This document shows positions 1 to 64,000 of a stretch of 64,000 nt of DNA, one piece after another. This DNA comes from a virus (taxonomy: Duplodnaviria; Heunggongvirae; Uroviricota; Caudoviricetes). The notes beneath the pieces were generated by a model. The model saw only the letters and a list, made by a program, of their open reading frames with translations, made no database searches and was not told where the DNA came from. The stretch's first letter is position 1. Every line of letters starts with the position of its first letter. The position numbers and the translations under genes were made by a program. The stretch is taken from the IMG/VR virus record IMGVR_UViG_3300028422_000873; one strand, 5' to 3'.

Positions 1-68
1 CGTACAAACTCGGACAAAGAATCAAAAGAGAGGAGTTTCAATCTGGCGGTACTTGTCTAGAATCTTCT

Positions 69-308
69 ATGAAGGTTATCGCGAAGAAGAGACCAGATCT
101 AAGTATCTTCTTGACCGATGGATATTTCGGTGATGTGAATGTGGAAGATATGGTTGGACGAAACAATAAGTTCCCTCAGACAATCTTTATCATCAGTAAA
201 GATGGAACAATGAATCATCCGTTCAATCAGCATGGTCAAGCAAACGAACGTGAATGGGCAAAATCTGTCAAGATTCCAGGTGGAAGAGACAGAGATGATA
301 GGTGGTAA
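69..308 (+). CDS. hypothetical protein
   Basis: 79-aa ORF with ATG start, in the co-oriented early gene block; no recognisable motif. Confidence 0.35.
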   Translation: MKVIAKKRPDLSIFLTDGYFGDVNVEDMVGRNNKFPQTIFIISKDGTMNHPFNQHGQANEREWAKSVKIPGGRDRDDRW

Positions 309-314
309 TAGTAG

Positions 315-620
315 ATGAGTGATAAGCTTACTAAAGACAGACGAGCGATGATAATCCAGAAAGAGATTCCCGTCGATTTTGAAGTACAGATCGACGAGCA
401 TATTTACTCCTTTAGTCTCAAGGAAGAGATATACTTGAAGTCAGAGGTGGAAAGTAGCGGAAGCATATCAAGTTGGTACAGTACTTTCCACCCCTTCAAG
501 TATACAGATGATGTCGTTTTTATGTTTGATAGTAGAGATGGTCGCTGGAGATACGCGCAAGATGAGATACAGAAAGCTTATAAGAACGCTATAGCTAACA
601 ATGCATTACTTGGAGTTTAA
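315..620 (+). CDS. hypothetical protein; member of a paralog family with 5430..5708 and 5709..5996 (shared IQKAY C-terminal motif)
   Basis: 101-aa ORF; DFEVQIDEHIYSFSLK and IQKAYKNA segments align to the two tandem paralogs at 5.4-6.0 kb. Confidence 0.45.
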   Translation: MSDKLTKDRRAMIIQKEIPVDFEVQIDEHIYSFSLKEEIYLKSEVESSGSISSWYSTFHPFKYTDDVVFMFDSRDGRWRYAQDEIQKAYKNAIANNALLGV

Positions 621-750
621 TAATGCCTAAAGTTATTGTTGCATATCTTTTTGTGAGTACATTATTCAAGTTGAATATAATACCAAATATACCCAAAACT
701 GAATTAGATGCATTCTTTAATAAGCTATATAATTTCTGTTAGGAGGAGAT

Positions 751-939
751 ATGTTTAAGCTTTTATTTATACTTCTGATCATGTTTGTCGCTCTAGCTTT
801 TATTGTTGGAATGGCACTATTATTTCATAAGTTTTTATTTGAACAAGATTTACAAGATACCTTGGATGTTGCTGTGGAAGACGCGCGAAGAGCGCAGACT
901 GAAGAAGAAGCATCCAAGATCAGGGAGAACAAAGAATAA
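751..939 (+). CDS. small membrane protein
   Basis: AGGAGG RBS 6 nt upstream; hydrophobic N-terminal TM segment and charged C-terminus. Confidence 0.45.
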   Translation: MFKLLFILLIMFVALAFIVGMALLFHKFLFEQDLQDTLDVAVEDARRAQTEEEASKIRENKE

Positions 940-957
940 TTTACAAAAGGAGGAAAA

Positions 958-2073
958 ATGACTAAAAGTAAGTTTTTTGCGGGCCTATTAGGTCTGGGAT
1001 GTATTATCGGGGTAATCACATTATTCTGCATGCTCGGTTACACGACCGTAGAAGGTAATCAAAGAGTGATTGTTCAAGACTGGAAAATGGGTGTTAAAGA
1101 TGAGATTCTCACAGACGGAACGCACTTTTACTTTCCGCCAACAACAACCCATCACAAGTATGACATCGGTACAGATAACTTCATCATGGGTAAAGAAGGT
1201 CTATACACCGGTAAGGGTTCTAACTTCGCAGATTTTCCGGCGTTTGAGGTTACCTGTGGTGGTTCTGGCAAAGAGCAACCAGCTACGTTCAGTGTTACAC
1301 TGCAGTACCACATCGATGCAAGTAAGTTGAAGGCATTACATAACACAGCTGGAAAGCAATATAAGGATTTAGTGATTAAACCTGCACTGACTAGGATTAT
1401 CTCGGACATGGCCACAACTAAAACAGTGCTTGATTTCTATTCTGGTGAGGGACGTGTAACACTTCAGAAAGGTATTGAGAAGGCCATTACAGAGCATCCT
1501 AAGTTAGCAGAGACTGGTATTGTAGTAGATACGTTCGTAATCGACGACATCGATCTAGACAACGAGTATGTAGAGCAGATTAGAGGTAGACAGATCGCCG
1601 TACAGAAGAAATTAAAAGCAATTGAAGAAGCTGCTGCTGCTGAAGAAGAAGCTAAAAAGGCAGAGAAACTCGCTGAAGCTGATAAACTAAGAAGAATTGT
1701 GTCTGCTGAGGCTAAAAAACAAGAAGAGATTAAAGCTGCTGAAGCTGCTGCAGCTAAGATTGAGTTAGATGCAAAAGCTAATGCCACTAGAGTTAAAGAA
1801 GCTGCATCTGCTGACAGATATAGAAAAGAACAAGATGCGAAAGGTGCTCTGGCCCTTGGTCTAGCACAGGCTCAAGTCGCTAAAGAGAAAAAGATGTCTA
1901 AGTACGCTGGTGAAGCTGGCCAAAGACAAGCTCAAGTTGAGATGGCACAAGCTAGAGTTGAAATGTTTAAAGGCATGAATCTTAAGGGTATCCTCGATAA
2001 AGACGTAGCCTTAACCATCATCCAAGATGATAGCGGTAAAGGTGTTGAAAAAGTTCTTAACGTATCTAAGTAA
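958..2073 (+). CDS. SPFH/band-7 (prohibitin/HflC-like) domain membrane protein with Ala/Lys/Glu-rich coiled-coil tail
   Basis: AAAGGAGG RBS; N-terminal TM; SPFH-like core; long EEAAAAEEEAKKAEK coiled-coil; followed by terminator hairpin. Confidence 0.55.
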   Translation: MTKSKFFAGLLGLGCIIGVITLFCMLGYTTVEGNQRVIVQDWKMGVKDEILTDGTHFYFPPTTTHHKYDIGTDNFIMGKEGLYTGKGSNFADFPAFEVTCGGSGKEQPATFSVTLQYHIDASKLKALHNTAGKQYKDLVIKPALTRIISDMATTKTVLDFYSGEGRVTLQKGIEKAITEHPKLAETGIVVDTFVIDDIDLDNEYVEQIRGRQIAVQKKLKAIEEAAAAEEEAKKAEKLAEADKLRRIVSAEAKKQEEIKAAEAAAAKIELDAKANATRVKEAASADRYRKEQDAKGALALGLAQAQVAKEKKMSKYAGEAGQRQAQVEMAQARVEMFKGMNLKGILDKDVALTIIQDDSGKGVEKVLNVSK

Positions 2074-2082
2074 TCTAGTAAT

Positions 2083-2109
2083 CCCCGACCTCGGTCGGGG
2101 ATTTTTGTT
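2083..2109 (+). terminator. rho-independent terminator
   Basis: CCCCGACC-TCGG-GGTCGGGG hairpin followed by ATTTTTGTTT, immediately after the stop of 958..2073. Confidence 0.75.
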
Positions 2110-2120
2110 TGAGGTGTTTT

Positions 2121-2426
2121 ATGAGTAAAGATAATAAAGATATACTTATTGTGTCTCTTGGGATGTTATTGTGTTTTGGATTAATATTTTTTATAGCTAT
2201 TAAATTTGAGTGCTCATCCAAGTCTAAAAAAATAAAAAATACTGTACCAAATGATACTATACATAGAGTTATGTTTCGTGTAAGATGTAGGAACAAAGGC
2301 TCAAATGTTTTTGTAAAGCAAATGGTTCCCGATCTAAACAGCATAAAATACGAACCAAATGTAGTCGAATGTAATTTAAGAAAAGTCGAAATAAAATATG
2401 AACCAGTGGAAGAAAACATAAAATAA
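2121..2426 (+). CDS. small membrane protein
   Basis: start at MSKDNKD (GAGG upstream); one TM helix. Confidence 0.4.
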   Translation: MSKDNKDILIVSLGMLLCFGLIFFIAIKFECSSKSKKIKNTVPNDTIHRVMFRVRCRNKGSNVFVKQMVPDLNSIKYEPNVVECNLRKVEIKYEPVEENIK

Positions 2427-2439
2427 TAAAGGTGGTGGT

Positions 2440-2829
2440 ATGAGATATTTAGTATTAGTTGTATTAACTTTATTAATCGGTTGTCAAGAATATGAGTATT
2501 CAAAGTATGAAAAAATCGATGCGACAGTAAAAGGAAAGCAATATACTCCTAGAAAATGTCGCATGGAAACACGAGTATACCATTTTAATAAGAGACCGCA
2601 GTATCGCCTAGAGACTGTATGTTATGGACCATACTACAGAACTCCAATTGTTATTTCTTCTAAGAATACTGTGTTAAGTCACAGCGATAGACACACGTAT
2701 GACCTCTTTGATGAGGGGCAAAATATTAAGGTTAACTGTCGAGATAAGTTCGCCATTAAAAAAGACAAGAATGACAGAACTATCTCGAGAAATTTTGTAA
2801 GAACGGAATGTAGTGTATATGAAAAATAA
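2440..2829 (+). CDS. putative lipoprotein
   Basis: GGTGGTGG RBS; signal peptide with lipobox LLIGC. Confidence 0.45.
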   Translation: MRYLVLVVLTLLIGCQEYEYSKYEKIDATVKGKQYTPRKCRMETRVYHFNKRPQYRLETVCYGPYYRTPIVISSKNTVLSHSDRHTYDLFDEGQNIKVNCRDKFAIKKDKNDRTISRNFVRTECSVYEK

Positions 2830-2959
2830 ATTGAAAATCATGCAATCAATGTTAAAAATATCGTTTTTCTTAATGTTGATTATCGCTGGTTTATCAATGT
2901 TACATAGTGTTGATTATGCCCCTCCGCGCAGGGCCGTTGTTGTGGGCATCAGTGTTACT

Positions 2960-3080
2960 TACGATGCGGTACAGTTTGACAGTGGGATTTTCCTCGTGAA
3001 GAAATCCCAGCCGCATCGTAGGTTGCACTCAATAGTTAGTTGTAGAAGAAAATTTGAAATTGGTTTGTTTTCTTCTAAAG
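2960..3080 (+). ncRNA. candidate structured RNA element (nested stem-loops) overlapping a weak ORF
   Basis: perfect 10-bp outer stem TACGATGCGG(2960-2969)/CCGCATCGTA(3011-3020) enclosing a 7-bp GGGATTT/AAATCCC hairpin; second 10-bp hairpin TAGAAGAAAA(3043-3052)/TTTTCTTCTA(3068-3077). Confidence 0.3.
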
Positions 3081-3107
3081 AATTAGAACCAGAATGTGGA
3101 GTATAGT

Positions 3108-3464
3108 ATGAGTCCATTAACAGGAATTACATTGTTGCTTTTGCTGTGCACAGTTGGATGCGCTTATTACATTTTTCAAGACCAAGTAGACAGACTCATA
3201 AAGGGTATACGCAACGACAGATTTGTAGCACCTACCGCACCAAGACCAACTATACCTAAGACAAGACCCGTCGTAAGAAACGCAATTAAGAGAGCTAATG
3301 ATAGTATTAAGCGCAAGGTTGAAGATCAAACGCGAAGAGCAGAAGAACAACTGAGACGCGCTAGAGAGCTCAACAGAAGAAAAACACGCTTCGATGAGAT
3401 GGATAAGAGTATGAAAGATCTCAACGATATACTAGCTGACCTCTTTGACGATGATTTATTCTAG
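3108..3464 (+). CDS. membrane-anchored basic coiled-coil protein
   Basis: GGAG RBS; N-terminal TM (ITLLLLLCTVGCAYYIF); Arg/Lys-rich tail. Confidence 0.4.
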   Translation: MSPLTGITLLLLLCTVGCAYYIFQDQVDRLIKGIRNDRFVAPTAPRPTIPKTRPVVRNAIKRANDSIKRKVEDQTRRAEEQLRRARELNRRKTRFDEMDKSMKDLNDILADLFDDDLF

Positions 3465-3471
3465 GTGAATT

Positions 3472-3777
3472 ATGACTGAAGATGAATACGGATACTATAT
3501 ATGGATGAATAACTGCAGTGAGTTATGCATCATCTTGGAGAAGAATACTGACGTTAAGTTATATCATATTATGGCTGTCTTGTATAAGCATGGGATAGAT
3601 GAATGCATCAGAAGATATTCTCCGAAGCGCTTAAGAAAGTTCGTGTACTTCATAGAGAGAAATAGAAAATTTAATGTTCTCGCGTTTACTCAAGAAGACG
3701 ATACACGGATAAGCGCAGAGAAACTTGTAAACTTGATTAAGAATCGTCTGGCTGAGAAATTTTTATTGGGAGTATAA
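3472..3777 (+). CDS. hypothetical protein
   Basis: 101-aa ORF; C-terminal LLGV resembles the end of 315..620. Confidence 0.4.
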   Translation: MTEDEYGYYIWMNNCSELCIILEKNTDVKLYHIMAVLYKHGIDECIRRYSPKRLRKFVYFIERNRKFNVLAFTQEDDTRISAEKLVNLIKNRLAEKFLLGV

Positions 3778-3797
3778 TTAACACAGATTGATATTAT

Positions 3798-3883
3798 TGT
3801 GGGGTATGCAAGCGGTCAAAGCAGAGGGTTTCATAAGCCATCGACCTCGGTCTTCGTGGGTTCAAGTCCCACCCTCACAACCA
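3798..3883 (+). tRNA. tRNA-like gene with long variable arm, candidate CAU anticodon loop (TTCATAA), encoded CCA
   Basis: acceptor TGTGGGG/CCTCACA (one G-U); T-arm GTGGG-TTCAAGT-CCCAC; 3-bp D-stem; variable arm of about 14 nt; anticodon stem has one G-A mismatch. Confidence 0.45.
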
Positions 3884-3893
3884 TAGGATATAT

Positions 3894-4328
3894 ATGACAT
3901 TTGATGAATTTAAAGAATTAAAACCAGGCGACTACAGCGGAAAATGTCGCAGTTACGAAGATCTGGTAAGGACATTTACTGATCAAATATTGATACAGGT
4001 AGATGATGATGATTATCAAGGTGATTCAAGACTTCTCGTAACTGATGCACAAGGGCGTTTTGGTATACTGATATTTGGATGGGGTAGCTGTAGCGGATGT
4101 GATGCTTATCAAGCATGTTACTGCTCGGAAGATTATTGGGATTTAAGAAATCGATTAAAAGATAGCACAAGATGGTTTGATACCTCGTTAGAGTGTCTCA
4201 GATTCTTTGATAACCATGATTGGGAAGGTAACTTTTACGGACATCAAAGTGAGACTATAAAATTTGTAAAAATGGGTCAAGATTATTTTGCAGAACTTAT
4301 ATTACTAGGAGAATGTGATGAAAATTAA
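3894..4328 (+). CDS. hypothetical Cys-rich protein
   Basis: 144-aa ORF; CSGCDAYQACYC cluster. Confidence 0.4.
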   Translation: MTFDEFKELKPGDYSGKCRSYEDLVRTFTDQILIQVDDDDYQGDSRLLVTDAQGRFGILIFGWGSCSGCDAYQACYCSEDYWDLRNRLKDSTRWFDTSLECLRFFDNHDWEGNFYGHQSETIKFVKMGQDYFAELILLGECDEN

Positions 4329-4899
4329 TTTGAAAAAAGCAAGAAAACTAGAGGCAAAAATTCTTTCAGCTATTCTCAATGGCAGAGTATCGTTGGAGGC
4401 AAGAGTTAGAGTTCAAGCAGATATCAATGATGTTAAACATAAGATGGGAGAGAGTCGTACTGAAGCAATCAACGCTATCGAAAACGATAAGAAACTAATT
4501 GATCTGAGATTCAAGATCAGAAGAGCAATTGCCGTTGAGAACGAGGCCTCTGGTATTAACATTTTAATTTCCAACAAAGCATGTCTCATGGCACAGAGAG
4601 ACTTATTGAACAACTATAAAAGCGGTAGACCAGCGTTAGACCACGATGAGTTGAGAGACTACCTAGATCAGGCACGTAAAGATCTGGATAAAGAGAATTC
4701 GTACATGCGCAACAACAGTACGCTCATCGATGTAAATGTTTTCGAAGATAGCGATTTTGAAGATCTTAAAGATCAGCACGCACAAGTTATGCGCGACATA
4801 GAGAGTGTCGACGATATGATCGCAGAGAAAAACTATACATCAAAGATTACGCTGGATCAAGCAGATATAGATCTATTGAAGCTTAATAAGCTGATTTAG
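4315..4899 (+). CDS. hypothetical protein
   Basis: 194-aa ORF, 4-codon overlap with upstream gene; coiled-coil rich. Confidence 0.4.
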   Translation: MMKINLKKARKLEAKILSAILNGRVSLEARVRVQADINDVKHKMGESRTEAINAIENDKKLIDLRFKIRRAIAVENEASGINILISNKACLMAQRDLLNNYKSGRPALDHDELRDYLDQARKDLDKENSYMRNNSTLIDVNVFEDSDFEDLKDQHAQVMRDIESVDDMIAEKNYTSKITLDQADIDLLKLNKLI

Positions 4900-5088
4900 A
4901 TCACGAGGTAGCTGTTAAGTGGATAAATGTGAGGAATTACACTTCAATGGATATTTTTTTTCATTGACGAATGGCTAAACTGGTGTTGTCATCCGTATAC
5001 AACAGATTGTTAAAATGTCGCGGACCTCATCACCTTTATGTTCACTGTTTACTGTTCTTTTTTCAAATGTTGTCCTTAGTTTTGAAAT

Positions 5089-5118
5089 TTGACAGTTATC
5101 TCCCCTTAGGGGTAAATT
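5089..5118 (+). promoter_or_regulatory. sigma70-like promoter for the tRNA-Met gene
   Basis: TTGACA (5089-5094), 17/18-nt spacer containing the CCCCTTAGGGG palindrome, then GTAAAT/TAAATT; predicted +1 at about 5125-5127, the tRNA 5' end. Confidence 0.45.
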
Positions 5119-5126
5119 ATATTAGA

Positions 5127-5203
5127 CGCGGAGTGGCGCAGTTGGCTAGCGCGAAGGGTTCATAACCCTTAAGTCGGAGGTTCGAGTCCTCCCTCCGCCT
5201 CCA
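5127..5203 (+). tRNA. tRNA-Met (CAU), initiator-like
   Basis: full cloverleaf; anticodon stem AAGGG/CCCTT carries the three consecutive G-C pairs typical of initiators; loop TTCATAA; T-arm GGAGG-TTCGAGT-CCTCC; C1:C72 mismatch; encoded CCA. Confidence 0.8.
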
Positions 5204-5250
5204 ATACATTAGTATTAGTAACCGACGTTCGTCACAAACACGGAGAATAG

Positions 5251-5391
5251 ATGGCTAAAAACAACGGATTCAAATCAGGTCATGTTAGCAATGGTAAAAA
5301 GGTTACCAGCATTGGTAACTCAGTAAGAAGCAAACCAAAGAACAAACATAAAAGAAAGAGTCATAAGAAATATAGAGGTCAGGGTAGATAA
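5251..5391 (+). CDS. small highly basic protein (46 aa)
   Basis: GGAGAATAG-ATG RBS; MAKNNGFKSGHVSNGKKVTSIGNSVRSKPKNKHKRKSHKKYRGQGR; not in the ORF track (<60 aa). Confidence 0.3.
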   Translation: MAKNNGFKSGHVSNGKKVTSIGNSVRSKPKNKHKRKSHKKYRGQGR

Positions 5392-5429
5392 ACACTACTG
5401 ACACTGCTACGTGAGCAAAAAGAGGATAT

Positions 5430-5708
5430 ATGTTTGAGGGTGTTAAAGATAATAGTGATGTAGGTACGATGCCTATTATGATCTGCATTAAACCAGATAT
5501 AGAGGTAACCCATGATAGAGAGATATATAGAATATCGCTGAAACATCATGTGCTTAATAATAGCAACTGGGGTTCAATTCCGATAATTGTAATGGATGAT
5601 ATCTTATATACATGGGAGGATGATGAGGAGTCATGGATTCCCCTCGATGAGTTCCTACAAAAGGCATACAGGGACTATATAGTTGAGCAGGAGTTATTGG
5701 AGAAATAG
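5430..5708 (+). CDS. hypothetical protein, tandem paralog A
   Basis: 92 aa; C-terminus QKAYRDYIVEQELLEK nearly identical to the downstream paralog. Confidence 0.45.
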   Translation: MFEGVKDNSDVGTMPIMICIKPDIEVTHDREIYRISLKHHVLNNSNWGSIPIIVMDDILYTWEDDEESWIPLDEFLQKAYRDYIVEQELLEK

Positions 5709-5996
5709 ATGGCGACAACAAAGAAGAAAAAAGATCAAACACCGGTATTCTATGCGCACGTGGAGATAGTACCTGAATTAATTGTCGACGATGATGAAGG
5801 TGATACGTGGTATATATCTTTAAAATATAATATTGCAAAAGATGCGGGCGACTTTGACAATAATGCTATATCAGTAATGAATGATAGATTATACTATTGG
5901 AATAACGATGATGAGGGTGGGTGGGTATCCTGTGATGAACCTATACAGAAAGCATACAGAGACTATATTGTTGAACAAGAACTACTGGTAAAGTGA
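5709..5996 (+). CDS. hypothetical protein, tandem paralog B
   Basis: 95 aa; IQKAYRDYIVEQELLVK; starts 1 nt after the stop of paralog A. Confidence 0.45.
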   Translation: MATTKKKKDQTPVFYAHVEIVPELIVDDDEGDTWYISLKYNIAKDAGDFDNNAISVMNDRLYYWNNDDEGGWVSCDEPIQKAYRDYIVEQELLVK

Positions 5997-5997
5997 T

Positions 5998-6480
5998 ATG
6001 GAAACCATCGATATATCTGAGGCTTTCAAGTATCACCTAACAAAATACGGTGCAGACGTATCTCCTTTAGATAATAAAATTAATGATTTAGTCTATGAGT
6101 ACAACGAGTTAACAGATAAAGGTTGGATTCGCAATATTGCAATATCTATATCTATAGCAGCAAGATTCGATGAGAGAAAGGTGAGCACTGATCTAGCGGT
6201 AGATTTTTTATCGAGCAAGATACATCATATATTCACCAACTATAAGATATTCGGATCAATGTTTCCGGGTATTCGTGTTGATCTAGCTATAGTTAGTCCA
6301 GGTAGATCATATGTTGTAGCATTATGGATAACTGTAACACCAGAAGCAGAGAATGCACTTAGGGATAATCGCTTCGTCTGTCCAGAGGGTGGTATACCAA
6401 CCACGATAAGCAACGAAGAGATAAACGAATTCTTATTCAATAAGCAATTTGATAAAGATTTAGAAGGTTTTTTAAAATAA
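5998..6480 (+). CDS. hypothetical protein
   Basis: 160-aa ORF tightly packed after 5709..5996. Confidence 0.4.
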   Translation: METIDISEAFKYHLTKYGADVSPLDNKINDLVYEYNELTDKGWIRNIAISISIAARFDERKVSTDLAVDFLSSKIHHIFTNYKIFGSMFPGIRVDLAIVSPGRSYVVALWITVTPEAENALRDNRFVCPEGGIPTTISNEEINEFLFNKQFDKDLEGFLK

Positions 6481-6784
6481 ATTAAAGGAAAATAATGAAA
6501 GTTACCAATCATTTTATAATAATTTCTATGATCAGATTGAACCTGAAGTTAGAGGTATAGTAAGAAATTTAAGAAATAGGGGTATTAATACTACTTGCTC
6601 TTGTGGACACGAGATGTATATTGAGGGCGTCATAGACGTCGACGAGATTCTTTTAGAAGACGAGGAGAAGTAATGAAATATTATTTCGGGTTGGTTGTTG
6701 TAGTTTTTAGTCTAGCAGCATTCGACATGATGTTTGGAATAGATAGAACTATAGCTAGTATCAAATCATATTGTAGGAGAAAAC

Positions 6785-7471
6785 ATGAAGACAATAGTAA
6801 TAACTGATCCATGTTACACAGATGGCGGCAAGAAAGATATCGACGATCATGGTGATTGGTGCAAGGTAACACTAGAAGTAACAGATGAGTTCTTCGAAGT
6901 TCTAAAACAAAAACCGATAGTAGAGTTCAATCCTGAGGATAACTGGGACGGAGGCACGTACTTCTTCGGTGGTAAATACCCGATCGAATCGTACAAACAA
7001 GTTGGTAATCACTGCAACGATGCTGGCATGACATGCATCGCCGACTATGAGAACATCAAGGGGTTCGATTGGCATGAGTTATGCGATGTCTGGTTTAAAG
7101 CCAGTGCTACTGACGTGACATGTCCTATATGTAATGGAACTGGTAAAAAAGATAAAGTAGAGGAATTCAAAGAGAAATATAGGAAAATCTGTAGTGGCGA
7201 TGAAGAGTTCATGGAGTTATTTGGTAACTGTGATTGTTGTTATGGAAAAGGTGTAACCGAAGGTCGTGATCATAGTGCTACGCTGAACGATTACGGACAT
7301 TTCTTAATGCTTGGAGATACCTTCCTAGGCGACGTTGGAGCAACTGTCTACGCTCACTATAATGATAAGAATGAGATAGACGCTCTTGCATTGGACGTAG
7401 TCGGATATACTTTCAGTTGTGAAGATGAAGAGGAGTACGACGAAGAGTTCGAAGAAGAATGCGAGGAGTAA
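6785..7471 (+). CDS. Cys-rich protein with strongly acidic C-terminal tail
   Basis: AGGAG RBS; CPICNGTGKKDK and CDCCYGKG motifs; tail CEDEEEYDEEFEEECEE. Confidence 0.45.
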   Translation: MKTIVITDPCYTDGGKKDIDDHGDWCKVTLEVTDEFFEVLKQKPIVEFNPEDNWDGGTYFFGGKYPIESYKQVGNHCNDAGMTCIADYENIKGFDWHELCDVWFKASATDVTCPICNGTGKKDKVEEFKEKYRKICSGDEEFMELFGNCDCCYGKGVTEGRDHSATLNDYGHFLMLGDTFLGDVGATVYAHYNDKNEIDALALDVVGYTFSCEDEEEYDEEFEEECEE

Positions 7472-7568
7472 CATGCGAAGACGAAATATGTCTAGAAAAA
7501 AGAAGAAGACTAAGAATGATCTGATGAACCACGCAAGAAGAAGATTCGAGGAGAGATATGGAGAATAA

Positions 7569-7811
7569 TTGACAGAAGAAGAACTCCATGTCTACAATAA
7601 GCTCATAAGAGAGCGCAATGATAGAGTTGCTCTAGTGGAGAAACAGACCAACACGAGGAGTATCTATCTGATAGACGACAAGATATATGCCGTCTACAAT
7701 AATCAGTTGAAGAGTATCTGTACATTCTTGGTCAAGTATATGGTAGACAAGAATCACTGGAAAACTTTAAACGAAGATACAAATAAGGTGAATAATGGGA
7801 GTGATACATAA
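7569..7811 (+). CDS. hypothetical protein
   Basis: 80-aa ORF. Confidence 0.3.
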   Translation: MTEEELHVYNKLIRERNDRVALVEKQTNTRSIYLIDDKIYAVYNNQLKSICTFLVKYMVDKNHWKTLNEDTNKVNNGSDT

Positions 7812-8148
7812 ATTCGTAGCCAGTAAGGGAGAGAAACCAATGTACAAAGCGTTCAATGCTATGGAGTTGACCGACGAAGATTTCAAGAAGATACTGACTT
7901 ATGATGATATTATCTGGGACGATCACAAACGTCTACTAAAGCATAGATGCTGCCCCTTATGGTTAGCAAAGAAGTTCGGTAAATCTGATAAGTTCTACGA
8001 GAGAATCGTGGCCTTCGTTGCGTATCCAAATAGAAAGCATATGATAAGCAAAGGTCTATCAGACTCTGATAATAGAGTAAAAAACTACGTTAGACGAGTC
8101 ATAATGAACGACTTTTTATACATAATCTCCAAGCTAGAGATCTATTAA
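7795..8148 (+). CDS. hypothetical protein
   Basis: 117-aa ORF immediately upstream of rtcB. Confidence 0.4.
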   Translation: MGVIHKFVASKGEKPMYKAFNAMELTDEDFKKILTYDDIIWDDHKRLLKHRCCPLWLAKKFGKSDKFYERIVAFVAYPNRKHMISKGLSDSDNRVKNYVRRVIMNDFLYIISKLEIY

Positions 8149-8159
8149 ACGAGGTAAAT

Positions 8160-9257
8160 ATGCAAGAATATAAAGGTCAGTACACAGACTGTAAGGTGTA
8201 TAGCGACTACGTCGAAGAAGAAGCTGTCAGACAGATATTCTCCTTCCTAAATTGTCCTGTGTTCGACGGTGAGACTATACGCGTGATGCCAGATGTACAT
8301 GCTGGATCAGGTGCTGTTATCGGCTTCACTTCTACTTTCACAGACAAGATAATACCTAATGTCATCGGCGTCGATATCGGCTGCGGTGTACTATCCTGTA
8401 ACTTCAAGACTGATGACCTAGACCTGCAGGCACTTGATAGGTTCATAAAGCAGAACATACCGAGCGGTTTCTCTATCAATAAAAAAGTAAGACCGGAGAT
8501 CAAGAAACCATTTCTAAAGTCGATACGTGACGTAGTTGCTGTGATCGGTGAGAAAGAGCCTGACAGAGATGCTAGGGCTATAGGTTCTCTCGGTGGTGGT
8601 AATCACTTCATAGAGATAGGTAGAGACGTTAATGATGAATCTTACTGGTTGACTATACACTCAGGCTCTAGAAACTTCGGACTACGTATCGCACAGCATC
8701 ACCAACGGATAGCAAAGAAACTTAATCCTTTCGGTGATCTTTCTTGGTTGGACGGTGATGAGGCTCAACTGTATATAGAGCATATGAAAGTGGCTCAGCA
8801 GTATGCCTCTCTAAATAGAGAACTTATGATGAAGAGTATAATCAAGCATCTCGGCGTGAAGGTAATCGACACGGTTGAGTCAGTGCATAACTACATCGAC
8901 TTCGACAACAACATAATCCGTAAAGGTGCTATATCTGCTCAAGAAGGAGAGAAGCTTATTATCCCATGGAACATGGAAGACGGACTTATAATCGGTGTTG
9001 GTAAGGGCAACACTGACTGGAACTGCTCTGCTCCTCATGGAGCTGGTCGTGTTCTGAGTCGTGGAAAAGCAAAGAGAACTCTATCCTTAGATGAGTTCAA
9101 AGAGCGTATGAAGGATGTATACTCATCTTGCGTTAGCGAGAATACACTCGATGAATCTCCTATGGCATATAAAAACTGCCAAGAGATCATCGAGTACATC
9201 GAACCAACGATTGAGATACTTCATACTATAAAACCGATCTATAACTTTAAGGCTTAA
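8160..9257 (+). CDS. rtcB: RtcB-family RNA-splicing ligase (3'-phosphate/5'-hydroxyl RNA ligase), compact 365-aa form
   Basis: GGGNHFIEIG and SAPHGAGRVLSRGKAKR motifs match the RtcB metal/GTP-binding signatures (GxGNHF, HGAGR). Confidence 0.7.
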   Translation: MQEYKGQYTDCKVYSDYVEEEAVRQIFSFLNCPVFDGETIRVMPDVHAGSGAVIGFTSTFTDKIIPNVIGVDIGCGVLSCNFKTDDLDLQALDRFIKQNIPSGFSINKKVRPEIKKPFLKSIRDVVAVIGEKEPDRDARAIGSLGGGNHFIEIGRDVNDESYWLTIHSGSRNFGLRIAQHHQRIAKKLNPFGDLSWLDGDEAQLYIEHMKVAQQYASLNRELMMKSIIKHLGVKVIDTVESVHNYIDFDNNIIRKGAISAQEGEKLIIPWNMEDGLIIGVGKGNTDWNCSAPHGAGRVLSRGKAKRTLSLDEFKERMKDVYSSCVSENTLDESPMAYKNCQEIIEYIEPTIEILHTIKPIYNFKA

Positions 9258-9284
9258 CCGATTCGATTTATTATTGATGAATAG
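9256..9284 (+). promoter_or_regulatory. conserved intergenic motif copy 1 (AACCGATTCGA plus TGATGAATAG)
   Basis: AACCGATTCGA at 9256-9266, TGATGAATAG 10 nt downstream; 30 nt upstream of the RBS of 9314..9877. Confidence 0.4.
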
Positions 9285-9313
9285 TAGTCTATTTTAAAAA
9301 AGAAGGAGTATCT

Positions 9314-9877
9314 ATGGATGATTATAAAGAAGTAGTGTTAAGCGGACAGGTCTTTAAAGTTAGATACAAGAAAGAGCAGGAACAATTAGAGGTTCATGAA
9401 GAGACCGACGATGAAAAAGCCGAGAAAGAACTTCTGGAAATCGATACTAAGAACAGGCATGTTCTCAACGATGTCATTAATGATATTCAAGACGATCTTA
9501 TCAGGGAGCTTAAGTACAACGCGAAATCTGCGCTATTAAGTGCTATCGGATTTAGTGACTCGTGGGGTAAATGGCAAGTAGATCATTGCAACGGACGTAT
9601 GGGTGAGATCGCAAAATATATCAAGCGTAATGTAGAAGATGTATTATCTGATCTATCAGTAACGGTTCCAACAATCACTCAAGAAGACGCAGATGAGCTT
9701 GGTAAGGCCATGAAGAAAGAATATATGATGCACTATAGTCGTCAATATAAAGACACTTTGGTAGCATTGGCAAAACAGCAAGCCAGTGAAGATACTCATG
9801 CATTGCTTAAAGAAGTTTTGGAACAAGAAAAAGAAGTTAGAGACGCAATCTTAAGTAAATTACTATGCGAAAAATAA
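9314..9877 (+). CDS. hypothetical protein
   Basis: AAGGAG RBS; 187 aa. Confidence 0.45.
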   Translation: MDDYKEVVLSGQVFKVRYKKEQEQLEVHEETDDEKAEKELLEIDTKNRHVLNDVINDIQDDLIRELKYNAKSALLSAIGFSDSWGKWQVDHCNGRMGEIAKYIKRNVEDVLSDLSVTVPTITQEDADELGKAMKKEYMMHYSRQYKDTLVALAKQQASEDTHALLKEVLEQEKEVRDAILSKLLCEK

Positions 9878-10155
9878 GATATGTCTACATTGTAGATACA
9901 GAACATTTTGATGGACCTGTTCTGAATCACGTAGAGGGTTTTTACTCTACTAAAAAAGAAATGTGTGGGGTACTCAGGGCTGTGGGTTTCAAGTACAACA
10001 GTGAGACCGGTGATTGGTACACGGGTAAAAGTATATATTATGGAGACTCATACGCGTACGTGAAGAGAATAGAGAGCGGCGTCGATAACTGGAAACAAGA
10101 GATAGAAGCTGGTATAAAACTAGTTTTATTTAAGTTTAAACTGTACAAATACTAG
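9865..10155 (+). CDS. hypothetical protein
   Basis: 96 aa; overlaps the upstream stop. Confidence 0.4.
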   Translation: MRKIRYVYIVDTEHFDGPVLNHVEGFYSTKKEMCGVLRAVGFKYNSETGDWYTGKSIYYGDSYAYVKRIESGVDNWKQEIEAGIKLVLFKFKLYKY

Positions 10156-10163
10156 GGAATAAA

Positions 10164-10583
10164 ATGAAGAGGGAAGACAAAGATATACTCGAGCGTAAAG
10201 AGAAACTCATGAACGAGGTTCTGGATAAGGTGGAGTCAGCTCTAAGAGAAAATCCAGAGAATCTAATATTTGCATTAGATAGTCGTCGTTCTCCGTATAT
10301 TCATTTTGGCGTTAAATTAGACAGCGGAGATAAGGCTTGTTTTTACGTAGATGACAATCATTTGTCGCTCACTATAGTTAATAACAATGTCGATCATACT
10401 TACAACATCATGTATTATTATAATACATGGATATCGTACCGTCATATTTTTAAACGTGCTACACGTGTCAAAGCGGCAGTGAAAAAATACAAAGACAACA
10501 AAGAGCAATACGATCTGCTCAACATGTTAGAAAGAAAAGTCGCAGACGTAGATAAAATATTACTCGGAGAGGAGGAAAAATGA
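10164..10583 (+). CDS. hypothetical protein
   Basis: 139 aa. Confidence 0.4.
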   Translation: MKREDKDILERKEKLMNEVLDKVESALRENPENLIFALDSRRSPYIHFGVKLDSGDKACFYVDDNHLSLTIVNNNVDHTYNIMYYYNTWISYRHIFKRATRVKAAVKKYKDNKEQYDLLNMLERKVADVDKILLGEEEK

Positions 10584-10876
10584 AGAATGCAGTTACATTA
10601 GAGTCTCTAAAAGCACAGGGATTCAAGGTTTTCTTAAAGCATACAAGGGAGGACAGTGGTCGTTACATTACTAGAGTCGCAGTGTATCATGAGGAAACCC
10701 ATCAGATCAGTCACGCAGCAGCCATCACACATCCAAATGATCAGTTCTCACGCAAGAAAGGCAGAACTATCGCTCTTGGTAGAGCGATGAACGAGAGAAC
10801 AAGAACACTAGTTGATACAGAGGGTTGGTCTCAAGAGAGATTAGACGAGTATATTAGGCAAGTAGTGTTCTCATAA
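10580..10876 (+). CDS. hypothetical protein
   Basis: GGAGGAGG RBS; 98 aa; ATGA start/stop overlap. Confidence 0.45.
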   Translation: MKNAVTLESLKAQGFKVFLKHTREDSGRYITRVAVYHEETHQISHAAAITHPNDQFSRKKGRTIALGRAMNERTRTLVDTEGWSQERLDEYIRQVVFS

Positions 10877-10890
10877 GTAGAGATATAAAA

Positions 10891-11142
10891 ATGAGCGACA
10901 ATAGTGTTGATATTTTAGCTAGAATATTAGGTTTCTATTATTCACTATTAGAAATAGATGAACCAATAAATAGAGAAACTGTCGCTCATTTTTATAATGA
11001 GTATCATGAAAAACGATTATTATGTAAGTTAGGTATTCATAACGTGGTTAATATAACTATTAGAATATATCATAGCGATATACATTACAGAGTATGCAAA
11101 CACTGTGGTAAAAATCATCCAGTGTTGACTGGGGAGTGGTAG
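10891..11142 (+). CDS. hypothetical protein with C-terminal CxxC...H zinc-ribbon-like motif
   Basis: VCKHCGKNHP. Confidence 0.4.
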   Translation: MSDNSVDILARILGFYYSLLEIDEPINRETVAHFYNEYHEKRLLCKLGIHNVVNITIRIYHSDIHYRVCKHCGKNHPVLTGEW

Positions 11143-11469
11143 ATGAGCAATCTAGCTTTACCAAAAGGTAAGAATGTAAAGAGACCCATTAGAGAACCAG
11201 ATCATTATTCTCATAGGGGTGTACCGTATTGGTGGGCTCCAGAGTGGGTTCGTGAGTCTAACGGTTCTATGGGAAGAATCAAAGCAGTAAAGAGCGGCAG
11301 CGATGTCGATCTATACATGTGTTCAAAATCCGGCAACCTAACCTATATTAGAGGAAGAATTCAGGAGGAGTTTCAACGTTGGCATCAGGACAATGAGATT
11401 GATTATATCCTGTTAGGTATCGACATCGATGAGGTTCTTCTATCTGACTGGGAGTACGACGATGAGTAA
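11143..11469 (+). CDS. hypothetical protein
   Basis: 108 aa; TAGATG abutting the upstream gene. Confidence 0.4.
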   Translation: MSNLALPKGKNVKRPIREPDHYSHRGVPYWWAPEWVRESNGSMGRIKAVKSGSDVDLYMCSKSGNLTYIRGRIQEEFQRWHQDNEIDYILLGIDIDEVLLSDWEYDDE

Positions 11470-11520
11470 ATCAAAAGAAAAAATATCTATGAGATTAGCA
11501 GTTACTTTGGTTGGTGGGGA

Positions 11521-11721
11521 ATGTATCAGACCGTTATCATCGAAGCATCATCATATAAAGAGGCAACAACTAATCTAAAAGATAAAGTAAAAGAAATATA
11601 TGAGGGACTAGGTAGAGGGCGTAATCAACAAGAGTTTTACTGTAAGGTTGTTGGTTACAGAGTTATAAAAGAAGTTAAACCTTTTATAGAGTTTAAGAAA
11701 CCTCAAGTTTTCAATGATTAG
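11521..11721 (+). CDS. hypothetical protein
   Basis: 66 aa; GGTGGGG RBS. Confidence 0.35.
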   Translation: MYQTVIIEASSYKEATTNLKDKVKEIYEGLGRGRNQQEFYCKVVGYRVIKEVKPFIEFKKPQVFND

Positions 11722-12082
11722 TCAAAATACCATGAGATTGCAAGAACACAGTATTAATAAAGCATGCTCTATCTTAAATAAAGGGGGATTTGTCTGTACA
11801 ACATCTTATACACATGCTATATACTACAAAAGAATTGATGGAACCATATGGATGTATCATTTTAAGTACGGATATAGAAAGTACTTTAATTCTATAAAAG
11901 ACCTTAAGAGATCTAACAAGGATATGACTTTTTATAGGTTGAAACGACAATTTAATCCTTATTTTAGAACAAGGTTCTGTTTTTATGAGGAAGCTTTTGA
12001 TAATAGGACTGTTAGAGGATACTGGTCATATCCTCATTATGGCTCATCAATGCGAACAAAAGTCTTAAAATTACCAACATGA
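11714..12082 (+). CDS. hypothetical aromatic-rich protein
   Basis: 122 aa; last gene before a roughly 680-bp non-coding AT-rich region. Confidence 0.4.
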   Translation: MISQNTMRLQEHSINKACSILNKGGFVCTTSYTHAIYYKRIDGTIWMYHFKYGYRKYFNSIKDLKRSNKDMTFYRLKRQFNPYFRTRFCFYEEAFDNRTVRGYWSYPHYGSSMRTKVLKLPT

Positions 12083-12762
12083 GTGCTGATACCCAGAAAA
12101 CATTAAACGATGATGTGTACAGATGTTGATATTTTTTCACCATGATGTTATATAGATTAGACGTAGCAGATATGCTCGTAACTGGACGACCAGTTGACAA
12201 CTTCATAAATAAATATTCTATGAAAGAGGATTAGTGTGAGACATGTACCTATTAAATGGACGCAGTATGAATCATGGTTTAATATACGAATCACAGTCCG
12301 TAAATTACTTAATATCAAATGGAAAGGCAGTCCTAATAAATTGATTACTTACTTTGAAAAATACAGGGCAGTGGGCGAAGATTAGACGTCTATAGGGGAT
12401 AAATGTATTCAAAAGATGTATATAGTTTGATACAATTAAACTCGCTTATTAAAATACGAATTACGTTTCGCAGATTATTAGGTATTGATTGGCTTACTCT
12501 CCCAAGCGCAATAGAAGGTTATTTAAAAAAATATTCAATAAAAAAATAATTTTTTCTGTGTTTAGCCTTTTGTATGGGTATAATCAAATCATGATGTTTT
12601 TAAATTCTATAAAACACATTCAAGAAACGATTATCGGCGGTTGGCAACCGGCGGCGGTCGGTCATGCAATCGGGATAGAGCCGAAAGGCCATCACGATAT
12701 CCAAGTGCAGCAGTAAGCACGGACAAAAAACACTGAAAAACTATTATTAAATTAAAATTAGA

Positions 12763-12841
12763 GGGCGATGGGACTGCAAGGGGTGGTCACCAGTTTTGCA
12801 ATCTGGAAATCAGCAGGGTTCGATTCCCTGATCGTCCACCA
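12763..12841 (+). tRNA. tRNA-Ala (UGC)
   Basis: acceptor GGGCGAT/ATCGTCC with the G3:U70 Ala identity pair; anticodon loop TTTGCAA; T-arm CAGGG-TTCGATT-CCCTG; CCA encoded. Confidence 0.7.
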
Positions 12842-12862
12842 AAAAGAGTAAGATATATGAAA

Positions 12863-12890
12863 AACCGATTCGAAAAAAGGGAGAAGTTAC
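12863..12890 (+). promoter_or_regulatory. conserved intergenic motif copy 2 (AACCGATTCGA) between tRNA-Ala and tRNA-Gln
   Basis: AACCGATTCGA at 12863-12873, about 40 nt upstream of the tRNA-Gln 5' end. Confidence 0.35.
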
Positions 12891-12913
12891 AGCAACAGGT
12901 TAAATAATTTAAT

Positions 12914-12989
12914 TGGCCTGTCATCTAAACGGTTAAGATACTGGACTTTGACTCCAGCAATCAGGGTTCGATTCCCTGCGGGTCTGCCA
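12914..12989 (+). tRNA. tRNA-Gln (UUG)
   Basis: anticodon arm CTGGA-CTTTGAC-TCCAG perfect; D-arm ATCT/AGAT with AAACGGTTA loop; T-arm CAGGG-TTCGATT-CCCTG; acceptor has a U1-U72 mismatch and two G-U pairs; CCA encoded. Confidence 0.65.
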
Positions 12990-12999
12990 GATATAAAAT

Positions 13000-13076
13000 G
13001 GGGCTGAAGATGAAGTGGTGGAATCACCGGCCTGTCACGCCGGAGGAAGTGGGTTCGACTCCCATCGGTCTCGCCA
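13000..13076 (+). tRNA. tRNA-Asp (GUC)
   Basis: anticodon arm CCGGC-CTGTCAC-GCCGG identical in form to bacterial tRNA-Asp; acceptor GGGGCTG/CGGTCTC (two G-U); T-loop TTCGACT; CCA encoded. Confidence 0.7.
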
Positions 13077-13122
13077 AGATAGTAGTTTTCTGAGGGTTCT
13101 ACTTATAAAAACTCTCTATTGT

Positions 13123-13199
13123 GTTGGCTGTAGTTTAGTTGGTTAAAACGCTAGGTTGTGACCCTGGCAACGCCGGTTCGAATCCGGTCGGCCACCCCA
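13123..13199 (+). tRNA. tRNA-His (GUG) with G-1
   Basis: anticodon arm CTAGG-TTGTGAC-CCTGG; D-arm GTTT-AGTTGGTTA-AAAC; extra 5' G opposite the C73 discriminator (His identity); T-loop TTCGAAT; CCA encoded. Confidence 0.65.
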
Positions 13200-13212
13200 A
13201 AAAGAAAGTAAT

Positions 13213-13286
13213 GCCGGTGTAAGCTAGTGGCAAACTGCCTGACTTCCAATCAGGACTCGAGAGTTCGATTCTCTCTACCGGCACCA
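13213..13286 (+). tRNA. tRNA-Gly (UCC)
   Basis: acceptor GCCGGTG/TACCGGC; anticodon arm CCTGA-CTTCCAA-TCAGG; T-arm GAGAG-TTCGATT-CTCTC; CCA encoded. Confidence 0.8.
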
Positions 13287-13450
13287 TAAATAAATAGGGA
13301 GGTTGAAGACCTGCTGAAAGACATTAAAGTAGTTTGATCGAGTAACAGACGCAAAGGCAATAAAAACCACAGAGCTGGAGGAAGGGTCCAGACAGGCTCT
13401 TTCAGATGAACAGATGGGTAATAAGCAGGGGATAAACCTTTCCAGCGTTA

Positions 13451-13535
13451 AAGACAGTAGCTCAGTCGGAAGAGTGCCGGCATTTGCATTTGCGTTTGGA
13501 GCCGGAGGTCGCGGGTTCGAGTCCCGCCTGTCATT
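13451..13535 (+). tRNA. aberrant tRNA / tRNA pseudogene with a 19-nt expanded anticodon loop (ATTTGC-ATTTGC-GTTTGG-A), no encoded CCA
   Basis: canonical D-arm (TAGCTCAGTCGGAAGAGT) and T-arm (GCGGG-TTCGAGT-CCCGC) and 5-bp anticodon stem CCGGC/GCCGG, but the loop between them is 19 nt built from three tandem TTTG(C/G) hexamers; acceptor AAGACAG/CTGTCAT has one mismatch. Confidence 0.4.
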
Positions 13536-13550
13536 AAAGCTATATATTAT

Positions 13551-13628
13551 CCGGGTGTAGCGCAGTCTGGTTAGCGCACTTGTTTTGGGAACAAGGGGTC
13601 GAAGGTTCAAATCCTTCCATCCGGACCA
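13551..13628 (+). tRNA. tRNA-Pro (UGG)
   Basis: acceptor CCGGGTG/CATCCGG; D-arm GCGC-AGTCTGGTTA-GCGC; anticodon arm CTTGT-TTTGGGA-ACAAG; T-loop TTCAAAT; CCA encoded. Confidence 0.75.
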
Positions 13629-13638
13629 TAAATTTTGT

Positions 13639-13713
13639 GGAGCGTTCGTCTAGTGGTCTAGGATGCCAGACCTTCAATCTGGTCACACGGGTTCAAATCC
13701 GTACGCTCTCCCA
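13639..13713 (+). tRNA. tRNA-Glu (UUC), with C33 and a slightly irregular T-arm
   Basis: acceptor GGAGCGT/ACGCTCT; D-loop AGTGGTCTA; anticodon arm CCAGA-CCTTCAA-TCTGG; CCA encoded; T-arm one nt short of canonical. Confidence 0.55.
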
Positions 13714-13723
13714 ATATAATAGT

Positions 13724-13801
13724 GGTTGGGTAACATAGTCGGTTTAATGTACCGGACTTTTAATCCGGGTTACGTGGGTTCGAGTCCCACCCCATCCACC
13801 A
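13724..13801 (+). tRNA. tRNA-Lys (UUU)
   Basis: anticodon arm CCGGA-CTTTTAA-TCCGG; D-arm ACAT/ATGT; T-arm GTGGG-TTCGAGT-CCCAC; one 3:70 mismatch; CCA encoded. Confidence 0.75.
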
Positions 13802-13807
13802 CTTAAT

Positions 13808-13882
13808 GGTCGCGTAGTTCAACGGTAAGAACTCCAGTCTGATATACTGGCAACAAAGGTTCGACTCCTTTCGCGACTACCA
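13808..13882 (+). tRNA. tRNA-Ile (GAU)
   Basis: acceptor GGTCGCG/CGCGACT; D-arm GTTC-AACGGTAA-GAAC; anticodon arm CCAGT-CTGATAT-ACTGG; T-loop TTCGACT; CCA encoded; starts 6 nt after tRNA-Lys. Confidence 0.8.
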
Positions 13883-13893
13883 TTTTTTACAAT

Positions 13894-13966
13894 ACCCGGT
13901 TAGCTGGGGGATTATCGCCGTCCTTACAAGTCGGAGACGTTGGTTCGATTCCAACACCGGGTACCA
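13894..13966 (+). tRNA. tRNA-Val (UAC)
   Basis: perfect acceptor ACCCGGT/ACCGGGT; anticodon loop CTTACAA as in bacterial tRNA-Val(UAC); T-arm GTTGG-TTCGATT-CCAAC; CCA encoded. Confidence 0.75.
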
Positions 13967-13971
13967 TATAT

Positions 13972-14047
13972 GCTCCTGTGGTGCAATGGTCTAGCATGAG
14001 GTCCTTATAAGCCTTAGATTCAGGTTCGATTCCTGGCAGGAGTACCA
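13972..14047 (+). tRNA. tRNA with UAU anticodon loop (CTTATAA), candidate AUA-reading tRNA-Ile2
   Basis: acceptor GCTCCTG/CAGGAGT (G1-U72); D-arm GTGC-AATGGTCTA-GCAT; T-arm TCAGG-TTCGATT-CCTGG; anticodon stem has one U-C mismatch; CCA encoded. Confidence 0.55.
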
Positions 14048-14051
14048 TTAA

Positions 14052-14127
14052 GCTGGCATAGTTAAATGTGTTATAGCACTAGCTTTGTAACCTAGTATTC
14101 TCAGTTCGATTCTGAGTGCCAGCTCCA
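14052..14127 (+). tRNA. tRNA-Thr (UGU)
   Basis: perfect acceptor GCTGGCA/TGCCAGC; anticodon loop TTTGTAA; T-arm CTCAG-TTCGATT-CTGAG; CCA encoded; starts 4 nt after the previous tRNA. Confidence 0.7.
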
Positions 14128-14184
14128 TTTAAGAATTATATAGTATAAAAGATTCCAAAGGAGAAATAAATTGAATCTAAAATA

Positions 14185-14324
14185 TGCACAAAGTGCAATG
14201 AAACTAAACCAATTGAAGAATTTTCTTGGAAGATAGAGCATGGTCTATAGAACATATATTAGAAGAGATAGCTAAATGCGAGGTGTTATATGCTAACTGT
14301 CATGCGGAAGAGCATGAGAAATAA
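14185..14324 (+). pseudogene. decayed HNH endonuclease remnant (frameshifted) inside the tRNA array
   Basis: frame 1 encodes CTKCNETKPIEEFSWKIEHGL*, then the -1 frame continues WSIEHILEEIAKCEVLYANCHAEEHEK*; CxxC...H...NCH..EH is the HNH zinc-finger/catalytic layout; duplicated WKIEH/WSIEH segment marks the frameshift. Confidence 0.4.
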
Positions 14325-14330
14325 GTATTA

Positions 14331-14406
14331 AGGGTGTCTAGTATAACGGTAGTACTGCAGCCTCCAAAACTGCACAGTGAGGGTTCGAATCCTTCGGCGC
14401 CTGCCA
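14331..14406 (+). tRNA. tRNA-Trp (CCA) with poorly paired acceptor stem
   Basis: anticodon loop CTCCAAA and 3' end ...CCT-G-CCA resemble bacterial tRNA-Trp; D-arm AGTA-TAACGGTAG-TACT; T-arm GAGGG-TTCGAAT-CCTTC; acceptor AGGGTGT/GGCGCCT pairs only 4 of 7. Confidence 0.5.
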
Positions 14407-14408
14407 TA

Positions 14409-14433
14409 AACCGATTCGACAAGTACAATATAC
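14409..14433 (+). promoter_or_regulatory. conserved intergenic motif copy 3 (AACCGATTCGA plus TACAATATAC)
   Basis: AACCGATTCGA at 14409-14419, 27 nt upstream of the ATG of 14446..14928. Confidence 0.4.
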
Positions 14434-14445
14434 GAGAGGTATCGC

Positions 14446-14928
14446 ATGAATATATTTGTCACATCATTATCACCAACAAGATCTGCTAAATTTCTGGATA
14501 ATAAGCGTCTCGTAAAGATGGTACTAGAAACTGCTCAACTACTTAGTACGGCACTTAGGTATCATGGATCTACTGATGATGTATATAAAGCCACTCATGT
14601 AAATCATCCAGCTAGTATATGGGTACGACAGAATAAATCTAACTATAAGTGGTTACTAGCTCATTTCAGAGCGCTCAACGAAGAGTACACGAGGAGATAT
14701 GGTAAGATCCATAAGAGTTCTAGTAAATGGAACTTATTCAAGAACGGCATCAACTTGTTGCCTGCCGGTAAACGAACGATGTTTGCTAACTGTGCGGCCA
14801 ACAGTGAATTAAACTTAAACTTCAAGCACCTGCCAGTATTAGAGGCTTATAAAAAGTACCTGTATAAGCGCTTCACTGGAGATAAGAAACCAGCATTATG
14901 CAACTGGAGTTATAGTGAAACACAGTAA
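14446..14928 (+). CDS. putative pyrimidine-dimer DNA glycosylase (T4 endonuclease V / DenV-like)
   Basis: N-terminus MNIFVTSLSPTRSAKFLDNKRLVKMVLETAQLL follows the DenV pattern (xINLxxVxELxDQHLMAEYRELPRVF) including the catalytic Glu; HPASIWVRQNKSNYKWLLAHFRALNEEY resembles the second conserved block. Confidence 0.4.
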   Translation: MNIFVTSLSPTRSAKFLDNKRLVKMVLETAQLLSTALRYHGSTDDVYKATHVNHPASIWVRQNKSNYKWLLAHFRALNEEYTRRYGKIHKSSSKWNLFKNGINLLPAGKRTMFANCAANSELNLNFKHLPVLEAYKKYLYKRFTGDKKPALCNWSYSETQ

Positions 14929-15228
14929 AAAACTATCAATGATGTTCATAATGTATATGCTAGACATAGTTGATGCTAAATATGTAAAAGAGAATTGTAC
15001 GTACCATGAATCACAGGGGATTCTCATGGTTGCTAAATTTCACTTCATCAATCATAACGCTCAATGGCCAAAAGACATTGACGGCCTGTAGACATAGTAA
15101 AAATAATACTTGGTATAATAAGACTCTTCAGAAAAAAGAAGCACATCAAAAAAATCCTACAACCAGGAAAAATCATTATCTTAACCACTATGTTGATTTA
15201 TGGTATAATATAGAGATAAGGAGATACC

Positions 15229-15831
15229 ATGGATGAGATATTAGAGAAGAAAGCAGCTGAATTAGAGAAACTTCTAGAAGACCTACAGGCACTAGAACCG
15301 TTAGAAAAAGCCTGTCCGAGATGCGGTAAGCCATCCAAGAACTCATCTAATCCATCTGGTAGATGCGCTTCATGCCTTGAGACACTAGCAGCCAACAAGA
15401 AGAAACCTGGTCACTGGCAGAGAGCTCAGACTAAAGCCGACGACGCCCTTCGTAGACAAGACGGTAAAAACGGAACAGCCTCGAAAAAGTCCTCTGGAAG
15501 AGGTACAAGAAAATCAATAGTAAAACAAATACAATCAGCAGAGAAGAAAACAGGTGAGAAACTATCACCAGATCGTAAAGATAACTCTAAGGGTTATGCT
15601 GCATCAAATACTAGAGCAGTTCCTGAAAAGTTAAATCGCGGACGTCACAAAGTTGACGGTAAGAAACTAGCCGCTTGGAGAAAGAAGGTCAAGAAATCAG
15701 AACTCGAAATAGATGACTTCCTGACACTGCTTCGTAGTCGAGCTTATCAATCAAATCCCGAACTAGCTAAATCTTTGGAAGACTTAACAAATGAAGATTT
15801 AGTAGAATTACTAGATGAGGGAATTCTTTAA
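15229..15831 (+). CDS. zinc-ribbon protein encoded in a locally GC-enriched segment
   Basis: CPRCGKP...CASC zinc ribbon; Lys/Arg-rich middle; DRKDNSKGYAASNTRAV...NRGRH faintly HNH-like; the first about 330 nt are near 50% GC against about 33% background. Confidence 0.45.
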   Translation: MDEILEKKAAELEKLLEDLQALEPLEKACPRCGKPSKNSSNPSGRCASCLETLAANKKKPGHWQRAQTKADDALRRQDGKNGTASKKSSGRGTRKSIVKQIQSAEKKTGEKLSPDRKDNSKGYAASNTRAVPEKLNRGRHKVDGKKLAAWRKKVKKSELEIDDFLTLLRSRAYQSNPELAKSLEDLTNEDLVELLDEGIL

Positions 15832-16084
15832 AGATCTTTTAAACGAACTAATCAGAGACTATCGCTATGCGTATGATAAACGCGAGTATGTCCTCTATTT
15901 CCTAGAGCGCATCATACTATTAAAACCAGCAAGAAAAACTAAACTATATAATACCGTGGTATACGACGGGCAGACGATCAACGACATGCTAGAAGACCAG
16001 CTGTGGTATGTTATGGCAAAACTACACATTCTTGGTCCTATCTGGAGAAAGAGATTCCGCCTCGACAACAAAGAAGATTTATAA
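15815..16084 (+). CDS. hypothetical protein
   Basis: 89 aa. Confidence 0.4.
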   Translation: MREFFKDLLNELIRDYRYAYDKREYVLYFLERIILLKPARKTKLYNTVVYDGQTINDMLEDQLWYVMAKLHILGPIWRKRFRLDNKEDL

Positions 16085-16115
16085 TTTCGTATAATACTGT
16101 AATGAGGAGAATATA

Positions 16116-16331
16116 ATGACTATCGATGAACTAAAAGAGATAATAGATGCTGTACACGCAATCGATCCTCTAATGGAGGTTATGACATATTCCGGTCCTG
16201 AATGTTACGAGCTAGATCATGTCGATGTTAAGAAAGTAAAATATAAAAGACATTATCCGGGTGATTATGCATGGGATGACTGGTTGATTGACGATAGTGA
16301 GGGTTCCAAAGACGTATTATTATTGGAGTAA
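16116..16331 (+). CDS. hypothetical acidic protein
   Basis: GAGGAG RBS; 71 aa. Confidence 0.4.
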   Translation: MTIDELKEIIDAVHAIDPLMEVMTYSGPECYELDHVDVKKVKYKRHYPGDYAWDDWLIDDSEGSKDVLLLE

Positions 16332-16332
16332 T

Positions 16333-16965
16333 ATGAAAAGAGCATGTACTATATGGTTTACCTCAGATTTACACTTCGGACATAAGAGTGTAAAGGATTT
16401 TCAACCTGATAGACCTGGTAACACCGTAAGTGAACACGATGAGGCACTCATCAGAAACTGGAATAAAAACATTGGTCCAGCCGATACCGTTATTGTTCTG
16501 GGCGATGTATTCTTCAGTGGATCGACGTATGCGCGCTCTATAATGAATAGATTAAACGGAAACAAGATACGCGTGAGAGGAAACCACGATAGTTGGTCTC
16601 ACACTCAAGCTATAGCGAGTGGCTTTTCTTTCTCATGTGATTATCTGGAAATGACTATAGCTGGTCAAAAAGTAATACTAAGTCATTATCCTTATAGATA
16701 TACATTCTGGCAAGAAGTTAAAGCCTTTATAAAAAATCCATTTCGTAAGAAACCTCGTTATTCAGAACGTAGACCGAGAAACGAGGGTGAGTGGTTATTG
16801 CACGGTCATACACACTCTTATAAGATACTCAGAAACAAGATGATACATGTTGGAGTAGACGCTTGGAACTATCGTCCGGTACATATATCACATATTGAGA
16901 ACATTATTCAGACTGGAAAACTACCTAAAAATTTACCTAAACAGATTCGAGATAGACAAAGATAG
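16333..16965 (+). CDS. calcineurin-like metallophosphoesterase
   Basis: start at MKRAC (GGAG RBS); motifs DLHFGH, GDVFFSG, RGNHD, GHTH. Confidence 0.65.
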   Translation: MKRACTIWFTSDLHFGHKSVKDFQPDRPGNTVSEHDEALIRNWNKNIGPADTVIVLGDVFFSGSTYARSIMNRLNGNKIRVRGNHDSWSHTQAIASGFSFSCDYLEMTIAGQKVILSHYPYRYTFWQEVKAFIKNPFRKKPRYSERRPRNEGEWLLHGHTHSYKILRNKMIHVGVDAWNYRPVHISHIENIIQTGKLPKNLPKQIRDRQR

Positions 16966-16991
16966 GGTAATATTTTTTTGGAGGGGTAGAT

Positions 16992-17540
16992 ATGGATGTT
17001 GGTTCTTTTATTTGGGGGTTTTTAACATGTACTGGATGTGTACTGATGGTGCTACCTAAGGTAGTAAACAATCATCGTAAAGCAGATAGAGATATTATCA
17101 GGCATCTATCAAATGATGTTGTTATTCTAAAAGATAAAATAAAGTATTTGACAACCAAGAGACAGGTACCCGAGCCTATAATCCCAGAAACCACAGAACA
17201 AGATAACTGGGAAAAACTAAAGAAGATTAATGATCTAGCAAGAGAAATTGATGAACTTAGTGCTCATATAGAGATGCCATCAAAAAATCAACTACACTCT
17301 ATATTTAAGAACGATCTGATTAGAAAGGCCAAGGGGTTGATAGAGCAAAGAGATAATCTTCTATTAGAGATATGGAATAGTGGATTTAATCCATCGATAC
17401 CAGTTGAACAAGAAGATGGTAGTATGGTCAGAATGAATCTAAGAGACGCACTAGCAGACAAATTCAACAGCATAGAGAAAAAAGAACCAAAGAAAAGCCA
17501 TCTTAGACTAGTAAAGGATAACGAAAATGAGGATTCCTAG
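16992..17540 (+). CDS. membrane-anchored coiled-coil protein
   Basis: GGAGGGG RBS; N-terminal TM; coiled-coil remainder. Confidence 0.4.
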   Translation: MDVGSFIWGFLTCTGCVLMVLPKVVNNHRKADRDIIRHLSNDVVILKDKIKYLTTKRQVPEPIIPETTEQDNWEKLKKINDLAREIDELSAHIEMPSKNQLHSIFKNDLIRKAKGLIEQRDNLLLEIWNSGFNPSIPVEQEDGSMVRMNLRDALADKFNSIEKKEPKKSHLRLVKDNENEDS

Positions 17541-17808
17541 AAGAAAACCAGACTGTACTTATGTATCAGATACTGATAATCTTGTTGAGCTGTGGTTCGA
17601 TGAGATGGTTTTAACAACGTCTAAAGACGACGACATTAAGATAATGTGTCTATCTCGCGATGGAGATAAGTTATTAGCTTTTGCTCCAGCTATTGAAAGA
17701 AATAAGAAAACCTATTATCAAAAAGTAGAGCTAGATAGTAAGTGTGTTATTAAAGAATGGCAAGAATATCTAGCAAATAAAGAAATTAACAACATATTGG
17801 AGGAATGA
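17527..17808 (+). CDS. hypothetical protein
   Basis: 93 aa. Confidence 0.4.
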   Translation: MRIPRRKPDCTYVSDTDNLVELWFDEMVLTTSKDDDIKIMCLSRDGDKLLAFAPAIERNKKTYYQKVELDSKCVIKEWQEYLANKEINNILEE

Positions 17809-18086
17809 TGACTCCCGAAGAAGCAGCGAAAAAACTAATTGAACTAGATGCGAGAAAACCAGCGATCAAAGCATACTATGAAGAAGTAGCTGAGTGCCTG
17901 GAAATTCTCGGTGTTGATGCACACTTTCAAGACGACGAAGATGGAACTGTTTTTCTAGTGGAAGAACAAACAGGTCGTTTCGTTACTTTCGATAAACTGC
18001 GATATGTTCGCACTAAGAAAGCAGATGAGGTGCGCGGTGAATTATCCAAGAAAAGAGCTAAAGAACTCGGATACGACGTCGAATAG
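17805..18086 (+). CDS. hypothetical protein
   Basis: 93 aa; GGAGGAATG start. Confidence 0.4.
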   Translation: MMTPEEAAKKLIELDARKPAIKAYYEEVAECLEILGVDAHFQDDEDGTVFLVEEQTGRFVTFDKLRYVRTKKADEVRGELSKKRAKELGYDVE

Positions 18087-18105
18087 TAATTGCGATACAC
18101 TTAGT

Positions 18106-18141
18106 GTCTTCGGTATTTAGTCTAATTCTAATACCGAAGAC
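18106..18141 (+). terminator. 12-bp stem-loop after 17805..18086, with no T-run
   Basis: GTCTTCGGTATT / AATACCGAAGAC perfect inverted repeat with 12-nt loop, followed by GATTTAC rather than a U-tract. Confidence 0.35.
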
Positions 18142-18162
18142 GATTTACATCATGGAGGCGTC

Positions 18163-18804
18163 ATGGAGATTCAGAAAAAAGAAGAATCAAAGAAAAGAAA
18201 GAGAAGACCATATGCAGTGGTTCTTGACTACGATGATACATGTGTAGATTTCATCGGTTTCTTATGTACTCTACATAATCATTTACATGGGACCTGCATG
18301 ACGCGCCGCGATGTTGTAAACTGGTGTTTTAGTGATATCGATATGAAAGATGCGAGAGGGCATACCGTAACAGGTGCAGAATTCAACAGCACATTCAAAG
18401 AATGGGAAAACGACGGATTATATGCATCGTTGCCAGCACTGAAAGATGCTAGAAGAGCAATTGATCTAATGAAAACACTGGGTTACAAGGTTATTATATT
18501 AACAGCTAGAGATGAGAAGTATCGTAAACAGACAGAACTTAATGCTATGCATCAGCATTTAAAGTATGATGAATTACACTTCTCAAATGATAAAGTTAAG
18601 ACCATTCGTGAATTAAGTAAGGTCTATAACATAAAGATGTTTGCTGATGATAAGGCATCTACAGTTATATCTATTGCTGAGAAATGTAAAGTAAAACACG
18701 TTTTCTTGATTGATCAAGAGCATAACTCTGATATAGATGATGATGACATCGTAAGAGTTAAAGATATTATGGAGACGATACGTTATCTCCCGGATGTGTC
18801 TTAA
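18163..18804 (+). CDS. 5'(3')-deoxyribonucleotidase (NT5C family, HAD superfamily)
   Basis: VVLDYDDTCVDF is the HAD DxDx(T/V) motif I in NT5C-like context; ILTAR and FADDKAS downstream motifs. Confidence 0.5.
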   Translation: MEIQKKEESKKRKRRPYAVVLDYDDTCVDFIGFLCTLHNHLHGTCMTRRDVVNWCFSDIDMKDARGHTVTGAEFNSTFKEWENDGLYASLPALKDARRAIDLMKTLGYKVIILTARDEKYRKQTELNAMHQHLKYDELHFSNDKVKTIRELSKVYNIKMFADDKASTVISIAEKCKVKHVFLIDQEHNSDIDDDDIVRVKDIMETIRYLPDVS

Positions 18805-18971
18805 CAGTGAAAGAGTACTCAAGAGAAAATATAGACTTCGAACACGCTTGTCAGTGTGTTTTTGATCTATTAAGGATGATGAGTCGTCTAGATATAGATA
18901 TTTCTAATATTTGGCTTTCTTCGTTTTATATTGATCTTTATGTGTGTTACCACATGACTACGTAAAATCTT

Positions 18972-19002
18972 AACCGATTCGAAATTTTATTGTGATAATA
19001 TA
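18972..19002 (+). promoter_or_regulatory. conserved intergenic motif copy 4 (AACCGATTCGA plus TGTGATAATAT)
   Basis: AACCGATTCGA at 18972-18982; extended -10-like TGTGATAATAT 10 nt downstream; upstream of 19035..19766. Confidence 0.45.
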
Positions 19003-19034
19003 TAAACTTATACGAATCAGTTATCGGAGGAATA

Positions 19035-19766
19035 ATGTTTACAGATAGCGTTTATCAAAATATGGATGAGATATCGCAACTAGTAGAACCTTTTCAATGT
19101 AAGTTCAATGCGGAATTAGCTAAATTACCAGAAGAAATTCAAATCACATATGAGATCTTAGAGAAACATGCGAGATTCCATAGCGGCTCATACGGCATTT
19201 CCTCTTTCCCTGTGGATAGTATTATAGTATTGACATGCCGTGAGGTCGGTGCAAATTACGAGATTCTAAAAGATAGGCGCTATATAGATTATAATGAAGA
19301 TCTATATAAGATATGGATTGAACAAGATGCAACGATAGATTTTGAGAAAAAGACTTTAGCCGGCGACATTAAATTAATTAAGGCAAAAGAGGCTTTAACA
19401 GATGAAGAATTATATAGTAAAGTAATTAATAACTTAGATGGTACACTATACAGTACCATGTATAAAGCTTCAAATGTATCTAAGGCTAACGTCAATGAGA
19501 TAGCTGAAATATTTGATATTGAGGGTGTTAATAAAGTAAAAAGCATTAGAGATAAAAAGAACACCCTGATAAAAGGCTTATTATCGCAGTTTGAAGATCG
19601 TAAGATAAATATACGCGATTTGGAATTAGGTTTTCGCTTTGCAGATTGGATAAAGGCATATCTATGTCGCGGTAACTTAGCTGCTATTAAAAATCTAACA
19701 TTATTTAAGGTGATGATGTTAAACGGTCTGCCGATCTATAGTTTAGATAATGAGGAGCCATTATAA
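19035..19766 (+). CDS. hypothetical protein
   Basis: 243 aa; CGGAGG RBS. Confidence 0.45.
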   Translation: MFTDSVYQNMDEISQLVEPFQCKFNAELAKLPEEIQITYEILEKHARFHSGSYGISSFPVDSIIVLTCREVGANYEILKDRRYIDYNEDLYKIWIEQDATIDFEKKTLAGDIKLIKAKEALTDEELYSKVINNLDGTLYSTMYKASNVSKANVNEIAEIFDIEGVNKVKSIRDKKNTLIKGLLSQFEDRKINIRDLELGFRFADWIKAYLCRGNLAAIKNLTLFKVMMLNGLPIYSLDNEEPL

Positions 19767-20263
19767 TGGATAATCTTAAAACACTTAAAGAGAAGATATC
19801 ACAGTTAAAACCCAGTGATTCTATTTTCCACATTATTAAAGGATGGGGTGACGAACTTAGGTTTGTAAAACTCGGTGTGGAAGAGAATTCTTCTCTCATA
19901 ACAATGGACGATTTCATAAAATATAGATTCTCAGAGTTTTTTAATGGAAACACCATGAGATTCGAGATTGATGAAGAGAAGATATATAATAATGTCATAT
20001 ATGATTATAAACGTGAATTCTTTAGAGTCTTCGATTTAGTGTGTCCAGCTAAGAAACCAAGACAAACTAAGTTTTTTAAAGAATTTGATTCATTCTATAA
20101 TAATATTGTTTATAGTGATAACAGTGGAGATGAGTTAAACAATACCGTGATATCTTTGGTTAATTATTTTAATGCAAACAAAGACAGTATGAATCCAGAT
20201 ACAGTTCATGGTAAAAACATGTACAATCTTCTTCGAGCTTTAATTAAGAAATATAGAAAATAG
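19766..20263 (+). CDS. hypothetical protein
   Basis: 165 aa; TAATGG start/stop overlap. Confidence 0.45.
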   Translation: MDNLKTLKEKISQLKPSDSIFHIIKGWGDELRFVKLGVEENSSLITMDDFIKYRFSEFFNGNTMRFEIDEEKIYNNVIYDYKREFFRVFDLVCPAKKPRQTKFFKEFDSFYNNIVYSDNSGDELNNTVISLVNYFNANKDSMNPDTVHGKNMYNLLRALIKKYRK

Positions 20264-20271
20264 GAGAACAT

Positions 20272-20652
20272 ATGGCGACAAAAACAAGAACAAACAGGGT
20301 CGTTACCAACGAGGACATTGAGAAGTATGACCCCATGATCGAATCATGGTTGCGCAAATCAGTAATTAAAAACTGGAATGAGGCAGATATGGGGAAACAA
20401 AATGGAGAAATATCTTTAGGTAACTCAGGTTACACGATGAATGACATACGTCAGCATCTTAGATGCGAGGTATTGATTGCACTAAAGAACTACGATCCGT
20501 CGCGTAAAGCAAAAGAGAGTACTTTTGTATATGGACATCTCTATAATCGCATCGGACAACTGATGAAAAAATTAACAGGTAAGTCTATGGGGTATGGTGT
20601 ATGGACTAATAACCTCGAAGAAGTATTACAAGAGATAAATATAGACGATTAA
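20272..20652 (+). CDS. gp55-like late-transcription sigma factor (candidate)
   Basis: 126 aa; pattern ...IESWLRKSVIKNW...ISLGNSGYT...EVLIALKNYDPSRK...FVYGHLYNRIGQLMKKL parallels T4 gp55 (...IIDWKTEL...IGLAIML...FNFSGYT...GLHNFDETK...FNAFVQRIKK). Confidence 0.45.
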   Translation: MATKTRTNRVVTNEDIEKYDPMIESWLRKSVIKNWNEADMGKQNGEISLGNSGYTMNDIRQHLRCEVLIALKNYDPSRKAKESTFVYGHLYNRIGQLMKKLTGKSMGYGVWTNNLEEVLQEINIDD

Positions 20653-20777
20653 GAGGTATCTATGTTGAGAATATTTAAAAAGACAGCAGTAGCAATTAAG
20701 ATGCATGTATTTATCTTTATAATGGGGACTATCTGGGTTGATAAAAAATACAATGCTAATTATACAGAGAGATATTA

Positions 20778-21137
20778 ATGAGATTTCTGTTATTAGCAAT
20801 TTTATTACTATGTGGTTGTAGTAAAAATCAAGATATTGCAGATAAAAAGATTTACAATGATCTTAAACCACCTACAAAACACAATGTAAAAACTAATCTA
20901 TTTAGGGTGGGTGACTGTATTATTCATCATCTTGACCTAGAAAACCTTCAAAAAGATATGAATGAATGGGAAAGAGAACCCGTCTTATACTATAAAATAA
21001 CAAAAGTTGGTAAAGTAAAGTATGGCGTACTTGCTTTCGTAACTGACATGAAAAAACCAACACAGGGTCTTCAGCGAATAACCTGGTTAACTAAAAAAGA
21101 CTATCTATTAACTAAGTGCCCTGAGGAGTTACAATGA
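20778..21137 (+). CDS. putative lipoprotein
   Basis: signal peptide with lipobox LLLCGCS. Confidence 0.45.
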   Translation: MRFLLLAILLLCGCSKNQDIADKKIYNDLKPPTKHNVKTNLFRVGDCIIHHLDLENLQKDMNEWEREPVLYYKITKVGKVKYGVLAFVTDMKKPTQGLQRITWLTKKDYLLTKCPEELQ

Positions 21138-21688
21138 ACGTCGTAGTACTATTAGGTCCTCCTGGTTCTGGTAAATCTACTCATGCTAAGTTGTTAGCTA
21201 AGAATATCCCATCGTGTTCTTGGATGTCTATGGGTGATTTACTGCGTGATGAGATAGAATCTGGTAGTGAGATAGGTGAACAAATACAGCGTACAGTGGC
21301 AAACGGCGAACTAGTGCCAAATGATGTATGTTATAAGCTACTTGAACCGTTCTTTCTTAGTTCGTTGCGCGACACGTTTATAATAGATGGTTTTCCAAGA
21401 AGTCTTAATCAAGTTTCGATATTAGATGATTTCTGTATAAAACCTATTATCATAGAGATAAACTGTACTTACGAAATAGTACTTGACAGATTAACGCGCA
21501 GGTGCCGTGACGACGATACAGAAACTGTGATAAAACACAGATACGATGTATATACTTCTGATACTACAGAGGCGATAAAGAAAATGCGCAAAAAGTATAA
21601 AGTATATAAGGTATACGGCGGAGATGACATAGATGTCATTCATGAAAAAATACGCAAGATAATAGAGGAGAACAATGAAGATATATAA
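21134..21688 (+). CDS. nucleoside monophosphate kinase (adenylate/cytidylate kinase fold)
   Basis: P-loop GPPGSGKST; NMP-binding GDLLRDE; LID/CORE GFPRSLNQ; overlaps the upstream and downstream genes by 4 and 14 nt. Confidence 0.6.
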   Translation: MNVVVLLGPPGSGKSTHAKLLAKNIPSCSWMSMGDLLRDEIESGSEIGEQIQRTVANGELVPNDVCYKLLEPFFLSSLRDTFIIDGFPRSLNQVSILDDFCIKPIIIEINCTYEIVLDRLTRRCRDDDTETVIKHRYDVYTSDTTEAIKKMRKKYKVYKVYGGDDIDVIHEKIRKIIEENNEDI

Positions 21689-22493
21689 TAACATTCACGA
21701 CGCTTATTTAGGTACTTTAGCAGATGTATATGATAATCCTGAGTTTGAGTGTGCACCCAGAGGCCAGAAGATTAAAGAGTGTTTGGATTATCAATTTCGT
21801 GTACTGTGTCCAGAGGTAACTCCTATAATCACAAAAGATGAAGAAAGAAACAAAATTATAGCAGAATATACTGCTAAAGAAACAGCATTATACGACTCAT
21901 GCAGTAATAATGTTGAAGATTTTGCTAAAGCAAGTTCATTCTGGAGAAAAATAGCCAACAACGATGGCACTATTAACTCTGCATACGGCTATCTAATATG
22001 GAAAAATAATTCTTGCGGTGATCCTCTTCAAGAGCTGTCTTTTATAGATGATAGTGGGATTAATCCCAGAGTTATGGTTTTAAACTCGCTTACACAGACT
22101 GGTATGAAAGCCCACAGAGAATGTAAACGCACACCATGGGAATGGTGTGTTCAATCATTAAAGGCTGATAAAGATACAAGGCAGGCTCATTTAAAATTTA
22201 GTCTACCAGAGCATCTATGGATAGGTAACAAGGATCAAGTTTGCACATTACATGCTAACTTTCTGATACGTGATGATAAGTTGAATATGTCTGTAGTAAT
22301 GAGATCAAATGATCTTATGTTGGGTCTAGTATATGACCTACCTTGGTTTGTGAGCCTAATGGATAAGATGATCGATGAATTAAAAAGAGATTACCCAAGT
22401 CTAACAAAGGGACACTACACTCATACAGTTCACAGTATGCATATTTATGAACGCGATGAAGAAAAAGTCATGAAGATGCTTGGGAGAGTTTAA
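21675..22493 (+). CDS. thymidylate-synthase-family pyrimidine C5 transferase; Asp at the ThyA Asn177 position suggests a dCMP hydroxymethylase-like enzyme
   Basis: catalytic Cys context VCTLHANF (ThyA PCHALFQF); MRSNDLMLGLVYDLPWF aligns to ThyA QRSADVFLGVPFNIASY with N replaced by D, as in T4 dCMP hydroxymethylase. Confidence 0.6.
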   Translation: MKIYNNIHDAYLGTLADVYDNPEFECAPRGQKIKECLDYQFRVLCPEVTPIITKDEERNKIIAEYTAKETALYDSCSNNVEDFAKASSFWRKIANNDGTINSAYGYLIWKNNSCGDPLQELSFIDDSGINPRVMVLNSLTQTGMKAHRECKRTPWEWCVQSLKADKDTRQAHLKFSLPEHLWIGNKDQVCTLHANFLIRDDKLNMSVVMRSNDLMLGLVYDLPWFVSLMDKMIDELKRDYPSLTKGHYTHTVHSMHIYERDEEKVMKMLGRV

Positions 22494-22903
22494 TGGCCAT
22501 GATTTTTAGTGGAGTAACTATAACTACTACTGGAACTAGTGGTTTAACAACAGAAGAGTATAGCGAGCTGCATGAATTAAGACATGAGCATGAAAATAAA
22601 ATTAAAGATGAGAGACTCCGATTATTTAAAGAATTACCATCAAAGCTACGACAGAAAATAGTTGATAAAGTAATACTTAATAAACTTATAAGAGATATGA
22701 GGAATGTCACGGTAGAGAAAAATGAACGACATAAAGAGTTAAGCAACAGAGCTAATCCTGCATATATCATAGGGGATCATACTGTTTCCTGGGATGCATC
22801 TGCATTTAGAGATAATATTAATGAATTACTTAAATGGTTTACAGAAGAAGAGTTAATAAATGCTCACAATGACGCTTGTGCAGAAGAAATATTATCAACA
22901 TAG
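22493..22903 (+). CDS. hypothetical protein
   Basis: 136 aa; ATGG overlap with the upstream stop. Confidence 0.4.
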   Translation: MAMIFSGVTITTTGTSGLTTEEYSELHELRHEHENKIKDERLRLFKELPSKLRQKIVDKVILNKLIRDMRNVTVEKNERHKELSNRANPAYIIGDHTVSWDASAFRDNINELLKWFTEEELINAHNDACAEEILST

Positions 22904-22911
22904 GAGGGAAT

Positions 22912-23535
22912 ATGGGATGTGATATTCACATGTATGGCGAATATCGTATGGGGAAAGGTGATACATGGAAATTATTACCTGAACATAAATTAGAAATCGA
23001 AGAATACGGAACTCCTGGAGAAGAGGATTACGAGCGATATGAACATATAAAAGAAATAGGCGGTAGCAGAAGCTACTCCCTATTTGGTCTACTAAGTAAT
23101 GTTCGATGCGATGGTCAGATGATAGAAGATAGGGGTTTCCCGGAAAATGCTTCTCCAGAGGTTAGAGCTCAAAAAGAACGTGATGGAATTGACGGTCATT
23201 CACATAATCATGTATCATTAGAAGATTTCAAGAGGGTCATGGAGGAACATAGTAAACTAGTAGAAAAAGAAAATGAATTTTACATAAAAGAGTTCAAAGA
23301 AATGCATGATAGAGGAATTATTACAGAAGAACAATACGAAAGAAGATTACGTATGTTCTCCATAAGAGAAGAGAAAAAACCCATATATGAAAATCCTTTC
23401 AAGAGTTATCAATGGCATAATGTTGTACCATATCTGGAACAATTCATAAAAGATAATACTGTTAATGTCCCAGAAGTAAATGGCTTACTAGATGCGATTC
23501 CAGAAGTTAGACTTGTTTTCTGGTACGACAACTAG
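22912..23535 (+). CDS. hypothetical protein
   Basis: start at MGCDIHM after GGAGGG RBS; 207 aa. Confidence 0.4.
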   Translation: MGCDIHMYGEYRMGKGDTWKLLPEHKLEIEEYGTPGEEDYERYEHIKEIGGSRSYSLFGLLSNVRCDGQMIEDRGFPENASPEVRAQKERDGIDGHSHNHVSLEDFKRVMEEHSKLVEKENEFYIKEFKEMHDRGIITEEQYERRLRMFSIREEKKPIYENPFKSYQWHNVVPYLEQFIKDNTVNVPEVNGLLDAIPEVRLVFWYDN

Positions 23536-23571
23536 AAAAACTACATGAAGAACACTATTTACTAGATACAT

Positions 23572-23602
23572 AAACCGATTCGATTAATATGCATGATAGA
23601 TA
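23572..23602 (+). promoter_or_regulatory. conserved intergenic motif copy 5 (AACCGATTCGA plus TGATAGATAT)
   Basis: AACCGATTCGA at 23572-23582; TGATAGATAT 10 nt downstream; upstream of 23619..24026. Confidence 0.45.
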
Positions 23603-23618
23603 TTTGGAGGTACATATC

Positions 23619-24026
23619 ATGAGTAATCAAAATTTACCAGTTACACAACAAGAAGATTTCATTGCTGAATTAGAAGAAGGCAACATGGATTTATCGGCTC
23701 TTTATGATAAGTCTTTTGTGGTTGCAGTAAACACAGGAGATAGGAATAGGTGTAAGTTGCTTGCAAGTACGCTACGTGGACCATATGATTTTACTGAAAT
23801 GGTAGAACAAGTCGGTAAAATGTATCGTGATAATCAACACCATGCAAAAGTAACCATTCTTCATAGAGAAGAAAATAAAAGAGCTTCTTTTCTTGATGCT
23901 GGTACAACAGACTATATTGAGGCACACTGGGAGAATATCGTGTTTGAGAGTGCCTTTGAATCTGCATTAAATCAGGAGAGGACTATTAAGGCGGGTGTCA
24001 TCACTGAAGAAGAAGATGAGAAGTAG
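23619..24026 (+). CDS. hypothetical protein
   Basis: start at MSNQN after GGAGG RBS; 135 aa. Confidence 0.4.
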   Translation: MSNQNLPVTQQEDFIAELEEGNMDLSALYDKSFVVAVNTGDRNRCKLLASTLRGPYDFTEMVEQVGKMYRDNQHHAKVTILHREENKRASFLDAGTTDYIEAHWENIVFESAFESALNQERTIKAGVITEEEDEK

Positions 24027-24231
24027 ATCACGAGAAAAGTGCTCTAGTCGTCAGATGAAGGTGTATGAAAAACGACAGTTAGTGAAACACCTTAAGAAAC
24101 AGAGTTATCTTAATAAGATAAAAAGACGAGAAGAGCGCTTTAAGCAGATAGAAGATTTAAAAATCAGTCGTCTTCTATTTAAAACATGGTTTATATTGGT
24201 TTATGATTAAGATTTAACGACTTTTCATGGG

Positions 24232-24462
24232 ATGAAAATGGCTAAACCTAAGTATAAATTTAACAACAATAGTGGAAGAAAGGTTGAAAATCGTTGGCGA
24301 AAACAAGAATTAATTAAAGAACGCAAATCTTATGAAAATGCTCGACAATTTAAAGAATGGCGCCAATGGCAAAGAAAAGAAAAAGACAAAAGAATAAGAC
24401 GACAATTAATACACATTTTACAGAGATTAGACAGACGATATGATGGCGTAGGTCTTATATAA
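24232..24462 (+). CDS. small basic protein
   Basis: 76 aa, Arg/Lys/Gln-rich. Confidence 0.35.
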   Translation: MKMAKPKYKFNNNSGRKVENRWRKQELIKERKSYENARQFKEWRQWQRKEKDKRIRRQLIHILQRLDRRYDGVGLI

Positions 24463-24471
24463 GAGGTTTTT

Positions 24472-24804
24472 ATGAGTGATAAATTAAGCGAGAGAGCAAG
24501 AGTATATTCTTACACAAATAGGACATATTGTGATACTCTGGAAGAGATGCGACAATGTTTTAAAACTCTCAATTTTGGTGCAATTCAAGGTTTAATCGAA
24601 GAGTGTCAAACTTACGGTAACAGAATGGAAGCTGCATTAAGTGATCAAAAAGATTACCGCGCTATGAACGATGCTCTTTCACTGTTAAAGAAAGAGTATA
24701 AGCCACTTCTTAAAGAAATTGAAGAACTGGAAGAAAAAAGAGATGCTCTTAAGAAACAAATAGCGCAACTGGAAGGCAAGGAAGATGATCTCGAAACTGA
24801 ATAA
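24472..24804 (+). CDS. hypothetical coiled-coil protein
   Basis: 110 aa. Confidence 0.4.
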   Translation: MSDKLSERARVYSYTNRTYCDTLEEMRQCFKTLNFGAIQGLIEECQTYGNRMEAALSDQKDYRAMNDALSLLKKEYKPLLKEIEELEEKRDALKKQIAQLEGKEDDLETE

Positions 24805-25351
24805 CCATCCAGTTTTAGATAAGGGACATGTGATTCACTTATCGTCCTCCAACGAAGGTAAATCACTGTCCTTTATTCAATCTACGTTTCTAAACGATTC
24901 TATTGATTTAGAATTATTACATATGGCTAGTATCACATTTGTCATTAAGATGCCGTTATTCGTACAATTACACATGTCTAGATACAATCTAACAATGATT
25001 CAATCAAAGCGTCTCAAAGAGATTGAGACATATATCCCCGATATTGTAGATATCGGTGGAAACTCCACTGAAGAAGCAATAAATATTCATGACTCAATGG
25101 GACAAACAGCAGAAGCTTTAACTCTTAATACTAAAGGGTACATCATGGATGGCTGTGATGAATTTGTAGCACAGGCTCAAAGTTCTATATCTGTCTATAA
25201 TGAACTTGTAGTTCATGGCTCATTATATGAGTGGTTAAACTTCATTAAACAAGGGAATTTACCAAAACCAATAGAAGCTTATCGATACGTTATTGAGAAT
25301 ATAATTAGTGCTGAATGGAAGAATATTGACAAGTTAAAAAAGATGAGATAG
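24785..25351 (+). CDS. hypothetical protein (weak ThyX-like segment, no RHR motif)
   Basis: 188 aa; ASITFVIKMPLFVQLHMSRY loosely resembles the ThyX core, but the catalytic RHR is absent. Confidence 0.35.
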   Translation: MISKLNNHPVLDKGHVIHLSSSNEGKSLSFIQSTFLNDSIDLELLHMASITFVIKMPLFVQLHMSRYNLTMIQSKRLKEIETYIPDIVDIGGNSTEEAINIHDSMGQTAEALTLNTKGYIMDGCDEFVAQAQSSISVYNELVVHGSLYEWLNFIKQGNLPKPIEAYRYVIENIISAEWKNIDKLKKMR

Positions 25352-25352
25352 T

Positions 25353-25571
25353 ATGGCTTGCAAGCGCAAGAAAAAAAACATAAATAAAAATCCAGATATA
25401 GAAAAAGAGTATTGGGAAGAAATTGAGATAGTCAACCCCAAGACTGGAAAAATAATTTTACAAAAAGTTAAGATAACTAGATATAAAGCTGGACCACGTG
25501 TGGTAAAGTCAAGCGAGGATGACGATCTAATTGATGCTATTGAGCACCATGATTACCAAGAATGGGATTAG
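25353..25571 (+). CDS. hypothetical protein
   Basis: 72 aa. Confidence 0.35.
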   Translation: MACKRKKKNINKNPDIEKEYWEEIEIVNPKTGKIILQKVKITRYKAGPRVVKSSEDDDLIDAIEHHDYQEWD

Positions 25572-25575
25572 TTTA

Positions 25576-25791
25576 CTATTTATTAGTCGTGTCGGTGTGT
25601 TTTCGAAACCCGTATATACCACCAATAGCTGTTGTTATAGCGGCAAAATCAACACCACTAAAAGCACCCATAGTGAATTTACCGATAGTCATACCTGCTA
25701 ACAATAACTTTAAGCAGCATATAAAGAACGCTACGACAAATAAAGTTAATGTCACTGATTTTTCACCTGTTTTTGGATCTTTAAACCACAT
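25576..25791 (-). CDS. small two-TM membrane protein, oppositely oriented within the plus-strand block
   Basis: AAAGGAG RBS on the minus strand 7 nt upstream of ATG; two hydrophobic helices. Confidence 0.45.
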   Translation of the reverse strand: MWFKDPKTGEKSVTLTLFVVAFFICCLKLLLAGMTIGKFTMGAFSGVDFAAITTAIGGIYGFRKHTDTTNK

Positions 25792-25862
25792 GTGTTTCTC
25801 CTTTATATTATGTATTATACCAAGTATTTTAAAGAATTGTAGAATATTAATAGGAGAATTAT

Positions 25863-26642
25863 ATGAAATGCACTATGACAGATAAACAATTTGAAACCTG
25901 TAAGAGTAAGAAAGCTGTTGCTAGTGCATTAAGAATCTTACGAGCACATATTAAGATGCCTAAATTCAAAATAGGTGATGTAGTAGTTGCATACTATCAA
26001 AGAAGAAATCATAAAACTGATGAAATAACAGAAGAATTAATAATGCAAAATGAGGGTAACCCTACAAGATGGGTGGTGTGTCATATAGATGAAGACGGTA
26101 TAATTTTCGCTAAACAGATATTAAGCAGTGGTAAATTTGGACAAGGGGTGTATTGTTTGGCAGAACTAGGAGGAGAAAGTTATAGATTTGATATCGATCC
26201 AGATTTTTTAGAGTTAGTATTATTAGGTCAAGAAGATCAATACAATCCTATCGCTTGGACCAAAGATGTAGCTAAAAAGCGCGCTAAGTTGAGTAGGTTA
26301 AACAAGAGTAGAGAGCTTGAGTGGAACGATGTAGCACACGCACAGTCCGTAATAGATACGTGGAAAGTAGGTGATACCTTATATAAATGCAGTACCAGTA
26401 CACCGAGTGAAAAACATGTAGTAGCTCATAAGATAAAAGCAATTCATAAACATAAGATTCCAGATCTATTACATTCTTCGGCAGGTGGTTACCTTAGACA
26501 GTATGATAAATATGAAAGACATAGACAAGCTAATTTAAAATACTACTATGAAGTTGAAATGGAAAACCATTTTGGAGATATAAAGGATTTCTATATATAT
26601 TATTGGTATATCGAAAAGCCAGCAACTATGGAAACACTATGA
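25863..26642 (+). CDS. hypothetical protein with two copies of a repeated domain (FK[IV]GD...IDPDF)
   Basis: KFKIGDVVVAYY...YRFDIDPDFLELVLLGQEDQYNP, then a second WKVGDTLYK unit. Confidence 0.45.
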   Translation: MKCTMTDKQFETCKSKKAVASALRILRAHIKMPKFKIGDVVVAYYQRRNHKTDEITEELIMQNEGNPTRWVVCHIDEDGIIFAKQILSSGKFGQGVYCLAELGGESYRFDIDPDFLELVLLGQEDQYNPIAWTKDVAKKRAKLSRLNKSRELEWNDVAHAQSVIDTWKVGDTLYKCSTSTPSEKHVVAHKIKAIHKHKIPDLLHSSAGGYLRQYDKYERHRQANLKYYYEVEMENHFGDIKDFYIYYWYIEKPATMETL

Positions 26643-27076
26643 CAAGACGTGAAAATCATAATTATAGAGGTGAAACTATAGTAGCGTGGTTAGAATACAT
26701 CAAGACGCATGATTTTAAAGTCGGTGATTATCTTGTAAAATATATACGCACAGGAAGAGCTTGGTCCATTGAGAAATTTAATGACTACAGCGATGATGAT
26801 GTGTTGAGAAAATATAAAGTAACATATAAGTGTGAATTAGGTATTCCATATGTTCAAAAAGTAAAAGTAGATGGTTCCCTATCTGAAGAGCAATTTCCTT
26901 TAGTAAATATAGACATTGATTATCATAGATATGAGATAGATCCAGATTTTGAAACATATATACTTCTAGGTAAAGAAGATGAATATGATCCACAAGCTAA
27001 ATGGAGGCAGCGTACTGTCGAACGGGCTGAAAAAAGAATTAAGACCATTAAAGAATCTCTTGGTAAAAATGAATGA
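26639..27076 (+). CDS. hypothetical protein, paralog of the 25863..26642 repeat domain
   Basis: ATGA start/stop overlap; DFKVGDYLVKYI...YEIDPDFETYILLGKEDEYDP. Confidence 0.45.
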   Translation: MTRRENHNYRGETIVAWLEYIKTHDFKVGDYLVKYIRTGRAWSIEKFNDYSDDDVLRKYKVTYKCELGIPYVQKVKVDGSLSEEQFPLVNIDIDYHRYEIDPDFETYILLGKEDEYDPQAKWRQRTVERAEKRIKTIKESLGKNE

Positions 27077-27399
27077 ATCAGATGATAATTAAGTGGAATT
27101 ATATAGAAAAAGCAGATAGTTTTGAAGAAGTATCAATGAATCTATATTGGTCTTTTAAAACAACTATATGCAATCATAATATAACCATGAATGCTTATAA
27201 TATAATGGGTGAGATTATATGGGAGGCTTTCATAGAATCAAATCGTAATAGATTATGGTACTCTTATTTACCAAGTTACGCAGAAATTAAAGGACAGACG
27301 GAAATGGAAAAGCGCATCATTGGTGGTTTGTTGATGGTTATATTCAGTAAGTTATCGCAGTATAAAACTGATTTCGGAGATGGAACAGGCTTATTATAA
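27073..27399 (+). CDS. hypothetical protein
   Basis: 108 aa; last plus-strand gene before the convergent terminator. Confidence 0.4.
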   Translation: MNQMIIKWNYIEKADSFEEVSMNLYWSFKTTICNHNITMNAYNIMGEIIWEAFIESNRNRLWYSYLPSYAEIKGQTEMEKRIIGGLLMVIFSKLSQYKTDFGDGTGLL

Positions 27400-27402
27400 A
27401 AA

Positions 27403-27422
27403 AGCCCTCCATTCGGAGGGCT
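27403..27422. terminator. bidirectional rho-independent terminator at the strand-switch point
   Basis: AGCCCTCC-ATTC-GGAGGGCT hairpin flanked by AAAAAA upstream and AATTAATT downstream, between convergent genes ending at 27399 and 27432. Confidence 0.7.
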
Positions 27423-27431
27423 AATTAATTC

Positions 27432-27614
27432 TTACTTTTCTTTTTTAATAGATTTCTTTTTCTTCTTTTGTACAGCCTCTTTAACCACTTCAATATCTTT
27501 CTCGTCAACAATTCCATCCTTGTTTACGTCAGCATCAACGATCTTTTTAACAACTGCTTTTTTCTCAAATTTAAGATTTTTTATTCTATTAATATTGTCT
27601 CTTCTATTACTCAT
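27432..27614 (-). CDS. small Lys-rich protein
   Basis: 60 aa. Confidence 0.3.
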   Translation of the reverse strand: MSNRRDNINRIKNLKFEKKAVVKKIVDADVNKDGIVDEKDIEVVKEAVQKKKKKSIKKEK

Positions 27615-27624
27615 TTATTACTCC

Positions 27625-28287
27625 TTATTCTGCATCAGGATCAACAGCTGTTACTTTAAAAGGTGTATAAAGACCAGTTAAAGCGCCTGTACCTGCGCCA
27701 GCATCTACATCAAGCTGTGCAAGAGCAAGATTAACTGCATCTTGTACTGTATTGATAGCATCTAAAATCTGATCTGCTAATCTACGATGAGATAATGCTG
27801 ATCTTAAAGATTTTCTGAAAAATGCCTTATGTTGTGCTTCGTCTGTTTCTGTATCTGGATCAAAAGGTACGACTGCTAGAGTCGAAGCATAATCAATATC
27901 ATTAAGTGTACCAGCCTCTGCGTCGATTTTAGCCATAAGTGCATTAAAAGTAACTTGAAGCTCTTCAATAGAATCAATTACCTCATCTGCTAATTTTTTA
28001 TGAGATAATGCTGATCTTAAACACTTTCTCAAATCTGCTTTATGCTGTACACCTGTTGATTCCGCATCATACTCTGACGCAGTGATTGCTAGAGTAGCAA
28101 CATAATCTGTATCCATTGCTGCAGTATTATCTGCATCAATCTTATCCATAGCTAAGTTGAACTGAGTTTGGATACCTAGGATATCATCTAGAATTGAATC
28201 AGCTAATGTTTTATGTCGTAATGCTGATCTTAACGACCTTCTTAAGGTTGATTTGTGTTGGCTCATAAAAGACTCCTTTTGAGACAC
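27625..28287 (-). CDS. protein built from three tandem ~73-aa repeats
   Basis: three repeat units, e.g. LRRSLRSALRHKTLADSILDDI...KIDAD / LRKCLRSALSHKKLADEVIDSI...KIDAE / FRKSLRSALSHRRLADQILDAI...QLDVD. Confidence 0.45.
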   Translation of the reverse strand: MSQKESFMSQHKSTLRRSLRSALRHKTLADSILDDILGIQTQFNLAMDKIDADNTAAMDTDYVATLAITASEYDAESTGVQHKADLRKCLRSALSHKKLADEVIDSIEELQVTFNALMAKIDAEAGTLNDIDYASTLAVVPFDPDTETDEAQHKAFFRKSLRSALSHRRLADQILDAINTVQDAVNLALAQLDVDAGAGTGALTGLYTPFKVTAVDPDAE

Positions 28288-28391
28288 AGATTACAATCTG
28301 TGACAACAACATTAATATTTAAAAACAAAAGCGTAACCTCCTGCTTTCATTCTGTGACCATTTATTTTATTAGTTATTAAATAAATAATCA

Positions 28392-28742
28392 TTATTTTAA
28401 CATATCTAGTAGGCGAAGCACTCCGTATGTTGCACCTGCTATTGTACCAACTCCACCAAATACAAACACTAAATTCATAAATAGTGTTTTAACTGTCAAT
28501 GGTTCTTTGTGAATTTGCTTATCATTCTCATGTTGTTTAATTAATGCACGAGTTTGTTTAACACCTTCAATATGCTCTGCTAAATCTTTAGTATTACGCT
28601 CGATATTAGCTGTTTGTTTAGTGTTCTCAATCTTTAACTCTGATACATCGTCTTGAATTTTGTCTAATTTTTTTAGAACTCTTTCTTGAAAATCCAAGGC
28701 ACTCTCCTTATGGAAGTGAAGCAGTGTCAGTACATCCGCCAC
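28392..28742 (-). CDS. coiled-coil protein with C-terminal TM helix (GTG start)
   Basis: only a GTG start is available; C-terminal LFMNLVFVFGGVGTIAGATYGVL hydrophobic segment. Confidence 0.35.
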   Translation of the reverse strand: MADVLTLLHFHKESALDFQERVLKKLDKIQDDVSELKIENTKQTANIERNTKDLAEHIEGVKQTRALIKQHENDKQIHKEPLTVKTLFMNLVFVFGGVGTIAGATYGVLRLLDMLK

Positions 28743-29009
28743 ATGGTTACTATATATCTATAATATCATGATGTGGGGTTAAGTGGGGTTCAATAAATAT
28801 ACCTGAAAACACATTATCATCAAGATGTAAAGGTATAATATTTTTATGGAAAAAATAGAAAATAAGATAAAAGAATTAAACGAAGAGGCTGCTAATTTAG
28901 CAAATATAAGTGATCACTTGAATCAGCAGTTAAAAGATATTCAAATACGAATAACACAGATAGTTGGTGCTGTGAAAGCATTAAAAGAAATCTTAAATGA
29001 AGATAATGA

Positions 29010-31076
29010 TTAATGAATAGTTATATGTTCATACCACTCACTGCACCAACTAATATCATTAGATACAGCTAAACTAGTAATTCTTATAAGATAAGATTGA
29101 TTTTTAGCTAAAACAAATTCTCTTTCTCTTTGAAGAAAACCTCCAAATCTATTACCACCGGCTAAGTATCCAGAAGCTCTAGTGCCATCACTAGTTATAG
29201 TTGTAGGATCTTTTATTACAGTTGTTAAAGAGGTTTTTATGCTCTCTCTATTGTTATTTCTTGGAGTGAGTGCTGTGCCACCTGTTACACCAGCTGTCCC
29301 TTCAAATAATTCAATTGTAGCCCCTGAAGAAGAAGAAACCCCTAATGTTAAATGAATATTTGGGCCTGTAGCTGGTGTAGTCATTACAAATTCAATAATA
29401 GCTCCAGAAGCTTGATTAAGGGCGTAATCACAAATATTATAATGATCTCCATTGTGAATTTCATGGTGCTCTTGATTAATAGTAGTTAGATTCATAGTCA
29501 TGAAATCAATACCTTCATTACCTGCAACATAATTTAAACCACTTATTAAATTACCTTCATTCCCTAATGAATCAAAATTTGTGACATTTAATTGCGTATT
29601 TCCATTAGAAGAAATGGTGTTTTCTAGTTCTTCTAAGGACATTTTAAAATTTCCAGAAGCAGTAGCTTGAAAATCTGCTACTGTACCATCTGGTTTTAAA
29701 CCTTGAATTCTTGAAGTTGTTGGGAGACTTCTTTTAATACCTAAATAACTAATAGTAACAGGATTTACTGTATGAAATTCTAACTTAACACCAGAAATAA
29801 TAGTGGGAGAGAAATTCGCAAGTAAGGCTGTTTTTGGTGTGCCATCCCCTGATTCATCATATAATAAGATATAACCAACACCATGAGTATATCCATAAAT
29901 TTTAGCATTAGAAAAGGTTCCTACTCCCATTGTAGTTACAACACCAATTAAACTAGTTTCCATTGGTCTATTAAACCTAATTTCAATTACTTTAGGATTA
30001 TTTGCAGTATTATCTACCATATTAGTAAACTGTCTACCAATAAGATCTGGTAAACTACCTGTAAAATTTCCTACATTACTATTAACTAAATCCAAATCTC
30101 TCCTATAAGTAAGACTATCATCAACAGGAAGAGGGTTTTGAATTCCGACATTCTCTAGAGTAAATTCATCATAAATACCTGTCTTTAAAACAGAAGTATT
30201 TAAAGTAGTGTCGTCTTCAATAGTTACATTATCACCAATTTTATGTGTTGAAGGTTTAGAATTTGTCTTCTTTACAACGGTGTGTAGATCGAAAACAGTT
30301 TGATCTGCTCCACCATTGTAATAAGAAATTCTCATATACCTCTTATAAGGTTGAATCGAAAAAGTTTTTTCTGTGTTGGCGGGTATTTGAAAACAATCTC
30401 CTGATCTCCAAGTTATTCCATCGCTGCTAAATTCCGTACATAAACTTATAGGGCTCGCACCTGCAACATCAGAAAAAACAGTAACAAAAATTAAAGCATA
30501 GTCTAAAGTATCTGTAGCTGTACCAATAAAGTATGCTCCTGCAGCTAAAGGTGTACTAGAACTATTATTTTCATCTACTCGTCCATCTAAAACTACCTTC
30601 AATTGATTTCTATCATTTACTTCAATTTCATTGCCATTTGAGCTTTTAATATTAACATGTATAGTATTGTCTTCATCGTATTTAACACCATACTTATCAA
30701 CAAGTATTGTTCGTCTAGCAATCACTGGCTCTTCTTCATACGTTATTCGTTCAATCTCTTGTTCTGGGATTAATGGACGGCGTTGTTCTATTGCTTCTAT
30801 TGTTGATCCATCAGTTACAGTAAAAGCACTTACATCTACTCTATCACCTATTCCCTTTTTAGGATCACCTAGGTGAATTTCAGAACCACCGATTATCCTT
30901 TTAATACGAAGATAAGTGTTATTAATAGATGGATTAGTAGATTTTAATATAATATCTTGACCGACACGAAAAAGTGCTGATTCTGCTACAGTTACAACAC
31001 CGTTAGCCGTTCCATTTGTTGTAATTGCTACAGGACTAACAGTTAGTAGTCTTTTTTCTGTTATCTGTGGTAACAT
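29010..31076 (-). CDS. large virion structural protein (tail-fibre / receptor-binding-like)
   Basis: 688 aa, Thr/Ser/Asn/Gly-rich and beta-rich; first gene of the minus-strand late block; no enzymatic motif. Confidence 0.35.
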   Translation of the reverse strand: MLPQITEKRLLTVSPVAITTNGTANGVVTVAESALFRVGQDIILKSTNPSINNTYLRIKRIIGGSEIHLGDPKKGIGDRVDVSAFTVTDGSTIEAIEQRRPLIPEQEIERITYEEEPVIARRTILVDKYGVKYDEDNTIHVNIKSSNGNEIEVNDRNQLKVVLDGRVDENNSSSTPLAAGAYFIGTATDTLDYALIFVTVFSDVAGASPISLCTEFSSDGITWRSGDCFQIPANTEKTFSIQPYKRYMRISYYNGGADQTVFDLHTVVKKTNSKPSTHKIGDNVTIEDDTTLNTSVLKTGIYDEFTLENVGIQNPLPVDDSLTYRRDLDLVNSNVGNFTGSLPDLIGRQFTNMVDNTANNPKVIEIRFNRPMETSLIGVVTTMGVGTFSNAKIYGYTHGVGYILLYDESGDGTPKTALLANFSPTIISGVKLEFHTVNPVTISYLGIKRSLPTTSRIQGLKPDGTVADFQATASGNFKMSLEELENTISSNGNTQLNVTNFDSLGNEGNLISGLNYVAGNEGIDFMTMNLTTINQEHHEIHNGDHYNICDYALNQASGAIIEFVMTTPATGPNIHLTLGVSSSSGATIELFEGTAGVTGGTALTPRNNNRESIKTSLTTVIKDPTTITSDGTRASGYLAGGNRFGGFLQREREFVLAKNQSYLIRITSLAVSNDISWCSEWYEHITIH

Positions 31077-31133
31077 GTTTTCATCCTTATCCTTACATCT
31101 ACACCCTTTGTATAGATATTATATAAAAAGCTT

Positions 31134-31577
31134 CTATCTTAACATTTCTTTACTTAATTCTGCAGATTCTTTGTCATACCTATCTCTTTCTGCCTTAGTT
31201 AACCTATCTCTAAAGGATTCTCCGGTGCCCCACTCAACAGGTTCACTATCACCTACTTTAGTTTGAGCTCCAGTAAAAAAAATATTAAAAAAGTTATCCC
31301 ATTGTTTTTCAACTTCATCCCATTCTGCATCTGTCTTATTTAATTCAGGATAGATTTGCTTTAGTCTATTCTCAAATTCTTCTTTAGTTGCAGATTTAAC
31401 ACCTAGTTGTCTGAAGCCGTCTAGGATAAATTCGACATCCTTCCTTAGATCTTCTTCTGTAATGTGTTCTCCACCCTTATGACAATCTTTATTTACCGGT
31501 TTAGATAATGGATCTTCTTGTTCTCCAACTCGTCCTTCATATAAGTCTGTCCAATCAAGTTCTCCAACTTTCGCCAT
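31134..31577 (-). CDS. hypothetical acidic protein
   Basis: 147 aa. Confidence 0.4.
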   Translation of the reverse strand: MAKVGELDWTDLYEGRVGEQEDPLSKPVNKDCHKGGEHITEEDLRKDVEFILDGFRQLGVKSATKEEFENRLKQIYPELNKTDAEWDEVEKQWDNFFNIFFTGAQTKVGDSEPVEWGTGESFRDRLTKAERDRYDKESAELSKEMLR

Positions 31578-31580
31578 ATC

Positions 31581-33002
31581 TTACTCATCTTTTTTATCTG
31601 CCTTATTTTCCATGGCAGTAAGTCTAGTATAATAATCTTTCAATTCATCAAGATGATCTTCAGCTATATCTTTAAAGTAATATTTAAAGGGTTTAACTTT
31701 ACCAACCTTAACATCTTTTATTAATTTCTTTAGTGTGTCACTGTGTTCAGCTTCAATTTTGATTCCTAATTTAAGTTCTTTACTATCTTGAGATTTCTTA
31801 ATTTCTTCAGAAGAGGTCTCTGCTTCTTTTTGAGCCGCTTTATCTTTCAATTGTTGCAATTTTATCTTCAACTTTAAGTCAGCTTCTTTTTTCTTATTCT
31901 CAAGTTCTAATTCTTTCTCTTTAATCATGAATTGTAGCTCAATATCTTGTTTATTTTTTTGAGCCGTTAATTCTAGTTCTTTAAGTTTAGCGTCTATATC
32001 GAGCATTCTTTTCTTATGATCACGTTCCATTTCAGGATCATTAACTTCTATCTCTTTTTGCTTTAATTGCTGTTCAAGGTCTTTCATCCTCTGAGCATGC
32101 TCTTGTTCTAATTGATTCATCTTGAGTTTATGCTCGTGATCGGCATCACTTGAGCGTGTTTTATTGTCTCTATCCATTTGGGCAGCAGCACGTGAATCCT
32201 CTAATTTAGCATTACTAGCATCTATTTTAGATTGATCAACTGGATCAACTGTTGGTGCAGCATGAGCATGAACAACATGAGCTATCTCAGCATCCGAATA
32301 TCCGAGTTGTTGCATAATATCTTCTAATTCTTCATCTGTTAACTGTTCAGGCTGTATACCTTCTTGTTCTGCTATAGCAGCAACGTCTTCTGGTACATCG
32401 TCTTGATTACCCTCTTCTCCTTCGGATTCCATAACTTTAAGTTTAGAGTAATATTCAGGATCCTCAGCTAAGTGATCTTTTGCAATTTCTAATGCTTTAT
32501 CGGGGTCATTAGTATGTTCCATCTCAACTTCTTGACCCATTTTTATCTGTTCTGGATCAAACTCTGATGATTGTCTGCCATCGGCTAAACCACCTTCTAA
32601 CTGATCTACTTCTTTTTCTTGCCCTTCTTCTTGCGATCCTTCTCCATCCTCTCCCGCAAGACTTGCAAGTAGTTGATGTTCTTCGTCTGACAGTTCTTCA
32701 GGTTGTTCATTATCTTCTTGACTTTCTTGCTCGTCTTCATCTTCATCTCCTATAGACATAATTGCTTTATTGTGGTCGATTTCAGCTTTAAGTAAATTCC
32801 AAACTTCCTTAAGAGTCTTCTTTACTTTTTTCTTTTTTTTGCGCTCTAATTCATCTGCGTCTGCTTGTGCATCTTGATATGCAGCTTGTGCCTCTGCTTC
32901 CGCAGCTGGTTGAGGTTGTTTATCCAATGGTTCGCGACCCTCTTCGATTTCAACTTTACCGTCAGGGGTTACTTCTATAAATTTCTTTTCTATTTTACTC
33001 AT
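31581..33002 (-). CDS. highly charged Glu/Lys/Asp-rich coiled-coil protein (virion internal / scaffold-like)
   Basis: 473 aa; long poly-charged low-complexity stretches, KKKKKVKK, repeated LKxKELELENKKKEADLKLK. Confidence 0.45.
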   Translation of the reverse strand: MSKIEKKFIEVTPDGKVEIEEGREPLDKQPQPAAEAEAQAAYQDAQADADELERKKKKKVKKTLKEVWNLLKAEIDHNKAIMSIGDEDEDEQESQEDNEQPEELSDEEHQLLASLAGEDGEGSQEEGQEKEVDQLEGGLADGRQSSEFDPEQIKMGQEVEMEHTNDPDKALEIAKDHLAEDPEYYSKLKVMESEGEEGNQDDVPEDVAAIAEQEGIQPEQLTDEELEDIMQQLGYSDAEIAHVVHAHAAPTVDPVDQSKIDASNAKLEDSRAAAQMDRDNKTRSSDADHEHKLKMNQLEQEHAQRMKDLEQQLKQKEIEVNDPEMERDHKKRMLDIDAKLKELELTAQKNKQDIELQFMIKEKELELENKKKEADLKLKIKLQQLKDKAAQKEAETSSEEIKKSQDSKELKLGIKIEAEHSDTLKKLIKDVKVGKVKPFKYYFKDIAEDHLDELKDYYTRLTAMENKADKKDE

Positions 33003-33003
33003 G

Positions 33004-33828
33004 TTACACCCAATCTACTAGTAGTCCTCTTTGATAGTATGTTTTTACAGCACTTTTTTGATCAGCAATTATCTTCTCAAGATCCTTCAATCTAGATTGT
33101 AAAAACTGTGGTCCAGCTGTCCCTGTTGATTGCGATACACCATCAATAGAGATACCAACAGAATTAATGGGAAAAATAACTGGTCCTAGAATAGACAGCA
33201 TCTTAAAAGCTGCTATATTTTCAATTAAACCAGATAGTGCTGCTGGAACTTTATTTTCTTCAAAACCACATGTATATTTTACCCTAATTCCACCTGGGAA
33301 ATCAGTGACTCCCATGGTTCTCAATGCATGATATTGAACACCTGAAAATGCACTTAATAGAAAACCACTAAAACTAGTACCGTATGCTGGTACTAACTGT
33401 AATACTCCTTCTTGCGGCATAACATGTATAAACTCTCTTGGAAAGTCTACAATCTTTGTGTCATCATCATTACTAAAAGTAAGTTGAAGTTCTTCAACTT
33501 GCAGAACGTTCGGATGGTTTAGTTTTAAATAAGCATATGAGTGTATAAACATCTCTTTATTATAATCATATCTCTCTGTAAAAGTAACGGGATTGATATA
33601 GAGATCTAATTCATGTTCAACATCTGATATAGCTTGATCTATATATCTCTGTAAAGTATCATCACTAATCGTATCGTTAGTTAATGCAGAGCGTAATGGA
33701 ATACCAAATAATGCCCCAGATTTTAATATCTCTGGGGTAGGTAATGATGAATATCTCTCTACACCACCCTCTTGATCAGTAGACCAAACTGGAAATAACT
33801 CTCTCTTAGGCGTTTTACTGATTGCCAT
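33004..33828 (-). CDS. hypothetical structural protein
   Basis: 274 aa; abuts neighbours with 1-nt gaps. Confidence 0.4.
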   Translation of the reverse strand: MAISKTPKRELFPVWSTDQEGGVERYSSLPTPEILKSGALFGIPLRSALTNDTISDDTLQRYIDQAISDVEHELDLYINPVTFTERYDYNKEMFIHSYAYLKLNHPNVLQVEELQLTFSNDDDTKIVDFPREFIHVMPQEGVLQLVPAYGTSFSGFLLSAFSGVQYHALRTMGVTDFPGGIRVKYTCGFEENKVPAALSGLIENIAAFKMLSILGPVIFPINSVGISIDGVSQSTGTAGPQFLQSRLKDLEKIIADQKSAVKTYYQRGLLVDWV

Positions 33829-35113
33829 TGTTGGTTCCTTTAATATTAGGTTTTCTTATAACACCTAAATGTTTAGCTGCATTATCTACGTTTTTTAATC
33901 TTTTTTGTGCGTCTTCCGGTAAATGCTGAGATAATTTATCGCGTAGGCTCTTTACATACTCAGGATTAGCTTCTGCAAAACTAGCTGCAGGATCTTTAAT
34001 TGTGGATGAGCTATAACCAGCATCTGTCTTAAGACCGCCAACATGTTGAGCTGCCTCTTGAGAACTCATGCCGCCTTCTCCCATACCGGCAGTCATGATA
34101 TCCTTTAACTTATCTTCGATATGTTGTTTACGAGATTCAATTGCTTTAACATGGGCTTCGCTACCTTTACTAGCGGTAGCTGTTAATTGCTCTCTATGTT
34201 CTGGATTCTGTTCATGATATTGTTTTTTCCATTCACGCTCAGCGCTATATCTCTCACGTGGAGACATGGCTTTTACTTCATCAGAGTTTCTCCAATCTTT
34301 CAATGCAGAACTATAATCTCCCATTGCTGTTTCATGTGCTTTAAGTGTTTTACCTTTAGCGTACTTTATAGGATTCTTCTCTGCTTCTGCCCTATGATAA
34401 GAAACTTTACGAGCATTACTTAACCAAGGTCCAGTTAAACCTTTTAATTCTTCCATCATTTTTGGTGATATATCTGATGGTCTAACTCTATGTGTTAATG
34501 CCTGTTCAAAAGTCTCTGGTCCACGATGAGCATTAGCTAATCTTTCTGCTTCTCTAGGAGAATATCCTTGTTGCTGAAACTCTTCCATCATTTTTTCTTG
34601 TTTAGGGGTATAGTTTCCATGAGGTGACCAATCGGTGTAACCACTAGATGAGACCTCTTTTTTCTTTTGTGGTGCTGATTCTTTCTCTGATACTTGTACT
34701 GGTTTTTGTACTGATTCAGGTTCAGAGACGGCCGTTTCAGATTCATAGGGTTGCTCTTGATCTATCTGTTCGTATTCAGTTGGTGCTTCTTGTGCGTAAG
34801 CAGCATCTTCATCTCCCATATCGTTCTCTGGTTCATACGGGTTATCGAATAATTCATCACCTTCACCACCATATCCATCATCTTCTTGATAACCACCGTA
34901 TAAAGAATCTGCCTCATCCATATCTATATAGTCATCATCACTAAAATTAGGGTCATTGTCGCGCAACCATCTTTCTGCATCATCATCTACAGTTTTAGAA
35001 AGACGATCGTATATACCAGTAAGTATATCTGGGTTATCAGCTAAAAAATCCTTATTCTTTTCAATAATATTTTTTATCTCAATTAGGCTTTTTGCAATTC
35101 TTTCTTCTATCAT
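33815..35113 (-). CDS. acidic, Glu/Tyr-rich hypothetical protein
   Basis: 432 aa. Confidence 0.45.
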   Translation of the reverse strand: MIEERIAKSLIEIKNIIEKNKDFLADNPDILTGIYDRLSKTVDDDAERWLRDNDPNFSDDDYIDMDEADSLYGGYQEDDGYGGEGDELFDNPYEPENDMGDEDAAYAQEAPTEYEQIDQEQPYESETAVSEPESVQKPVQVSEKESAPQKKKEVSSSGYTDWSPHGNYTPKQEKMMEEFQQQGYSPREAERLANAHRGPETFEQALTHRVRPSDISPKMMEELKGLTGPWLSNARKVSYHRAEAEKNPIKYAKGKTLKAHETAMGDYSSALKDWRNSDEVKAMSPRERYSAEREWKKQYHEQNPEHREQLTATASKGSEAHVKAIESRKQHIEDKLKDIMTAGMGEGGMSSQEAAQHVGGLKTDAGYSSSTIKDPAASFAEANPEYVKSLRDKLSQHLPEDAQKRLKNVDNAAKHLGVIRKPNIKGTNNGNQ

Positions 35114-36144
35114 ACTAGCCCTCTTTCTTTTAATCTTGCCATTAGATCTGCAGGAATAGCCTTTTCATCGATGCCAGATAGATCAAGCTTATCATTTTTA
35201 GATTGTGCTGGTTTCTCTACAACAGTAGGTTCAGAAGTTAGTTTCTTTTGTGGCTCTTCTAGACTTAAAGGATTTTCAACTGCCGCATGTATTGGTTCAC
35301 TAGGATTGATGCCGCGTGCTGCATAAGCTTCTGGATCTTTATTTTGTAACGCTTCGTGTTTATCAAAATAAGCATCCATATGTCCTTCTTCATCATGGTA
35401 TTTATCAACCGAATCTAAGTATTTATTATAATTTTCCTCATTAAAGTCTTTAGGTGCTTTTTTATAATGCGACATAATTGGGTGATTATCTAATGGATGT
35501 GATTCAAAGGTGTTAGTTGTATCATCATGATCACCTATATGAAGATACTTACCGTTAACTTTTATTTGTTCAAGTGGATATGCCCCATTATGTCCATGAA
35601 CAGAAATTTCCTTTCTATGACTATCATGTGGTGCTTGTTGCAACCATGAATAATCACTAGTAAGACCACCGCGAGACCAACCTTTGGTATTTGTAGAGAA
35701 TTTACCGGCAGCATTCTTGTTTTGATAATGATTTCTTTCCCATGGTTTTGGATCCACAGCTTCTACTTTCAAAGAACCATTTGTATGATCAACGCCACCA
35801 TCATCAGTGAGTTTATTGATCATATGCATATACTTAAATATCTGATCAGCGTGTTTATTTGCTACTTTATTATTCTTGTTATTTAAAGCGGATTTGTATT
35901 GTGTGGCATGATGGCTCAAAGCATCTCTTATCATATCTGGATGAAGATCTGGATCCATTTCTGAACCAAAATGTTGAACTGCAAAATTAGCATTACGTTG
36001 CTGAGATGCTCTGGCCATTTTCTCTAATGACTCAATTATATTTTCTAATAAAAAATCTTCTCTAGCATACTTAATTAGAATTTGAAGATGTGGATCACCT
36101 TCTGCTTTCTTAATGAGTAGCTCCTTGAATTTATCAAGTTTCAT
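35110..36144 (-). CDS. His/Asp-rich hypothetical protein
   Basis: 344 aa; multiple H-x-H/HDD clusters. Confidence 0.45.
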   Translation of the reverse strand: MKLDKFKELLIKKAEGDPHLQILIKYAREDFLLENIIESLEKMARASQQRNANFAVQHFGSEMDPDLHPDMIRDALSHHATQYKSALNNKNNKVANKHADQIFKYMHMINKLTDDGGVDHTNGSLKVEAVDPKPWERNHYQNKNAAGKFSTNTKGWSRGGLTSDYSWLQQAPHDSHRKEISVHGHNGAYPLEQIKVNGKYLHIGDHDDTTNTFESHPLDNHPIMSHYKKAPKDFNEENYNKYLDSVDKYHDEEGHMDAYFDKHEALQNKDPEAYAARGINPSEPIHAAVENPLSLEEPQKKLTSEPTVVEKPAQSKNDKLDLSGIDEKAIPADLMARLKERGLV

Positions 36145-36153
36145 GACTACTCC

Positions 36154-36492
36154 TTAAACAGCAATTACCTCTACAGAGGGTGTTACTAATGCAGCTGAAC
36201 TTCTAATATAATCATCAGTTGCAAATACATAATGTGTTCCAACAGGAAGATAGACAGAAATTTCACTTACAGCACCAGTTGGAGCAGCAACACTTGAAGC
36301 GCCAAATGCAATATATCCGGCTGTTGTAACAACTATTCTAATTATATTACCTTTACCAACCTCTCTGGCTGTAGTAATAGCTGGATCGATGTGTGTTCCA
36401 GGAAAGTGAATTCCATCAACTGATTGAGCAATATCTACGATATTTTTTGTCAGGAAACGTCTGATATTGTTTGGTTTGAATGATACGGCCAT
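36154..36492 (-). CDS. hypothetical protein
   Basis: 112 aa, beta-rich. Confidence 0.4.
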   Translation of the reverse strand: MAVSFKPNNIRRFLTKNIVDIAQSVDGIHFPGTHIDPAITTAREVGKGNIIRIVVTTAGYIAFGASSVAAPTGAVSEISVYLPVGTHYVFATDDYIRSSAALVTPSVEVIAV

Positions 36493-36564
36493 AAATACTC
36501 CTATAGTTATATAAAGCTATAAGTATTATACCATGGTTTTAACTCAACCGACACTTAATATCGG

Positions 36565-38205
36565 TTATAATCTCCATTGACCGTTAATTACGTTAATTAA
36601 TTGTCTAGAACCGTTAGGGTATAAAAGACAAGCTGTATGCATCCAACTAGAAGCGCCTCTATTATATTCTAATTTTAAATATGTAGATGTACCTACACAC
36701 CAAGCACCTCTCAATATTTGAGGTGAATGAGAGTGGCCAAAAACACATTGACCATAGGCTTTTTCCATAGTGCGAATCGAACCACGTGCTCCATTAGCGC
36801 CTAAGTCACCGTGTGCCCCAAGAAAAACTCTAGCTATACTAAAATTATCATCACGTTTAAGCCAGCGAATTTTATCTGGTTTCTTTATGCCACCAACTAA
36901 CTCACAGGCTGCCCTCAATGGATCCTTTTTATCTAGGTATTCTAAAAATATTTTTGCTGCAAAACGAGCGTTCAAAGGGTCTTTTGGAAAATCACCCCTT
37001 TTTAAATATCTATCTAAGAATTCATCGTGGTTGCTTTTCACTATAACTAATTCATCGGTTAATGCACTTAACATATTGATATCATTAACAACACCTTTAG
37101 TTTCTTCTTCTAAATTCAATTCACCGGCTTCTGCTCTATTAGCTCTTAAGATGCAGTTATTATCTTCATGATGATTAATAGATAAATGATCAGCTAAATC
37201 ATGAACGACAATCTTATCTGGTTTTAACGTCTTAGCGATATCTTTCCAACAATCTGATACAACGGGATCTGTGGATCCTGAGTGCCAGTCTCCCAAAATG
37301 AATGCAGCTGGTGCATAATTTATAACAGTATCAGGAAAATATTGTTTACCGAGATCAACAAAATTTCCATCCTTATCTGCTTGTATTTGTCTAAAGTGAT
37401 ATACTTTATTATCAACGACTTCAACGATGATTGCTCCCATAACATGATCATGAGTTGCTATGACAGCAGTTCTTCTACTCATATACATTTCTGTGGTGTA
37501 ATCTGGAACTGTTATAGCGCCTGTGGTCATAACAGCATGTGTATGTTGATCATGTGTTGCCACATATTGCAATCTTTGTTTTGGTGAAGCATAAATAAAT
37601 CCACCATCTCTGTGCCCTATTCTATCCAATGACGTAATCGGGTCTATATGTTTAGCACTTAATTTAACTGTATTAAGATGAATATTTGAATTGAGACTAA
37701 CATCATCTACGACTAGACAATCTTGTATAGCTGGATCTACGAAAAAACCATCTTTATCATATGGTCTAGCAGGATCAGATGCTAGGAGTATTAGGAGTTT
37801 TGCGTCATTGATATTACAGTAGTTTTTTATACTAGCTAAAAAATTATTATCGGCAGGACAACCTGTTACAGCGGTAGTTACAACAAAACGTTTTGTATTT
37901 TTTATTTTAGTTCTAAGGGATGCTAATGCCCTAGGATTAAATATGGAATCGTCTAGAATGTGTTTAAATTTGTCTGGGAAACGTTTTCTGGCCGTTATCT
38001 TCAATCTACCGAGTGATCCATGATGATGAGCAACCATGTCTTTAGTTATTCCACTTGCATCTTTAAATTCTTGCATTGTAGGATAACCGCGTAGACTCTG
38101 ACATAGTGTAGCATACTTTTTAACAATTAATGCTTTTTTACTAATTGTCTTCTTTTTAGTAGTCTTCTTTTTAACTGTTTTCTTTTTAATTTGCTTCGTC
38201 ATCAT
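36565..38205 (-). CDS. calcineurin-like metallophosphoesterase with Lys-rich N-terminal tail
   Basis: start at MMTKQ (AGGAAG RBS); KKKTVKKKTTKKKTISKK tail; motifs GDWHSG, SNHDEF, GAHGD, GHSHSP. Confidence 0.55.
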   Translation of the reverse strand: MMTKQIKKKTVKKKTTKKKTISKKALIVKKYATLCQSLRGYPTMQEFKDASGITKDMVAHHHGSLGRLKITARKRFPDKFKHILDDSIFNPRALASLRTKIKNTKRFVVTTAVTGCPADNNFLASIKNYCNINDAKLLILLASDPARPYDKDGFFVDPAIQDCLVVDDVSLNSNIHLNTVKLSAKHIDPITSLDRIGHRDGGFIYASPKQRLQYVATHDQHTHAVMTTGAITVPDYTTEMYMSRRTAVIATHDHVMGAIIVEVVDNKVYHFRQIQADKDGNFVDLGKQYFPDTVINYAPAAFILGDWHSGSTDPVVSDCWKDIAKTLKPDKIVVHDLADHLSINHHEDNNCILRANRAEAGELNLEEETKGVVNDINMLSALTDELVIVKSNHDEFLDRYLKRGDFPKDPLNARFAAKIFLEYLDKKDPLRAACELVGGIKKPDKIRWLKRDDNFSIARVFLGAHGDLGANGARGSIRTMEKAYGQCVFGHSHSPQILRGAWCVGTSTYLKLEYNRGASSWMHTACLLYPNGSRQLINVINGQWRL

Positions 38206-38662
38206 CTTCTTCCTGTTTTCTTTTACGAGTTGTCCAACGATCATCTAAATGTGGACATTCTCGTTCAAACTCTATAAGCATAGCTATGTTAGCAATAGCA
38301 TGATCTAAGTGAGATAAACCTGATTCTGGATCAATATCCTCACCGTCCTGCCATGCCATCATGTGCCTTATAAGACATGCGTAAGGCACACTATAATTAA
38401 ACCCGCGTCTCCAATTATCTGAGTCATATTTGTTAGCTCCATAAGTTAATACTCTAGCTAAAGCATTTACTGCAGACACAGGAACTAGATCCATTCTCAA
38501 TTTACCGTGATTAAATCTTTGAGCTTTACCATCAACTTTATTAGAATTCTCTTGTACTTGTCCCCATTGATTAATTATATCAAAATCTGAGTTACCGCAT
38601 GTGCACGGTGCTGCTAGATCATTATTATATTCTTTACCGCACTTAATACAGCGAAACGTCAT
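38186..38662 (-). CDS. hypothetical protein with N-terminal CxxC zinc ribbon; possible all-alpha NTP pyrophosphohydrolase-like C-domain
   Basis: CIKCGKEY...CTCGNSD; ESGLSHLDHAIANIAMLIEFE resembles the MazG/dCTPase-type helix; weak. Confidence 0.35.
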   Translation of the reverse strand: MTFRCIKCGKEYNNDLAAPCTCGNSDFDIINQWGQVQENSNKVDGKAQRFNHGKLRMDLVPVSAVNALARVLTYGANKYDSDNWRRGFNYSVPYACLIRHMMAWQDGEDIDPESGLSHLDHAIANIAMLIEFERECPHLDDRWTTRKRKQEEDDDEAN

Positions 38663-39150
38663 TATTTCCTCCTACCTATTAATAATTTTTGATACTTTCT
38701 TAATGGTTTTCTTTTTAAGTCTTTTGTTGTTGCAGCCTTTATAGGTGTTGTAATTACAAAAATATCATCGTCTAAAAGCGGATCACCATCCTTTCTACAT
38801 TCCTCTTTAAATTTCTCGTCTTCTACTAACGCATGAATATCTGCAGCAAAAATCTTCATTGCTTCTCTACCAAAATACATTTCCTTATCTCGCGCCAGAT
38901 AAAAATCCTGTGTGATGTTGATTTTAATTATGGATTGTAGATATGATGTTATTAATGCGATCTCAGATGGAGAAGCTATTGGACTAAAAGCTATATCAAC
39001 TACATTTGGTTTGGCACTTATTGCTAAAATAACATGTGCTAACCTATCTGATGACGATACGGCTATAGCCTTATCAGTAATAGGACATTCTATATAATTA
39101 AATTTATCGCATAGTTTCTTGACAATATTAGAAAGATCATTAGGTGTCAT
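38662..39150 (-). CDS. hypothetical protein
   Basis: 162 aa. Confidence 0.4.
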   Translation of the reverse strand: MTPNDLSNIVKKLCDKFNYIECPITDKAIAVSSSDRLAHVILAISAKPNVVDIAFSPIASPSEIALITSYLQSIIKINITQDFYLARDKEMYFGREAMKIFAADIHALVEDEKFKEECRKDGDPLLDDDIFVITTPIKAATTKDLKRKPLRKYQKLLIGRRK

Positions 39151-39231
39151 ATTATTCCTTTAACTTGAATTATATTACTCTGCGGAGATAGATATTACAT
39201 TTTATGTATCTATTATACTTCAATGAAAATC

Positions 39232-40428
39232 CTATGTACTGTTCTTTAAGTATTTAAGCACCTCCGATGAAGATCCAGTAAATTTAGCTTTTTTACTTAA
39301 AGCTAAAATTCTTCTCCAGCGACTATATAAGCTTTTAGTTATTCTTCCACCTCTATTCAATATCTGCTGCTTAATTGTTAAAAAATCTCCAGTTATTGCT
39401 ATTAACTCTATATCGAATTGTTGTTCTGCTTGTTTCAAGAAACCTGTAATGTTAACAGTTGGATCGTAAACAGCGATCTTACCTTGCTCTATTTTTAGTA
39501 ATTTTTCTATGGGCGATTTCTTTTTATTTTTATCATAAGACACATAATGAAATTTATCAACTGGTAATTGATTACTGATCCAACTTTTACCACTACCGGA
39601 TACACCTATAATAACAATTAACTTAGGTTTACAATATCTCCAAATTCTTTTAGCTGCCGTTTTTTGCTTACCTTTAATATTCTTAACTATATTAGATGGA
39701 AAAACATTATAATGTGCAGCAGCATCCTTAATAGAGTTAAAAATTTCTCCAATATCATTAACTACTGCTTTTTGATGTCTTTCGTTGGCAGCTATTAATT
39801 TATTTTTAACTTCAGGACGCCGAAATGATGCTTTTACGCCGTCACTTACTCGTTTAAGATATTCAGGATCAGCGGACAATTCTTTTCCTATTTTACTCTG
39901 TCTTTGACGGTTTTCTTCTGATCTCCAATACTCCTTTTGCTTAATGGATTTATTAGCTCTATATATAGGGTCTTGCCAAGCTTTTGTAAAGCGTTTACTT
40001 CTCTCTTGTCGTAGTTCAGGTTTATCTTGAAATCTTTTCTTATGAGTATTACTCATCTTGTCTTTAGTTTCTTGGGGTAATTTAGTGCCCATTTTAGCAT
40101 CACTCATCTTCTGTTTACTCTCATCGGAGTACAGATTATTAAAGCCGCCAGATTTCAAGTTATAACCATTAGGGGTTAGTGATTGCTCCTTTTCAATATA
40201 TAATTCTTCTAAGATATTTAATTCTTCAATAGATGATGCAATGTGTATTTCTTCAATCTTAAAGTTATCAACTCCATATTTCGCTATTGCTCCATGGATA
40301 GCTGTTTTTTTCTTAGAATTACTAGCAGCACTGCGACAATGACCTTTCCAACGTCTCTTAAGTGTTTTAGTGGTTTGTCCAATATAAATCTTACCATTAG
40401 TTAAATTAGTAATACGATATATAATCAT
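39232..40428 (-). CDS. GIY-YIG homing endonuclease with NUMOD3 repeats fused to a C-terminal P-loop kinase-like domain
   Basis: IYRITNLTNGKIYIGQT...NGYNLKSGG (GIY-YIG); LSDESKQKMSDAKMG / LPQETKDKMSNTHK (NUMOD3); C-terminal VIIGVSGSGKSW...ILNRGGRITKSLYSRWRRIL resembles a polynucleotide-kinase-type P-loop. Confidence 0.7.
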   Translation of the reverse strand: MIIYRITNLTNGKIYIGQTTKTLKRRWKGHCRSAASNSKKKTAIHGAIAKYGVDNFKIEEIHIASSIEELNILEELYIEKEQSLTPNGYNLKSGGFNNLYSDESKQKMSDAKMGTKLPQETKDKMSNTHKKRFQDKPELRQERSKRFTKAWQDPIYRANKSIKQKEYWRSEENRQRQSKIGKELSADPEYLKRVSDGVKASFRRPEVKNKLIAANERHQKAVVNDIGEIFNSIKDAAAHYNVFPSNIVKNIKGKQKTAAKRIWRYCKPKLIVIIGVSGSGKSWISNQLPVDKFHYVSYDKNKKKSPIEKLLKIEQGKIAVYDPTVNITGFLKQAEQQFDIELIAITGDFLTIKQQILNRGGRITKSLYSRWRRILALSKKAKFTGSSSEVLKYLKNST

Positions 40429-40510
40429 GCAGTTTACTCCCTCTTCAAGAATATCTACATTAATTGTACCTATACATTAATTAAACAGTTAACCATACTA
40501 TGTAAAAAGT

Positions 40511-40540
40511 AAAAATAAAAAGGGTCACCTAAGTGACCCT
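40511..40540 (-). terminator. rho-independent terminator after the major capsid gene
   Basis: AGGGTCAC-CTAA-GTGACCCT hairpin; on the minus strand it is followed by TTTTTATTTTT. Confidence 0.75.
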
Positions 40541-40568
40541 CATTTTTTAATAATTTTAAGTACTTAGA

Positions 40569-42020
40569 TTATCTACCAACGTTTTGGAATACACAGTTGA
40601 ACCTTGGAGTATACACAAAAAGTGCACCGTAAAGAACAATCGCGAATTCAAGTGCAGTACTTACAATTGCAAAATTTATTTTGGAGAGCGGAGCCAACTG
40701 CTTGAATCTCAAACATTCAGAACTCATATCCAAAAGGAATGCCTCACCGAGACCAGGAGCTTTCGCACCAGCATCTACATAAGTAGTACCAGATAGTCTA
40801 TAGTTAGCAACGAATTCTTCTGTACCAATAGCACCACCAGCAGCAGATCTATATACTCTGATATATTTCGTGTTAGCAGGGATATTAGAAAGAGTCAAAG
40901 TAACAACTTGACCAGCAGTTACAGCAACACCACCTGATTCTTGAATTGGTGCAGATTCACCAAAGTCATTCACGAATGTAACTTTGTATTGAATAGTACC
41001 AACAGGTAGATTACCACCAGAACCACCAGCAGCAGCAGAAACAGCTGCAGATCCCAATACAGGAGCATTTGCGTTAACAGCTCTTGCTCTAGCAGTTGAT
41101 CTTGGTCTCAAGAAAAGATTTGGTTTGAAATCAACTTGACCAGCAGATGTAGTCATTTTGTTAACATCATAACCAACAGTTTGAGAGGCCATACCAGGAG
41201 CACTTCTGAATTGAGGATAGAATTGTTTGATGAAAGAAGATAGAGCTAGAGGCTCAATATGCAATTCACTTGGAGAACCAAAGTTTTCCAAAGCAATTAC
41301 TGCTAAATCTTCAATATCATCTTGAGCGATAACGTTACCGTCAAGATCTTGAACAATTGATCTCCACTCACCGAATCCAGCAAAGTCTCCAGATCTATGT
41401 TGATCGTCGTCGTCACCTTTTAGAATTTGTTGTAGAAGGCCATTCATAGCAATTGAGTTGCTAGGAAGATCAGAGAGTGCGCCGTTCATAGCACCAGTTG
41501 CAATATTAGCAAAGTGTGCATGTCCCCAATACATTTCTCTTTCAAGATGCTTAAGAAGGTGCATTGTTCCTTCTTTAGCTTGTTGAGCTACAACATCACC
41601 AACAGTTGTACGGACAAGGGTCATTTGATGAGAAACTTTTCTTCTTGTTCCGAAGAAAACGATTCTTTGTCCGTCACGGATGTATGTAGAATCCTCTTCT
41701 TGAGGTGCTCCACCTTCTCCCATGTAAGGACTAGCATCAGAACCATATCCAACAAGACGGTTGTATTGTTCAAATAGGTTGTACGCTTTGTCGACAGATA
41801 CCGCAGGCCAAAACTTGAGGTTTTTCATGTCGAACGTTACTGATTTTAGTGTAGATTCTAGTGATTCAGCTTGAAGTACACCACCATAAGTTAGATCAGT
41901 CGGTTTTCCGGCTCCACCGTAACCAGCTGTGATCGCCTTATTAAGTGCTTCTACTTCTTCTGGAGACACTAGACCTTGATTTAAACCATTTACGATTTGA
42001 TTAATCATGTCATTTTCCAT
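40569..42020 (-). CDS. major capsid protein
   Basis: 483 aa; sits after the scaffold and protease-like genes and before a strong terminator; Gly/Ala/Thr-rich; ATTTTCCATTTC upstream with GGAG RBS. Confidence 0.6.
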   Translation of the reverse strand: MENDMINQIVNGLNQGLVSPEEVEALNKAITAGYGGAGKPTDLTYGGVLQAESLESTLKSVTFDMKNLKFWPAVSVDKAYNLFEQYNRLVGYGSDASPYMGEGGAPQEEDSTYIRDGQRIVFFGTRRKVSHQMTLVRTTVGDVVAQQAKEGTMHLLKHLEREMYWGHAHFANIATGAMNGALSDLPSNSIAMNGLLQQILKGDDDDQHRSGDFAGFGEWRSIVQDLDGNVIAQDDIEDLAVIALENFGSPSELHIEPLALSSFIKQFYPQFRSAPGMASQTVGYDVNKMTTSAGQVDFKPNLFLRPRSTARARAVNANAPVLGSAAVSAAAGGSGGNLPVGTIQYKVTFVNDFGESAPIQESGGVAVTAGQVVTLTLSNIPANTKYIRVYRSAAGGAIGTEEFVANYRLSGTTYVDAGAKAPGLGEAFLLDMSSECLRFKQLAPLSKINFAIVSTALEFAIVLYGALFVYTPRFNCVFQNVGR

Positions 42021-42046
42021 TTCTTTTTCTCCTTAAAGTTAACTTT

Positions 42047-42760
42047 TTACAAGTTATATTTTTCAGCGATTGACTGTACATCGGCAGCTGAACCAGTTTC
42101 TACTCTGATAATATCAGCAGTATCTACAGCAGTCCCCGACTTTTTCAGTTCAAATAGTTTATTTGCCACATCTGACTTAGATAATGGCTCAGCTTCTTCT
42201 TCATCTGATTTTTGTAGAGCGTGAAATTGACCAGCGGGAATACCTTTTCTCTCTACAGGTTGATCATTAATAGAATCAATCATGTCAGTTAGTGAAGCAA
42301 TTTTCTTTTCTAATGAGTCAAATTTAGAGTCGATATAAGATTTAATTAGACTCTCTTGTTCTTCAAGAGATTTCTTCAATAGATCTTCGCTCTTTTGAAG
42401 ATCATCTTGCTCTTCATCGGATTTTTCAACTTCTTTATCGTCATCATCGTCGTCTTTGTCGTCGTTATCGTCGTCGTCATCTTTATCTTCTGCTTTTTCA
42501 CAGTCAGATTTTTCAGCTTCGTCGTTAACGCCTTTTTCAACTTCATCCTTGTCGTCTTCGTCGTCATCGTCTTCTTTGTCTTCTGCTTTCTTAGCGTCCA
42601 ACTCACCATTTGCGGGTTTGCCAGCGAGTTCTTTGTCGCCAGGACCTTCAATTTTAATCTCGGCCGCAGAAAACTTAGATTTCTTCAACTCTTCAAGTTC
42701 TTCAAGAGTTTCATCAATGAGACTAACAAGAGATTTTGTTAATTCATCATTTTTTTCCAT
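42047..42760 (-). CDS. acidic coiled-coil scaffolding protein
   Basis: 237 aa; poly-Asp/Glu tracts (DDDDEDDKDE, DKDDDDDNDDKDDDDDD); directly upstream of the capsid gene. Confidence 0.5.
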   Translation of the reverse strand: MEKNDELTKSLVSLIDETLEELEELKKSKFSAAEIKIEGPGDKELAGKPANGELDAKKAEDKEDDDDEDDKDEVEKGVNDEAEKSDCEKAEDKDDDDDNDDKDDDDDDKEVEKSDEEQDDLQKSEDLLKKSLEEQESLIKSYIDSKFDSLEKKIASLTDMIDSINDQPVERKGIPAGQFHALQKSDEEEAEPLSKSDVANKLFELKKSGTAVDTADIIRVETGSAADVQSIAEKYNL

Positions 42761-42788
42761 CTCAGTCTCCTTTTAGATTAGATTAAAA

Positions 42789-43190
42789 TTATTGTCCCAT
42801 TCCTAACATTTCAACATCAAAGATTACATCTTCATCATAAGATGCATCACTGTTTTCTAGTTGAACTAGTCCACCTTGTGAAAAGTCAGCACAAGCTGTC
42901 AATACACGCATTGCTACAAGTCCGTCAACTACGTCAACGTAAGTACCTGCTGTGTTAATTGCACTCTTGATTTTCAAAACACCAGGGTTGGCTACTTCTG
43001 TAAGACCTAAGAAAGGCGCAGATCCACCAAAACTTCCACCCATAGGATTTTGAATGCTAGCTTCAACATAAGAAATCGTAAGATCGTTACTTCCATTATC
43101 AACAACTACATCATCACCACTACGTGTTACTGTTAGTCCTAGAAGTTCGAGCTTACGAGCAATTTTGTCCATTCTTGCTACTTTAGCCAT
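42789..43190 (-). CDS. hypothetical head-module protein
   Basis: 133 aa. Confidence 0.4.
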   Translation of the reverse strand: MAKVARMDKIARKLELLGLTVTRSGDDVVVDNGSNDLTISYVEASIQNPMGGSFGGSAPFLGLTEVANPGVLKIKSAINTAGTYVDVVDGLVAMRVLTACADFSQGGLVQLENSDASYDEDVIFDVEMLGMGQ

Positions 43191-43320
43191 TTCATTCTCC
43201 TTATTCGTTCTGTTATTAGAACCGTTTGTTACTTTTTATAACAGTTCAGTATATTACTATACCATATATGCTTACCTAAACATAAGTAAGTACATCAGTA
43301 TTACAATATAATTATACCTG

Positions 43321-44889
43321 TTACTTTGCTATTAACTTATAAAGATCTTTAAGAGAAAAGTTTTTACTACAATCTCTGCATTTTACCTGATTTTTATGAT
43401 ATATCTGCTCTTTACCACAGTTTTTACAAGTTATATATTGAAAACCCTCTTTTTTATTATTATCTTCTAAGCTTTCAGATTGAATAACTGCCCCACCAGT
43501 AGCATCAGTTGGAGAACCAGAGCCACCATAACCAGCATATAATGCCTTAGTTATTTCTTTATTTTTAAGTTTTTTTGCTCGATCTAATCGTTCTTTTAAT
43601 GTGGGTTTACGATAAGCACCTTTAGGATCAATGGGTTTTCTTACATCCCATTCAATCTTTTTTTCACTATGTGGGATTACTTTTTCTTGAGGAACAGGCT
43701 CTTTAATTGCGGATTTCGGTGTAGTTTCAGGTGTCTTACCAATATTCTGAGCTGCAACAGCTAATGCTGCTGTACCTGCTAACCCAGTCAGTGCTCTTCT
43801 TATTTCACCTTTTTCAATATCACCTTCGTCTTTTTCTAGATGCTGTGATATTCTATCAACCATTAAATTAATGCGCTTATTATCAATGCCTTTATCCGTT
43901 AACTGCTGGCGTAAATTATCTAAATACTTAGGATCCTTATTTGCCCTATTTGCATGAATTTTAAAGGTATTTGTGGCTTTAACTTGACGTGCACTCTGTA
44001 CGGGCGTAATATCTTTTCCAGGCCCTGGAGGCGTAGTTAATATACCACTTGGTTTTTTAACTTGAGCAGTAGCAAAACGTTTTGCTCTTACAGCTTCTGT
44101 CAATTTATCGCCGTTGAACTGTTTCATCAAGTTATTGATTTTCTTAACATTGTTTAAGATTTTTGCTTCTAATGCACTTTTTATAAGTTGTTCAGGGTTA
44201 GTTTCTTCTATTGTTATATTTATTCCAGTGGCTTTAGCTAACTCTTTTATTTTCTCAATATTATTGATAATTCTTGATGCTTGGGCATTTCTTTGAACAT
44301 GTCTGAATGATGGAACATTTTCTTCTGCAAGATGCATTACACTTTTTATAAGTTCTTGATCTACCGCATCTTGTTCCTGATCTATGGATTTCTCCATATG
44401 AAGCGGTTCAATAAGTGTGGCTTTATTAGCAGGCGTAAAGGTAATCGCTATAGAGTGAATTTTAGTTCTTTCAAGGCGTGATGGATCTTTAATTCCGCGA
44501 CTTATAACACCACCTTCTACAGAGGCTTTAATCTTAAGTGGGCAATCTGATTTATGAATATTTCTTAGAATCGCAGCAGCGGCTTTAGCATTAGGGTGGT
44601 CTTCATCATTATATAGATAACCTGCAGCATAAATATAAGGAGCTTTAATTTGTTCCCAGTAGTATCTATGACGATCATTTTCACAATCTTCAGCTTTAAA
44701 GATCTTTTTTGCTTCAGTTACACGACCTATGCTGTTAAAAAAACCTTTACCGTGATTATCATTCCAGCGACCTCTACCAGCTTCTAGATCAGATATATCA
44801 GCACCCTCTACTGATAGAGTTTCACCTTGTGAATCACGTAATTCACTTCCAGCAACCCCGTCTATCCATAATGCCGTATCTTTTGCCAT
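43321..44889 (-). CDS. prohead protease / scaffold-like head maturation protein (candidate) with C-terminal zinc ribbon
   Basis: 522 aa between portal and scaffold; central coiled-coil; C-terminal CKNCGKE...CRDCSK; contains ITKALYAGYGGSGSPTDATGGAVIQSESLED, nearly identical to a segment of the capsid N-terminus. Confidence 0.35.
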   Translation of the reverse strand: MAKDTALWIDGVAGSELRDSQGETLSVEGADISDLEAGRGRWNDNHGKGFFNSIGRVTEAKKIFKAEDCENDRHRYYWEQIKAPYIYAAGYLYNDEDHPNAKAAAAILRNIHKSDCPLKIKASVEGGVISRGIKDPSRLERTKIHSIAITFTPANKATLIEPLHMEKSIDQEQDAVDQELIKSVMHLAEENVPSFRHVQRNAQASRIINNIEKIKELAKATGINITIEETNPEQLIKSALEAKILNNVKKINNLMKQFNGDKLTEAVRAKRFATAQVKKPSGILTTPPGPGKDITPVQSARQVKATNTFKIHANRANKDPKYLDNLRQQLTDKGIDNKRINLMVDRISQHLEKDEGDIEKGEIRRALTGLAGTAALAVAAQNIGKTPETTPKSAIKEPVPQEKVIPHSEKKIEWDVRKPIDPKGAYRKPTLKERLDRAKKLKNKEITKALYAGYGGSGSPTDATGGAVIQSESLEDNNKKEGFQYITCKNCGKEQIYHKNQVKCRDCSKNFSLKDLYKLIAK

Positions 44890-44922
44890 ATAATACTCCT
44901 ATTCATAGAATATTATACCAGA

Positions 44923-46011
44923 TTATAACTTTAGATTGCGTAAGTAATCATATACTTCTTCTGCAGTACCACTATAATTACTATAATTACTACGAATTGA
45001 AAGCATTCTATTAAATCTACTAATAATGGCGTTTTCGTTAGATGTTCCTCCACGGGCTGTAATTCTCTCAATAACAACATCTGGGGATTCAACTATGAGA
45101 ACTAAATGAATATCGTATTTATCACAATAGCGATTATAAACAGTAGATATATTAGTAGGAATATCAAGTAATATGGGCTTTTCATTATAATAATTATTAC
45201 GTATAATTTTATCTAAATCTTTGATGTTTATTTTATCATAAGAAATAACAGTAAATTTATCGTTTAAATTATTCGCTATTGTAGTTTTACCAACCCCAAA
45301 TTGACCTGCCAACATATAAAATTTTCTAGGTTTATAATTACCTTGATATTTATTCATCTTATCAAGATTTTGCCATGCCCACATTGGCTGCAAATTATTA
45401 AGCGACCAGCATTCTTTAAATTCAACATCTGTTGCACTTTTATAAGTAAACCAACTATCTGGTTTAATATGATCTATTTGCCACTCACCATAATTATCCC
45501 AAGACATACCTTCTTGGAATTGAGATTCAAGGTGGTTATGTAGATCCTTTATGGAATATTGTAGAGCATCATGTATCATCTGATTCTGTTGATCAATGCT
45601 GTATTTAATAATATTATGGCGCAATGCACTCATTATGAAATTACGAAGTTTCAATTGATGTCCACTAGTTGCAAAACCATCAAAATCCTCAACTTTAATT
45701 CCTCTTTTTTGACAGCTCTTTTCAATTCGTTTCTTTAATAATGCCTCCTTATGCTCTTCACTTAATTTTTTACCCTTCTTTGCTTTAGAGATTTTATCTC
45801 CCCAAGTAATATCTCGACCTTTAGATGAAGTGTTGTATATTCCAGCTTCTGCAGCACATTTACGGCACATCTGATGGCGACGACACCATTTAACCCAACG
45901 ATAACCGTGTGGACATTCAACTTTAACCTTAATATTAGAATTTTCTTTGAGTTGATCAACTGAAATTAATTGACCTCTATACATAACTTTTTGAGTGATT
46001 ATTTTATTCAT
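44923..46011 (-). CDS. HNH homing endonuclease with NUMOD motif fused to a C-terminal P-loop kinase-like domain
   Basis: GEWQIDHIKPDSWF...NLQPMWAWQN (HNH); LSEEHKEALLKKRIEK (NUMOD3-like); C-terminal LAGQFGVGKTT...ITARGGTSNENAIISRFNRML homologous to the C-terminal domain of 39232..40428. Confidence 0.65.
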   Translation of the reverse strand: MNKIITQKVMYRGQLISVDQLKENSNIKVKVECPHGYRWVKWCRRHQMCRKCAAEAGIYNTSSKGRDITWGDKISKAKKGKKLSEEHKEALLKKRIEKSCQKRGIKVEDFDGFATSGHQLKLRNFIMSALRHNIIKYSIDQQNQMIHDALQYSIKDLHNHLESQFQEGMSWDNYGEWQIDHIKPDSWFTYKSATDVEFKECWSLNNLQPMWAWQNLDKMNKYQGNYKPRKFYMLAGQFGVGKTTIANNLNDKFTVISYDKINIKDLDKIIRNNYYNEKPILLDIPTNISTVYNRYCDKYDIHLVLIVESPDVVIERITARGGTSNENAIISRFNRMLSIRSNYSNYSGTAEEVYDYLRNLKL

Positions 46012-46062
46012 AATTAAATTATACTATGAACTAACCTTAAGCATGATATAACATTATAGTTA

Positions 46063-46488
46063 TTAATGTCTTATAGAATATTCGGTATCACTATCTTGAG
46101 GATTGACTATTTCTTCGCTAGCAAAATTATCTTCTAATTGTTTAATTAAATCAGATTTCTTAAATTTTTCAATAGCTTTTTTAGTGGTTTTCTTAACGGA
46201 CTCTACTGAAACTGAATTCATATGAGCGATTTCAATATCACTAGGGGGATTATTAGAATCTAGATATTCTTCAGTATACTTAAAAAAACAATAACATGAC
46301 ATCTGATGATTTATAGCCCAACAGCAACCAGGTAGCTTGTTTTCTTCTTCTTCTGTTAATTCTTTTTCTGATTGACGTAAGCGCTTAAGACGAAGTACAG
46401 CTAAAGGACAAAATGAATCTGGTAGGTGCTCTAGTTTTCTAGGGCACCTACTATCCATTTTTAATAATTCAGCTTCGTCTTTCGCCAT
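46063..46488 (-). CDS. hypothetical Cys-containing protein
   Basis: start at MAKDEAELLK immediately after the upstream stop; 141 aa. Confidence 0.35.
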   Translation of the reverse strand: MAKDEAELLKMDSRCPRKLEHLPDSFCPLAVLRLKRLRQSEKELTEEEENKLPGCCWAINHQMSCYCFFKYTEEYLDSNNPPSDIEIAHMNSVSVESVKKTTKKAIEKFKKSDLIKQLEDNFASEEIVNPQDSDTEYSIRH

Positions 46489-46489
46489 A

Positions 46490-47131
46490 TTATTTATTAC
46501 AGTTTTCGCAGCATGTGGTTTCACAAGCTTCATTGTCATCTGCATGACATTCACAGCAACATCCAGGCTCATCACTAACTAATTCTAATTTAGCAGGGAG
46601 CTCTCTGATGCCGATAATTTCAACATTATGAATAACACCATTAATATCAGCTTGAAATTTATCGCCAACTTTTTTACCAATCATATCATTTTTCATCGCT
46701 TCATATGGTATCTGTACAACAGGAATTTTAGATCTAAAGATACCTTGATCAACATCGGTATCAGTCGTAGAACTAATAATAACAATACTTTCTTCTTTAA
46801 CTACATCTCCAATTGTATAACCTTTTTCAACGTCTTCTTTATCAGATGCCTCATTATAATCTTTTAATTTCAATTTATCTGCTTCCGCATCCAAAGCGTT
46901 AGTATCGATATTCATAAGGTTAATCATTGCTAATGTTCTATATTGAAGATCATTAGCTAAATTCAAACTATTAGCAGCATCTTGACGCATCATCTCAACT
47001 TGACTCATAAGTTGTTTAACCATCATTTGACTAATATTCAGTGCCATTTGAACATTCTTAAAGTCAACCTCTAATTGTCTAATGCGGTCTTTTGTTGTAG
47101 GTGCCTTACTTTTTTTGAATCCATTACTCAT
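46490..47131 (-). CDS. hypothetical protein with Cys-rich C-terminus
   Basis: 213 aa; C-terminal CCCECHADDNEACETTCCENCNK. Confidence 0.45.
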   Translation of the reverse strand: MSNGFKKSKAPTTKDRIRQLEVDFKNVQMALNISQMMVKQLMSQVEMMRQDAANSLNLANDLQYRTLAMINLMNIDTNALDAEADKLKLKDYNEASDKEDVEKGYTIGDVVKEESIVIISSTTDTDVDQGIFRSKIPVVQIPYEAMKNDMIGKKVGDKFQADINGVIHNVEIIGIRELPAKLELVSDEPGCCCECHADDNEACETTCCENCNK

Positions 47132-47976
47132 TTTTGCTCCTTCTGTTTCTCTAATATTCGTTGTGCATATAATTTAAGAACAATTTTTTCTTGTTCGGTA
47201 AAATCATCATTATCATCATCTACACCAAATATTCTACTTAATTTATCCTGTAGAAAGTCTCGTATATCAGTTTCAAGCGAATCGAATGTGTCACCTCTAC
47301 GTTTTATTATACGTGAGGATAAAAGTGCATTGATTGCATTGGCTGTCTCTAACTTAATCTGCTGTGGAGTTTTTATCACACTAGCGTGCTGAGAATCATT
47401 AATGTGTAAGGATTCTTTATTATCTGCAATTTCCACATCGTTATTAATAGATTCTCTTGTATCTTCTGAGACACTCTCTTCTTTTTTAGTAATAAAATCT
47501 GTTACCTCTTTAAGCTCTGTTAATTGTTTCTTAACAAAGCCATTGTTCTCTAATCTTTCGTACATAGCAACAGCATGATTAAACTGCCCAAGTGTTAAAG
47601 GTTCATTATTAGTTACACACCTGTTCCAATGAGCATCGTAATCCTGATCCCACATTAATATATATTCAGTGCCATTCTGCTCTTCAAAGTCTCTTAGAAT
47701 TTCAAAGTCTTCATATGATAACTGTGAATTGCGACCATATACAGCTGGCCAAACTTTTTCTCCATATATCGAACGATCAAAAATTACATTTAAACCATCA
47801 CATTGAGTATATAATTCCAATATTTCATCGACATAACCTGGCCCAGTATAACCTTTTTCTCTATATTTTTTATCAGGGGCTTCCATATGAATATAATGGA
47901 AACCTTTATTTTTATAAAATTCTGCTACTGACGTTTTACCAGAACGATCAAGACCCTCTAATATAATCCAACTCAT
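47128..47976 (-). CDS. P-loop nucleotide kinase (dTMP/dNMP-kinase-like N-domain) with an extra C-terminal domain
   Basis: start at MSWIILEG (AGGAGG RBS); ILEGLDRSGKTS matches the thymidylate/deoxynucleotide kinase Walker A. Confidence 0.5.
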   Translation of the reverse strand: MSWIILEGLDRSGKTSVAEFYKNKGFHYIHMEAPDKKYREKGYTGPGYVDEILELYTQCDGLNVIFDRSIYGEKVWPAVYGRNSQLSYEDFEILRDFEEQNGTEYILMWDQDYDAHWNRCVTNNEPLTLGQFNHAVAMYERLENNGFVKKQLTELKEVTDFITKKEESVSEDTRESINNDVEIADNKESLHINDSQHASVIKTPQQIKLETANAINALLSSRIIKRRGDTFDSLETDIRDFLQDKLSRIFGVDDDNDDFTEQEKIVLKLYAQRILEKQKEQK

Positions 47977-48010
47977 TATTCCTCCTGTCAAGATAATTAT
48001 ACTAAAAGCA

Positions 48011-48040
48011 TAAAATAAAAAGGCCACTAAGTGGCCTTTT
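48011..48040 (-). terminator. rho-independent terminator after the portal gene
   Basis: AGGCCAC-TAA-GTGGCCT hairpin flanked by A- and T-tracts on both sides. Confidence 0.65.
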
Positions 48041-48062
48041 AATAGTTACATGTTGCTTTTTA

Positions 48063-49967
48063 TTATTCGATATTTAAGGGGTTTTTAATTGGTTTGCCAT
48101 CCACGTATTGAGCCTTATTTGCACCAAATTTAGCGGATTGTTCCCTCATTGATTCACGTCCAGCTTGAACAGCAGAGTGTGCTTGTGCTATTTCATTAGC
48201 ACTTTGTTCTGCCTGATGAGCTTCTTCTTGCCTTTGTTGTTCTTGCTCTGCGTGTTCCATTTCTTTAGCCTGCATATCCATTTGCTCTTGTTGCATTTTT
48301 TCTGCTTTCTTTTGAGCCTCTAATGCTGACAACATCTGCTGCCAACTCATAAAAGCAGGATCACCAGGAAAGTATTGGAGTTCTTTTCTTTCAGTGGCCC
48401 CCTTATCTTTAAAGAAGAATTCTCTGATTTCACCTTTAGTTAGATTCTTCTCTACTAGGGCCCAAAAAGCATTATTCATTGGAAGATCACCAATTGGATG
48501 CTTTAAACGTTCTTTACGGGCTGCATCTAATAAATCATTCATAGATTTATGAACAGTCATTTCAGCCTGCAATAACGCTACTTCAGTTTGAGGTGTTTCA
48601 TCTGTGTATCCTTCAAATTGAAAGCGATATTTCTTAGCAAGATCTTTATCGATCATTGGTAAAATATCTTGATTAATCATGTCCTCAATAAAAACTAAAA
48701 TTGGATATAAACCTCTTTCACGAGAGTATTCTATCTTCTGCTTAGGTCCTTGTTGACCAGCTGAAGTAGCTCTTCCTGTACCAGTGGTTAAAAAATCCAT
48801 ACCTAACTCAATAGGATCAATTTGGAACTGAGTGCATATTGCTCTCATTAAATGCATATTATAATTAATATATTCCATATCGCGTGCACTACCGGTCATA
48901 GGAATCCAACTCACTTCATCGAGACCTGCAACTATAGGGGTTCTCCAGGCGTTTTGTGTTCCACTGATAGAATTATAAAATTGACGTCTAAACGCTGTAA
49001 GTTGAGATTGAGTTACTGTCCCCTTTAAATGCAATAATCCACGAGCTGCATAACCGTGTGTAAAGAAGTTAGAGTTATAGTTCTCAGAGTTAAGATGATT
49101 AGTGATATTAATGATGGCTAACTCTAATGGACCATAACAGTAACCCATTGAATCTGCAAAGTTTTGAGGATTAAATAGCTTGAAAATCATATCCTCATCG
49201 CCGAATACAGCTAAAGTTTGTCCTTCATAAGAGGTCTGAACATATTTGAATTTATCTATATCCGCCTCATTAATCTCCTGACCTTTTCTAGGATCATTGT
49301 CTGATATGGGAGTATACATCTTCCTTGCTGAATCTTGTTCTGCCTGTACTTGTTTTTTAGACATATTCTTATTAATTAGAAAAACTTGTTCTGCAGGAAG
49401 CGGTCTAAAACGATGAAGAGATTTTTTCCTAGTTTGAATTTTCTCTACAGAAACATAACCAAAAGTAAGGGCGTCTCTCACAATAAGTTTTAAGAAATCA
49501 CCGAATAGCATCTTATCGTTTTCTGGAACATTGTCTTCACGTCCACAGTTGTATATAAAGGCTTCTAAGTCAGCTATCTCTTTTTTATCTATATCTGTAT
49601 ACTCATGATTATCATCCCGTTTAACAATTCGATATCCACTATTAAATTTCTTCTTCTGCGGTCTACTAAAGGCTGTTAATGTGTCAACCCTTATTTGAAT
49701 AATAGAAGAAACCAGCCAATCTCTTAAAGAGACATTTTTTAAAGTTTTATTAGTTAAACGAGAAGTTTTATGTTTTACAATTGTAGCTGTATTTTGATTT
49801 TGAAAGAAAGGATCTTCGATTATTGCCTTGCGTCCTATACTATCAGAATCGTTAGTAGTTTCCATAGGAACTTCTGGCACATTGTCGGCATCAGCCTTCA
49901 TAAGTTTATCAATTTCAGCTTGTTGTTTTTTGACTAGATATTCGCCAAATTTATCAAATAACCCCAT
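48063..49967 (-). CDS. portal protein
   Basis: 634 aa directly downstream of terminase large subunit; size and position typical of a myovirus portal. Confidence 0.55.
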   Translation of the reverse strand: MGLFDKFGEYLVKKQQAEIDKLMKADADNVPEVPMETTNDSDSIGRKAIIEDPFFQNQNTATIVKHKTSRLTNKTLKNVSLRDWLVSSIIQIRVDTLTAFSRPQKKKFNSGYRIVKRDDNHEYTDIDKKEIADLEAFIYNCGREDNVPENDKMLFGDFLKLIVRDALTFGYVSVEKIQTRKKSLHRFRPLPAEQVFLINKNMSKKQVQAEQDSARKMYTPISDNDPRKGQEINEADIDKFKYVQTSYEGQTLAVFGDEDMIFKLFNPQNFADSMGYCYGPLELAIINITNHLNSENYNSNFFTHGYAARGLLHLKGTVTQSQLTAFRRQFYNSISGTQNAWRTPIVAGLDEVSWIPMTGSARDMEYINYNMHLMRAICTQFQIDPIELGMDFLTTGTGRATSAGQQGPKQKIEYSRERGLYPILVFIEDMINQDILPMIDKDLAKKYRFQFEGYTDETPQTEVALLQAEMTVHKSMNDLLDAARKERLKHPIGDLPMNNAFWALVEKNLTKGEIREFFFKDKGATERKELQYFPGDPAFMSWQQMLSALEAQKKAEKMQQEQMDMQAKEMEHAEQEQQRQEEAHQAEQSANEIAQAHSAVQAGRESMREQSAKFGANKAQYVDGKPIKNPLNIE

Positions 49968-50055
49968 AATATATCCTTACTAAAAAAAGCACTTAATCTT
50001 TATTATACTATATTTAACTTTATAAGTTTAAATTGTTCATATTAAATACTTAAAC

Positions 50056-52020
50056 TCAGAGACTCCAAAGAAAACCTCCACTTCCTTCAAACTCTTCTTC
50101 ATCATCATCTAAATCACTTAAAGAACCAATTTTACCTAATTTTGACAGATCTTGATCTTCTATGTTTAAATCTATTCCATTTGCTTTAGCAAACTCTTCA
50201 ACACTTGGATTTCTATAAAAATTACCATCATTGTCAGTTATATCAACAGTATCACCAACACCACAGGCAGTCATAAATTGAGTTTTACCTAATATAGCTT
50301 CAACTACATATCTAAAGCCGTCAAGCCAGTGATCATTCTCTGTATCTATTATTTCAGAAATAGTACCATCTGCTGAAGTCTTAAAGTGATATAAACCAAA
50401 TTCTGCTATTATTGGACTACAAGTCTCTTTAGCTAATAATAACTTAGTATCCATAGAACCAGGAACTCGCAGTAGCTTTTTAATGACTTGAACCCCTGTT
50501 TCTACGCTACCCTTTTTAGCATCGCCGTGTGCTGGTAAGCCGGCTTTTCTCATTTCAGTTACTGAACCTTGATCTGCTTGATCTGGAAAATATAACTGTG
50601 GTCTATACATGTTGTGATATTTAGTTTTTATATAGTGAATCCACTCTGGATTAGATGTGTAAGTCATACCATCAGCTCTAACAACATATACATTATCTTT
50701 TTTATCAATAAAGGCATATGTTATGGTTGATGGTTTGCTCCATCCCCAGTCAATACCACCATAACACGGTAACTTTAATTGATGGCATTTTTTAACGAAT
50801 ATATCATGCGTACATTCACCGGGAAAATCTTTTCCAGTTAACCGTTTCCACATTTTATTCCAGTCACACACGTGAATTCTATCATCAAATTCTTTATAGA
50901 CAATACCTTCAACCGACGGTTTAAGATTCATAAGTTGCGACAAGGCCCAATCTGTACCCTCAGCTCTTACTTTCTGTATAATCTCATCTATTGGTTTCAA
51001 CATCCATGATTTAGATTTTTGTTTCTTAGCATCACCTAAACATATAGATGCAGCTGGACACTTCATACATTTTTCACCTGGCAAAGTTACTTTCGTATAT
51101 TCTTTTTGCTTCTTAGCATCCTTACGCTTATAATCTTCTACAGTTATTACCTCCATATCTTCTAATATGGTATATGCATCGATTGGTGTTGTTCCAGATC
51201 TAGAATCGGGACATCTTTCAGAGAATTCAAAGGCTGTCCATCTCCTAACAACCCTACCTTCATTCTCAGCGTTTTCAATCTGCTTATTCATTAATCCATA
51301 TCTGGATTTTCTAGTTGAGATACCAACCCTAAGTGCTCTTTTACCACCTTTAGAGTCTAGCATACCGGAGATTTCCTTAAAAGCTTTAAGACCTTCCCCT
51401 GATACAGTATCAATCTCATCGACTACTACAAGCGGTACGTGAGGACCATTACACGCTTTAAGTGTACATGGTAAAATCTCAAGTGTTGGTTGAATACCAC
51501 CGACATTAAATATAGATTTACTCATATTGGCAGCTTTAAGTATTCTATTATCTTCATTTGATTTAGGTGGTGATACTATATCTTTAATTCTTCTGTTATA
51601 TAAGAAGTTCTTAATATATAAATAACAACGATCAGCTTGTGATAATACAGCTCCAACATGAACAACCTCCCTATGATCATGCAGTACTATCATTAACTCA
51701 GCAATAGCCATTCCTAATGTTTTACCAGAACCTCGTCCAGCAACATATAGTAGTTCTTGAATATTATCAGGGTTATTTTTATTAACGCAGATATCATAAA
51801 CTTCCCACATACAATCTAAAGGATTTGTATCTGCAAATCTAGATACATTTTGATCAGGCAGTGCTAATCCCAAAAATCTATCAATCCATAAATGGAATTC
51901 TTTTCTAGTCTTACAAGGTTTTAAGAAAACTGCTTCTTTTTGAGCAGGTGAAAGACTATCAAAAGGTACTTTCTTTTTATTCTTAGTGGTTTTTTTCTTA
52001 GTTACTTTTTTAACAACCAT
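50056..52020 (-). CDS. terL: terminase large subunit
   Basis: 654 aa; Walker A AGRGSGKT; ATPase coupling region and C-terminal RNase-H-like nuclease region with acidic residues; follows a small HTH protein. Confidence 0.8.
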   Translation of the reverse strand: MVVKKVTKKKTTKNKKKVPFDSLSPAQKEAVFLKPCKTRKEFHLWIDRFLGLALPDQNVSRFADTNPLDCMWEVYDICVNKNNPDNIQELLYVAGRGSGKTLGMAIAELMIVLHDHREVVHVGAVLSQADRCYLYIKNFLYNRRIKDIVSPPKSNEDNRILKAANMSKSIFNVGGIQPTLEILPCTLKACNGPHVPLVVVDEIDTVSGEGLKAFKEISGMLDSKGGKRALRVGISTRKSRYGLMNKQIENAENEGRVVRRWTAFEFSERCPDSRSGTTPIDAYTILEDMEVITVEDYKRKDAKKQKEYTKVTLPGEKCMKCPAASICLGDAKKQKSKSWMLKPIDEIIQKVRAEGTDWALSQLMNLKPSVEGIVYKEFDDRIHVCDWNKMWKRLTGKDFPGECTHDIFVKKCHQLKLPCYGGIDWGWSKPSTITYAFIDKKDNVYVVRADGMTYTSNPEWIHYIKTKYHNMYRPQLYFPDQADQGSVTEMRKAGLPAHGDAKKGSVETGVQVIKKLLRVPGSMDTKLLLAKETCSPIIAEFGLYHFKTSADGTISEIIDTENDHWLDGFRYVVEAILGKTQFMTACGVGDTVDITDNDGNFYRNPSVEEFAKANGIDLNIEDQDLSKLGKIGSLSDLDDDEEEFEGSGGFLWSL

Positions 52021-52027
52021 TTTTAAA

Positions 52028-52642
52028 TTACTCTATATCATCTAGGTCTATTATGTCTTCTTCATCATCAATGTCTTGAGTTTGCTGTGTAATGACTTTC
52101 TTTTTATCGGCATTTGGAGCACTAAGTGCACCTAACATTGATGCCTTATTTGAATTACTACCGGTTCCAATCACTAATTTATGCAAAGCTTCCATTATAT
52201 CCTTATATTCTTTTATGCTCTGAATACGTAAATTTGGTAAAGGATTATTCTCTGGATCAAGGATATAGTTTTTCATCGCTATCATATGTTCAGCTGATGT
52301 AACCTCTAACATAGAAGTAAGAAAATCAACTTGATCAATTACTGATTTAATAACTTTTGCTTGAACTCTATCTTTTAAAGTTGTTTGCATCCTATCACGA
52401 TCAGTGCCCCATTTTTTTAATGCAGCTGTCAATATTATTTGCCCCAAATCATATTGAGGATATTGCTTGCTGATTTCAGTAAAAGAACAACCAATCATAT
52501 ACATCTCATATAATTTTAACGCTTCTGTATCAGACAGGGCTCCTGCTGTTTTATGTGTGCGAAGATATTTCTGACCTATTTTAATTTCTTCTTGTGTTAA
52601 GCCAGCTTTTTCTTCATCGGTAAAATTACGTTTCAATGCCAT
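52028..52642 (-). CDS. terminase small subunit (candidate)
   Basis: 204 aa immediately upstream of terL with 8-nt spacing; helical N-terminal region and acidic C-terminal tail. Confidence 0.4.
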   Translation of the reverse strand: MALKRNFTDEEKAGLTQEEIKIGQKYLRTHKTAGALSDTEALKLYEMYMIGCSFTEISKQYPQYDLGQIILTAALKKWGTDRDRMQTTLKDRVQAKVIKSVIDQVDFLTSMLEVTSAEHMIAMKNYILDPENNPLPNLRIQSIKEYKDIMEALHKLVIGTGSNSNKASMLGALSAPNADKKKVITQQTQDIDDEEDIIDLDDIE

Positions 52643-53021
52643 CTTGTCTCACCATGTTCCAATTAGTATTGTTCTTTATATTCTGTATCATTTGCCTAGT
52701 ACGAACTTGACACATATTATTTATACCAGATATGTTATCAACTGTATATCCTAATAATAACATAAAAATCACAGAACGCTCTACATCTGTAAAATAATCT
52801 AATATATTTGATAATTTCTTTGAAAATGGTTTATGGATTATATCATGAACTACTTTATCAATAGCTTCTTGTTCGGGGATTTGCTTCTTTAAACGCGCAA
52901 GGTGGTGCTCAAAAGTATCTGGAGAATTACCTTCTAAATAATATACCCACAACTCTTGTCTTAAATCTTCATCACTAGTTAAACAATTAATTCTCTCCGC
53001 TATCGAAATTGGAGTTTTCAT
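52626..53021 (-). CDS. hypothetical protein with HTH-like C-terminus
   Basis: 131 aa. Confidence 0.35.
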   Translation of the reverse strand: MKTPISIAERINCLTSDEDLRQELWVYYLEGNSPDTFEHHLARLKKQIPEQEAIDKVVHDIIHKPFSKKLSNILDYFTDVERSVIFMLLLGYTVDNISGINNMCQVRTRQMIQNIKNNTNWNMVRQDGIET

Positions 53022-53442
53022 CTACATCCTCGTATCCTTCTACATACTCGGCAAAATCTTTCAAAATGGTCTCCGTTTGCCAAGTTTGACCACAATAGTC
53101 TTTAATAAATTTATCAAGGATACGATCTACGTGTAAATTTCCTTCTTTAATGAGCATTTTTTTGAATTTTCTTAATCCCCAAAAGCCTGTAGATTTAGAT
53201 AACTCCTTGAATTTATTAATTTTATTAAGGAGTTTTTTATTGACGAATAAAGTGTATTTAATATACTTAGTTTCTAAGTTAATATCAAGTTCTACAGCTT
53301 CTATATCTGGATGAGCTATAGCACCATAAGTCATGAGTTGATTCTTGATAACGTCGTTTGCTAAACCATTATTCATTAACCATCTACTTTGATCAATGAG
53401 TTCTAATAGATCTTTATTTTCAGCATTTAATTGATCAATCAT
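52987..53442 (-). CDS. hypothetical protein
   Basis: 151 aa. Confidence 0.4.
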   Translation of the reverse strand: MIDQLNAENKDLLELIDQSRWLMNNGLANDVIKNQLMTYGAIAHPDIEAVELDINLETKYIKYTLFVNKKLLNKINKFKELSKSTGFWGLRKFKKMLIKEGNLHVDRILDKFIKDYCGQTWQTETILKDFAEYVEGYEDVDENSNFDSGEN

Positions 53443-53472
53443 CTTAACTCCTTATGACTATTATACCATGGA

Positions 53473-54483
53473 TTACACTTTCTTATATTTATCCATTATT
53501 TCATATGCTTTAATTAATAACTTACTCTTATCTCCTCCACCTTTATACACTTTATCTATAAATTCTTTGACTATCTCTTTCTCTGAAATAGCTTTAATTT
53601 GAACTTGCTTTTTCTCTTTATCTGTTGCGGTTATCTTGGGGGTTACATGCTTATCTTTAATTATTTTTTTATATTTTGCAGAGTTAAAATAAGCAGTTAT
53701 TTCAACCCTGGGACCAACAACCTGAAGAATCCAATGATCTGAAGTATTTAAGGTATTACTTAAGATATCATGAAAATCATCCATAGGTTGATCTTCACTG
53801 ACTTCAAATTTTATAGATTTCCATCTTGGAAAGGGAGATTCCACAAACGATCTCTCATATGTAGCTGTATCAAATATAGTTATCCCTTTTATCATATCTA
53901 TATCGTTAATATTATGAGAATAGGGAGTACCAGGGTATACGACTTTGCCGAATTCTTGTTTTTTATGAACATGACCACTAATTATAATATTAGCTTTTAT
54001 ATCGTCTGCATTAACTCCCGCATCAGGACGATGGTACCCATAATCGGCTCCTATAAAGGTTTGATGAGCAATACATATTTCTCTAGTATCAATTGGAAAA
54101 TTTTCTATATCTGCAATAAAAGGAACCATTGTAATGTTATCAATATCGATACGCTTATCGACTACTATAAAATTATCATTTATACCTACAAAAGATTGCA
54201 ATGCATGATACTTATTATCTTTCGGTCGATATTGATCGTGATTACCAAGTATATAATAATACTTAATGTTCAACGACATTACAAAATCAATATGTTTACG
54301 AAATTCACCTTGAATCTCTGAACGTATTACAGCATGATTATCAAAAGTATCTCCTAAATTAATAACAATATCAGGTTTATGTTCTGCTATTTGAAAATTT
54401 ATCCACTCTAAGAAAGATTTAGCCATATCAAAGCGGTTCATTTTTAAATGCGGATCACCAATAAAAAGTATTTTACTCATCAT
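53473..54483 (-). CDS. Mre11/SbcD-like recombination nuclease (T4 gp47-like)
   Basis: 336 aa; ILFIGDPHL, INLGDTFDNH, ILGNHD, ISGHVH phosphoesterase motifs in gp47 order. Confidence 0.6.
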   Translation of the reverse strand: MMSKILFIGDPHLKMNRFDMAKSFLEWINFQIAEHKPDIVINLGDTFDNHAVIRSEIQGEFRKHIDFVMSLNIKYYYILGNHDQYRPKDNKYHALQSFVGINDNFIVVDKRIDIDNITMVPFIADIENFPIDTREICIAHQTFIGADYGYHRPDAGVNADDIKANIIISGHVHKKQEFGKVVYPGTPYSHNINDIDMIKGITIFDTATYERSFVESPFPRWKSIKFEVSEDQPMDDFHDILSNTLNTSDHWILQVVGPRVEITAYFNSAKYKKIIKDKHVTPKITATDKEKKQVQIKAISEKEIVKEFIDKVYKGGGDKSKLLIKAYEIMDKYKKV

Positions 54484-54917
54484 AAATCCAATAGTATATC
54501 GTCTAACATATTATCTATTCTACTAAGCACCTCTCTATCTTTAGGTCTATTAAACTTACGTTTCCAATAAAGTATCTGATCAATGGATTGAAATTTTAAT
54601 CCGTCTACTGTACCACCTTCAATAAGGTCTGGATAATAAAATACATCGTACTTAAAAAAAGTATAATCGGATTCAAAACGTTTAAATCCATAGCATGTAA
54701 ATTCTTTATGGGATTGAACTATACTTGCTGGAGTACTTTTCTTATCCTTATTGTAAAAAATAGACTGCTGACTTTTTGAACTAAAATCTATATCATGAAC
54801 ATCACCTTTAGGAATACATCCTGCTAACATTAAGGCGAGACTCCCAGCTACCAAAAAATCAGGATTTTGTTGTTGAATTATTTTAGCTAATAATATTGCT
54901 TTATCATAGTATATCAT
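54480..54917 (-). CDS. minimal nucleotidyltransferase-fold protein (candidate)
   Basis: VAGSLALMLAGCIPKGDVHDIDF = GS-x(n)-DxD motif of Pol-beta-superfamily NTases. Confidence 0.35.
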   Translation of the reverse strand: MIYYDKAILLAKIIQQQNPDFLVAGSLALMLAGCIPKGDVHDIDFSSKSQQSIFYNKDKKSTPASIVQSHKEFTCYGFKRFESDYTFFKYDVFYYPDLIEGGTVDGLKFQSIDQILYWKRKFNRPKDREVLSRIDNMLDDILLDL

Positions 54918-54926
54918 AATTAAATT

Positions 54927-55130
54927 TCAATCCGTTAATAATTCTCTTTCTGCAATTTCATCAAGAGTAAGTTTACGAATCTTTAGTATGATTTTACCAG
55001 CATGGGTATTATATGATGGATATTCTTCTACTTCATATCCACTATCTCTCAACGATTCAATAAAGGAATATATTGATGAAAAATCTTCCAACATTAATAA
55101 GGTATCTATACTGAATTTTTCTTCACTCAA
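54927..55130 (-). CDS. hypothetical protein
   Basis: 67 aa. Confidence 0.3.
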   Translation of the reverse strand: MSEEKFSIDTLLMLEDFSSIYSFIESLRDSGYEVEEYPSYNTHAGKIILKIRKLTLDEIAERELLTD

Positions 55131-55513
55131 AACTCTACCTCCGATCCAAAAATTATGCTTTCTGCATCTTGTGCTAATGCTCGCTCTAGTATATCACGAT
55201 GCATTTTGCCGTTTTTATCCCTATCTTCATTATCGAAATCTAACTGCATAAACTGTTCTCTATAACAAGCATATCTGCGTTTAGTAAGTTGCCAATAAAA
55301 TTGTATTCTAATATCATGCTGTTCATTTTCTTCTTTCATACAGTGTTCACAATTAAAACGATTTCGCATATCTTGCACCATAACACTATTAGCTATACCA
55401 GTCATGGTCTTAGATATGTCACTCCAACGATCAAAAATACTCATATCGTCTTCTAGCCATAATTGCATTTCTTCATCTATAGATATAGGTATTTCATACT
55501 GTACATCACTCAT
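55127..55513 (-). CDS. hypothetical protein
   Basis: 128 aa; CEHC motif. Confidence 0.4.
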   Translation of the reverse strand: MSDVQYEIPISIDEEMQLWLEDDMSIFDRWSDISKTMTGIANSVMVQDMRNRFNCEHCMKEENEQHDIRIQFYWQLTKRRYACYREQFMQLDFDNEDRDKNGKMHRDILERALAQDAESIIFGSEVEF

Positions 55514-55515
55514 AT

Positions 55516-55971
55516 TTAATCCTTAGGTTTAAAAGTTAAAATATAATAACCATCTAACTCTTTAACCGCCAATCCAAGATCCTTTAATTTCTTATTTTCT
55601 TCATGATCTGTGTATAAATTTTTACAAATAACTTCTGTTACACCACATTGCCATAGTGCACGCATACAATTTTTACAAGGACTGTGAGTGCAAACCAATG
55701 TTGTATCATCCATAGATATTCCATGACGTGCACAATTATATATCATGTTAGCTTCAGAATGAATCATATACTCGTATTTTTCTGGTCTTGTTTTAGGAAG
55801 ATCTTTGTCCGGCGCTTCGCGCACATAACCATTAAAACCAGTAGCAACTACAGCATTTGTACTATTTTTAACTAATACTGCACCAACTTTGGTTTGTTCA
55901 TCTGGTGATTGCTCTGACACTGCTTCGGCAATTTTCATAAACTGTGAAATCTTATGATACTTAAAACTCAT
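55516..55971 (-). CDS. deoxycytidylate (dCMP) deaminase
   Basis: HSEANMI (H-x-E zinc ligand/catalytic motif) and THSPCKNCMRAL (PCxxC) of the cytidine/dCMP deaminase fold; 151 aa. Confidence 0.75.
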   Translation of the reverse strand: MSFKYHKISQFMKIAEAVSEQSPDEQTKVGAVLVKNSTNAVVATGFNGYVREAPDKDLPKTRPEKYEYMIHSEANMIYNCARHGISMDDTTLVCTHSPCKNCMRALWQCGVTEVICKNLYTDHEENKKLKDLGLAVKELDGYYILTFKPKD

Positions 55972-56288
55972 TAATACCCCAATAAAATTCGGTTGATCTC
56001 TTCATCAAGAGGATATATCTTATCTCCATTATCTAATTCAAACATCAGATCATAATGTTCGATATCTAATCGTGGTAAAGATTTGATCATCACAGTACCA
56101 TATAGTGACGTGAATTGCACATAATGCATAGGACCCGTACCCGTGTGTTGATAAGAATTATAGAATTCTCTCAAGAGATCTCGGTAAAAAGAACAAGACA
56201 TGAATACCTTAACAATATTCATGTCTACGTTATTCTCGTAATATCGATTTATCTCAGTTTCTAATCTACTCAAGATTGATGAGGTCAT
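55971..56288 (-). CDS. hypothetical protein
   Basis: start placed at MTSSIL (GGAG 11 nt upstream); overlaps the uvsX stop by 23 nt. Confidence 0.3.
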   Translation of the reverse strand: MTSSILSRLETEINRYYENNVDMNIVKVFMSCSFYRDLLREFYNSYQHTGTGPMHYVQFTSLYGTVMIKSLPRLDIEHYDLMFELDNGDKIYPLDEEINRILLGY

Positions 56289-57369
56289 CTGCTGTAATCT
56301 CCATTTCTTCATTACGTGCAGCAACCTTATCATCATTAACTTCGCAACAAGCGTTAAAGATTTCATCATGATACTGAGTATTATCAATAACCCACTGTTT
56401 CATGTTTGCTTCCCCCCTGATTGCAGGATAGTTTGCAAATTGCCACATCTGTGTATTAATTTTACTTGTAGAATCATTAATTGGGTGAAAGATGACATCT
56501 AAAGATTTTGCTAGTTCAAATAGTTCTTCACCTACGTTGATAATACCATCAGTGTAACTAAGTGTGAATTCTGCAACACGATATGGAGCACCAACTCTAT
56601 TCTTCTTTCCTTTAATGCGAACTTTATGGGCAACTTGTTGTTTACCTCCCATGATATTCTTGCCAACTTCAATAATACCAGCTTTAGTTTCAAGTTTTTC
56701 TACTTGTAACATATAATCACACGCATGTTTTAAGGCTCTACCATCAGGTACAATCCAAGGATTTCTCATTTTCTTGTATTGATCCATTTCTTCGTATACT
56801 TGCTGAACCAATACAGTAGTAATATCATATTCTTTAATAACGGGAAGAACACTCTTCCATGCTGAGCCAAGATATGATGCACCACCACCACCCATTACCT
56901 GATCTGTAGATTTAGTTTTAATATCCTTAGGATATTTAATGGATTTAACAGAATCGATTGCAATTGCAGTAATAGGGCATCCATCTTGCATTAATTCCAA
57001 CATCTCACCATAGATATAATCAAAGATCTTAAGTGGATCATTTGATTGTCTTACAATTAATTTATTTACATTACCACCTAATTGTGCAAACCATAGTTTA
57101 TTAAATGAAAACTCAGCATCAAATAATACCTGATATGAATCTGGGTACTTCTTCTGAATCTCAATTATCATTAATTGCATCAATAAAGATTTACCACCTG
57201 ATTCAGGGCCATATAAACAAGCCACCTTTCCTTCTGAAATACCGCCATTACCTACAGCCCAATTAAAAGATGGCGAAGCTAATTTAAATACATTTTCAGA
57301 CGGAGCTTTTGTATCTGCAGCTAACATACCAAAGTCTTTTGTTAGTCTACTCATCCATTTATCTGTCAT
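56266..57369 (-). CDS. uvsX: UvsX/RecA-family recombinase
   Basis: LYGPESGGKSLLMQLMI Walker A in RecA/UvsX context; FDAEFSF aligns to the T4 UvsX FYDSEFGI block; 367 aa. Confidence 0.8.
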   Translation of the reverse strand: MTDKWMSRLTKDFGMLAADTKAPSENVFKLASPSFNWAVGNGGISEGKVACLYGPESGGKSLLMQLMIIEIQKKYPDSYQVLFDAEFSFNKLWFAQLGGNVNKLIVRQSNDPLKIFDYIYGEMLELMQDGCPITAIAIDSVKSIKYPKDIKTKSTDQVMGGGGASYLGSAWKSVLPVIKEYDITTVLVQQVYEEMDQYKKMRNPWIVPDGRALKHACDYMLQVEKLETKAGIIEVGKNIMGGKQQVAHKVRIKGKKNRVGAPYRVAEFTLSYTDGIINVGEELFELAKSLDVIFHPINDSTSKINTQMWQFANYPAIRGEANMKQWVIDNTQYHDEIFNACCEVNDDKVAARNEEMEITADDLINLE

Positions 57370-57379
57370 ATTTATCTCC

Positions 57380-57847
57380 TTACATTCCTTCCCAATTACT
57401 TAATTGCTGATCACCATATGATATCTTTTTAACGTCATCATGTGCCAATCTAAATTCTTGAACCTTATTTTTTAAAAAAATAACAAGAGCAGTTGTACGT
57501 GCTTTTTCATTTTTAGCATCAATAACATCAGGATCAATGTCAACGTATTTTTTACGTGCTTCAGCAGAATCTTTAATACCTTTTTGTTTAAGATAATCTC
57601 CTGCTTTATCTAGAAAAGCGATTGCTTCAGCTTGTTTTAATGCTGTATCAGCTTTTATATCTAACTGAACAGCAACCGATAACATAGTAGATGATACATC
57701 AATTGCTTCGATAAAGTCCTTAAGATAGATGGGAGCCATCATTTTCTGAAGACTCCCGATGTCTTTTATTTTTCTAGTATATTCAACTAATCTAGTAACA
57801 TCTACTATCTTATTGGCCTTATCAACTGAATTTTGTTGATCAGCCAT
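57380..57847 (-). CDS. hypothetical protein (position compatible with a UvsY-like mediator)
   Basis: 155 aa between the SSB and UvsX genes; no motif. Confidence 0.3.
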   Translation of the reverse strand: MADQQNSVDKANKIVDVTRLVEYTRKIKDIGSLQKMMAPIYLKDFIEAIDVSSTMLSVAVQLDIKADTALKQAEAIAFLDKAGDYLKQKGIKDSAEARKKYVDIDPDVIDAKNEKARTTALVIFLKNKVQEFRLAHDDVKKISYGDQQLSNWEGM

Positions 57848-57861
57848 ATAAACCCCGTTTA

Positions 57862-58932
57862 TTATTGGCTAAAAATATCATCTGCCATTCTCATTAAATC
57901 CTCTGTATCATCAACGGTAGTTGTCGATTGTACTGATTGAGGGGCAGGTTGCACAGGTGCTGTTACTGAAGGTTGAATTGGTGCACTTGCTGTTACATCA
58001 ATTACGCTATCAGGACTATCTAATTTTAATCCAACTGTTCCCTTACCTTGTGGCACAGATTGAACTGGAGCAGCAGATTGAACTGGAGCAGCAGATTGAA
58101 CTGGAGTTACACCTTTTACATTTGTGTCAACATAAAAACCATCGATCTTAAGATCAGGATTAGTTTCGCATAGAAGAGTTAAGTTAGCAATAAGAATCTC
58201 TAACATCTCATCATACGATTTTTTCTGATAGACAGATCCAAGATCATAAGCTAAATTATCATAATCATTGATAACATTTTGTGGCAACGATGATCTATCA
58301 TCTTGATAAGAAATTGCTCCTGTATTAGGATCTCTAATCATGGATTGATTTTTTTCTGCGCTGTATTCAGTTTGAAGACCTTGTCCTTTACGAGAGATAT
58401 TAAACCAAACACCAGAATCATTGATATCGGCATTTAATGATGTTGGATCTTGATTATAATCAGTAATGTATTTACCCATTAATTCAAGAACTTTTTTATG
58501 TGCAGTTGATTTTAACTCTAAAATACCTACAGTACCAGATTTATCACAGGCATTATAAGCATATCCAACTTTAGGTCGAAGTTGAGAAATAAAATAATTA
58601 GTTTCTTTTAATCTCTCTTTGATTTGTTCTTCTGTTAAACCAGAAGCAGCTAATTCTGCTTTTAATGCTTCCACTTTTACTTTTAAAAGATCCAAATATT
58701 CGTAAATTGGACATTTACCCTCATATGTAATAGGGGATGCAAAAGGTCTTTTTCTTCCAGTAGCTGGATCTACTAAACCCCAAATAACATTCCATTTACG
58801 ATATGGATAACCATTAGATTCTGGACCAAATGGAGGTAATAATCTAAAGATATTAGATCCATCTTGTACTTTGTGTCTTTTCCATTCTTTTTTTGGACGG
58901 AGTGAGTCCATGTTGATTTTAATGTCGGCCAT
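57862..58932 (-). CDS. single-stranded DNA-binding protein (T4 gp32-like) with PVQSAA tandem repeats and acidic tail
   Basis: NIFRLLPPFG and CPIYEYL parallel the gp32 AVIRFLPS and CPVCQYI zinc site; C-terminal APVQSAAPVQSAAPVQS repeats and DDTEDLMRMADDIF tail. Confidence 0.5.
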   Translation of the reverse strand: MADIKINMDSLRPKKEWKRHKVQDGSNIFRLLPPFGPESNGYPYRKWNVIWGLVDPATGRKRPFASPITYEGKCPIYEYLDLLKVKVEALKAELAASGLTEEQIKERLKETNYFISQLRPKVGYAYNACDKSGTVGILELKSTAHKKVLELMGKYITDYNQDPTSLNADINDSGVWFNISRKGQGLQTEYSAEKNQSMIRDPNTGAISYQDDRSSLPQNVINDYDNLAYDLGSVYQKKSYDEMLEILIANLTLLCETNPDLKIDGFYVDTNVKGVTPVQSAAPVQSAAPVQSVPQGKGTVGLKLDSPDSVIDVTASAPIQPSVTAPVQPAPQSVQSTTTVDDTEDLMRMADDIFSQ

Positions 58933-59006
58933 GTTTTTTCCTTTGTTCTACCAAATTGGCATAGTTAATATTTACTACCTTAACGGCATGTTCATATTAT
59001 ACCATA

Positions 59007-59501
59007 TTATTCTTCAAAACTGTCTTTTTTATTTTTCTTTTTCTTAATACCTAAAAAATCATCTACTTCTTCTAGCGTAATACTATCAATACCGTTATGA
59101 GTAAAAACATCGCAATATTTAAAATCTGGTGCTACAAAATAAATTAATTTCACTTTGCTACCCCTATTAGAGATTTTTTTTGCAATTGCCTTATAAATAA
59201 GATCTGGTTTAACCGCCTCAATTATCTCCATGATGCGAAGTGCAACCTCATCTTCATCGATGGCAGAAATACCTTTATATCTAGTTAAATTAACATCTAG
59301 GAAAGCATTGAAGGTTGGATCATAGGTTGCACCAATTTCAGTAAAAATTGCTCTCAAATAGTTTATTGTTAATACTTTTTGTCTACCACGGCTTCTGCGT
59401 GCCTTAATAATTTCTTCTTTAAAATTAGGAAGGTTGATCACGAGTGTATCTGATCTGGCTTCCTCTGGTGCCTCATTAATTCTGCAATATTTAGTTGCCA
59501 T
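59007..59501 (-). CDS. hypothetical protein
   Basis: 164 aa. Confidence 0.4.
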   Translation of the reverse strand: MATKYCRINEAPEEARSDTLVINLPNFKEEIIKARRSRGRQKVLTINYLRAIFTEIGATYDPTFNAFLDVNLTRYKGISAIDEDEVALRIMEIIEAVKPDLIYKAIAKKISNRGSKVKLIYFVAPDFKYCDVFTHNGIDSITLEEVDDFLGIKKKKNKKDSFEE

Positions 59502-59519
59502 TTTATTCTCCTTTTTTTT

Positions 59520-59744
59520 CTATTCATTATCTAGTTCTATAGTTGCTGTATACTCCTCAAAAATATTGTAAACTTGTTCTACTTCTACATCAACAACACA
59601 TAATCGCTTTACAACAACTTTTCCATCTTTCATATATGGCTTTGTTTGATAATATACTTTATTAGACATTGGATCATAAATAGCTTCAATTTGTTGAGCC
59701 CGATCTTTAGATAAAAATTTATCATTTAATTCTTTTTCAGTCAT
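59520..59744 (-). CDS. hypothetical protein
   Basis: 74 aa, tightly coupled downstream of the polymerase gene. Confidence 0.4.
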   Translation of the reverse strand: MTEKELNDKFLSKDRAQQIEAIYDPMSNKVYYQTKPYMKDGKVVVKRLCVVDVEVEQVYNIFEEYTATIELDNE

Positions 59745-59752
59745 GTTATCTC

Positions 59753-62700
59753 CTATTGTATTAGTTCAATCTCTTGTATATTTAGACAAATCTTTGATTT
59801 CCACCCAGCTTTTAAAGTACCTCTAACGTATACTAAGGAGTTTATCGGGTATTTTAAAGCTTTAGTTCTGTTCCAATCGCTACCCTCAACAGAGATAAAA
59901 CCGTCACTGAGTTCAATACTACATACACACCATTCTCTACCTGTTTTCTTAGAAACACCTTTACGTATAGATGAACCGCCATATAGTAATATCATTCCAA
60001 CTTCTTTTTCAAAATTTTTCTCTAAAAGTCCAGCAGCTACATTAGCACTAGTTAGAACAGGGATATCACCAAGCATAAGCGGAATACCTTTACGACCTGT
60101 AATCTTAAAACCCTTCCATTTATCAGTAACACTCTTTAGAACATCTGGATCCGATAAAAGACTTTTATTAAAAGATTTATTAGCATCGCGCTCCATTAAA
60201 AATACATCTAATGGATTATTTTCATTAAGCTCTTGCTTAAAATTAGATGTAATCGGTTTACCAGCTGTTATACTTCTAGCTTTTTTATAATCTTCCATAA
60301 ATTTGAATCTTGCCGCCACATAATCACTAGTATCTTCCATAAAATCATCTGCAGCTCTAGCTTTTATTAATTGACTTACAACCCCAATATTAACCTTACT
60401 ATGATCCACTCTATCACTATAATCTTGAATATCTTTAAATGGTCCTTTAATCGTTAATTCCTCATAAGAAGCAGGTCCCACGCTTTTAACAACATTAATA
60501 GGTGATATAATTTTTCCATCTCTAATAACAAAAAGCTTTTCTGGATTTTTCATAGAAGGTGGCTTAATTAAATCACCTAATAGTGATATGTAGTATCGCA
60601 GTTTATCTTCATCATCTTCATTATTTAATACAGCAGTCCACCATTCTAATCTATGATGATGTTTTAAATACATCGTAATATAACCTAATTCAGCGTAAGC
60701 ATAAGAGTGTGATCTATTAAAAGAATAACGAGAAAAAGCTAAAATTGTATTACATAACTGATCAGCTTGTTCTGATGTCCATCCTCTAATCGCTGTGTTT
60801 TCCCTAATTTTATCAAAAGTAGCCATCATAACATCTTGTTTTTTCTTAGCTATTGCGCTTCTAACTTGATCTGTTTCTTCCATAGTATAGCCGCAAATAT
60901 CTACAAGGCATTTCATAACTTGCTCTTGATACACAAAGATACCATTTGTATTACCAATAATTGGGGCAAGATCTGGATGTATTAATTTCATCTCGCGCTT
61001 ACCTTGTCTAACATCTTCATACCATTTATCAGCCATAATACCGTCTTCAACTTCTGCATCCATTGCACCTGGTCTTTTTAAAGCAGTTAATGCCGATAAG
61101 TCTTCACGGCACGCAGGAACATAATCTGAAAGACATGCTTTGATAACACCAGAGTTGAATTGAAATGATGAATCTGTTTTCTTATTAAAAAAATCAACAT
61201 ACACTGCTTCGTCTTCTGGTAATCTATATACTAAATTTACCCCTTTATTATCTGGTTGTAAATAATCCACATCCACTAGTTTAACTGCATCAGTAACTAC
61301 CGATAAAGTTTTAAGACCCAATACATCAGCTTTTACAAGACCAACTTTTTCACACATCTTAGCTTCATATTGAGTAACAGAGATGCGTTCTCCCATCCCC
61401 TTATCGTACATTTTAAGAGTTGGTAAGCGTTCAGAAGGAAGATCTAGGGTAGATGTAACAAAGGCAGACGCATGTCTTGAAAGACCTCGAACAATTCCGA
61501 TTAATCTTTTAACCATATCAGCAACATCAGGATATGTATCAAAGAAGTTTTGAAGATGTTCATTAGTATCTAACTGACCTTTGTGATAATGCCCTTCTTG
61601 ATCTTCATAACCATAAAGAAAGTCCTTTTCAGATATCCCCTGTGGTGAATCTGGAATAGTTTTACAAACTGAATCAATCTCAAAATCTTTACGATTTCTT
61701 CCATATAAAGCCCACATGGCATCTTTAATTGCATTCTTAGTTTTCATAGTAGAAAAAGTAGCAACTTGAGCAAAACCAGATCCATATGTTTCTTGCATAT
61801 ATCTCATTAAATATGGTCGCGCTGTTTTAGAAATGTCCATATCAATATCAGGCCATGAACCAGCGTTGATACGAGCGTGAGATAAGAATCTCTCAAATGG
61901 CAAATCCTTAGCTACAGGATCAACATGGATGATTTGAAGATAGTACGAAAGTAATGAACCACCTGCTGAACCCCTAGCGATATTTTGTAAAAAACCTTGA
62001 TTTCTAGCGAATCTTCCAAAGTCTTCATACATTAAAAAATATGGTAAGAAATTCATTGCTTTATTGTTCATAACAACATCAATTTCTTTCATGAAACGTT
62101 CTTTATACTCAATAGTATCATTCCAACGACCATATTCTTTAATTTTCTCAAGTGTTAACATATAAGTTTGTTGATTATAATCAGATGTTTTTGATAGAAT
62201 ATGGTCTGGGATGGTGATTTTAGGTAAATGAAATTCAAATTCAATTTTTATATCACGTGCACCATCTAAGATAGATAATGAATTATTAACCCACTCTTTA
62301 TACAAGAGTTCATTAAATTTATCTCCTAAATGAACTTTAAGTTCTTTATAAAGAGTATTAGAGGTTTTTGCATGATATGATTCTTGATAATATTTACCAT
62401 CTTTATGGTTATTCTTACATAAGCAGTCCTGTAAAAGTTTGTCTTCCTTATTTAGAAAACAAGCGCCGGAAACCGGAATAGGTTTACCACCGTATTTAAG
62501 CATATCAAATAAGAAGTTATTATAAGCTTTTTGAAGATTATTTTCAGTAACAAAACAATTTTGATCAACTTTTTGAAAACCTATTTTCTTATCAAAAGAA
62601 TGTGTTATATCTACAGGATTAAATTCTATAAAGAGATCGTCGCCTAAGTGATGATAAAGCAGTTGATAACGTTGTTCTGCAGATTCTTTTTGACCGTTAC

Positions 62701-63727
62701 GTACTGCTTTTCCGATATAACCATCTATATCAGCAGTACCAAATTTAAGACCGTTGCGATATTCTAGTATCTGCTCAAATGAAACAACTGGTATTTCTTT
62801 TTTCTCATATTCAATACTGGTTTCCCACCCTATTGAAGCTAATTTCATTAAATTGAAATACCCTTCTTTTGATACAGCCCACGCATTAAGATGAAAATGC
62901 TCTTCATCTGATATATCCATTTTAAAATTAAGACCTACACCTGGAACACTAACTGTTTTAGAATTATCATTATTCTTAACATCATATAATGAGATTGCAT
63001 AACCTTGATCAACAACAGAGAACCCAGGAATATTATTGTCGATGCACCAATTTGCCCACTCTTCTGGAGTTGGAACAGCGTCATACATAGAATATTGAGA
63101 ATGTAGATGTAGTTGAGCAGGCTCTGGTAGTTTTTCTAAAACCTGTATATCATTAATATTAATCGATGGCTTATATATTGAAGCGCTCTCACCCAGCAAT
63201 TCTGCTAGAAACACATCTAGTTCAATATTAGCTGAAATATCAGATAAGGCATCATGAGCTTGAATTTCAATATCAAAATGCTTGCATAATGTTTCTAATT
63301 TATTATTATCAGTTTTTAATTTACCCTTTAATGAGCGTGCTCTATAAAGTGTATCATGTACATCTAAATTAAATAATTGAAAAAAATCAGTATTTCGATT
63401 ATATCTAGAAAAAAGCCCAGATACCATCTTTTTATCAAAACCCACATTATGTCCAGCAACACCAAATCTAACGCCGAAAGATCTAACGTAATTGATAAAA
63501 TTCTCTAATAGTTGTTCTTGTGGTTGAAAGGTTTGCATCATCTCAATAGTGATACCATGTACGTTAATAGCCTCTTGAGCAATATTATTCCAATTTACTG
63601 GTTGACCATATTGCATGAAAGCTGGTTGTCGAACACCATTTATTACAGGAATGCAGGCTATTTGAACGACATCATTCTTATTTGCATCAAGCCCTGTTGT
63701 TTCCGTATCTATCCACAATAAATTCAT
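59753..63727 (-). CDS. PolC-like replicative DNA polymerase: N-terminal DnaQ (DEDDh) 3'-5' exonuclease fused to PHP and Pol III alpha catalytic core
   Basis: start at MNLLWIDTETTGLD (AGGAG RBS); exo motifs WIDTETTGLD, HNVGFD, HDALSD; Pol III alpha palm region GSAGGSLLSYYLQIIHVDP...PDIDMDI; about 1324 aa. Confidence 0.85.
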   Translation of the reverse strand: MNLLWIDTETTGLDANKNDVVQIACIPVINGVRQPAFMQYGQPVNWNNIAQEAINVHGITIEMMQTFQPQEQLLENFINYVRSFGVRFGVAGHNVGFDKKMVSGLFSRYNRNTDFFQLFNLDVHDTLYRARSLKGKLKTDNNKLETLCKHFDIEIQAHDALSDISANIELDVFLAELLGESASIYKPSININDIQVLEKLPEPAQLHLHSQYSMYDAVPTPEEWANWCIDNNIPGFSVVDQGYAISLYDVKNNDNSKTVSVPGVGLNFKMDISDEEHFHLNAWAVSKEGYFNLMKLASIGWETSIEYEKKEIPVVSFEQILEYRNGLKFGTADIDGYIGKAVRNGQKESAEQRYQLLYHHLGDDLFIEFNPVDITHSFDKKIGFQKVDQNCFVTENNLQKAYNNFLFDMLKYGGKPIPVSGACFLNKEDKLLQDCLCKNNHKDGKYYQESYHAKTSNTLYKELKVHLGDKFNELLYKEWVNNSLSILDGARDIKIEFEFHLPKITIPDHILSKTSDYNQQTYMLTLEKIKEYGRWNDTIEYKERFMKEIDVVMNNKAMNFLPYFLMYEDFGRFARNQGFLQNIARGSAGGSLLSYYLQIIHVDPVAKDLPFERFLSHARINAGSWPDIDMDISKTARPYLMRYMQETYGSGFAQVATFSTMKTKNAIKDAMWALYGRNRKDFEIDSVCKTIPDSPQGISEKDFLYGYEDQEGHYHKGQLDTNEHLQNFFDTYPDVADMVKRLIGIVRGLSRHASAFVTSTLDLPSERLPTLKMYDKGMGERISVTQYEAKMCEKVGLVKADVLGLKTLSVVTDAVKLVDVDYLQPDNKGVNLVYRLPEDEAVYVDFFNKKTDSSFQFNSGVIKACLSDYVPACREDLSALTALKRPGAMDAEVEDGIMADKWYEDVRQGKREMKLIHPDLAPIIGNTNGIFVYQEQVMKCLVDICGYTMEETDQVRSAIAKKKQDVMMATFDKIRENTAIRGWTSEQADQLCNTILAFSRYSFNRSHSYAYAELGYITMYLKHHHRLEWWTAVLNNEDDEDKLRYYISLLGDLIKPPSMKNPEKLFVIRDGKIISPINVVKSVGPASYEELTIKGPFKDIQDYSDRVDHSKVNIGVVSQLIKARAADDFMEDTSDYVAARFKFMEDYKKARSITAGKPITSNFKQELNENNPLDVFLMERDANKSFNKSLLSDPDVLKSVTDKWKGFKITGRKGIPLMLGDIPVLTSANVAAGLLEKNFEKEVGMILLYGGSSIRKGVSKKTGREWCVCSIELSDGFISVEGSDWNRTKALKYPINSLVYVRGTLKAGWKSKICLNIQEIELIQ

Positions 63728-63740
63728 CAGTACTCCTAAA

Positions 63741-63773
63741 ATAAAAAATCCCAGGTTTATTTGACCTGGGATT
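63741..63773 (-). terminator. rho-independent terminator upstream of the polymerase gene
   Basis: AATCCCAGGT-TTATTTG-ACCTGGGATT hairpin; minus-strand RNA followed by TTTTAT. Confidence 0.6.
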
Positions 63774-63803
63774 CTATCTAACAAAGTTGTACTGTTCTAA
63801 ATG

Positions 63804-64000
63804 TTAAAAAGCAAAGTCGAAATCAATTTGAGTATCAGTGGCATCCTCTGTATTTAATGCTAATGTTATCTCATAATTATAAATACCTTCTGCCGCTAGA
63901 GCACTCAAAACACCTGTTTTAAATGCATTCCAATATTTACCTTGTAAACGCAGCGTTGAAGGAGCATGGGTTACGCTTACAGTTACAGTAAATGTTTCCT
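63804..64000 (-). CDS. C-terminal fragment of an upstream minus-strand gene (runs off the window)
   Basis: open frame from the window edge to TAA at 63804-63806 (...LALNTEDATDTQIDFDFAF*). Confidence 0.35.
   Translation of the reverse strand, partial: ETFTVTVSVTHAPSTLRLQGKYWNAFKTGVLSALAAEGIYNYEITLALNTEDATDTQIDFDFAF

Follow-up and report, generated by a model that had tools for sequence, protein, structure and literature searches.

A predicted DnaQ-DnaE fusion polymerase with a ligand-depleted PHP domain in phages distantly related to Myxococcus phage Mx1

How does a DNA polymerase of bacterial type come to lie among recombination genes of the kind found in phage T4, and how would such an enzyme proofread? 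The question is raised by a 64-kb stretch of viral DNA (hereafter the window, which covers 64 kb of a genome of ~150-185 kb), in which a single open reading frame (ORF) on the minus strand (59753-63727; the polymerase domains, hairpin, neighboring genes and terminase located below lie on this strand as well) encodes a 1324-aa polymerase. The original prediction took the block from 53473 to 63727 to be a mosaic replisome, with a PolC-type polymerase embedded in a T4-like gene set. We find that the best explanation, which we hold with a probability of roughly 80%, is a different one: the block holds the core genes for replication and recombination of phages distantly related to Mx1, with a DnaE polymerase that carries a DEDDh exonuclease fused ahead of a PHP domain depleted of its metal ligands.

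The polymerase gene starts with an ATG at 63727, preceded by TAGGAG. A terminator-like hairpin of 12 pairs followed by a T-run (63745-63775) lies between the upstream gene and this start; the overall count of terminators in the region is not above chance. Pfam, NCBIfam, PDB sequence matches and homologs together mark the product as a DnaQ-DnaE fusion of family C, arranged in the order DEDDh exonuclease, linker, PHP, Pol III alpha core, helix-hairpin-helix (HhH) and C-terminal OB. Pfam places RNase_T at residues 4-170, PHP at 206-370, DNA_pol3_alpha at 527-804, the fingers at 807-977 and HHH_6 at 1054-1132 (1324-aa numbering), so that the expected fusion of about 1320 aa, with a DEDDh exonuclease and a family C rather than a family B gp43 core, is borne out within a single reading frame. 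The RNase_T match defines the epsilon-like 3'-5' exonuclease domain (residues 1-170, 63218-63727), which is followed by a linker of ~30 residues that is poorly conserved in the family alignment (63119-63217), by the PHP domain as aligned to E. coli positions (62438-63118), by the palm, thumb and fingers (60797-62149; PF07733 and PF17657) and by a tandem HhH DNA-binding domain (60332-60568; PF14579, 34.9 bits). The catalytic residues D627, D629 and D801 align to D401, D403 and D555 of E. coli and are invariant in 114/114 family members. The exonuclease-first architecture is common to more than 264 full-length homologs, and at 50 IMG/VR loci the exonuclease is fused in frame to the core, with 37-67 nt between the two matches.

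The domain order and the behavior of the profile models bear directly on the class of the enzyme. Because the exonuclease precedes the PHP domain and the PolC models match the exonuclease alone, the polymerase is a DnaQ-DnaE fusion and not a PolC, as judged by sequence, and the 'PolC-type' label does not hold. Specifically, the PolC models PRK00448 (88 bits, cut-off 873) and TIGR01405 (69 bits, cut-off 1043) match only residues 6-178, while the superfamily model TIGR00594 reaches 471 bits, above its cut-off of 434. The DnaE1 model PRK05673 scores 480 bits, below its equivalog cut-off of 1002, and DnaE2 models score 247 bits; by NCBI's criterion the protein is DnaE-like without being an ortholog of bacterial DnaE1. 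The best PDB sequence matches are the DnaE1 enzymes of M. tuberculosis, E. coli and T. aquaticus, with no PolC structure among the PDB matches. As in the PolC of Firmicutes, one polypeptide holds both a DEDDh exonuclease and a family C polymerase, and the exonuclease scores slightly higher against the PolC-exonuclease model (88 bits) than against epsilon models (67 bits). In PolC, however, the exonuclease interrupts the PHP domain and the N terminus holds the OB and NI/NII domains, whereas here only the exonuclease stands N-terminal to the PHP domain, with no OB fold, and an uninterrupted PHP domain follows it in all listed homologs as well.

Toward the C terminus the protein likewise follows the DnaE1 plan of PHP, palm, thumb and fingers, HhH and then a C-terminal OB fold. 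The OB fold is seen in family homologs: PF01336 is listed for several of them, and in P0010 it spans residues 1269-1325 with 25.1 bits, slightly below the cut-off of 27. The C terminus of the window polymerase (59753-60010) has no Pfam match of its own and is probably homologous to this OB fold, in DnaE topology. Unlike bacterial DnaE1 and E. coli alpha, the enzyme is phage-encoded and ends at the OB region, with no extension resembling a tau-binding C-terminal domain. Within a variable linker lies a conserved D-P-[IL]-x-[IV]-F motif (residues 1171-1176, 60200-60217), in which the family alignment keeps the proline in 103/115 and the phenylalanine in 110/115 sequences. It coincides in three alignments with the position of QADMF in E. 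coli alpha, and it is also found in relatives that lack the exonuclease, with TPLTRF as the form in Mx1. This motif is a candidate clamp-binding site; the family alignment contains no conserved QxxLF apart from the YQEQ motif of the fingers.

Other phages are known to encode family C polymerases, among them the jumbo phages of group 3.2 (phage G, c-st) and Bacillus phages with DnaE (PMC7824862). Their enzymes are 25-28% identical to the core of the window polymerase, but in every listed record the alignment covers the query only from residue 191 or later, which leaves the exonuclease region uncovered; these phage polymerases have been described with PHP as their N-terminal nuclease (PMC7824862).

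The window polymerase thus has two potential proofreading sites, a DEDDh domain and a PHP domain, and they are in very different states. The RNase_T match (PF00929) reaches 77 bits (cut-off 24), and all five DEDDh residues are present: D7, E9, D98, H158 and D163 align to D12, E14, D103, H162 and D167 of E. coli epsilon, and each is invariant in 113-114/114 family members. We therefore predict that the N-terminal domain is an epsilon-like proofreading exonuclease. The PHP domain, scored at E. coli positions 10/12/19/44/69/83/134/201/203, retains four of the nine canonical ligands; its residues at the nine positions are H207, H209, D216, Q241, G265, H279, D333, G421 and C423, and it thus reads HHDQGHDGC against the nine-ligand motif HHDHEH[C/H]DH (PMC12926913) of the active DnaE1-type proofreaders of T. 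aquaticus and M. tuberculosis. The Glu ligand is absent from 114/114 family members and is replaced by Gly in 105/114. In sequence this PHP domain is closest to the degenerate PHP of the E. coli type, and by the published motif criterion it is presumably inactive.

Across the relatives, the state of one site follows that of the other. In all 49 exonuclease-fused polymerases that were scored, the DEDDh residues are intact and the PHP domain keeps 3-7 of the nine ligands. All nine ligands are present in 26/26 exonuclease-less IMG/VR relatives, which share 49-53% core identity and have the same gene neighborhood in 7/7 cases checked, and again in nine more distant exonuclease-less representatives. 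The Mx1 polymerase, which lacks the exonuclease, retains 8 or 9 of the nine, depending on the alignment. Pfam PHP scores follow suit, at 62 bits in the window compared to 99-128 in three exonuclease-less relatives and 78 bits in P0144. Two further polymerases inside an exonuclease-less clade, P0177 and P0207, form a second lineage; they are extended at the N terminus, retain only 1-2 of the nine PHP ligands and probably represent a second independent fusion. This evidence is the weaker because Pfam calls no RNase_T in either protein at E≤0.001. Exonuclease and PHP ligands are therefore completely complementary among the relatives, and the pattern is that of one proofreader replacing another rather than of a rare T4/PolC mosaic.

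The same complementarity weighs on a different reading of the exonuclease, in which it serves some other purpose, for instance in processing ends during recombination or in degrading host DNA, and the decay of the PHP domain is unrelated. DEDDh nucleases do have many roles, this one reaches only 67-88 bits with DnaQ and PolC-exonuclease models, and recombination nucleases are encoded near the polymerase. Nevertheless, complete complementarity (49 fused compared to 26 plus 9 exonuclease-less polymerases, and including the probable second lineage) is what replacement of a proofreader predicts, and the position of the tether mimics the attachment of epsilon to alpha (PMC3664792). We consider this reading unlikely.

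A rule of one proofreader per replicase has been reported for bacteria, together with DnaQ 'fused to some DnaE1s' (PMC12926913, the main text of which does not state at which end the bacterial DnaQ is fused). Both the rule and such fusions are thus already known, and the phage case adds a member. As in bacterial DnaE1-DnaQ and the E. coli alpha-epsilon pair, a DEDDh proofreader accompanies a PHP domain in which metal ligands are missing (PMC12926913); unlike in E. coli, where epsilon uses a non-covalent tail, the link is covalent and N-terminal. As an engineered fusion of an epsilon C-terminal segment to the alpha PHP domain has been crystallized (4GX8/4GX9; PMC3664792), the topology of the window fusion is structurally feasible.

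The genes next to the polymerase were compared with Pfam, PHROG and, for selected products, AF2 models searched with Foldseek. Between the polymerase and the SSB lies a 164-aa ORF (59007-59501) that belongs to no Pfam or PHROG family and occupies the same position in 12/13 relatives checked, at 24-54% identity. The SSB itself (57862-58932, 356 aa) includes a disordered region, has a C-terminal helix that is acidic and conserved, and matches phrog_1192 (E=3e-8), as does T4 gp32 (3.5e-16). Its AF2 model (pLDDT 78.9) has gp32 cores as its top five Foldseek PDB matches, all with probability 1.00 (2A1K at 2.5e-6, 1GPC at 1.1e-5); with 28% identity to the Mx1 SSB and only 16% to gp32, the protein is gp32-like at the level of the modeled fold. 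The following 155-aa ORF (57380-57847), which all relatives and Mx1 alike keep between their SSB and RecA genes, is modeled as all-helical (pLDDT 84.3), with T4 UvsY as its top PDB match (4ZWT/4ZWQ, TM 0.62/0.74, rmsd 4.2 Å). The probability of this match is 1.0 but its E-value is ~0.1, and from the modeled fold we regard the product as a probable UvsY-like recombination mediator.

Next come a RecA/UvsX-family recombinase of 367 aa (56266-57369; PF00154, 89.9 bits; phrog_97, 134 bits), a dCMP deaminase (55516-55971; PF00383, 74.9 bits; phrog_174) and an SbcD/Mre11/gp47-like nuclease subunit (53473-54483; Metallophos; phrog_100, 136 bits, the same PHROG as T4 gp47). The recombinase shares phrog_97 with UvsX and is 30% identical to the RecA-like protein of Mx1 (144 bits), compared to 21% for T4 UvsX (46 bits). 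A 598-aa SbcC/gp46-like partner lies just past the end of the window (L011, 5933-7729), and a RuvC-like resolvase is among the surrounding genes. The recombinase, SSB, nuclease and deaminase that had been proposed from the sequence were thus all confirmed. The 64-kb window yielded neither a helicase or primase nor a clamp or its loader.

The remaining T4 assignments fared differently. The large terminase (50056-52020; phrog_5653 and phrog_2), which had been called T4-type, lies outside the block and matches neither Pfam Terminase_6 nor, by BLAST or tblastn, T4; it shares only the very broad phrog_2 with T4 gp17 (57 compared to 236 bits). Its best tblastn match is Mx1, where 85% of the query aligns at 24.8% identity, and T4-like phages are absent from the matches. 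We therefore describe it as Mx1-like and not demonstrably T4-type. The gp55-like sigma factor was not found: no match to phrog_234, the family of T4 gp55, turned up among the ~70 window ORFs that were scanned, and its sole BLAST trace is a 41-aa stretch (E=0.007) in the ORF at 44923-46011, which shows only P-loop hints. For gp43, gp45 and gp44/62 there was neither a BLAST match of value at E≤10 nor a PHROG match among these ORFs; more broadly, a window search found no match to T4 gp17, gp20, gp23, gp55, gp45, gp44/62, gp41 or gp61, and gp33 was not detected in it. Matches to T4 are weak and limited to gp47, cd, UvsX and ThyA. The T4 comparison therefore stands for functional type (gp32-fold SSB, RecA/UvsX recombinase, probable UvsY-like fold and SbcCD/gp46-47 homologs, as in the recombination-dependent set of T4) but not for the genome, whose replicase is family C and not gp43, whose structural genes are unrelated by BLAST, whose identities to T4 are 16-26% and whose nearest cultured relative is Mx1.

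Sequence comparison identifies the phage as uncultured, large (~150-185 kb) and distantly related to Myxococcus phage Mx1 (OR576727), a large, tRNA-rich myovirus (PMC10720576). Eleven proteins match Mx1 at 23-38% identity, including the MCP, portal, TerL, protease, polymerase, SSB and RecA, and Mx1 is the best phage match for both TerL and RecA. As the nearest cultured relative, it has a polymerase core that is 31% identical, the same order of Pol-hyp-SSB-hyp-RecA with GroEL and SbcC nearby, and the same order of SbcD-x-x-TerL-portal. It differs in its GC content (55% compared to ~35% here) and in having primase and helicase next to RecA, which is not so in the window. The phage can thus be placed, as a distant member, in an informal Mx1-like group of large myoviruses for which no taxon is defined. 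IMG/VR holds 504 relatives, on contigs of up to ~180 kb with gene order kept, and a 166.6-kb contig encodes an identical copy of one window protein; all relatives that were examined show the arrangement MTase-GroEL-SbcC-Pol-SSB-o155-RecA-SbcD-TerL. Relatives occur in only 2 of 185,579 species genomes, both Bacteroidota MAGs, a binning result that hints at a Bacteroidota host.

These comparisons make it quite unlikely that a T4-like phage recently gained a PolC-type polymerase by module exchange to yield a mosaic replisome. Recombination genes of T4 functional type do surround a family C polymerase, and swapping of polymerases between phages is documented (PMC11348598). However, T4-like structural and late-transcription genes were not found in the window, the polymerase is of DnaE type, and Pol-SSB-RecA is common to Mx1 and all relatives examined with uniform divergence, which argues for vertical inheritance. 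As the module recurs in Mx1 and the gene order in upward of 500 metagenomic relatives, the pairing is a lineage trait rather than a recent exchange; of the two origins originally offered, exchange is unsupported, and a deep-branching lineage fits better. The pairing is also less unusual than had been claimed, as family C polymerases occur in 947/18,382 Caudoviricetes genomes (PMC11348598) and a mixture of bacterial-type with T4 or archaeo-eukaryotic-type replisome parts is typical of phages (PMC4889955).

In our preferred reading, that of an Mx1-related replication and recombination core, the polymerase core would extend primers while the tethered DEDDh domain would take over mismatched 3' ends, in the manner of the alpha-epsilon pair of E. 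coli. There, the C-terminal tail of epsilon binds the PHP domain of alpha; here the link would be covalent, and the PHP domain, with metal ligands lost, would serve only as a scaffold. Together with the gp32-fold SSB, the probable UvsY, RecA/UvsX, SbcCD and the RuvC-like resolvase, this bacterial-type polymerase may carry out T4-style recombination-dependent replication. That it is instead an accessory, repair or error-prone (DnaE2-like) enzyme, with the genome copied by host Pol III or another phage polymerase, is very unlikely. In its favor, the 64 kb of ~150-185 kb examined held no clamp, loader, helicase or primase. Against it, DnaE2 models score far below DnaE1, the proofreader is intact, unlike in DnaE2 (PMC12926913), the replication module contains this gene universally among the relatives, and Mx1 has no other annotated polymerase.

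How the two proofreading states arose can be described only tentatively. Neighbor-joining trees, which have short internal branches and are rooted through very distant outgroups, nest the exonuclease-less, PHP-intact clade inside the fused forms, with monophyly of the latter in 0/100 replicates, and hint at an ancestor that carried both proofreaders and underwent reciprocal loss. It is possible, if doubtful, that this is one syntenic phage group with two interchangeable states, fused DnaQ with a dead PHP domain or no DnaQ with an intact one, and that the covalent N-terminal tether was born in phages, perhaps twice.

Taken together, these results correct the labels of the locus, to a DnaE with an N-terminal epsilon-like domain in place of a PolC and to an Mx1-like in place of a T4-like phage, and they fill in its annotation as a family C polymerase coupled to a T4-style gp32/UvsY/UvsX/SbcCD set. 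They are of use for replicase evolution and phage annotation and change no paradigm. The bacterial rule of one proofreader per replicase holds, without exception, in a large and abundant group of uncultured phages, in which closely syntenic genomes differ mainly by their proofreader and so offer natural paired constructs for the biochemistry of PHP and DnaQ. If the two-state reading is true, the group would provide a minimally confounded natural test of whether PHP and DnaQ are equivalent and of why replicases keep one, and the N-terminal covalent tether would be a third topology beside the insertion in PolC and the non-covalent binding of epsilon.

The minus-strand block at 53473-63727 consists of closely packed ORFs that all share one orientation, the largest of which was listed with a TTG start at 63784. 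A credible start for this polymerase gene is the ATG at 63727, downstream of TAGGAG and of a terminator-like hairpin, giving a product of 1324 aa (59753-63727, minus strand). The hairpin (63745-63775, minus strand) is strong, with 12 pairs followed by a T-run, and lies 18 nt 5' of the start codon, so that the polymerase may open its own transcription unit or rely on read-through. At the polymerase start, no sigma-70 promoter was convincing, and promoter-like sites were no more frequent than expected by chance. Pfam identified RNase_T (residues 4-170), PHP (206-370), DNA_pol3_alpha (527-804), fingers (807-977) and HHH_6 (1054-1132) domains, so the protein does belong to family C and does carry a fused exonuclease. 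The original prediction of a roughly 1320-aa fusion of an exonuclease with a Pol III alpha core thus held for both size and fusion, and the domain search returned family C rather than family A or B. A C-terminal OB fold was detected in the homolog P0010 (PF01336 at 1269-1325, just under the cut-off).

The proposed PolC-type assignment, on the other hand, was not upheld. NCBIfam DnaE models cover residues 205-1178 with 480 and 471 bits, and TIGR00594 exceeds its cut-off of 434, whereas two PolC equivalogs reach residues 6-178 only, scoring 88 and 69 bits where their cut-offs demand 873 and 1043. Additionally, the exonuclease lies ahead of an uninterrupted PHP domain, while that of PolC is inserted into PHP. 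In a sequence search of solved structures, the top relatives were DnaE1 of M. tuberculosis, E. coli and T. aquaticus, and no PolC structures were among the matches. As scores fall far under the bacterial DnaE1 equivalog cut-offs, the polymerase is DnaE-like rather than a bacterial DnaE1 ortholog. Judged by these sequence comparisons, it is a predicted DnaQ-DnaE fusion replicase of DnaE rather than PolC type. Inteins (Intein_splicing, Hint, LAGLIDADG) are common in the wider family (P0075, P0117, P0128, P0132, P0140, P0153, P0174, P0177), mostly within the fingers region or just after it; the window polymerase has none.

Of the three polymerase families found in tailed phages, family C is the least common, yet it is well documented (947/18,382 genomes; PMC11348598), and the jumbo-phage group 3.2 carries a Pol III alpha that has PHP at its N-terminus (PMC7824862). 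The mixing of bacterial-type with archaeo-eukaryotic or T4-type replisome parts has been called typical of phages (PMC4889955). In a literature covered incompletely, we found no description of an exonuclease-fused phage DnaE or of PHP/DnaQ alternation inside a phage group.

To compare the neighboring genes with those of T4, BLASTP was run against T4 regions containing every relevant gene, yielding matches to gp47, cd, UvsX (21% identity) and a thymidylate-synthase paralog, as well as an incidental 31-residue match to Srd and another, also incidental, between SegD and a homing endonuclease. The predicted RecA/UvsX recombinase, gp47-like (SbcD) nuclease and dCMP deaminase were all recovered by Pfam and PHROGs, and just past the window end come an SbcC partner and a RuvC-like gene. 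The SSB (57862-58932) matches phrog_1192, a family that includes T4 gp32 (E=3.5e-16). Aligning the SSB family to the single T4 gp32 sequence with hhalign gave a probability of 2%, with the GxxxxRxLP motif alone aligned; a fold search was needed to decide gp32 likeness. The five best PDB matches to the predicted model (pLDDT 78.9) were all gp32 cores (2A1K, 2.5e-6; 1GPC, 1.1e-5), and the predicted fold agrees with the initial reading of a gp32-like SSB, at 16% identity. The 155-aa ORF in the gap between SSB and RecA yielded a confident all-helical model (pLDDT 84.3) whose best PDB matches were T4 UvsY (TM 0.62/0.74, rmsd 4.2 A, E ~0.1); because of this fold match, its position and its conservation in the Myxococcus phage Mx1, it is a probable UvsY-like mediator. 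Two other predicted T4-like parts did not materialize. A gp55-like sigma factor was found neither by PHROGs on ~70 ORFs, nor by BLAST with T4 gp55 and the Mx1 sigma factor, nor by Pfam on the sole marginal candidate; the TerL lies outside the block, and its T4 type is not demonstrable. Clamp, clamp loader, helicase and primase genes were absent from the window and from the 10-kb flanks on either side. Taken together, the SSB, mediator, recombinase, SbcCD and resolvase would support recombination-dependent replication in the manner of T4, carried out with a bacterial-type polymerase.

Within an otherwise variable linker of the polymerase, the motif D-P-[IL]-x-[IV]-F (60200-60217, minus strand; residues 1171-1176) is strongly conserved and occupies the position of the internal clamp-binding QADMF of E. 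coli alpha. The motif also occurs in exo-less relatives, with TPLTRF as the Mx1 version, and could conceivably recruit a beta-clamp. The sole conserved match to the canonical QxxLF clamp motif, the fingers YQEQ motif, was dismissed as a clamp site. Small ORFs flank the polymerase on both sides: 164-aa (59007-59501) and 74-aa (59520-59744) ORFs downstream on the minus strand, and 97-aa and 113-aa ORFs upstream, in the 10 kb past the window end (L011 9228-9521 and 9583-9924). None of the four matched Pfam and three had no PHROGs match; the 164-aa, 97-aa and 113-aa ORFs keep their positions in most relatives checked, while the 74-aa ORF had no detectable match there. These small ORFs may be unrecognised replisome accessory subunits.

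We then asked how this gene set relates to other phages. No near-identical DNA was found when 24 kb were searched against 50,697 phage records, and the phage polymerase matches all had <30% identity, with the exonuclease region covered by none. Mx1, an unclassified myovirus of 169.6 kb (PMC10720576), was the best phage match of both TerL and the recombinase; T4-like phages were absent from the TerL matches. When every window ORF was compared by BLASTP with the complete Mx1 genome, 11 proteins proved common to both: MCP, protease, portal, TerL and the ORF immediately upstream of it, SbcD, RecA, the 155-aa ORF, SSB, Pol and one more. The Pol-hyp-SSB-hyp-RecA order of the window recurs in Mx1, with GroEL and an SbcC-like gene close by. 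Relatives were sought with the family alignment, as single-sequence patterns were too specific and confirmed nothing in genomes and viral contigs. This search identified 504 IMG/VR relatives of the polymerase, for which >264 full-length homologs (49-78% identity) occur on contigs of up to 183.8 kb. All 13 relatives checked keep the order MTase-GroEL-SbcC-(RuvC)-o97-o113-Pol-o164-SSB-o155-RecA-SbcD-TerL (o denoting small conserved ORFs by aa length), and a 166.6-kb contig encodes a protein identical to the 155-aa ORF.

Origin from contamination or a bacterial chromosome was ruled out, as TerL, portal and MCP flank the gene and only 2/185,579 species genomes carry a polymerase relative. These two genomes are MAGs from Bacteroidota (L096 and L097): Flavobacteriaceae JALWTD010000010.1 and Cytophagales LNEN01000305.1. 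The contigs of 73 kb and 147 kb are probably binned phage contigs, and offer a tentative clue to the host. The Mx1 likeness, shared synteny and relatives argue for a trait of the lineage, a large group of uncultured phages; the recent mosaic implied by the suggested module exchange was not borne out, given the order kept in 13/13 relatives and, for Pol-hyp-SSB-hyp-RecA, in Mx1. The feature is best described as the DnaQ-DnaE fusion replicase of an Mx1-like phage lineage; the original observation is confirmed in part and its interpretation supported in part.

Several other features accompany this gene set. Sixteen tRNA genes (Ile-UAU, two Met and two Ala-UGC among them) are arrayed at 3798-14406 (plus strand) around an RtcB RNA ligase (8160-9257; phrog_1075, 429 bits), and may form a module for tRNA repair and codon supply. 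Near 28000, both gene orientation and GC/AT skew change sign: genes lie on the plus strand up to that point and on the minus strand beyond it, which marks a divergence or convergence point of two large transcription blocks. On the minus strand, a GIY-YIG homing endonuclease (39232-40428; phrog_314, 142 bits), the one with the weak BLAST match to T4 SegD, adjoins the MCP gene (40569-42020). Within otherwise unrecognisable ORFs of the structural region lie a phrog_1745 'DNA transfer protein' (36565-38244, minus strand; 330 bits) and a dATP/dGTP pyrophosphohydrolase-like protein (38186-38662, minus strand; phrog_801, 146 bits). The 204-aa ORF directly upstream of TerL (52028-52642, minus strand) has a conserved counterpart in the corresponding place in Mx1 (30% identity, E=4e-11), shows a faint HTH hint and is a candidate small terminase. 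A Band_7/SPFH protein is encoded at 958-2073, and the window with its flanks (L011 past its end, L094 ahead of its start) encodes GroEL (Cpn60), two ClpP-like proteases, a dUTPase and an N6/N4 DNA methyltransferase; the Mx1 annotation likewise has GroEL and a Clp protease-like protein.

To examine the catalytic sites of the fusion, family members were aligned. The DEDDh residues D7, E9, D98, H158 and D163 correspond to E. coli epsilon D12, E14, D103, H162 and D167 and are invariant in 113-114/114 members, and all 114 share the palm aspartates D627, D629 and D801; both the exonuclease and the polymerase sites are intact. PHP ligand columns were mapped through E. coli positions, a mapping validated by its exact reproduction of the published consensus string in 35 sequences. 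Compared with the nine-ligand metal motif HHDHEH[C/H]DH (PMC12926913), the window PHP has decayed to H-H-D-Q-G-H-D-G-C (4/9 canonical), and across the family the Glu ligand is replaced by Gly in 105/114 members and kept in 0/114. In sequence, the nearest matches of this PHP are the degenerate PHP of E. coli type and 4GX8 and 4GX9, engineered fusions in which the epsilon C-terminal segment is joined to the alpha PHP (PMC3664792) and which indicate that an N-terminal epsilon-to-PHP tether is structurally feasible. The DEDDh domain would act as the proofreader, tethered to PHP like epsilon in E. coli, with the PHP domain presumably serving as a scaffold.

Among the best 80 of the 504 IMG/VR loci, ~50 encode an in-frame fused exonuclease and ~28 an exo-less polymerase (49-53% core identity), with no exonuclease within 10 kb of the exo-less genes. 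The two forms share a gene neighbourhood, and their PHP ligands form a complete dichotomy: HHDHEHCDH is present with 9/9 ligands in 26/26 complete exo-less polymerases, while all 49 fused polymerases scored, including that of the window, combine an intact DEDDh site with a PHP of 3-7/9 in which Glu is never kept. Nine more distant exo-less representatives also have 9/9 ligands, and the Mx1 count is 8 or 9 of 9, varying with the alignment used. Pfam PHP scores are 99-128 bits in the exo-less P0140, P0153 and P0174 and 78 in P0144, compared to 56-69 bits in fused polymerases. P0177 and P0207, a separate lineage nested in an exo-less clade, have an N-terminal extension and a PHP of 1-2/9; this case is weaker, because Pfam calls no RNase_T there at E<=0.001.

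In neighbor-joining trees, the exo-less IMG/VR clade had 100/100 support but was nested among fused forms, and fused monophyly received 0/100; internal branches were short and the root was placed by outgroups at ~30% identity. As they were unstable and outgroup-dependent, the rooted trees were set aside as a guide to exonuclease gain versus loss. The history may have involved a single gain then loss, several gains, or an ancestor with two proofreaders followed by reciprocal loss. The varied decay signatures (at position 5, E has given way to G or S, and positions 6-9 hold diverse residues) would fit decay after fusion. This complementarity of exonuclease and PHP, an alternation of PHP and DnaQ within one phage group, is a clean comparative pattern that carries a bacterial rule over to phages.
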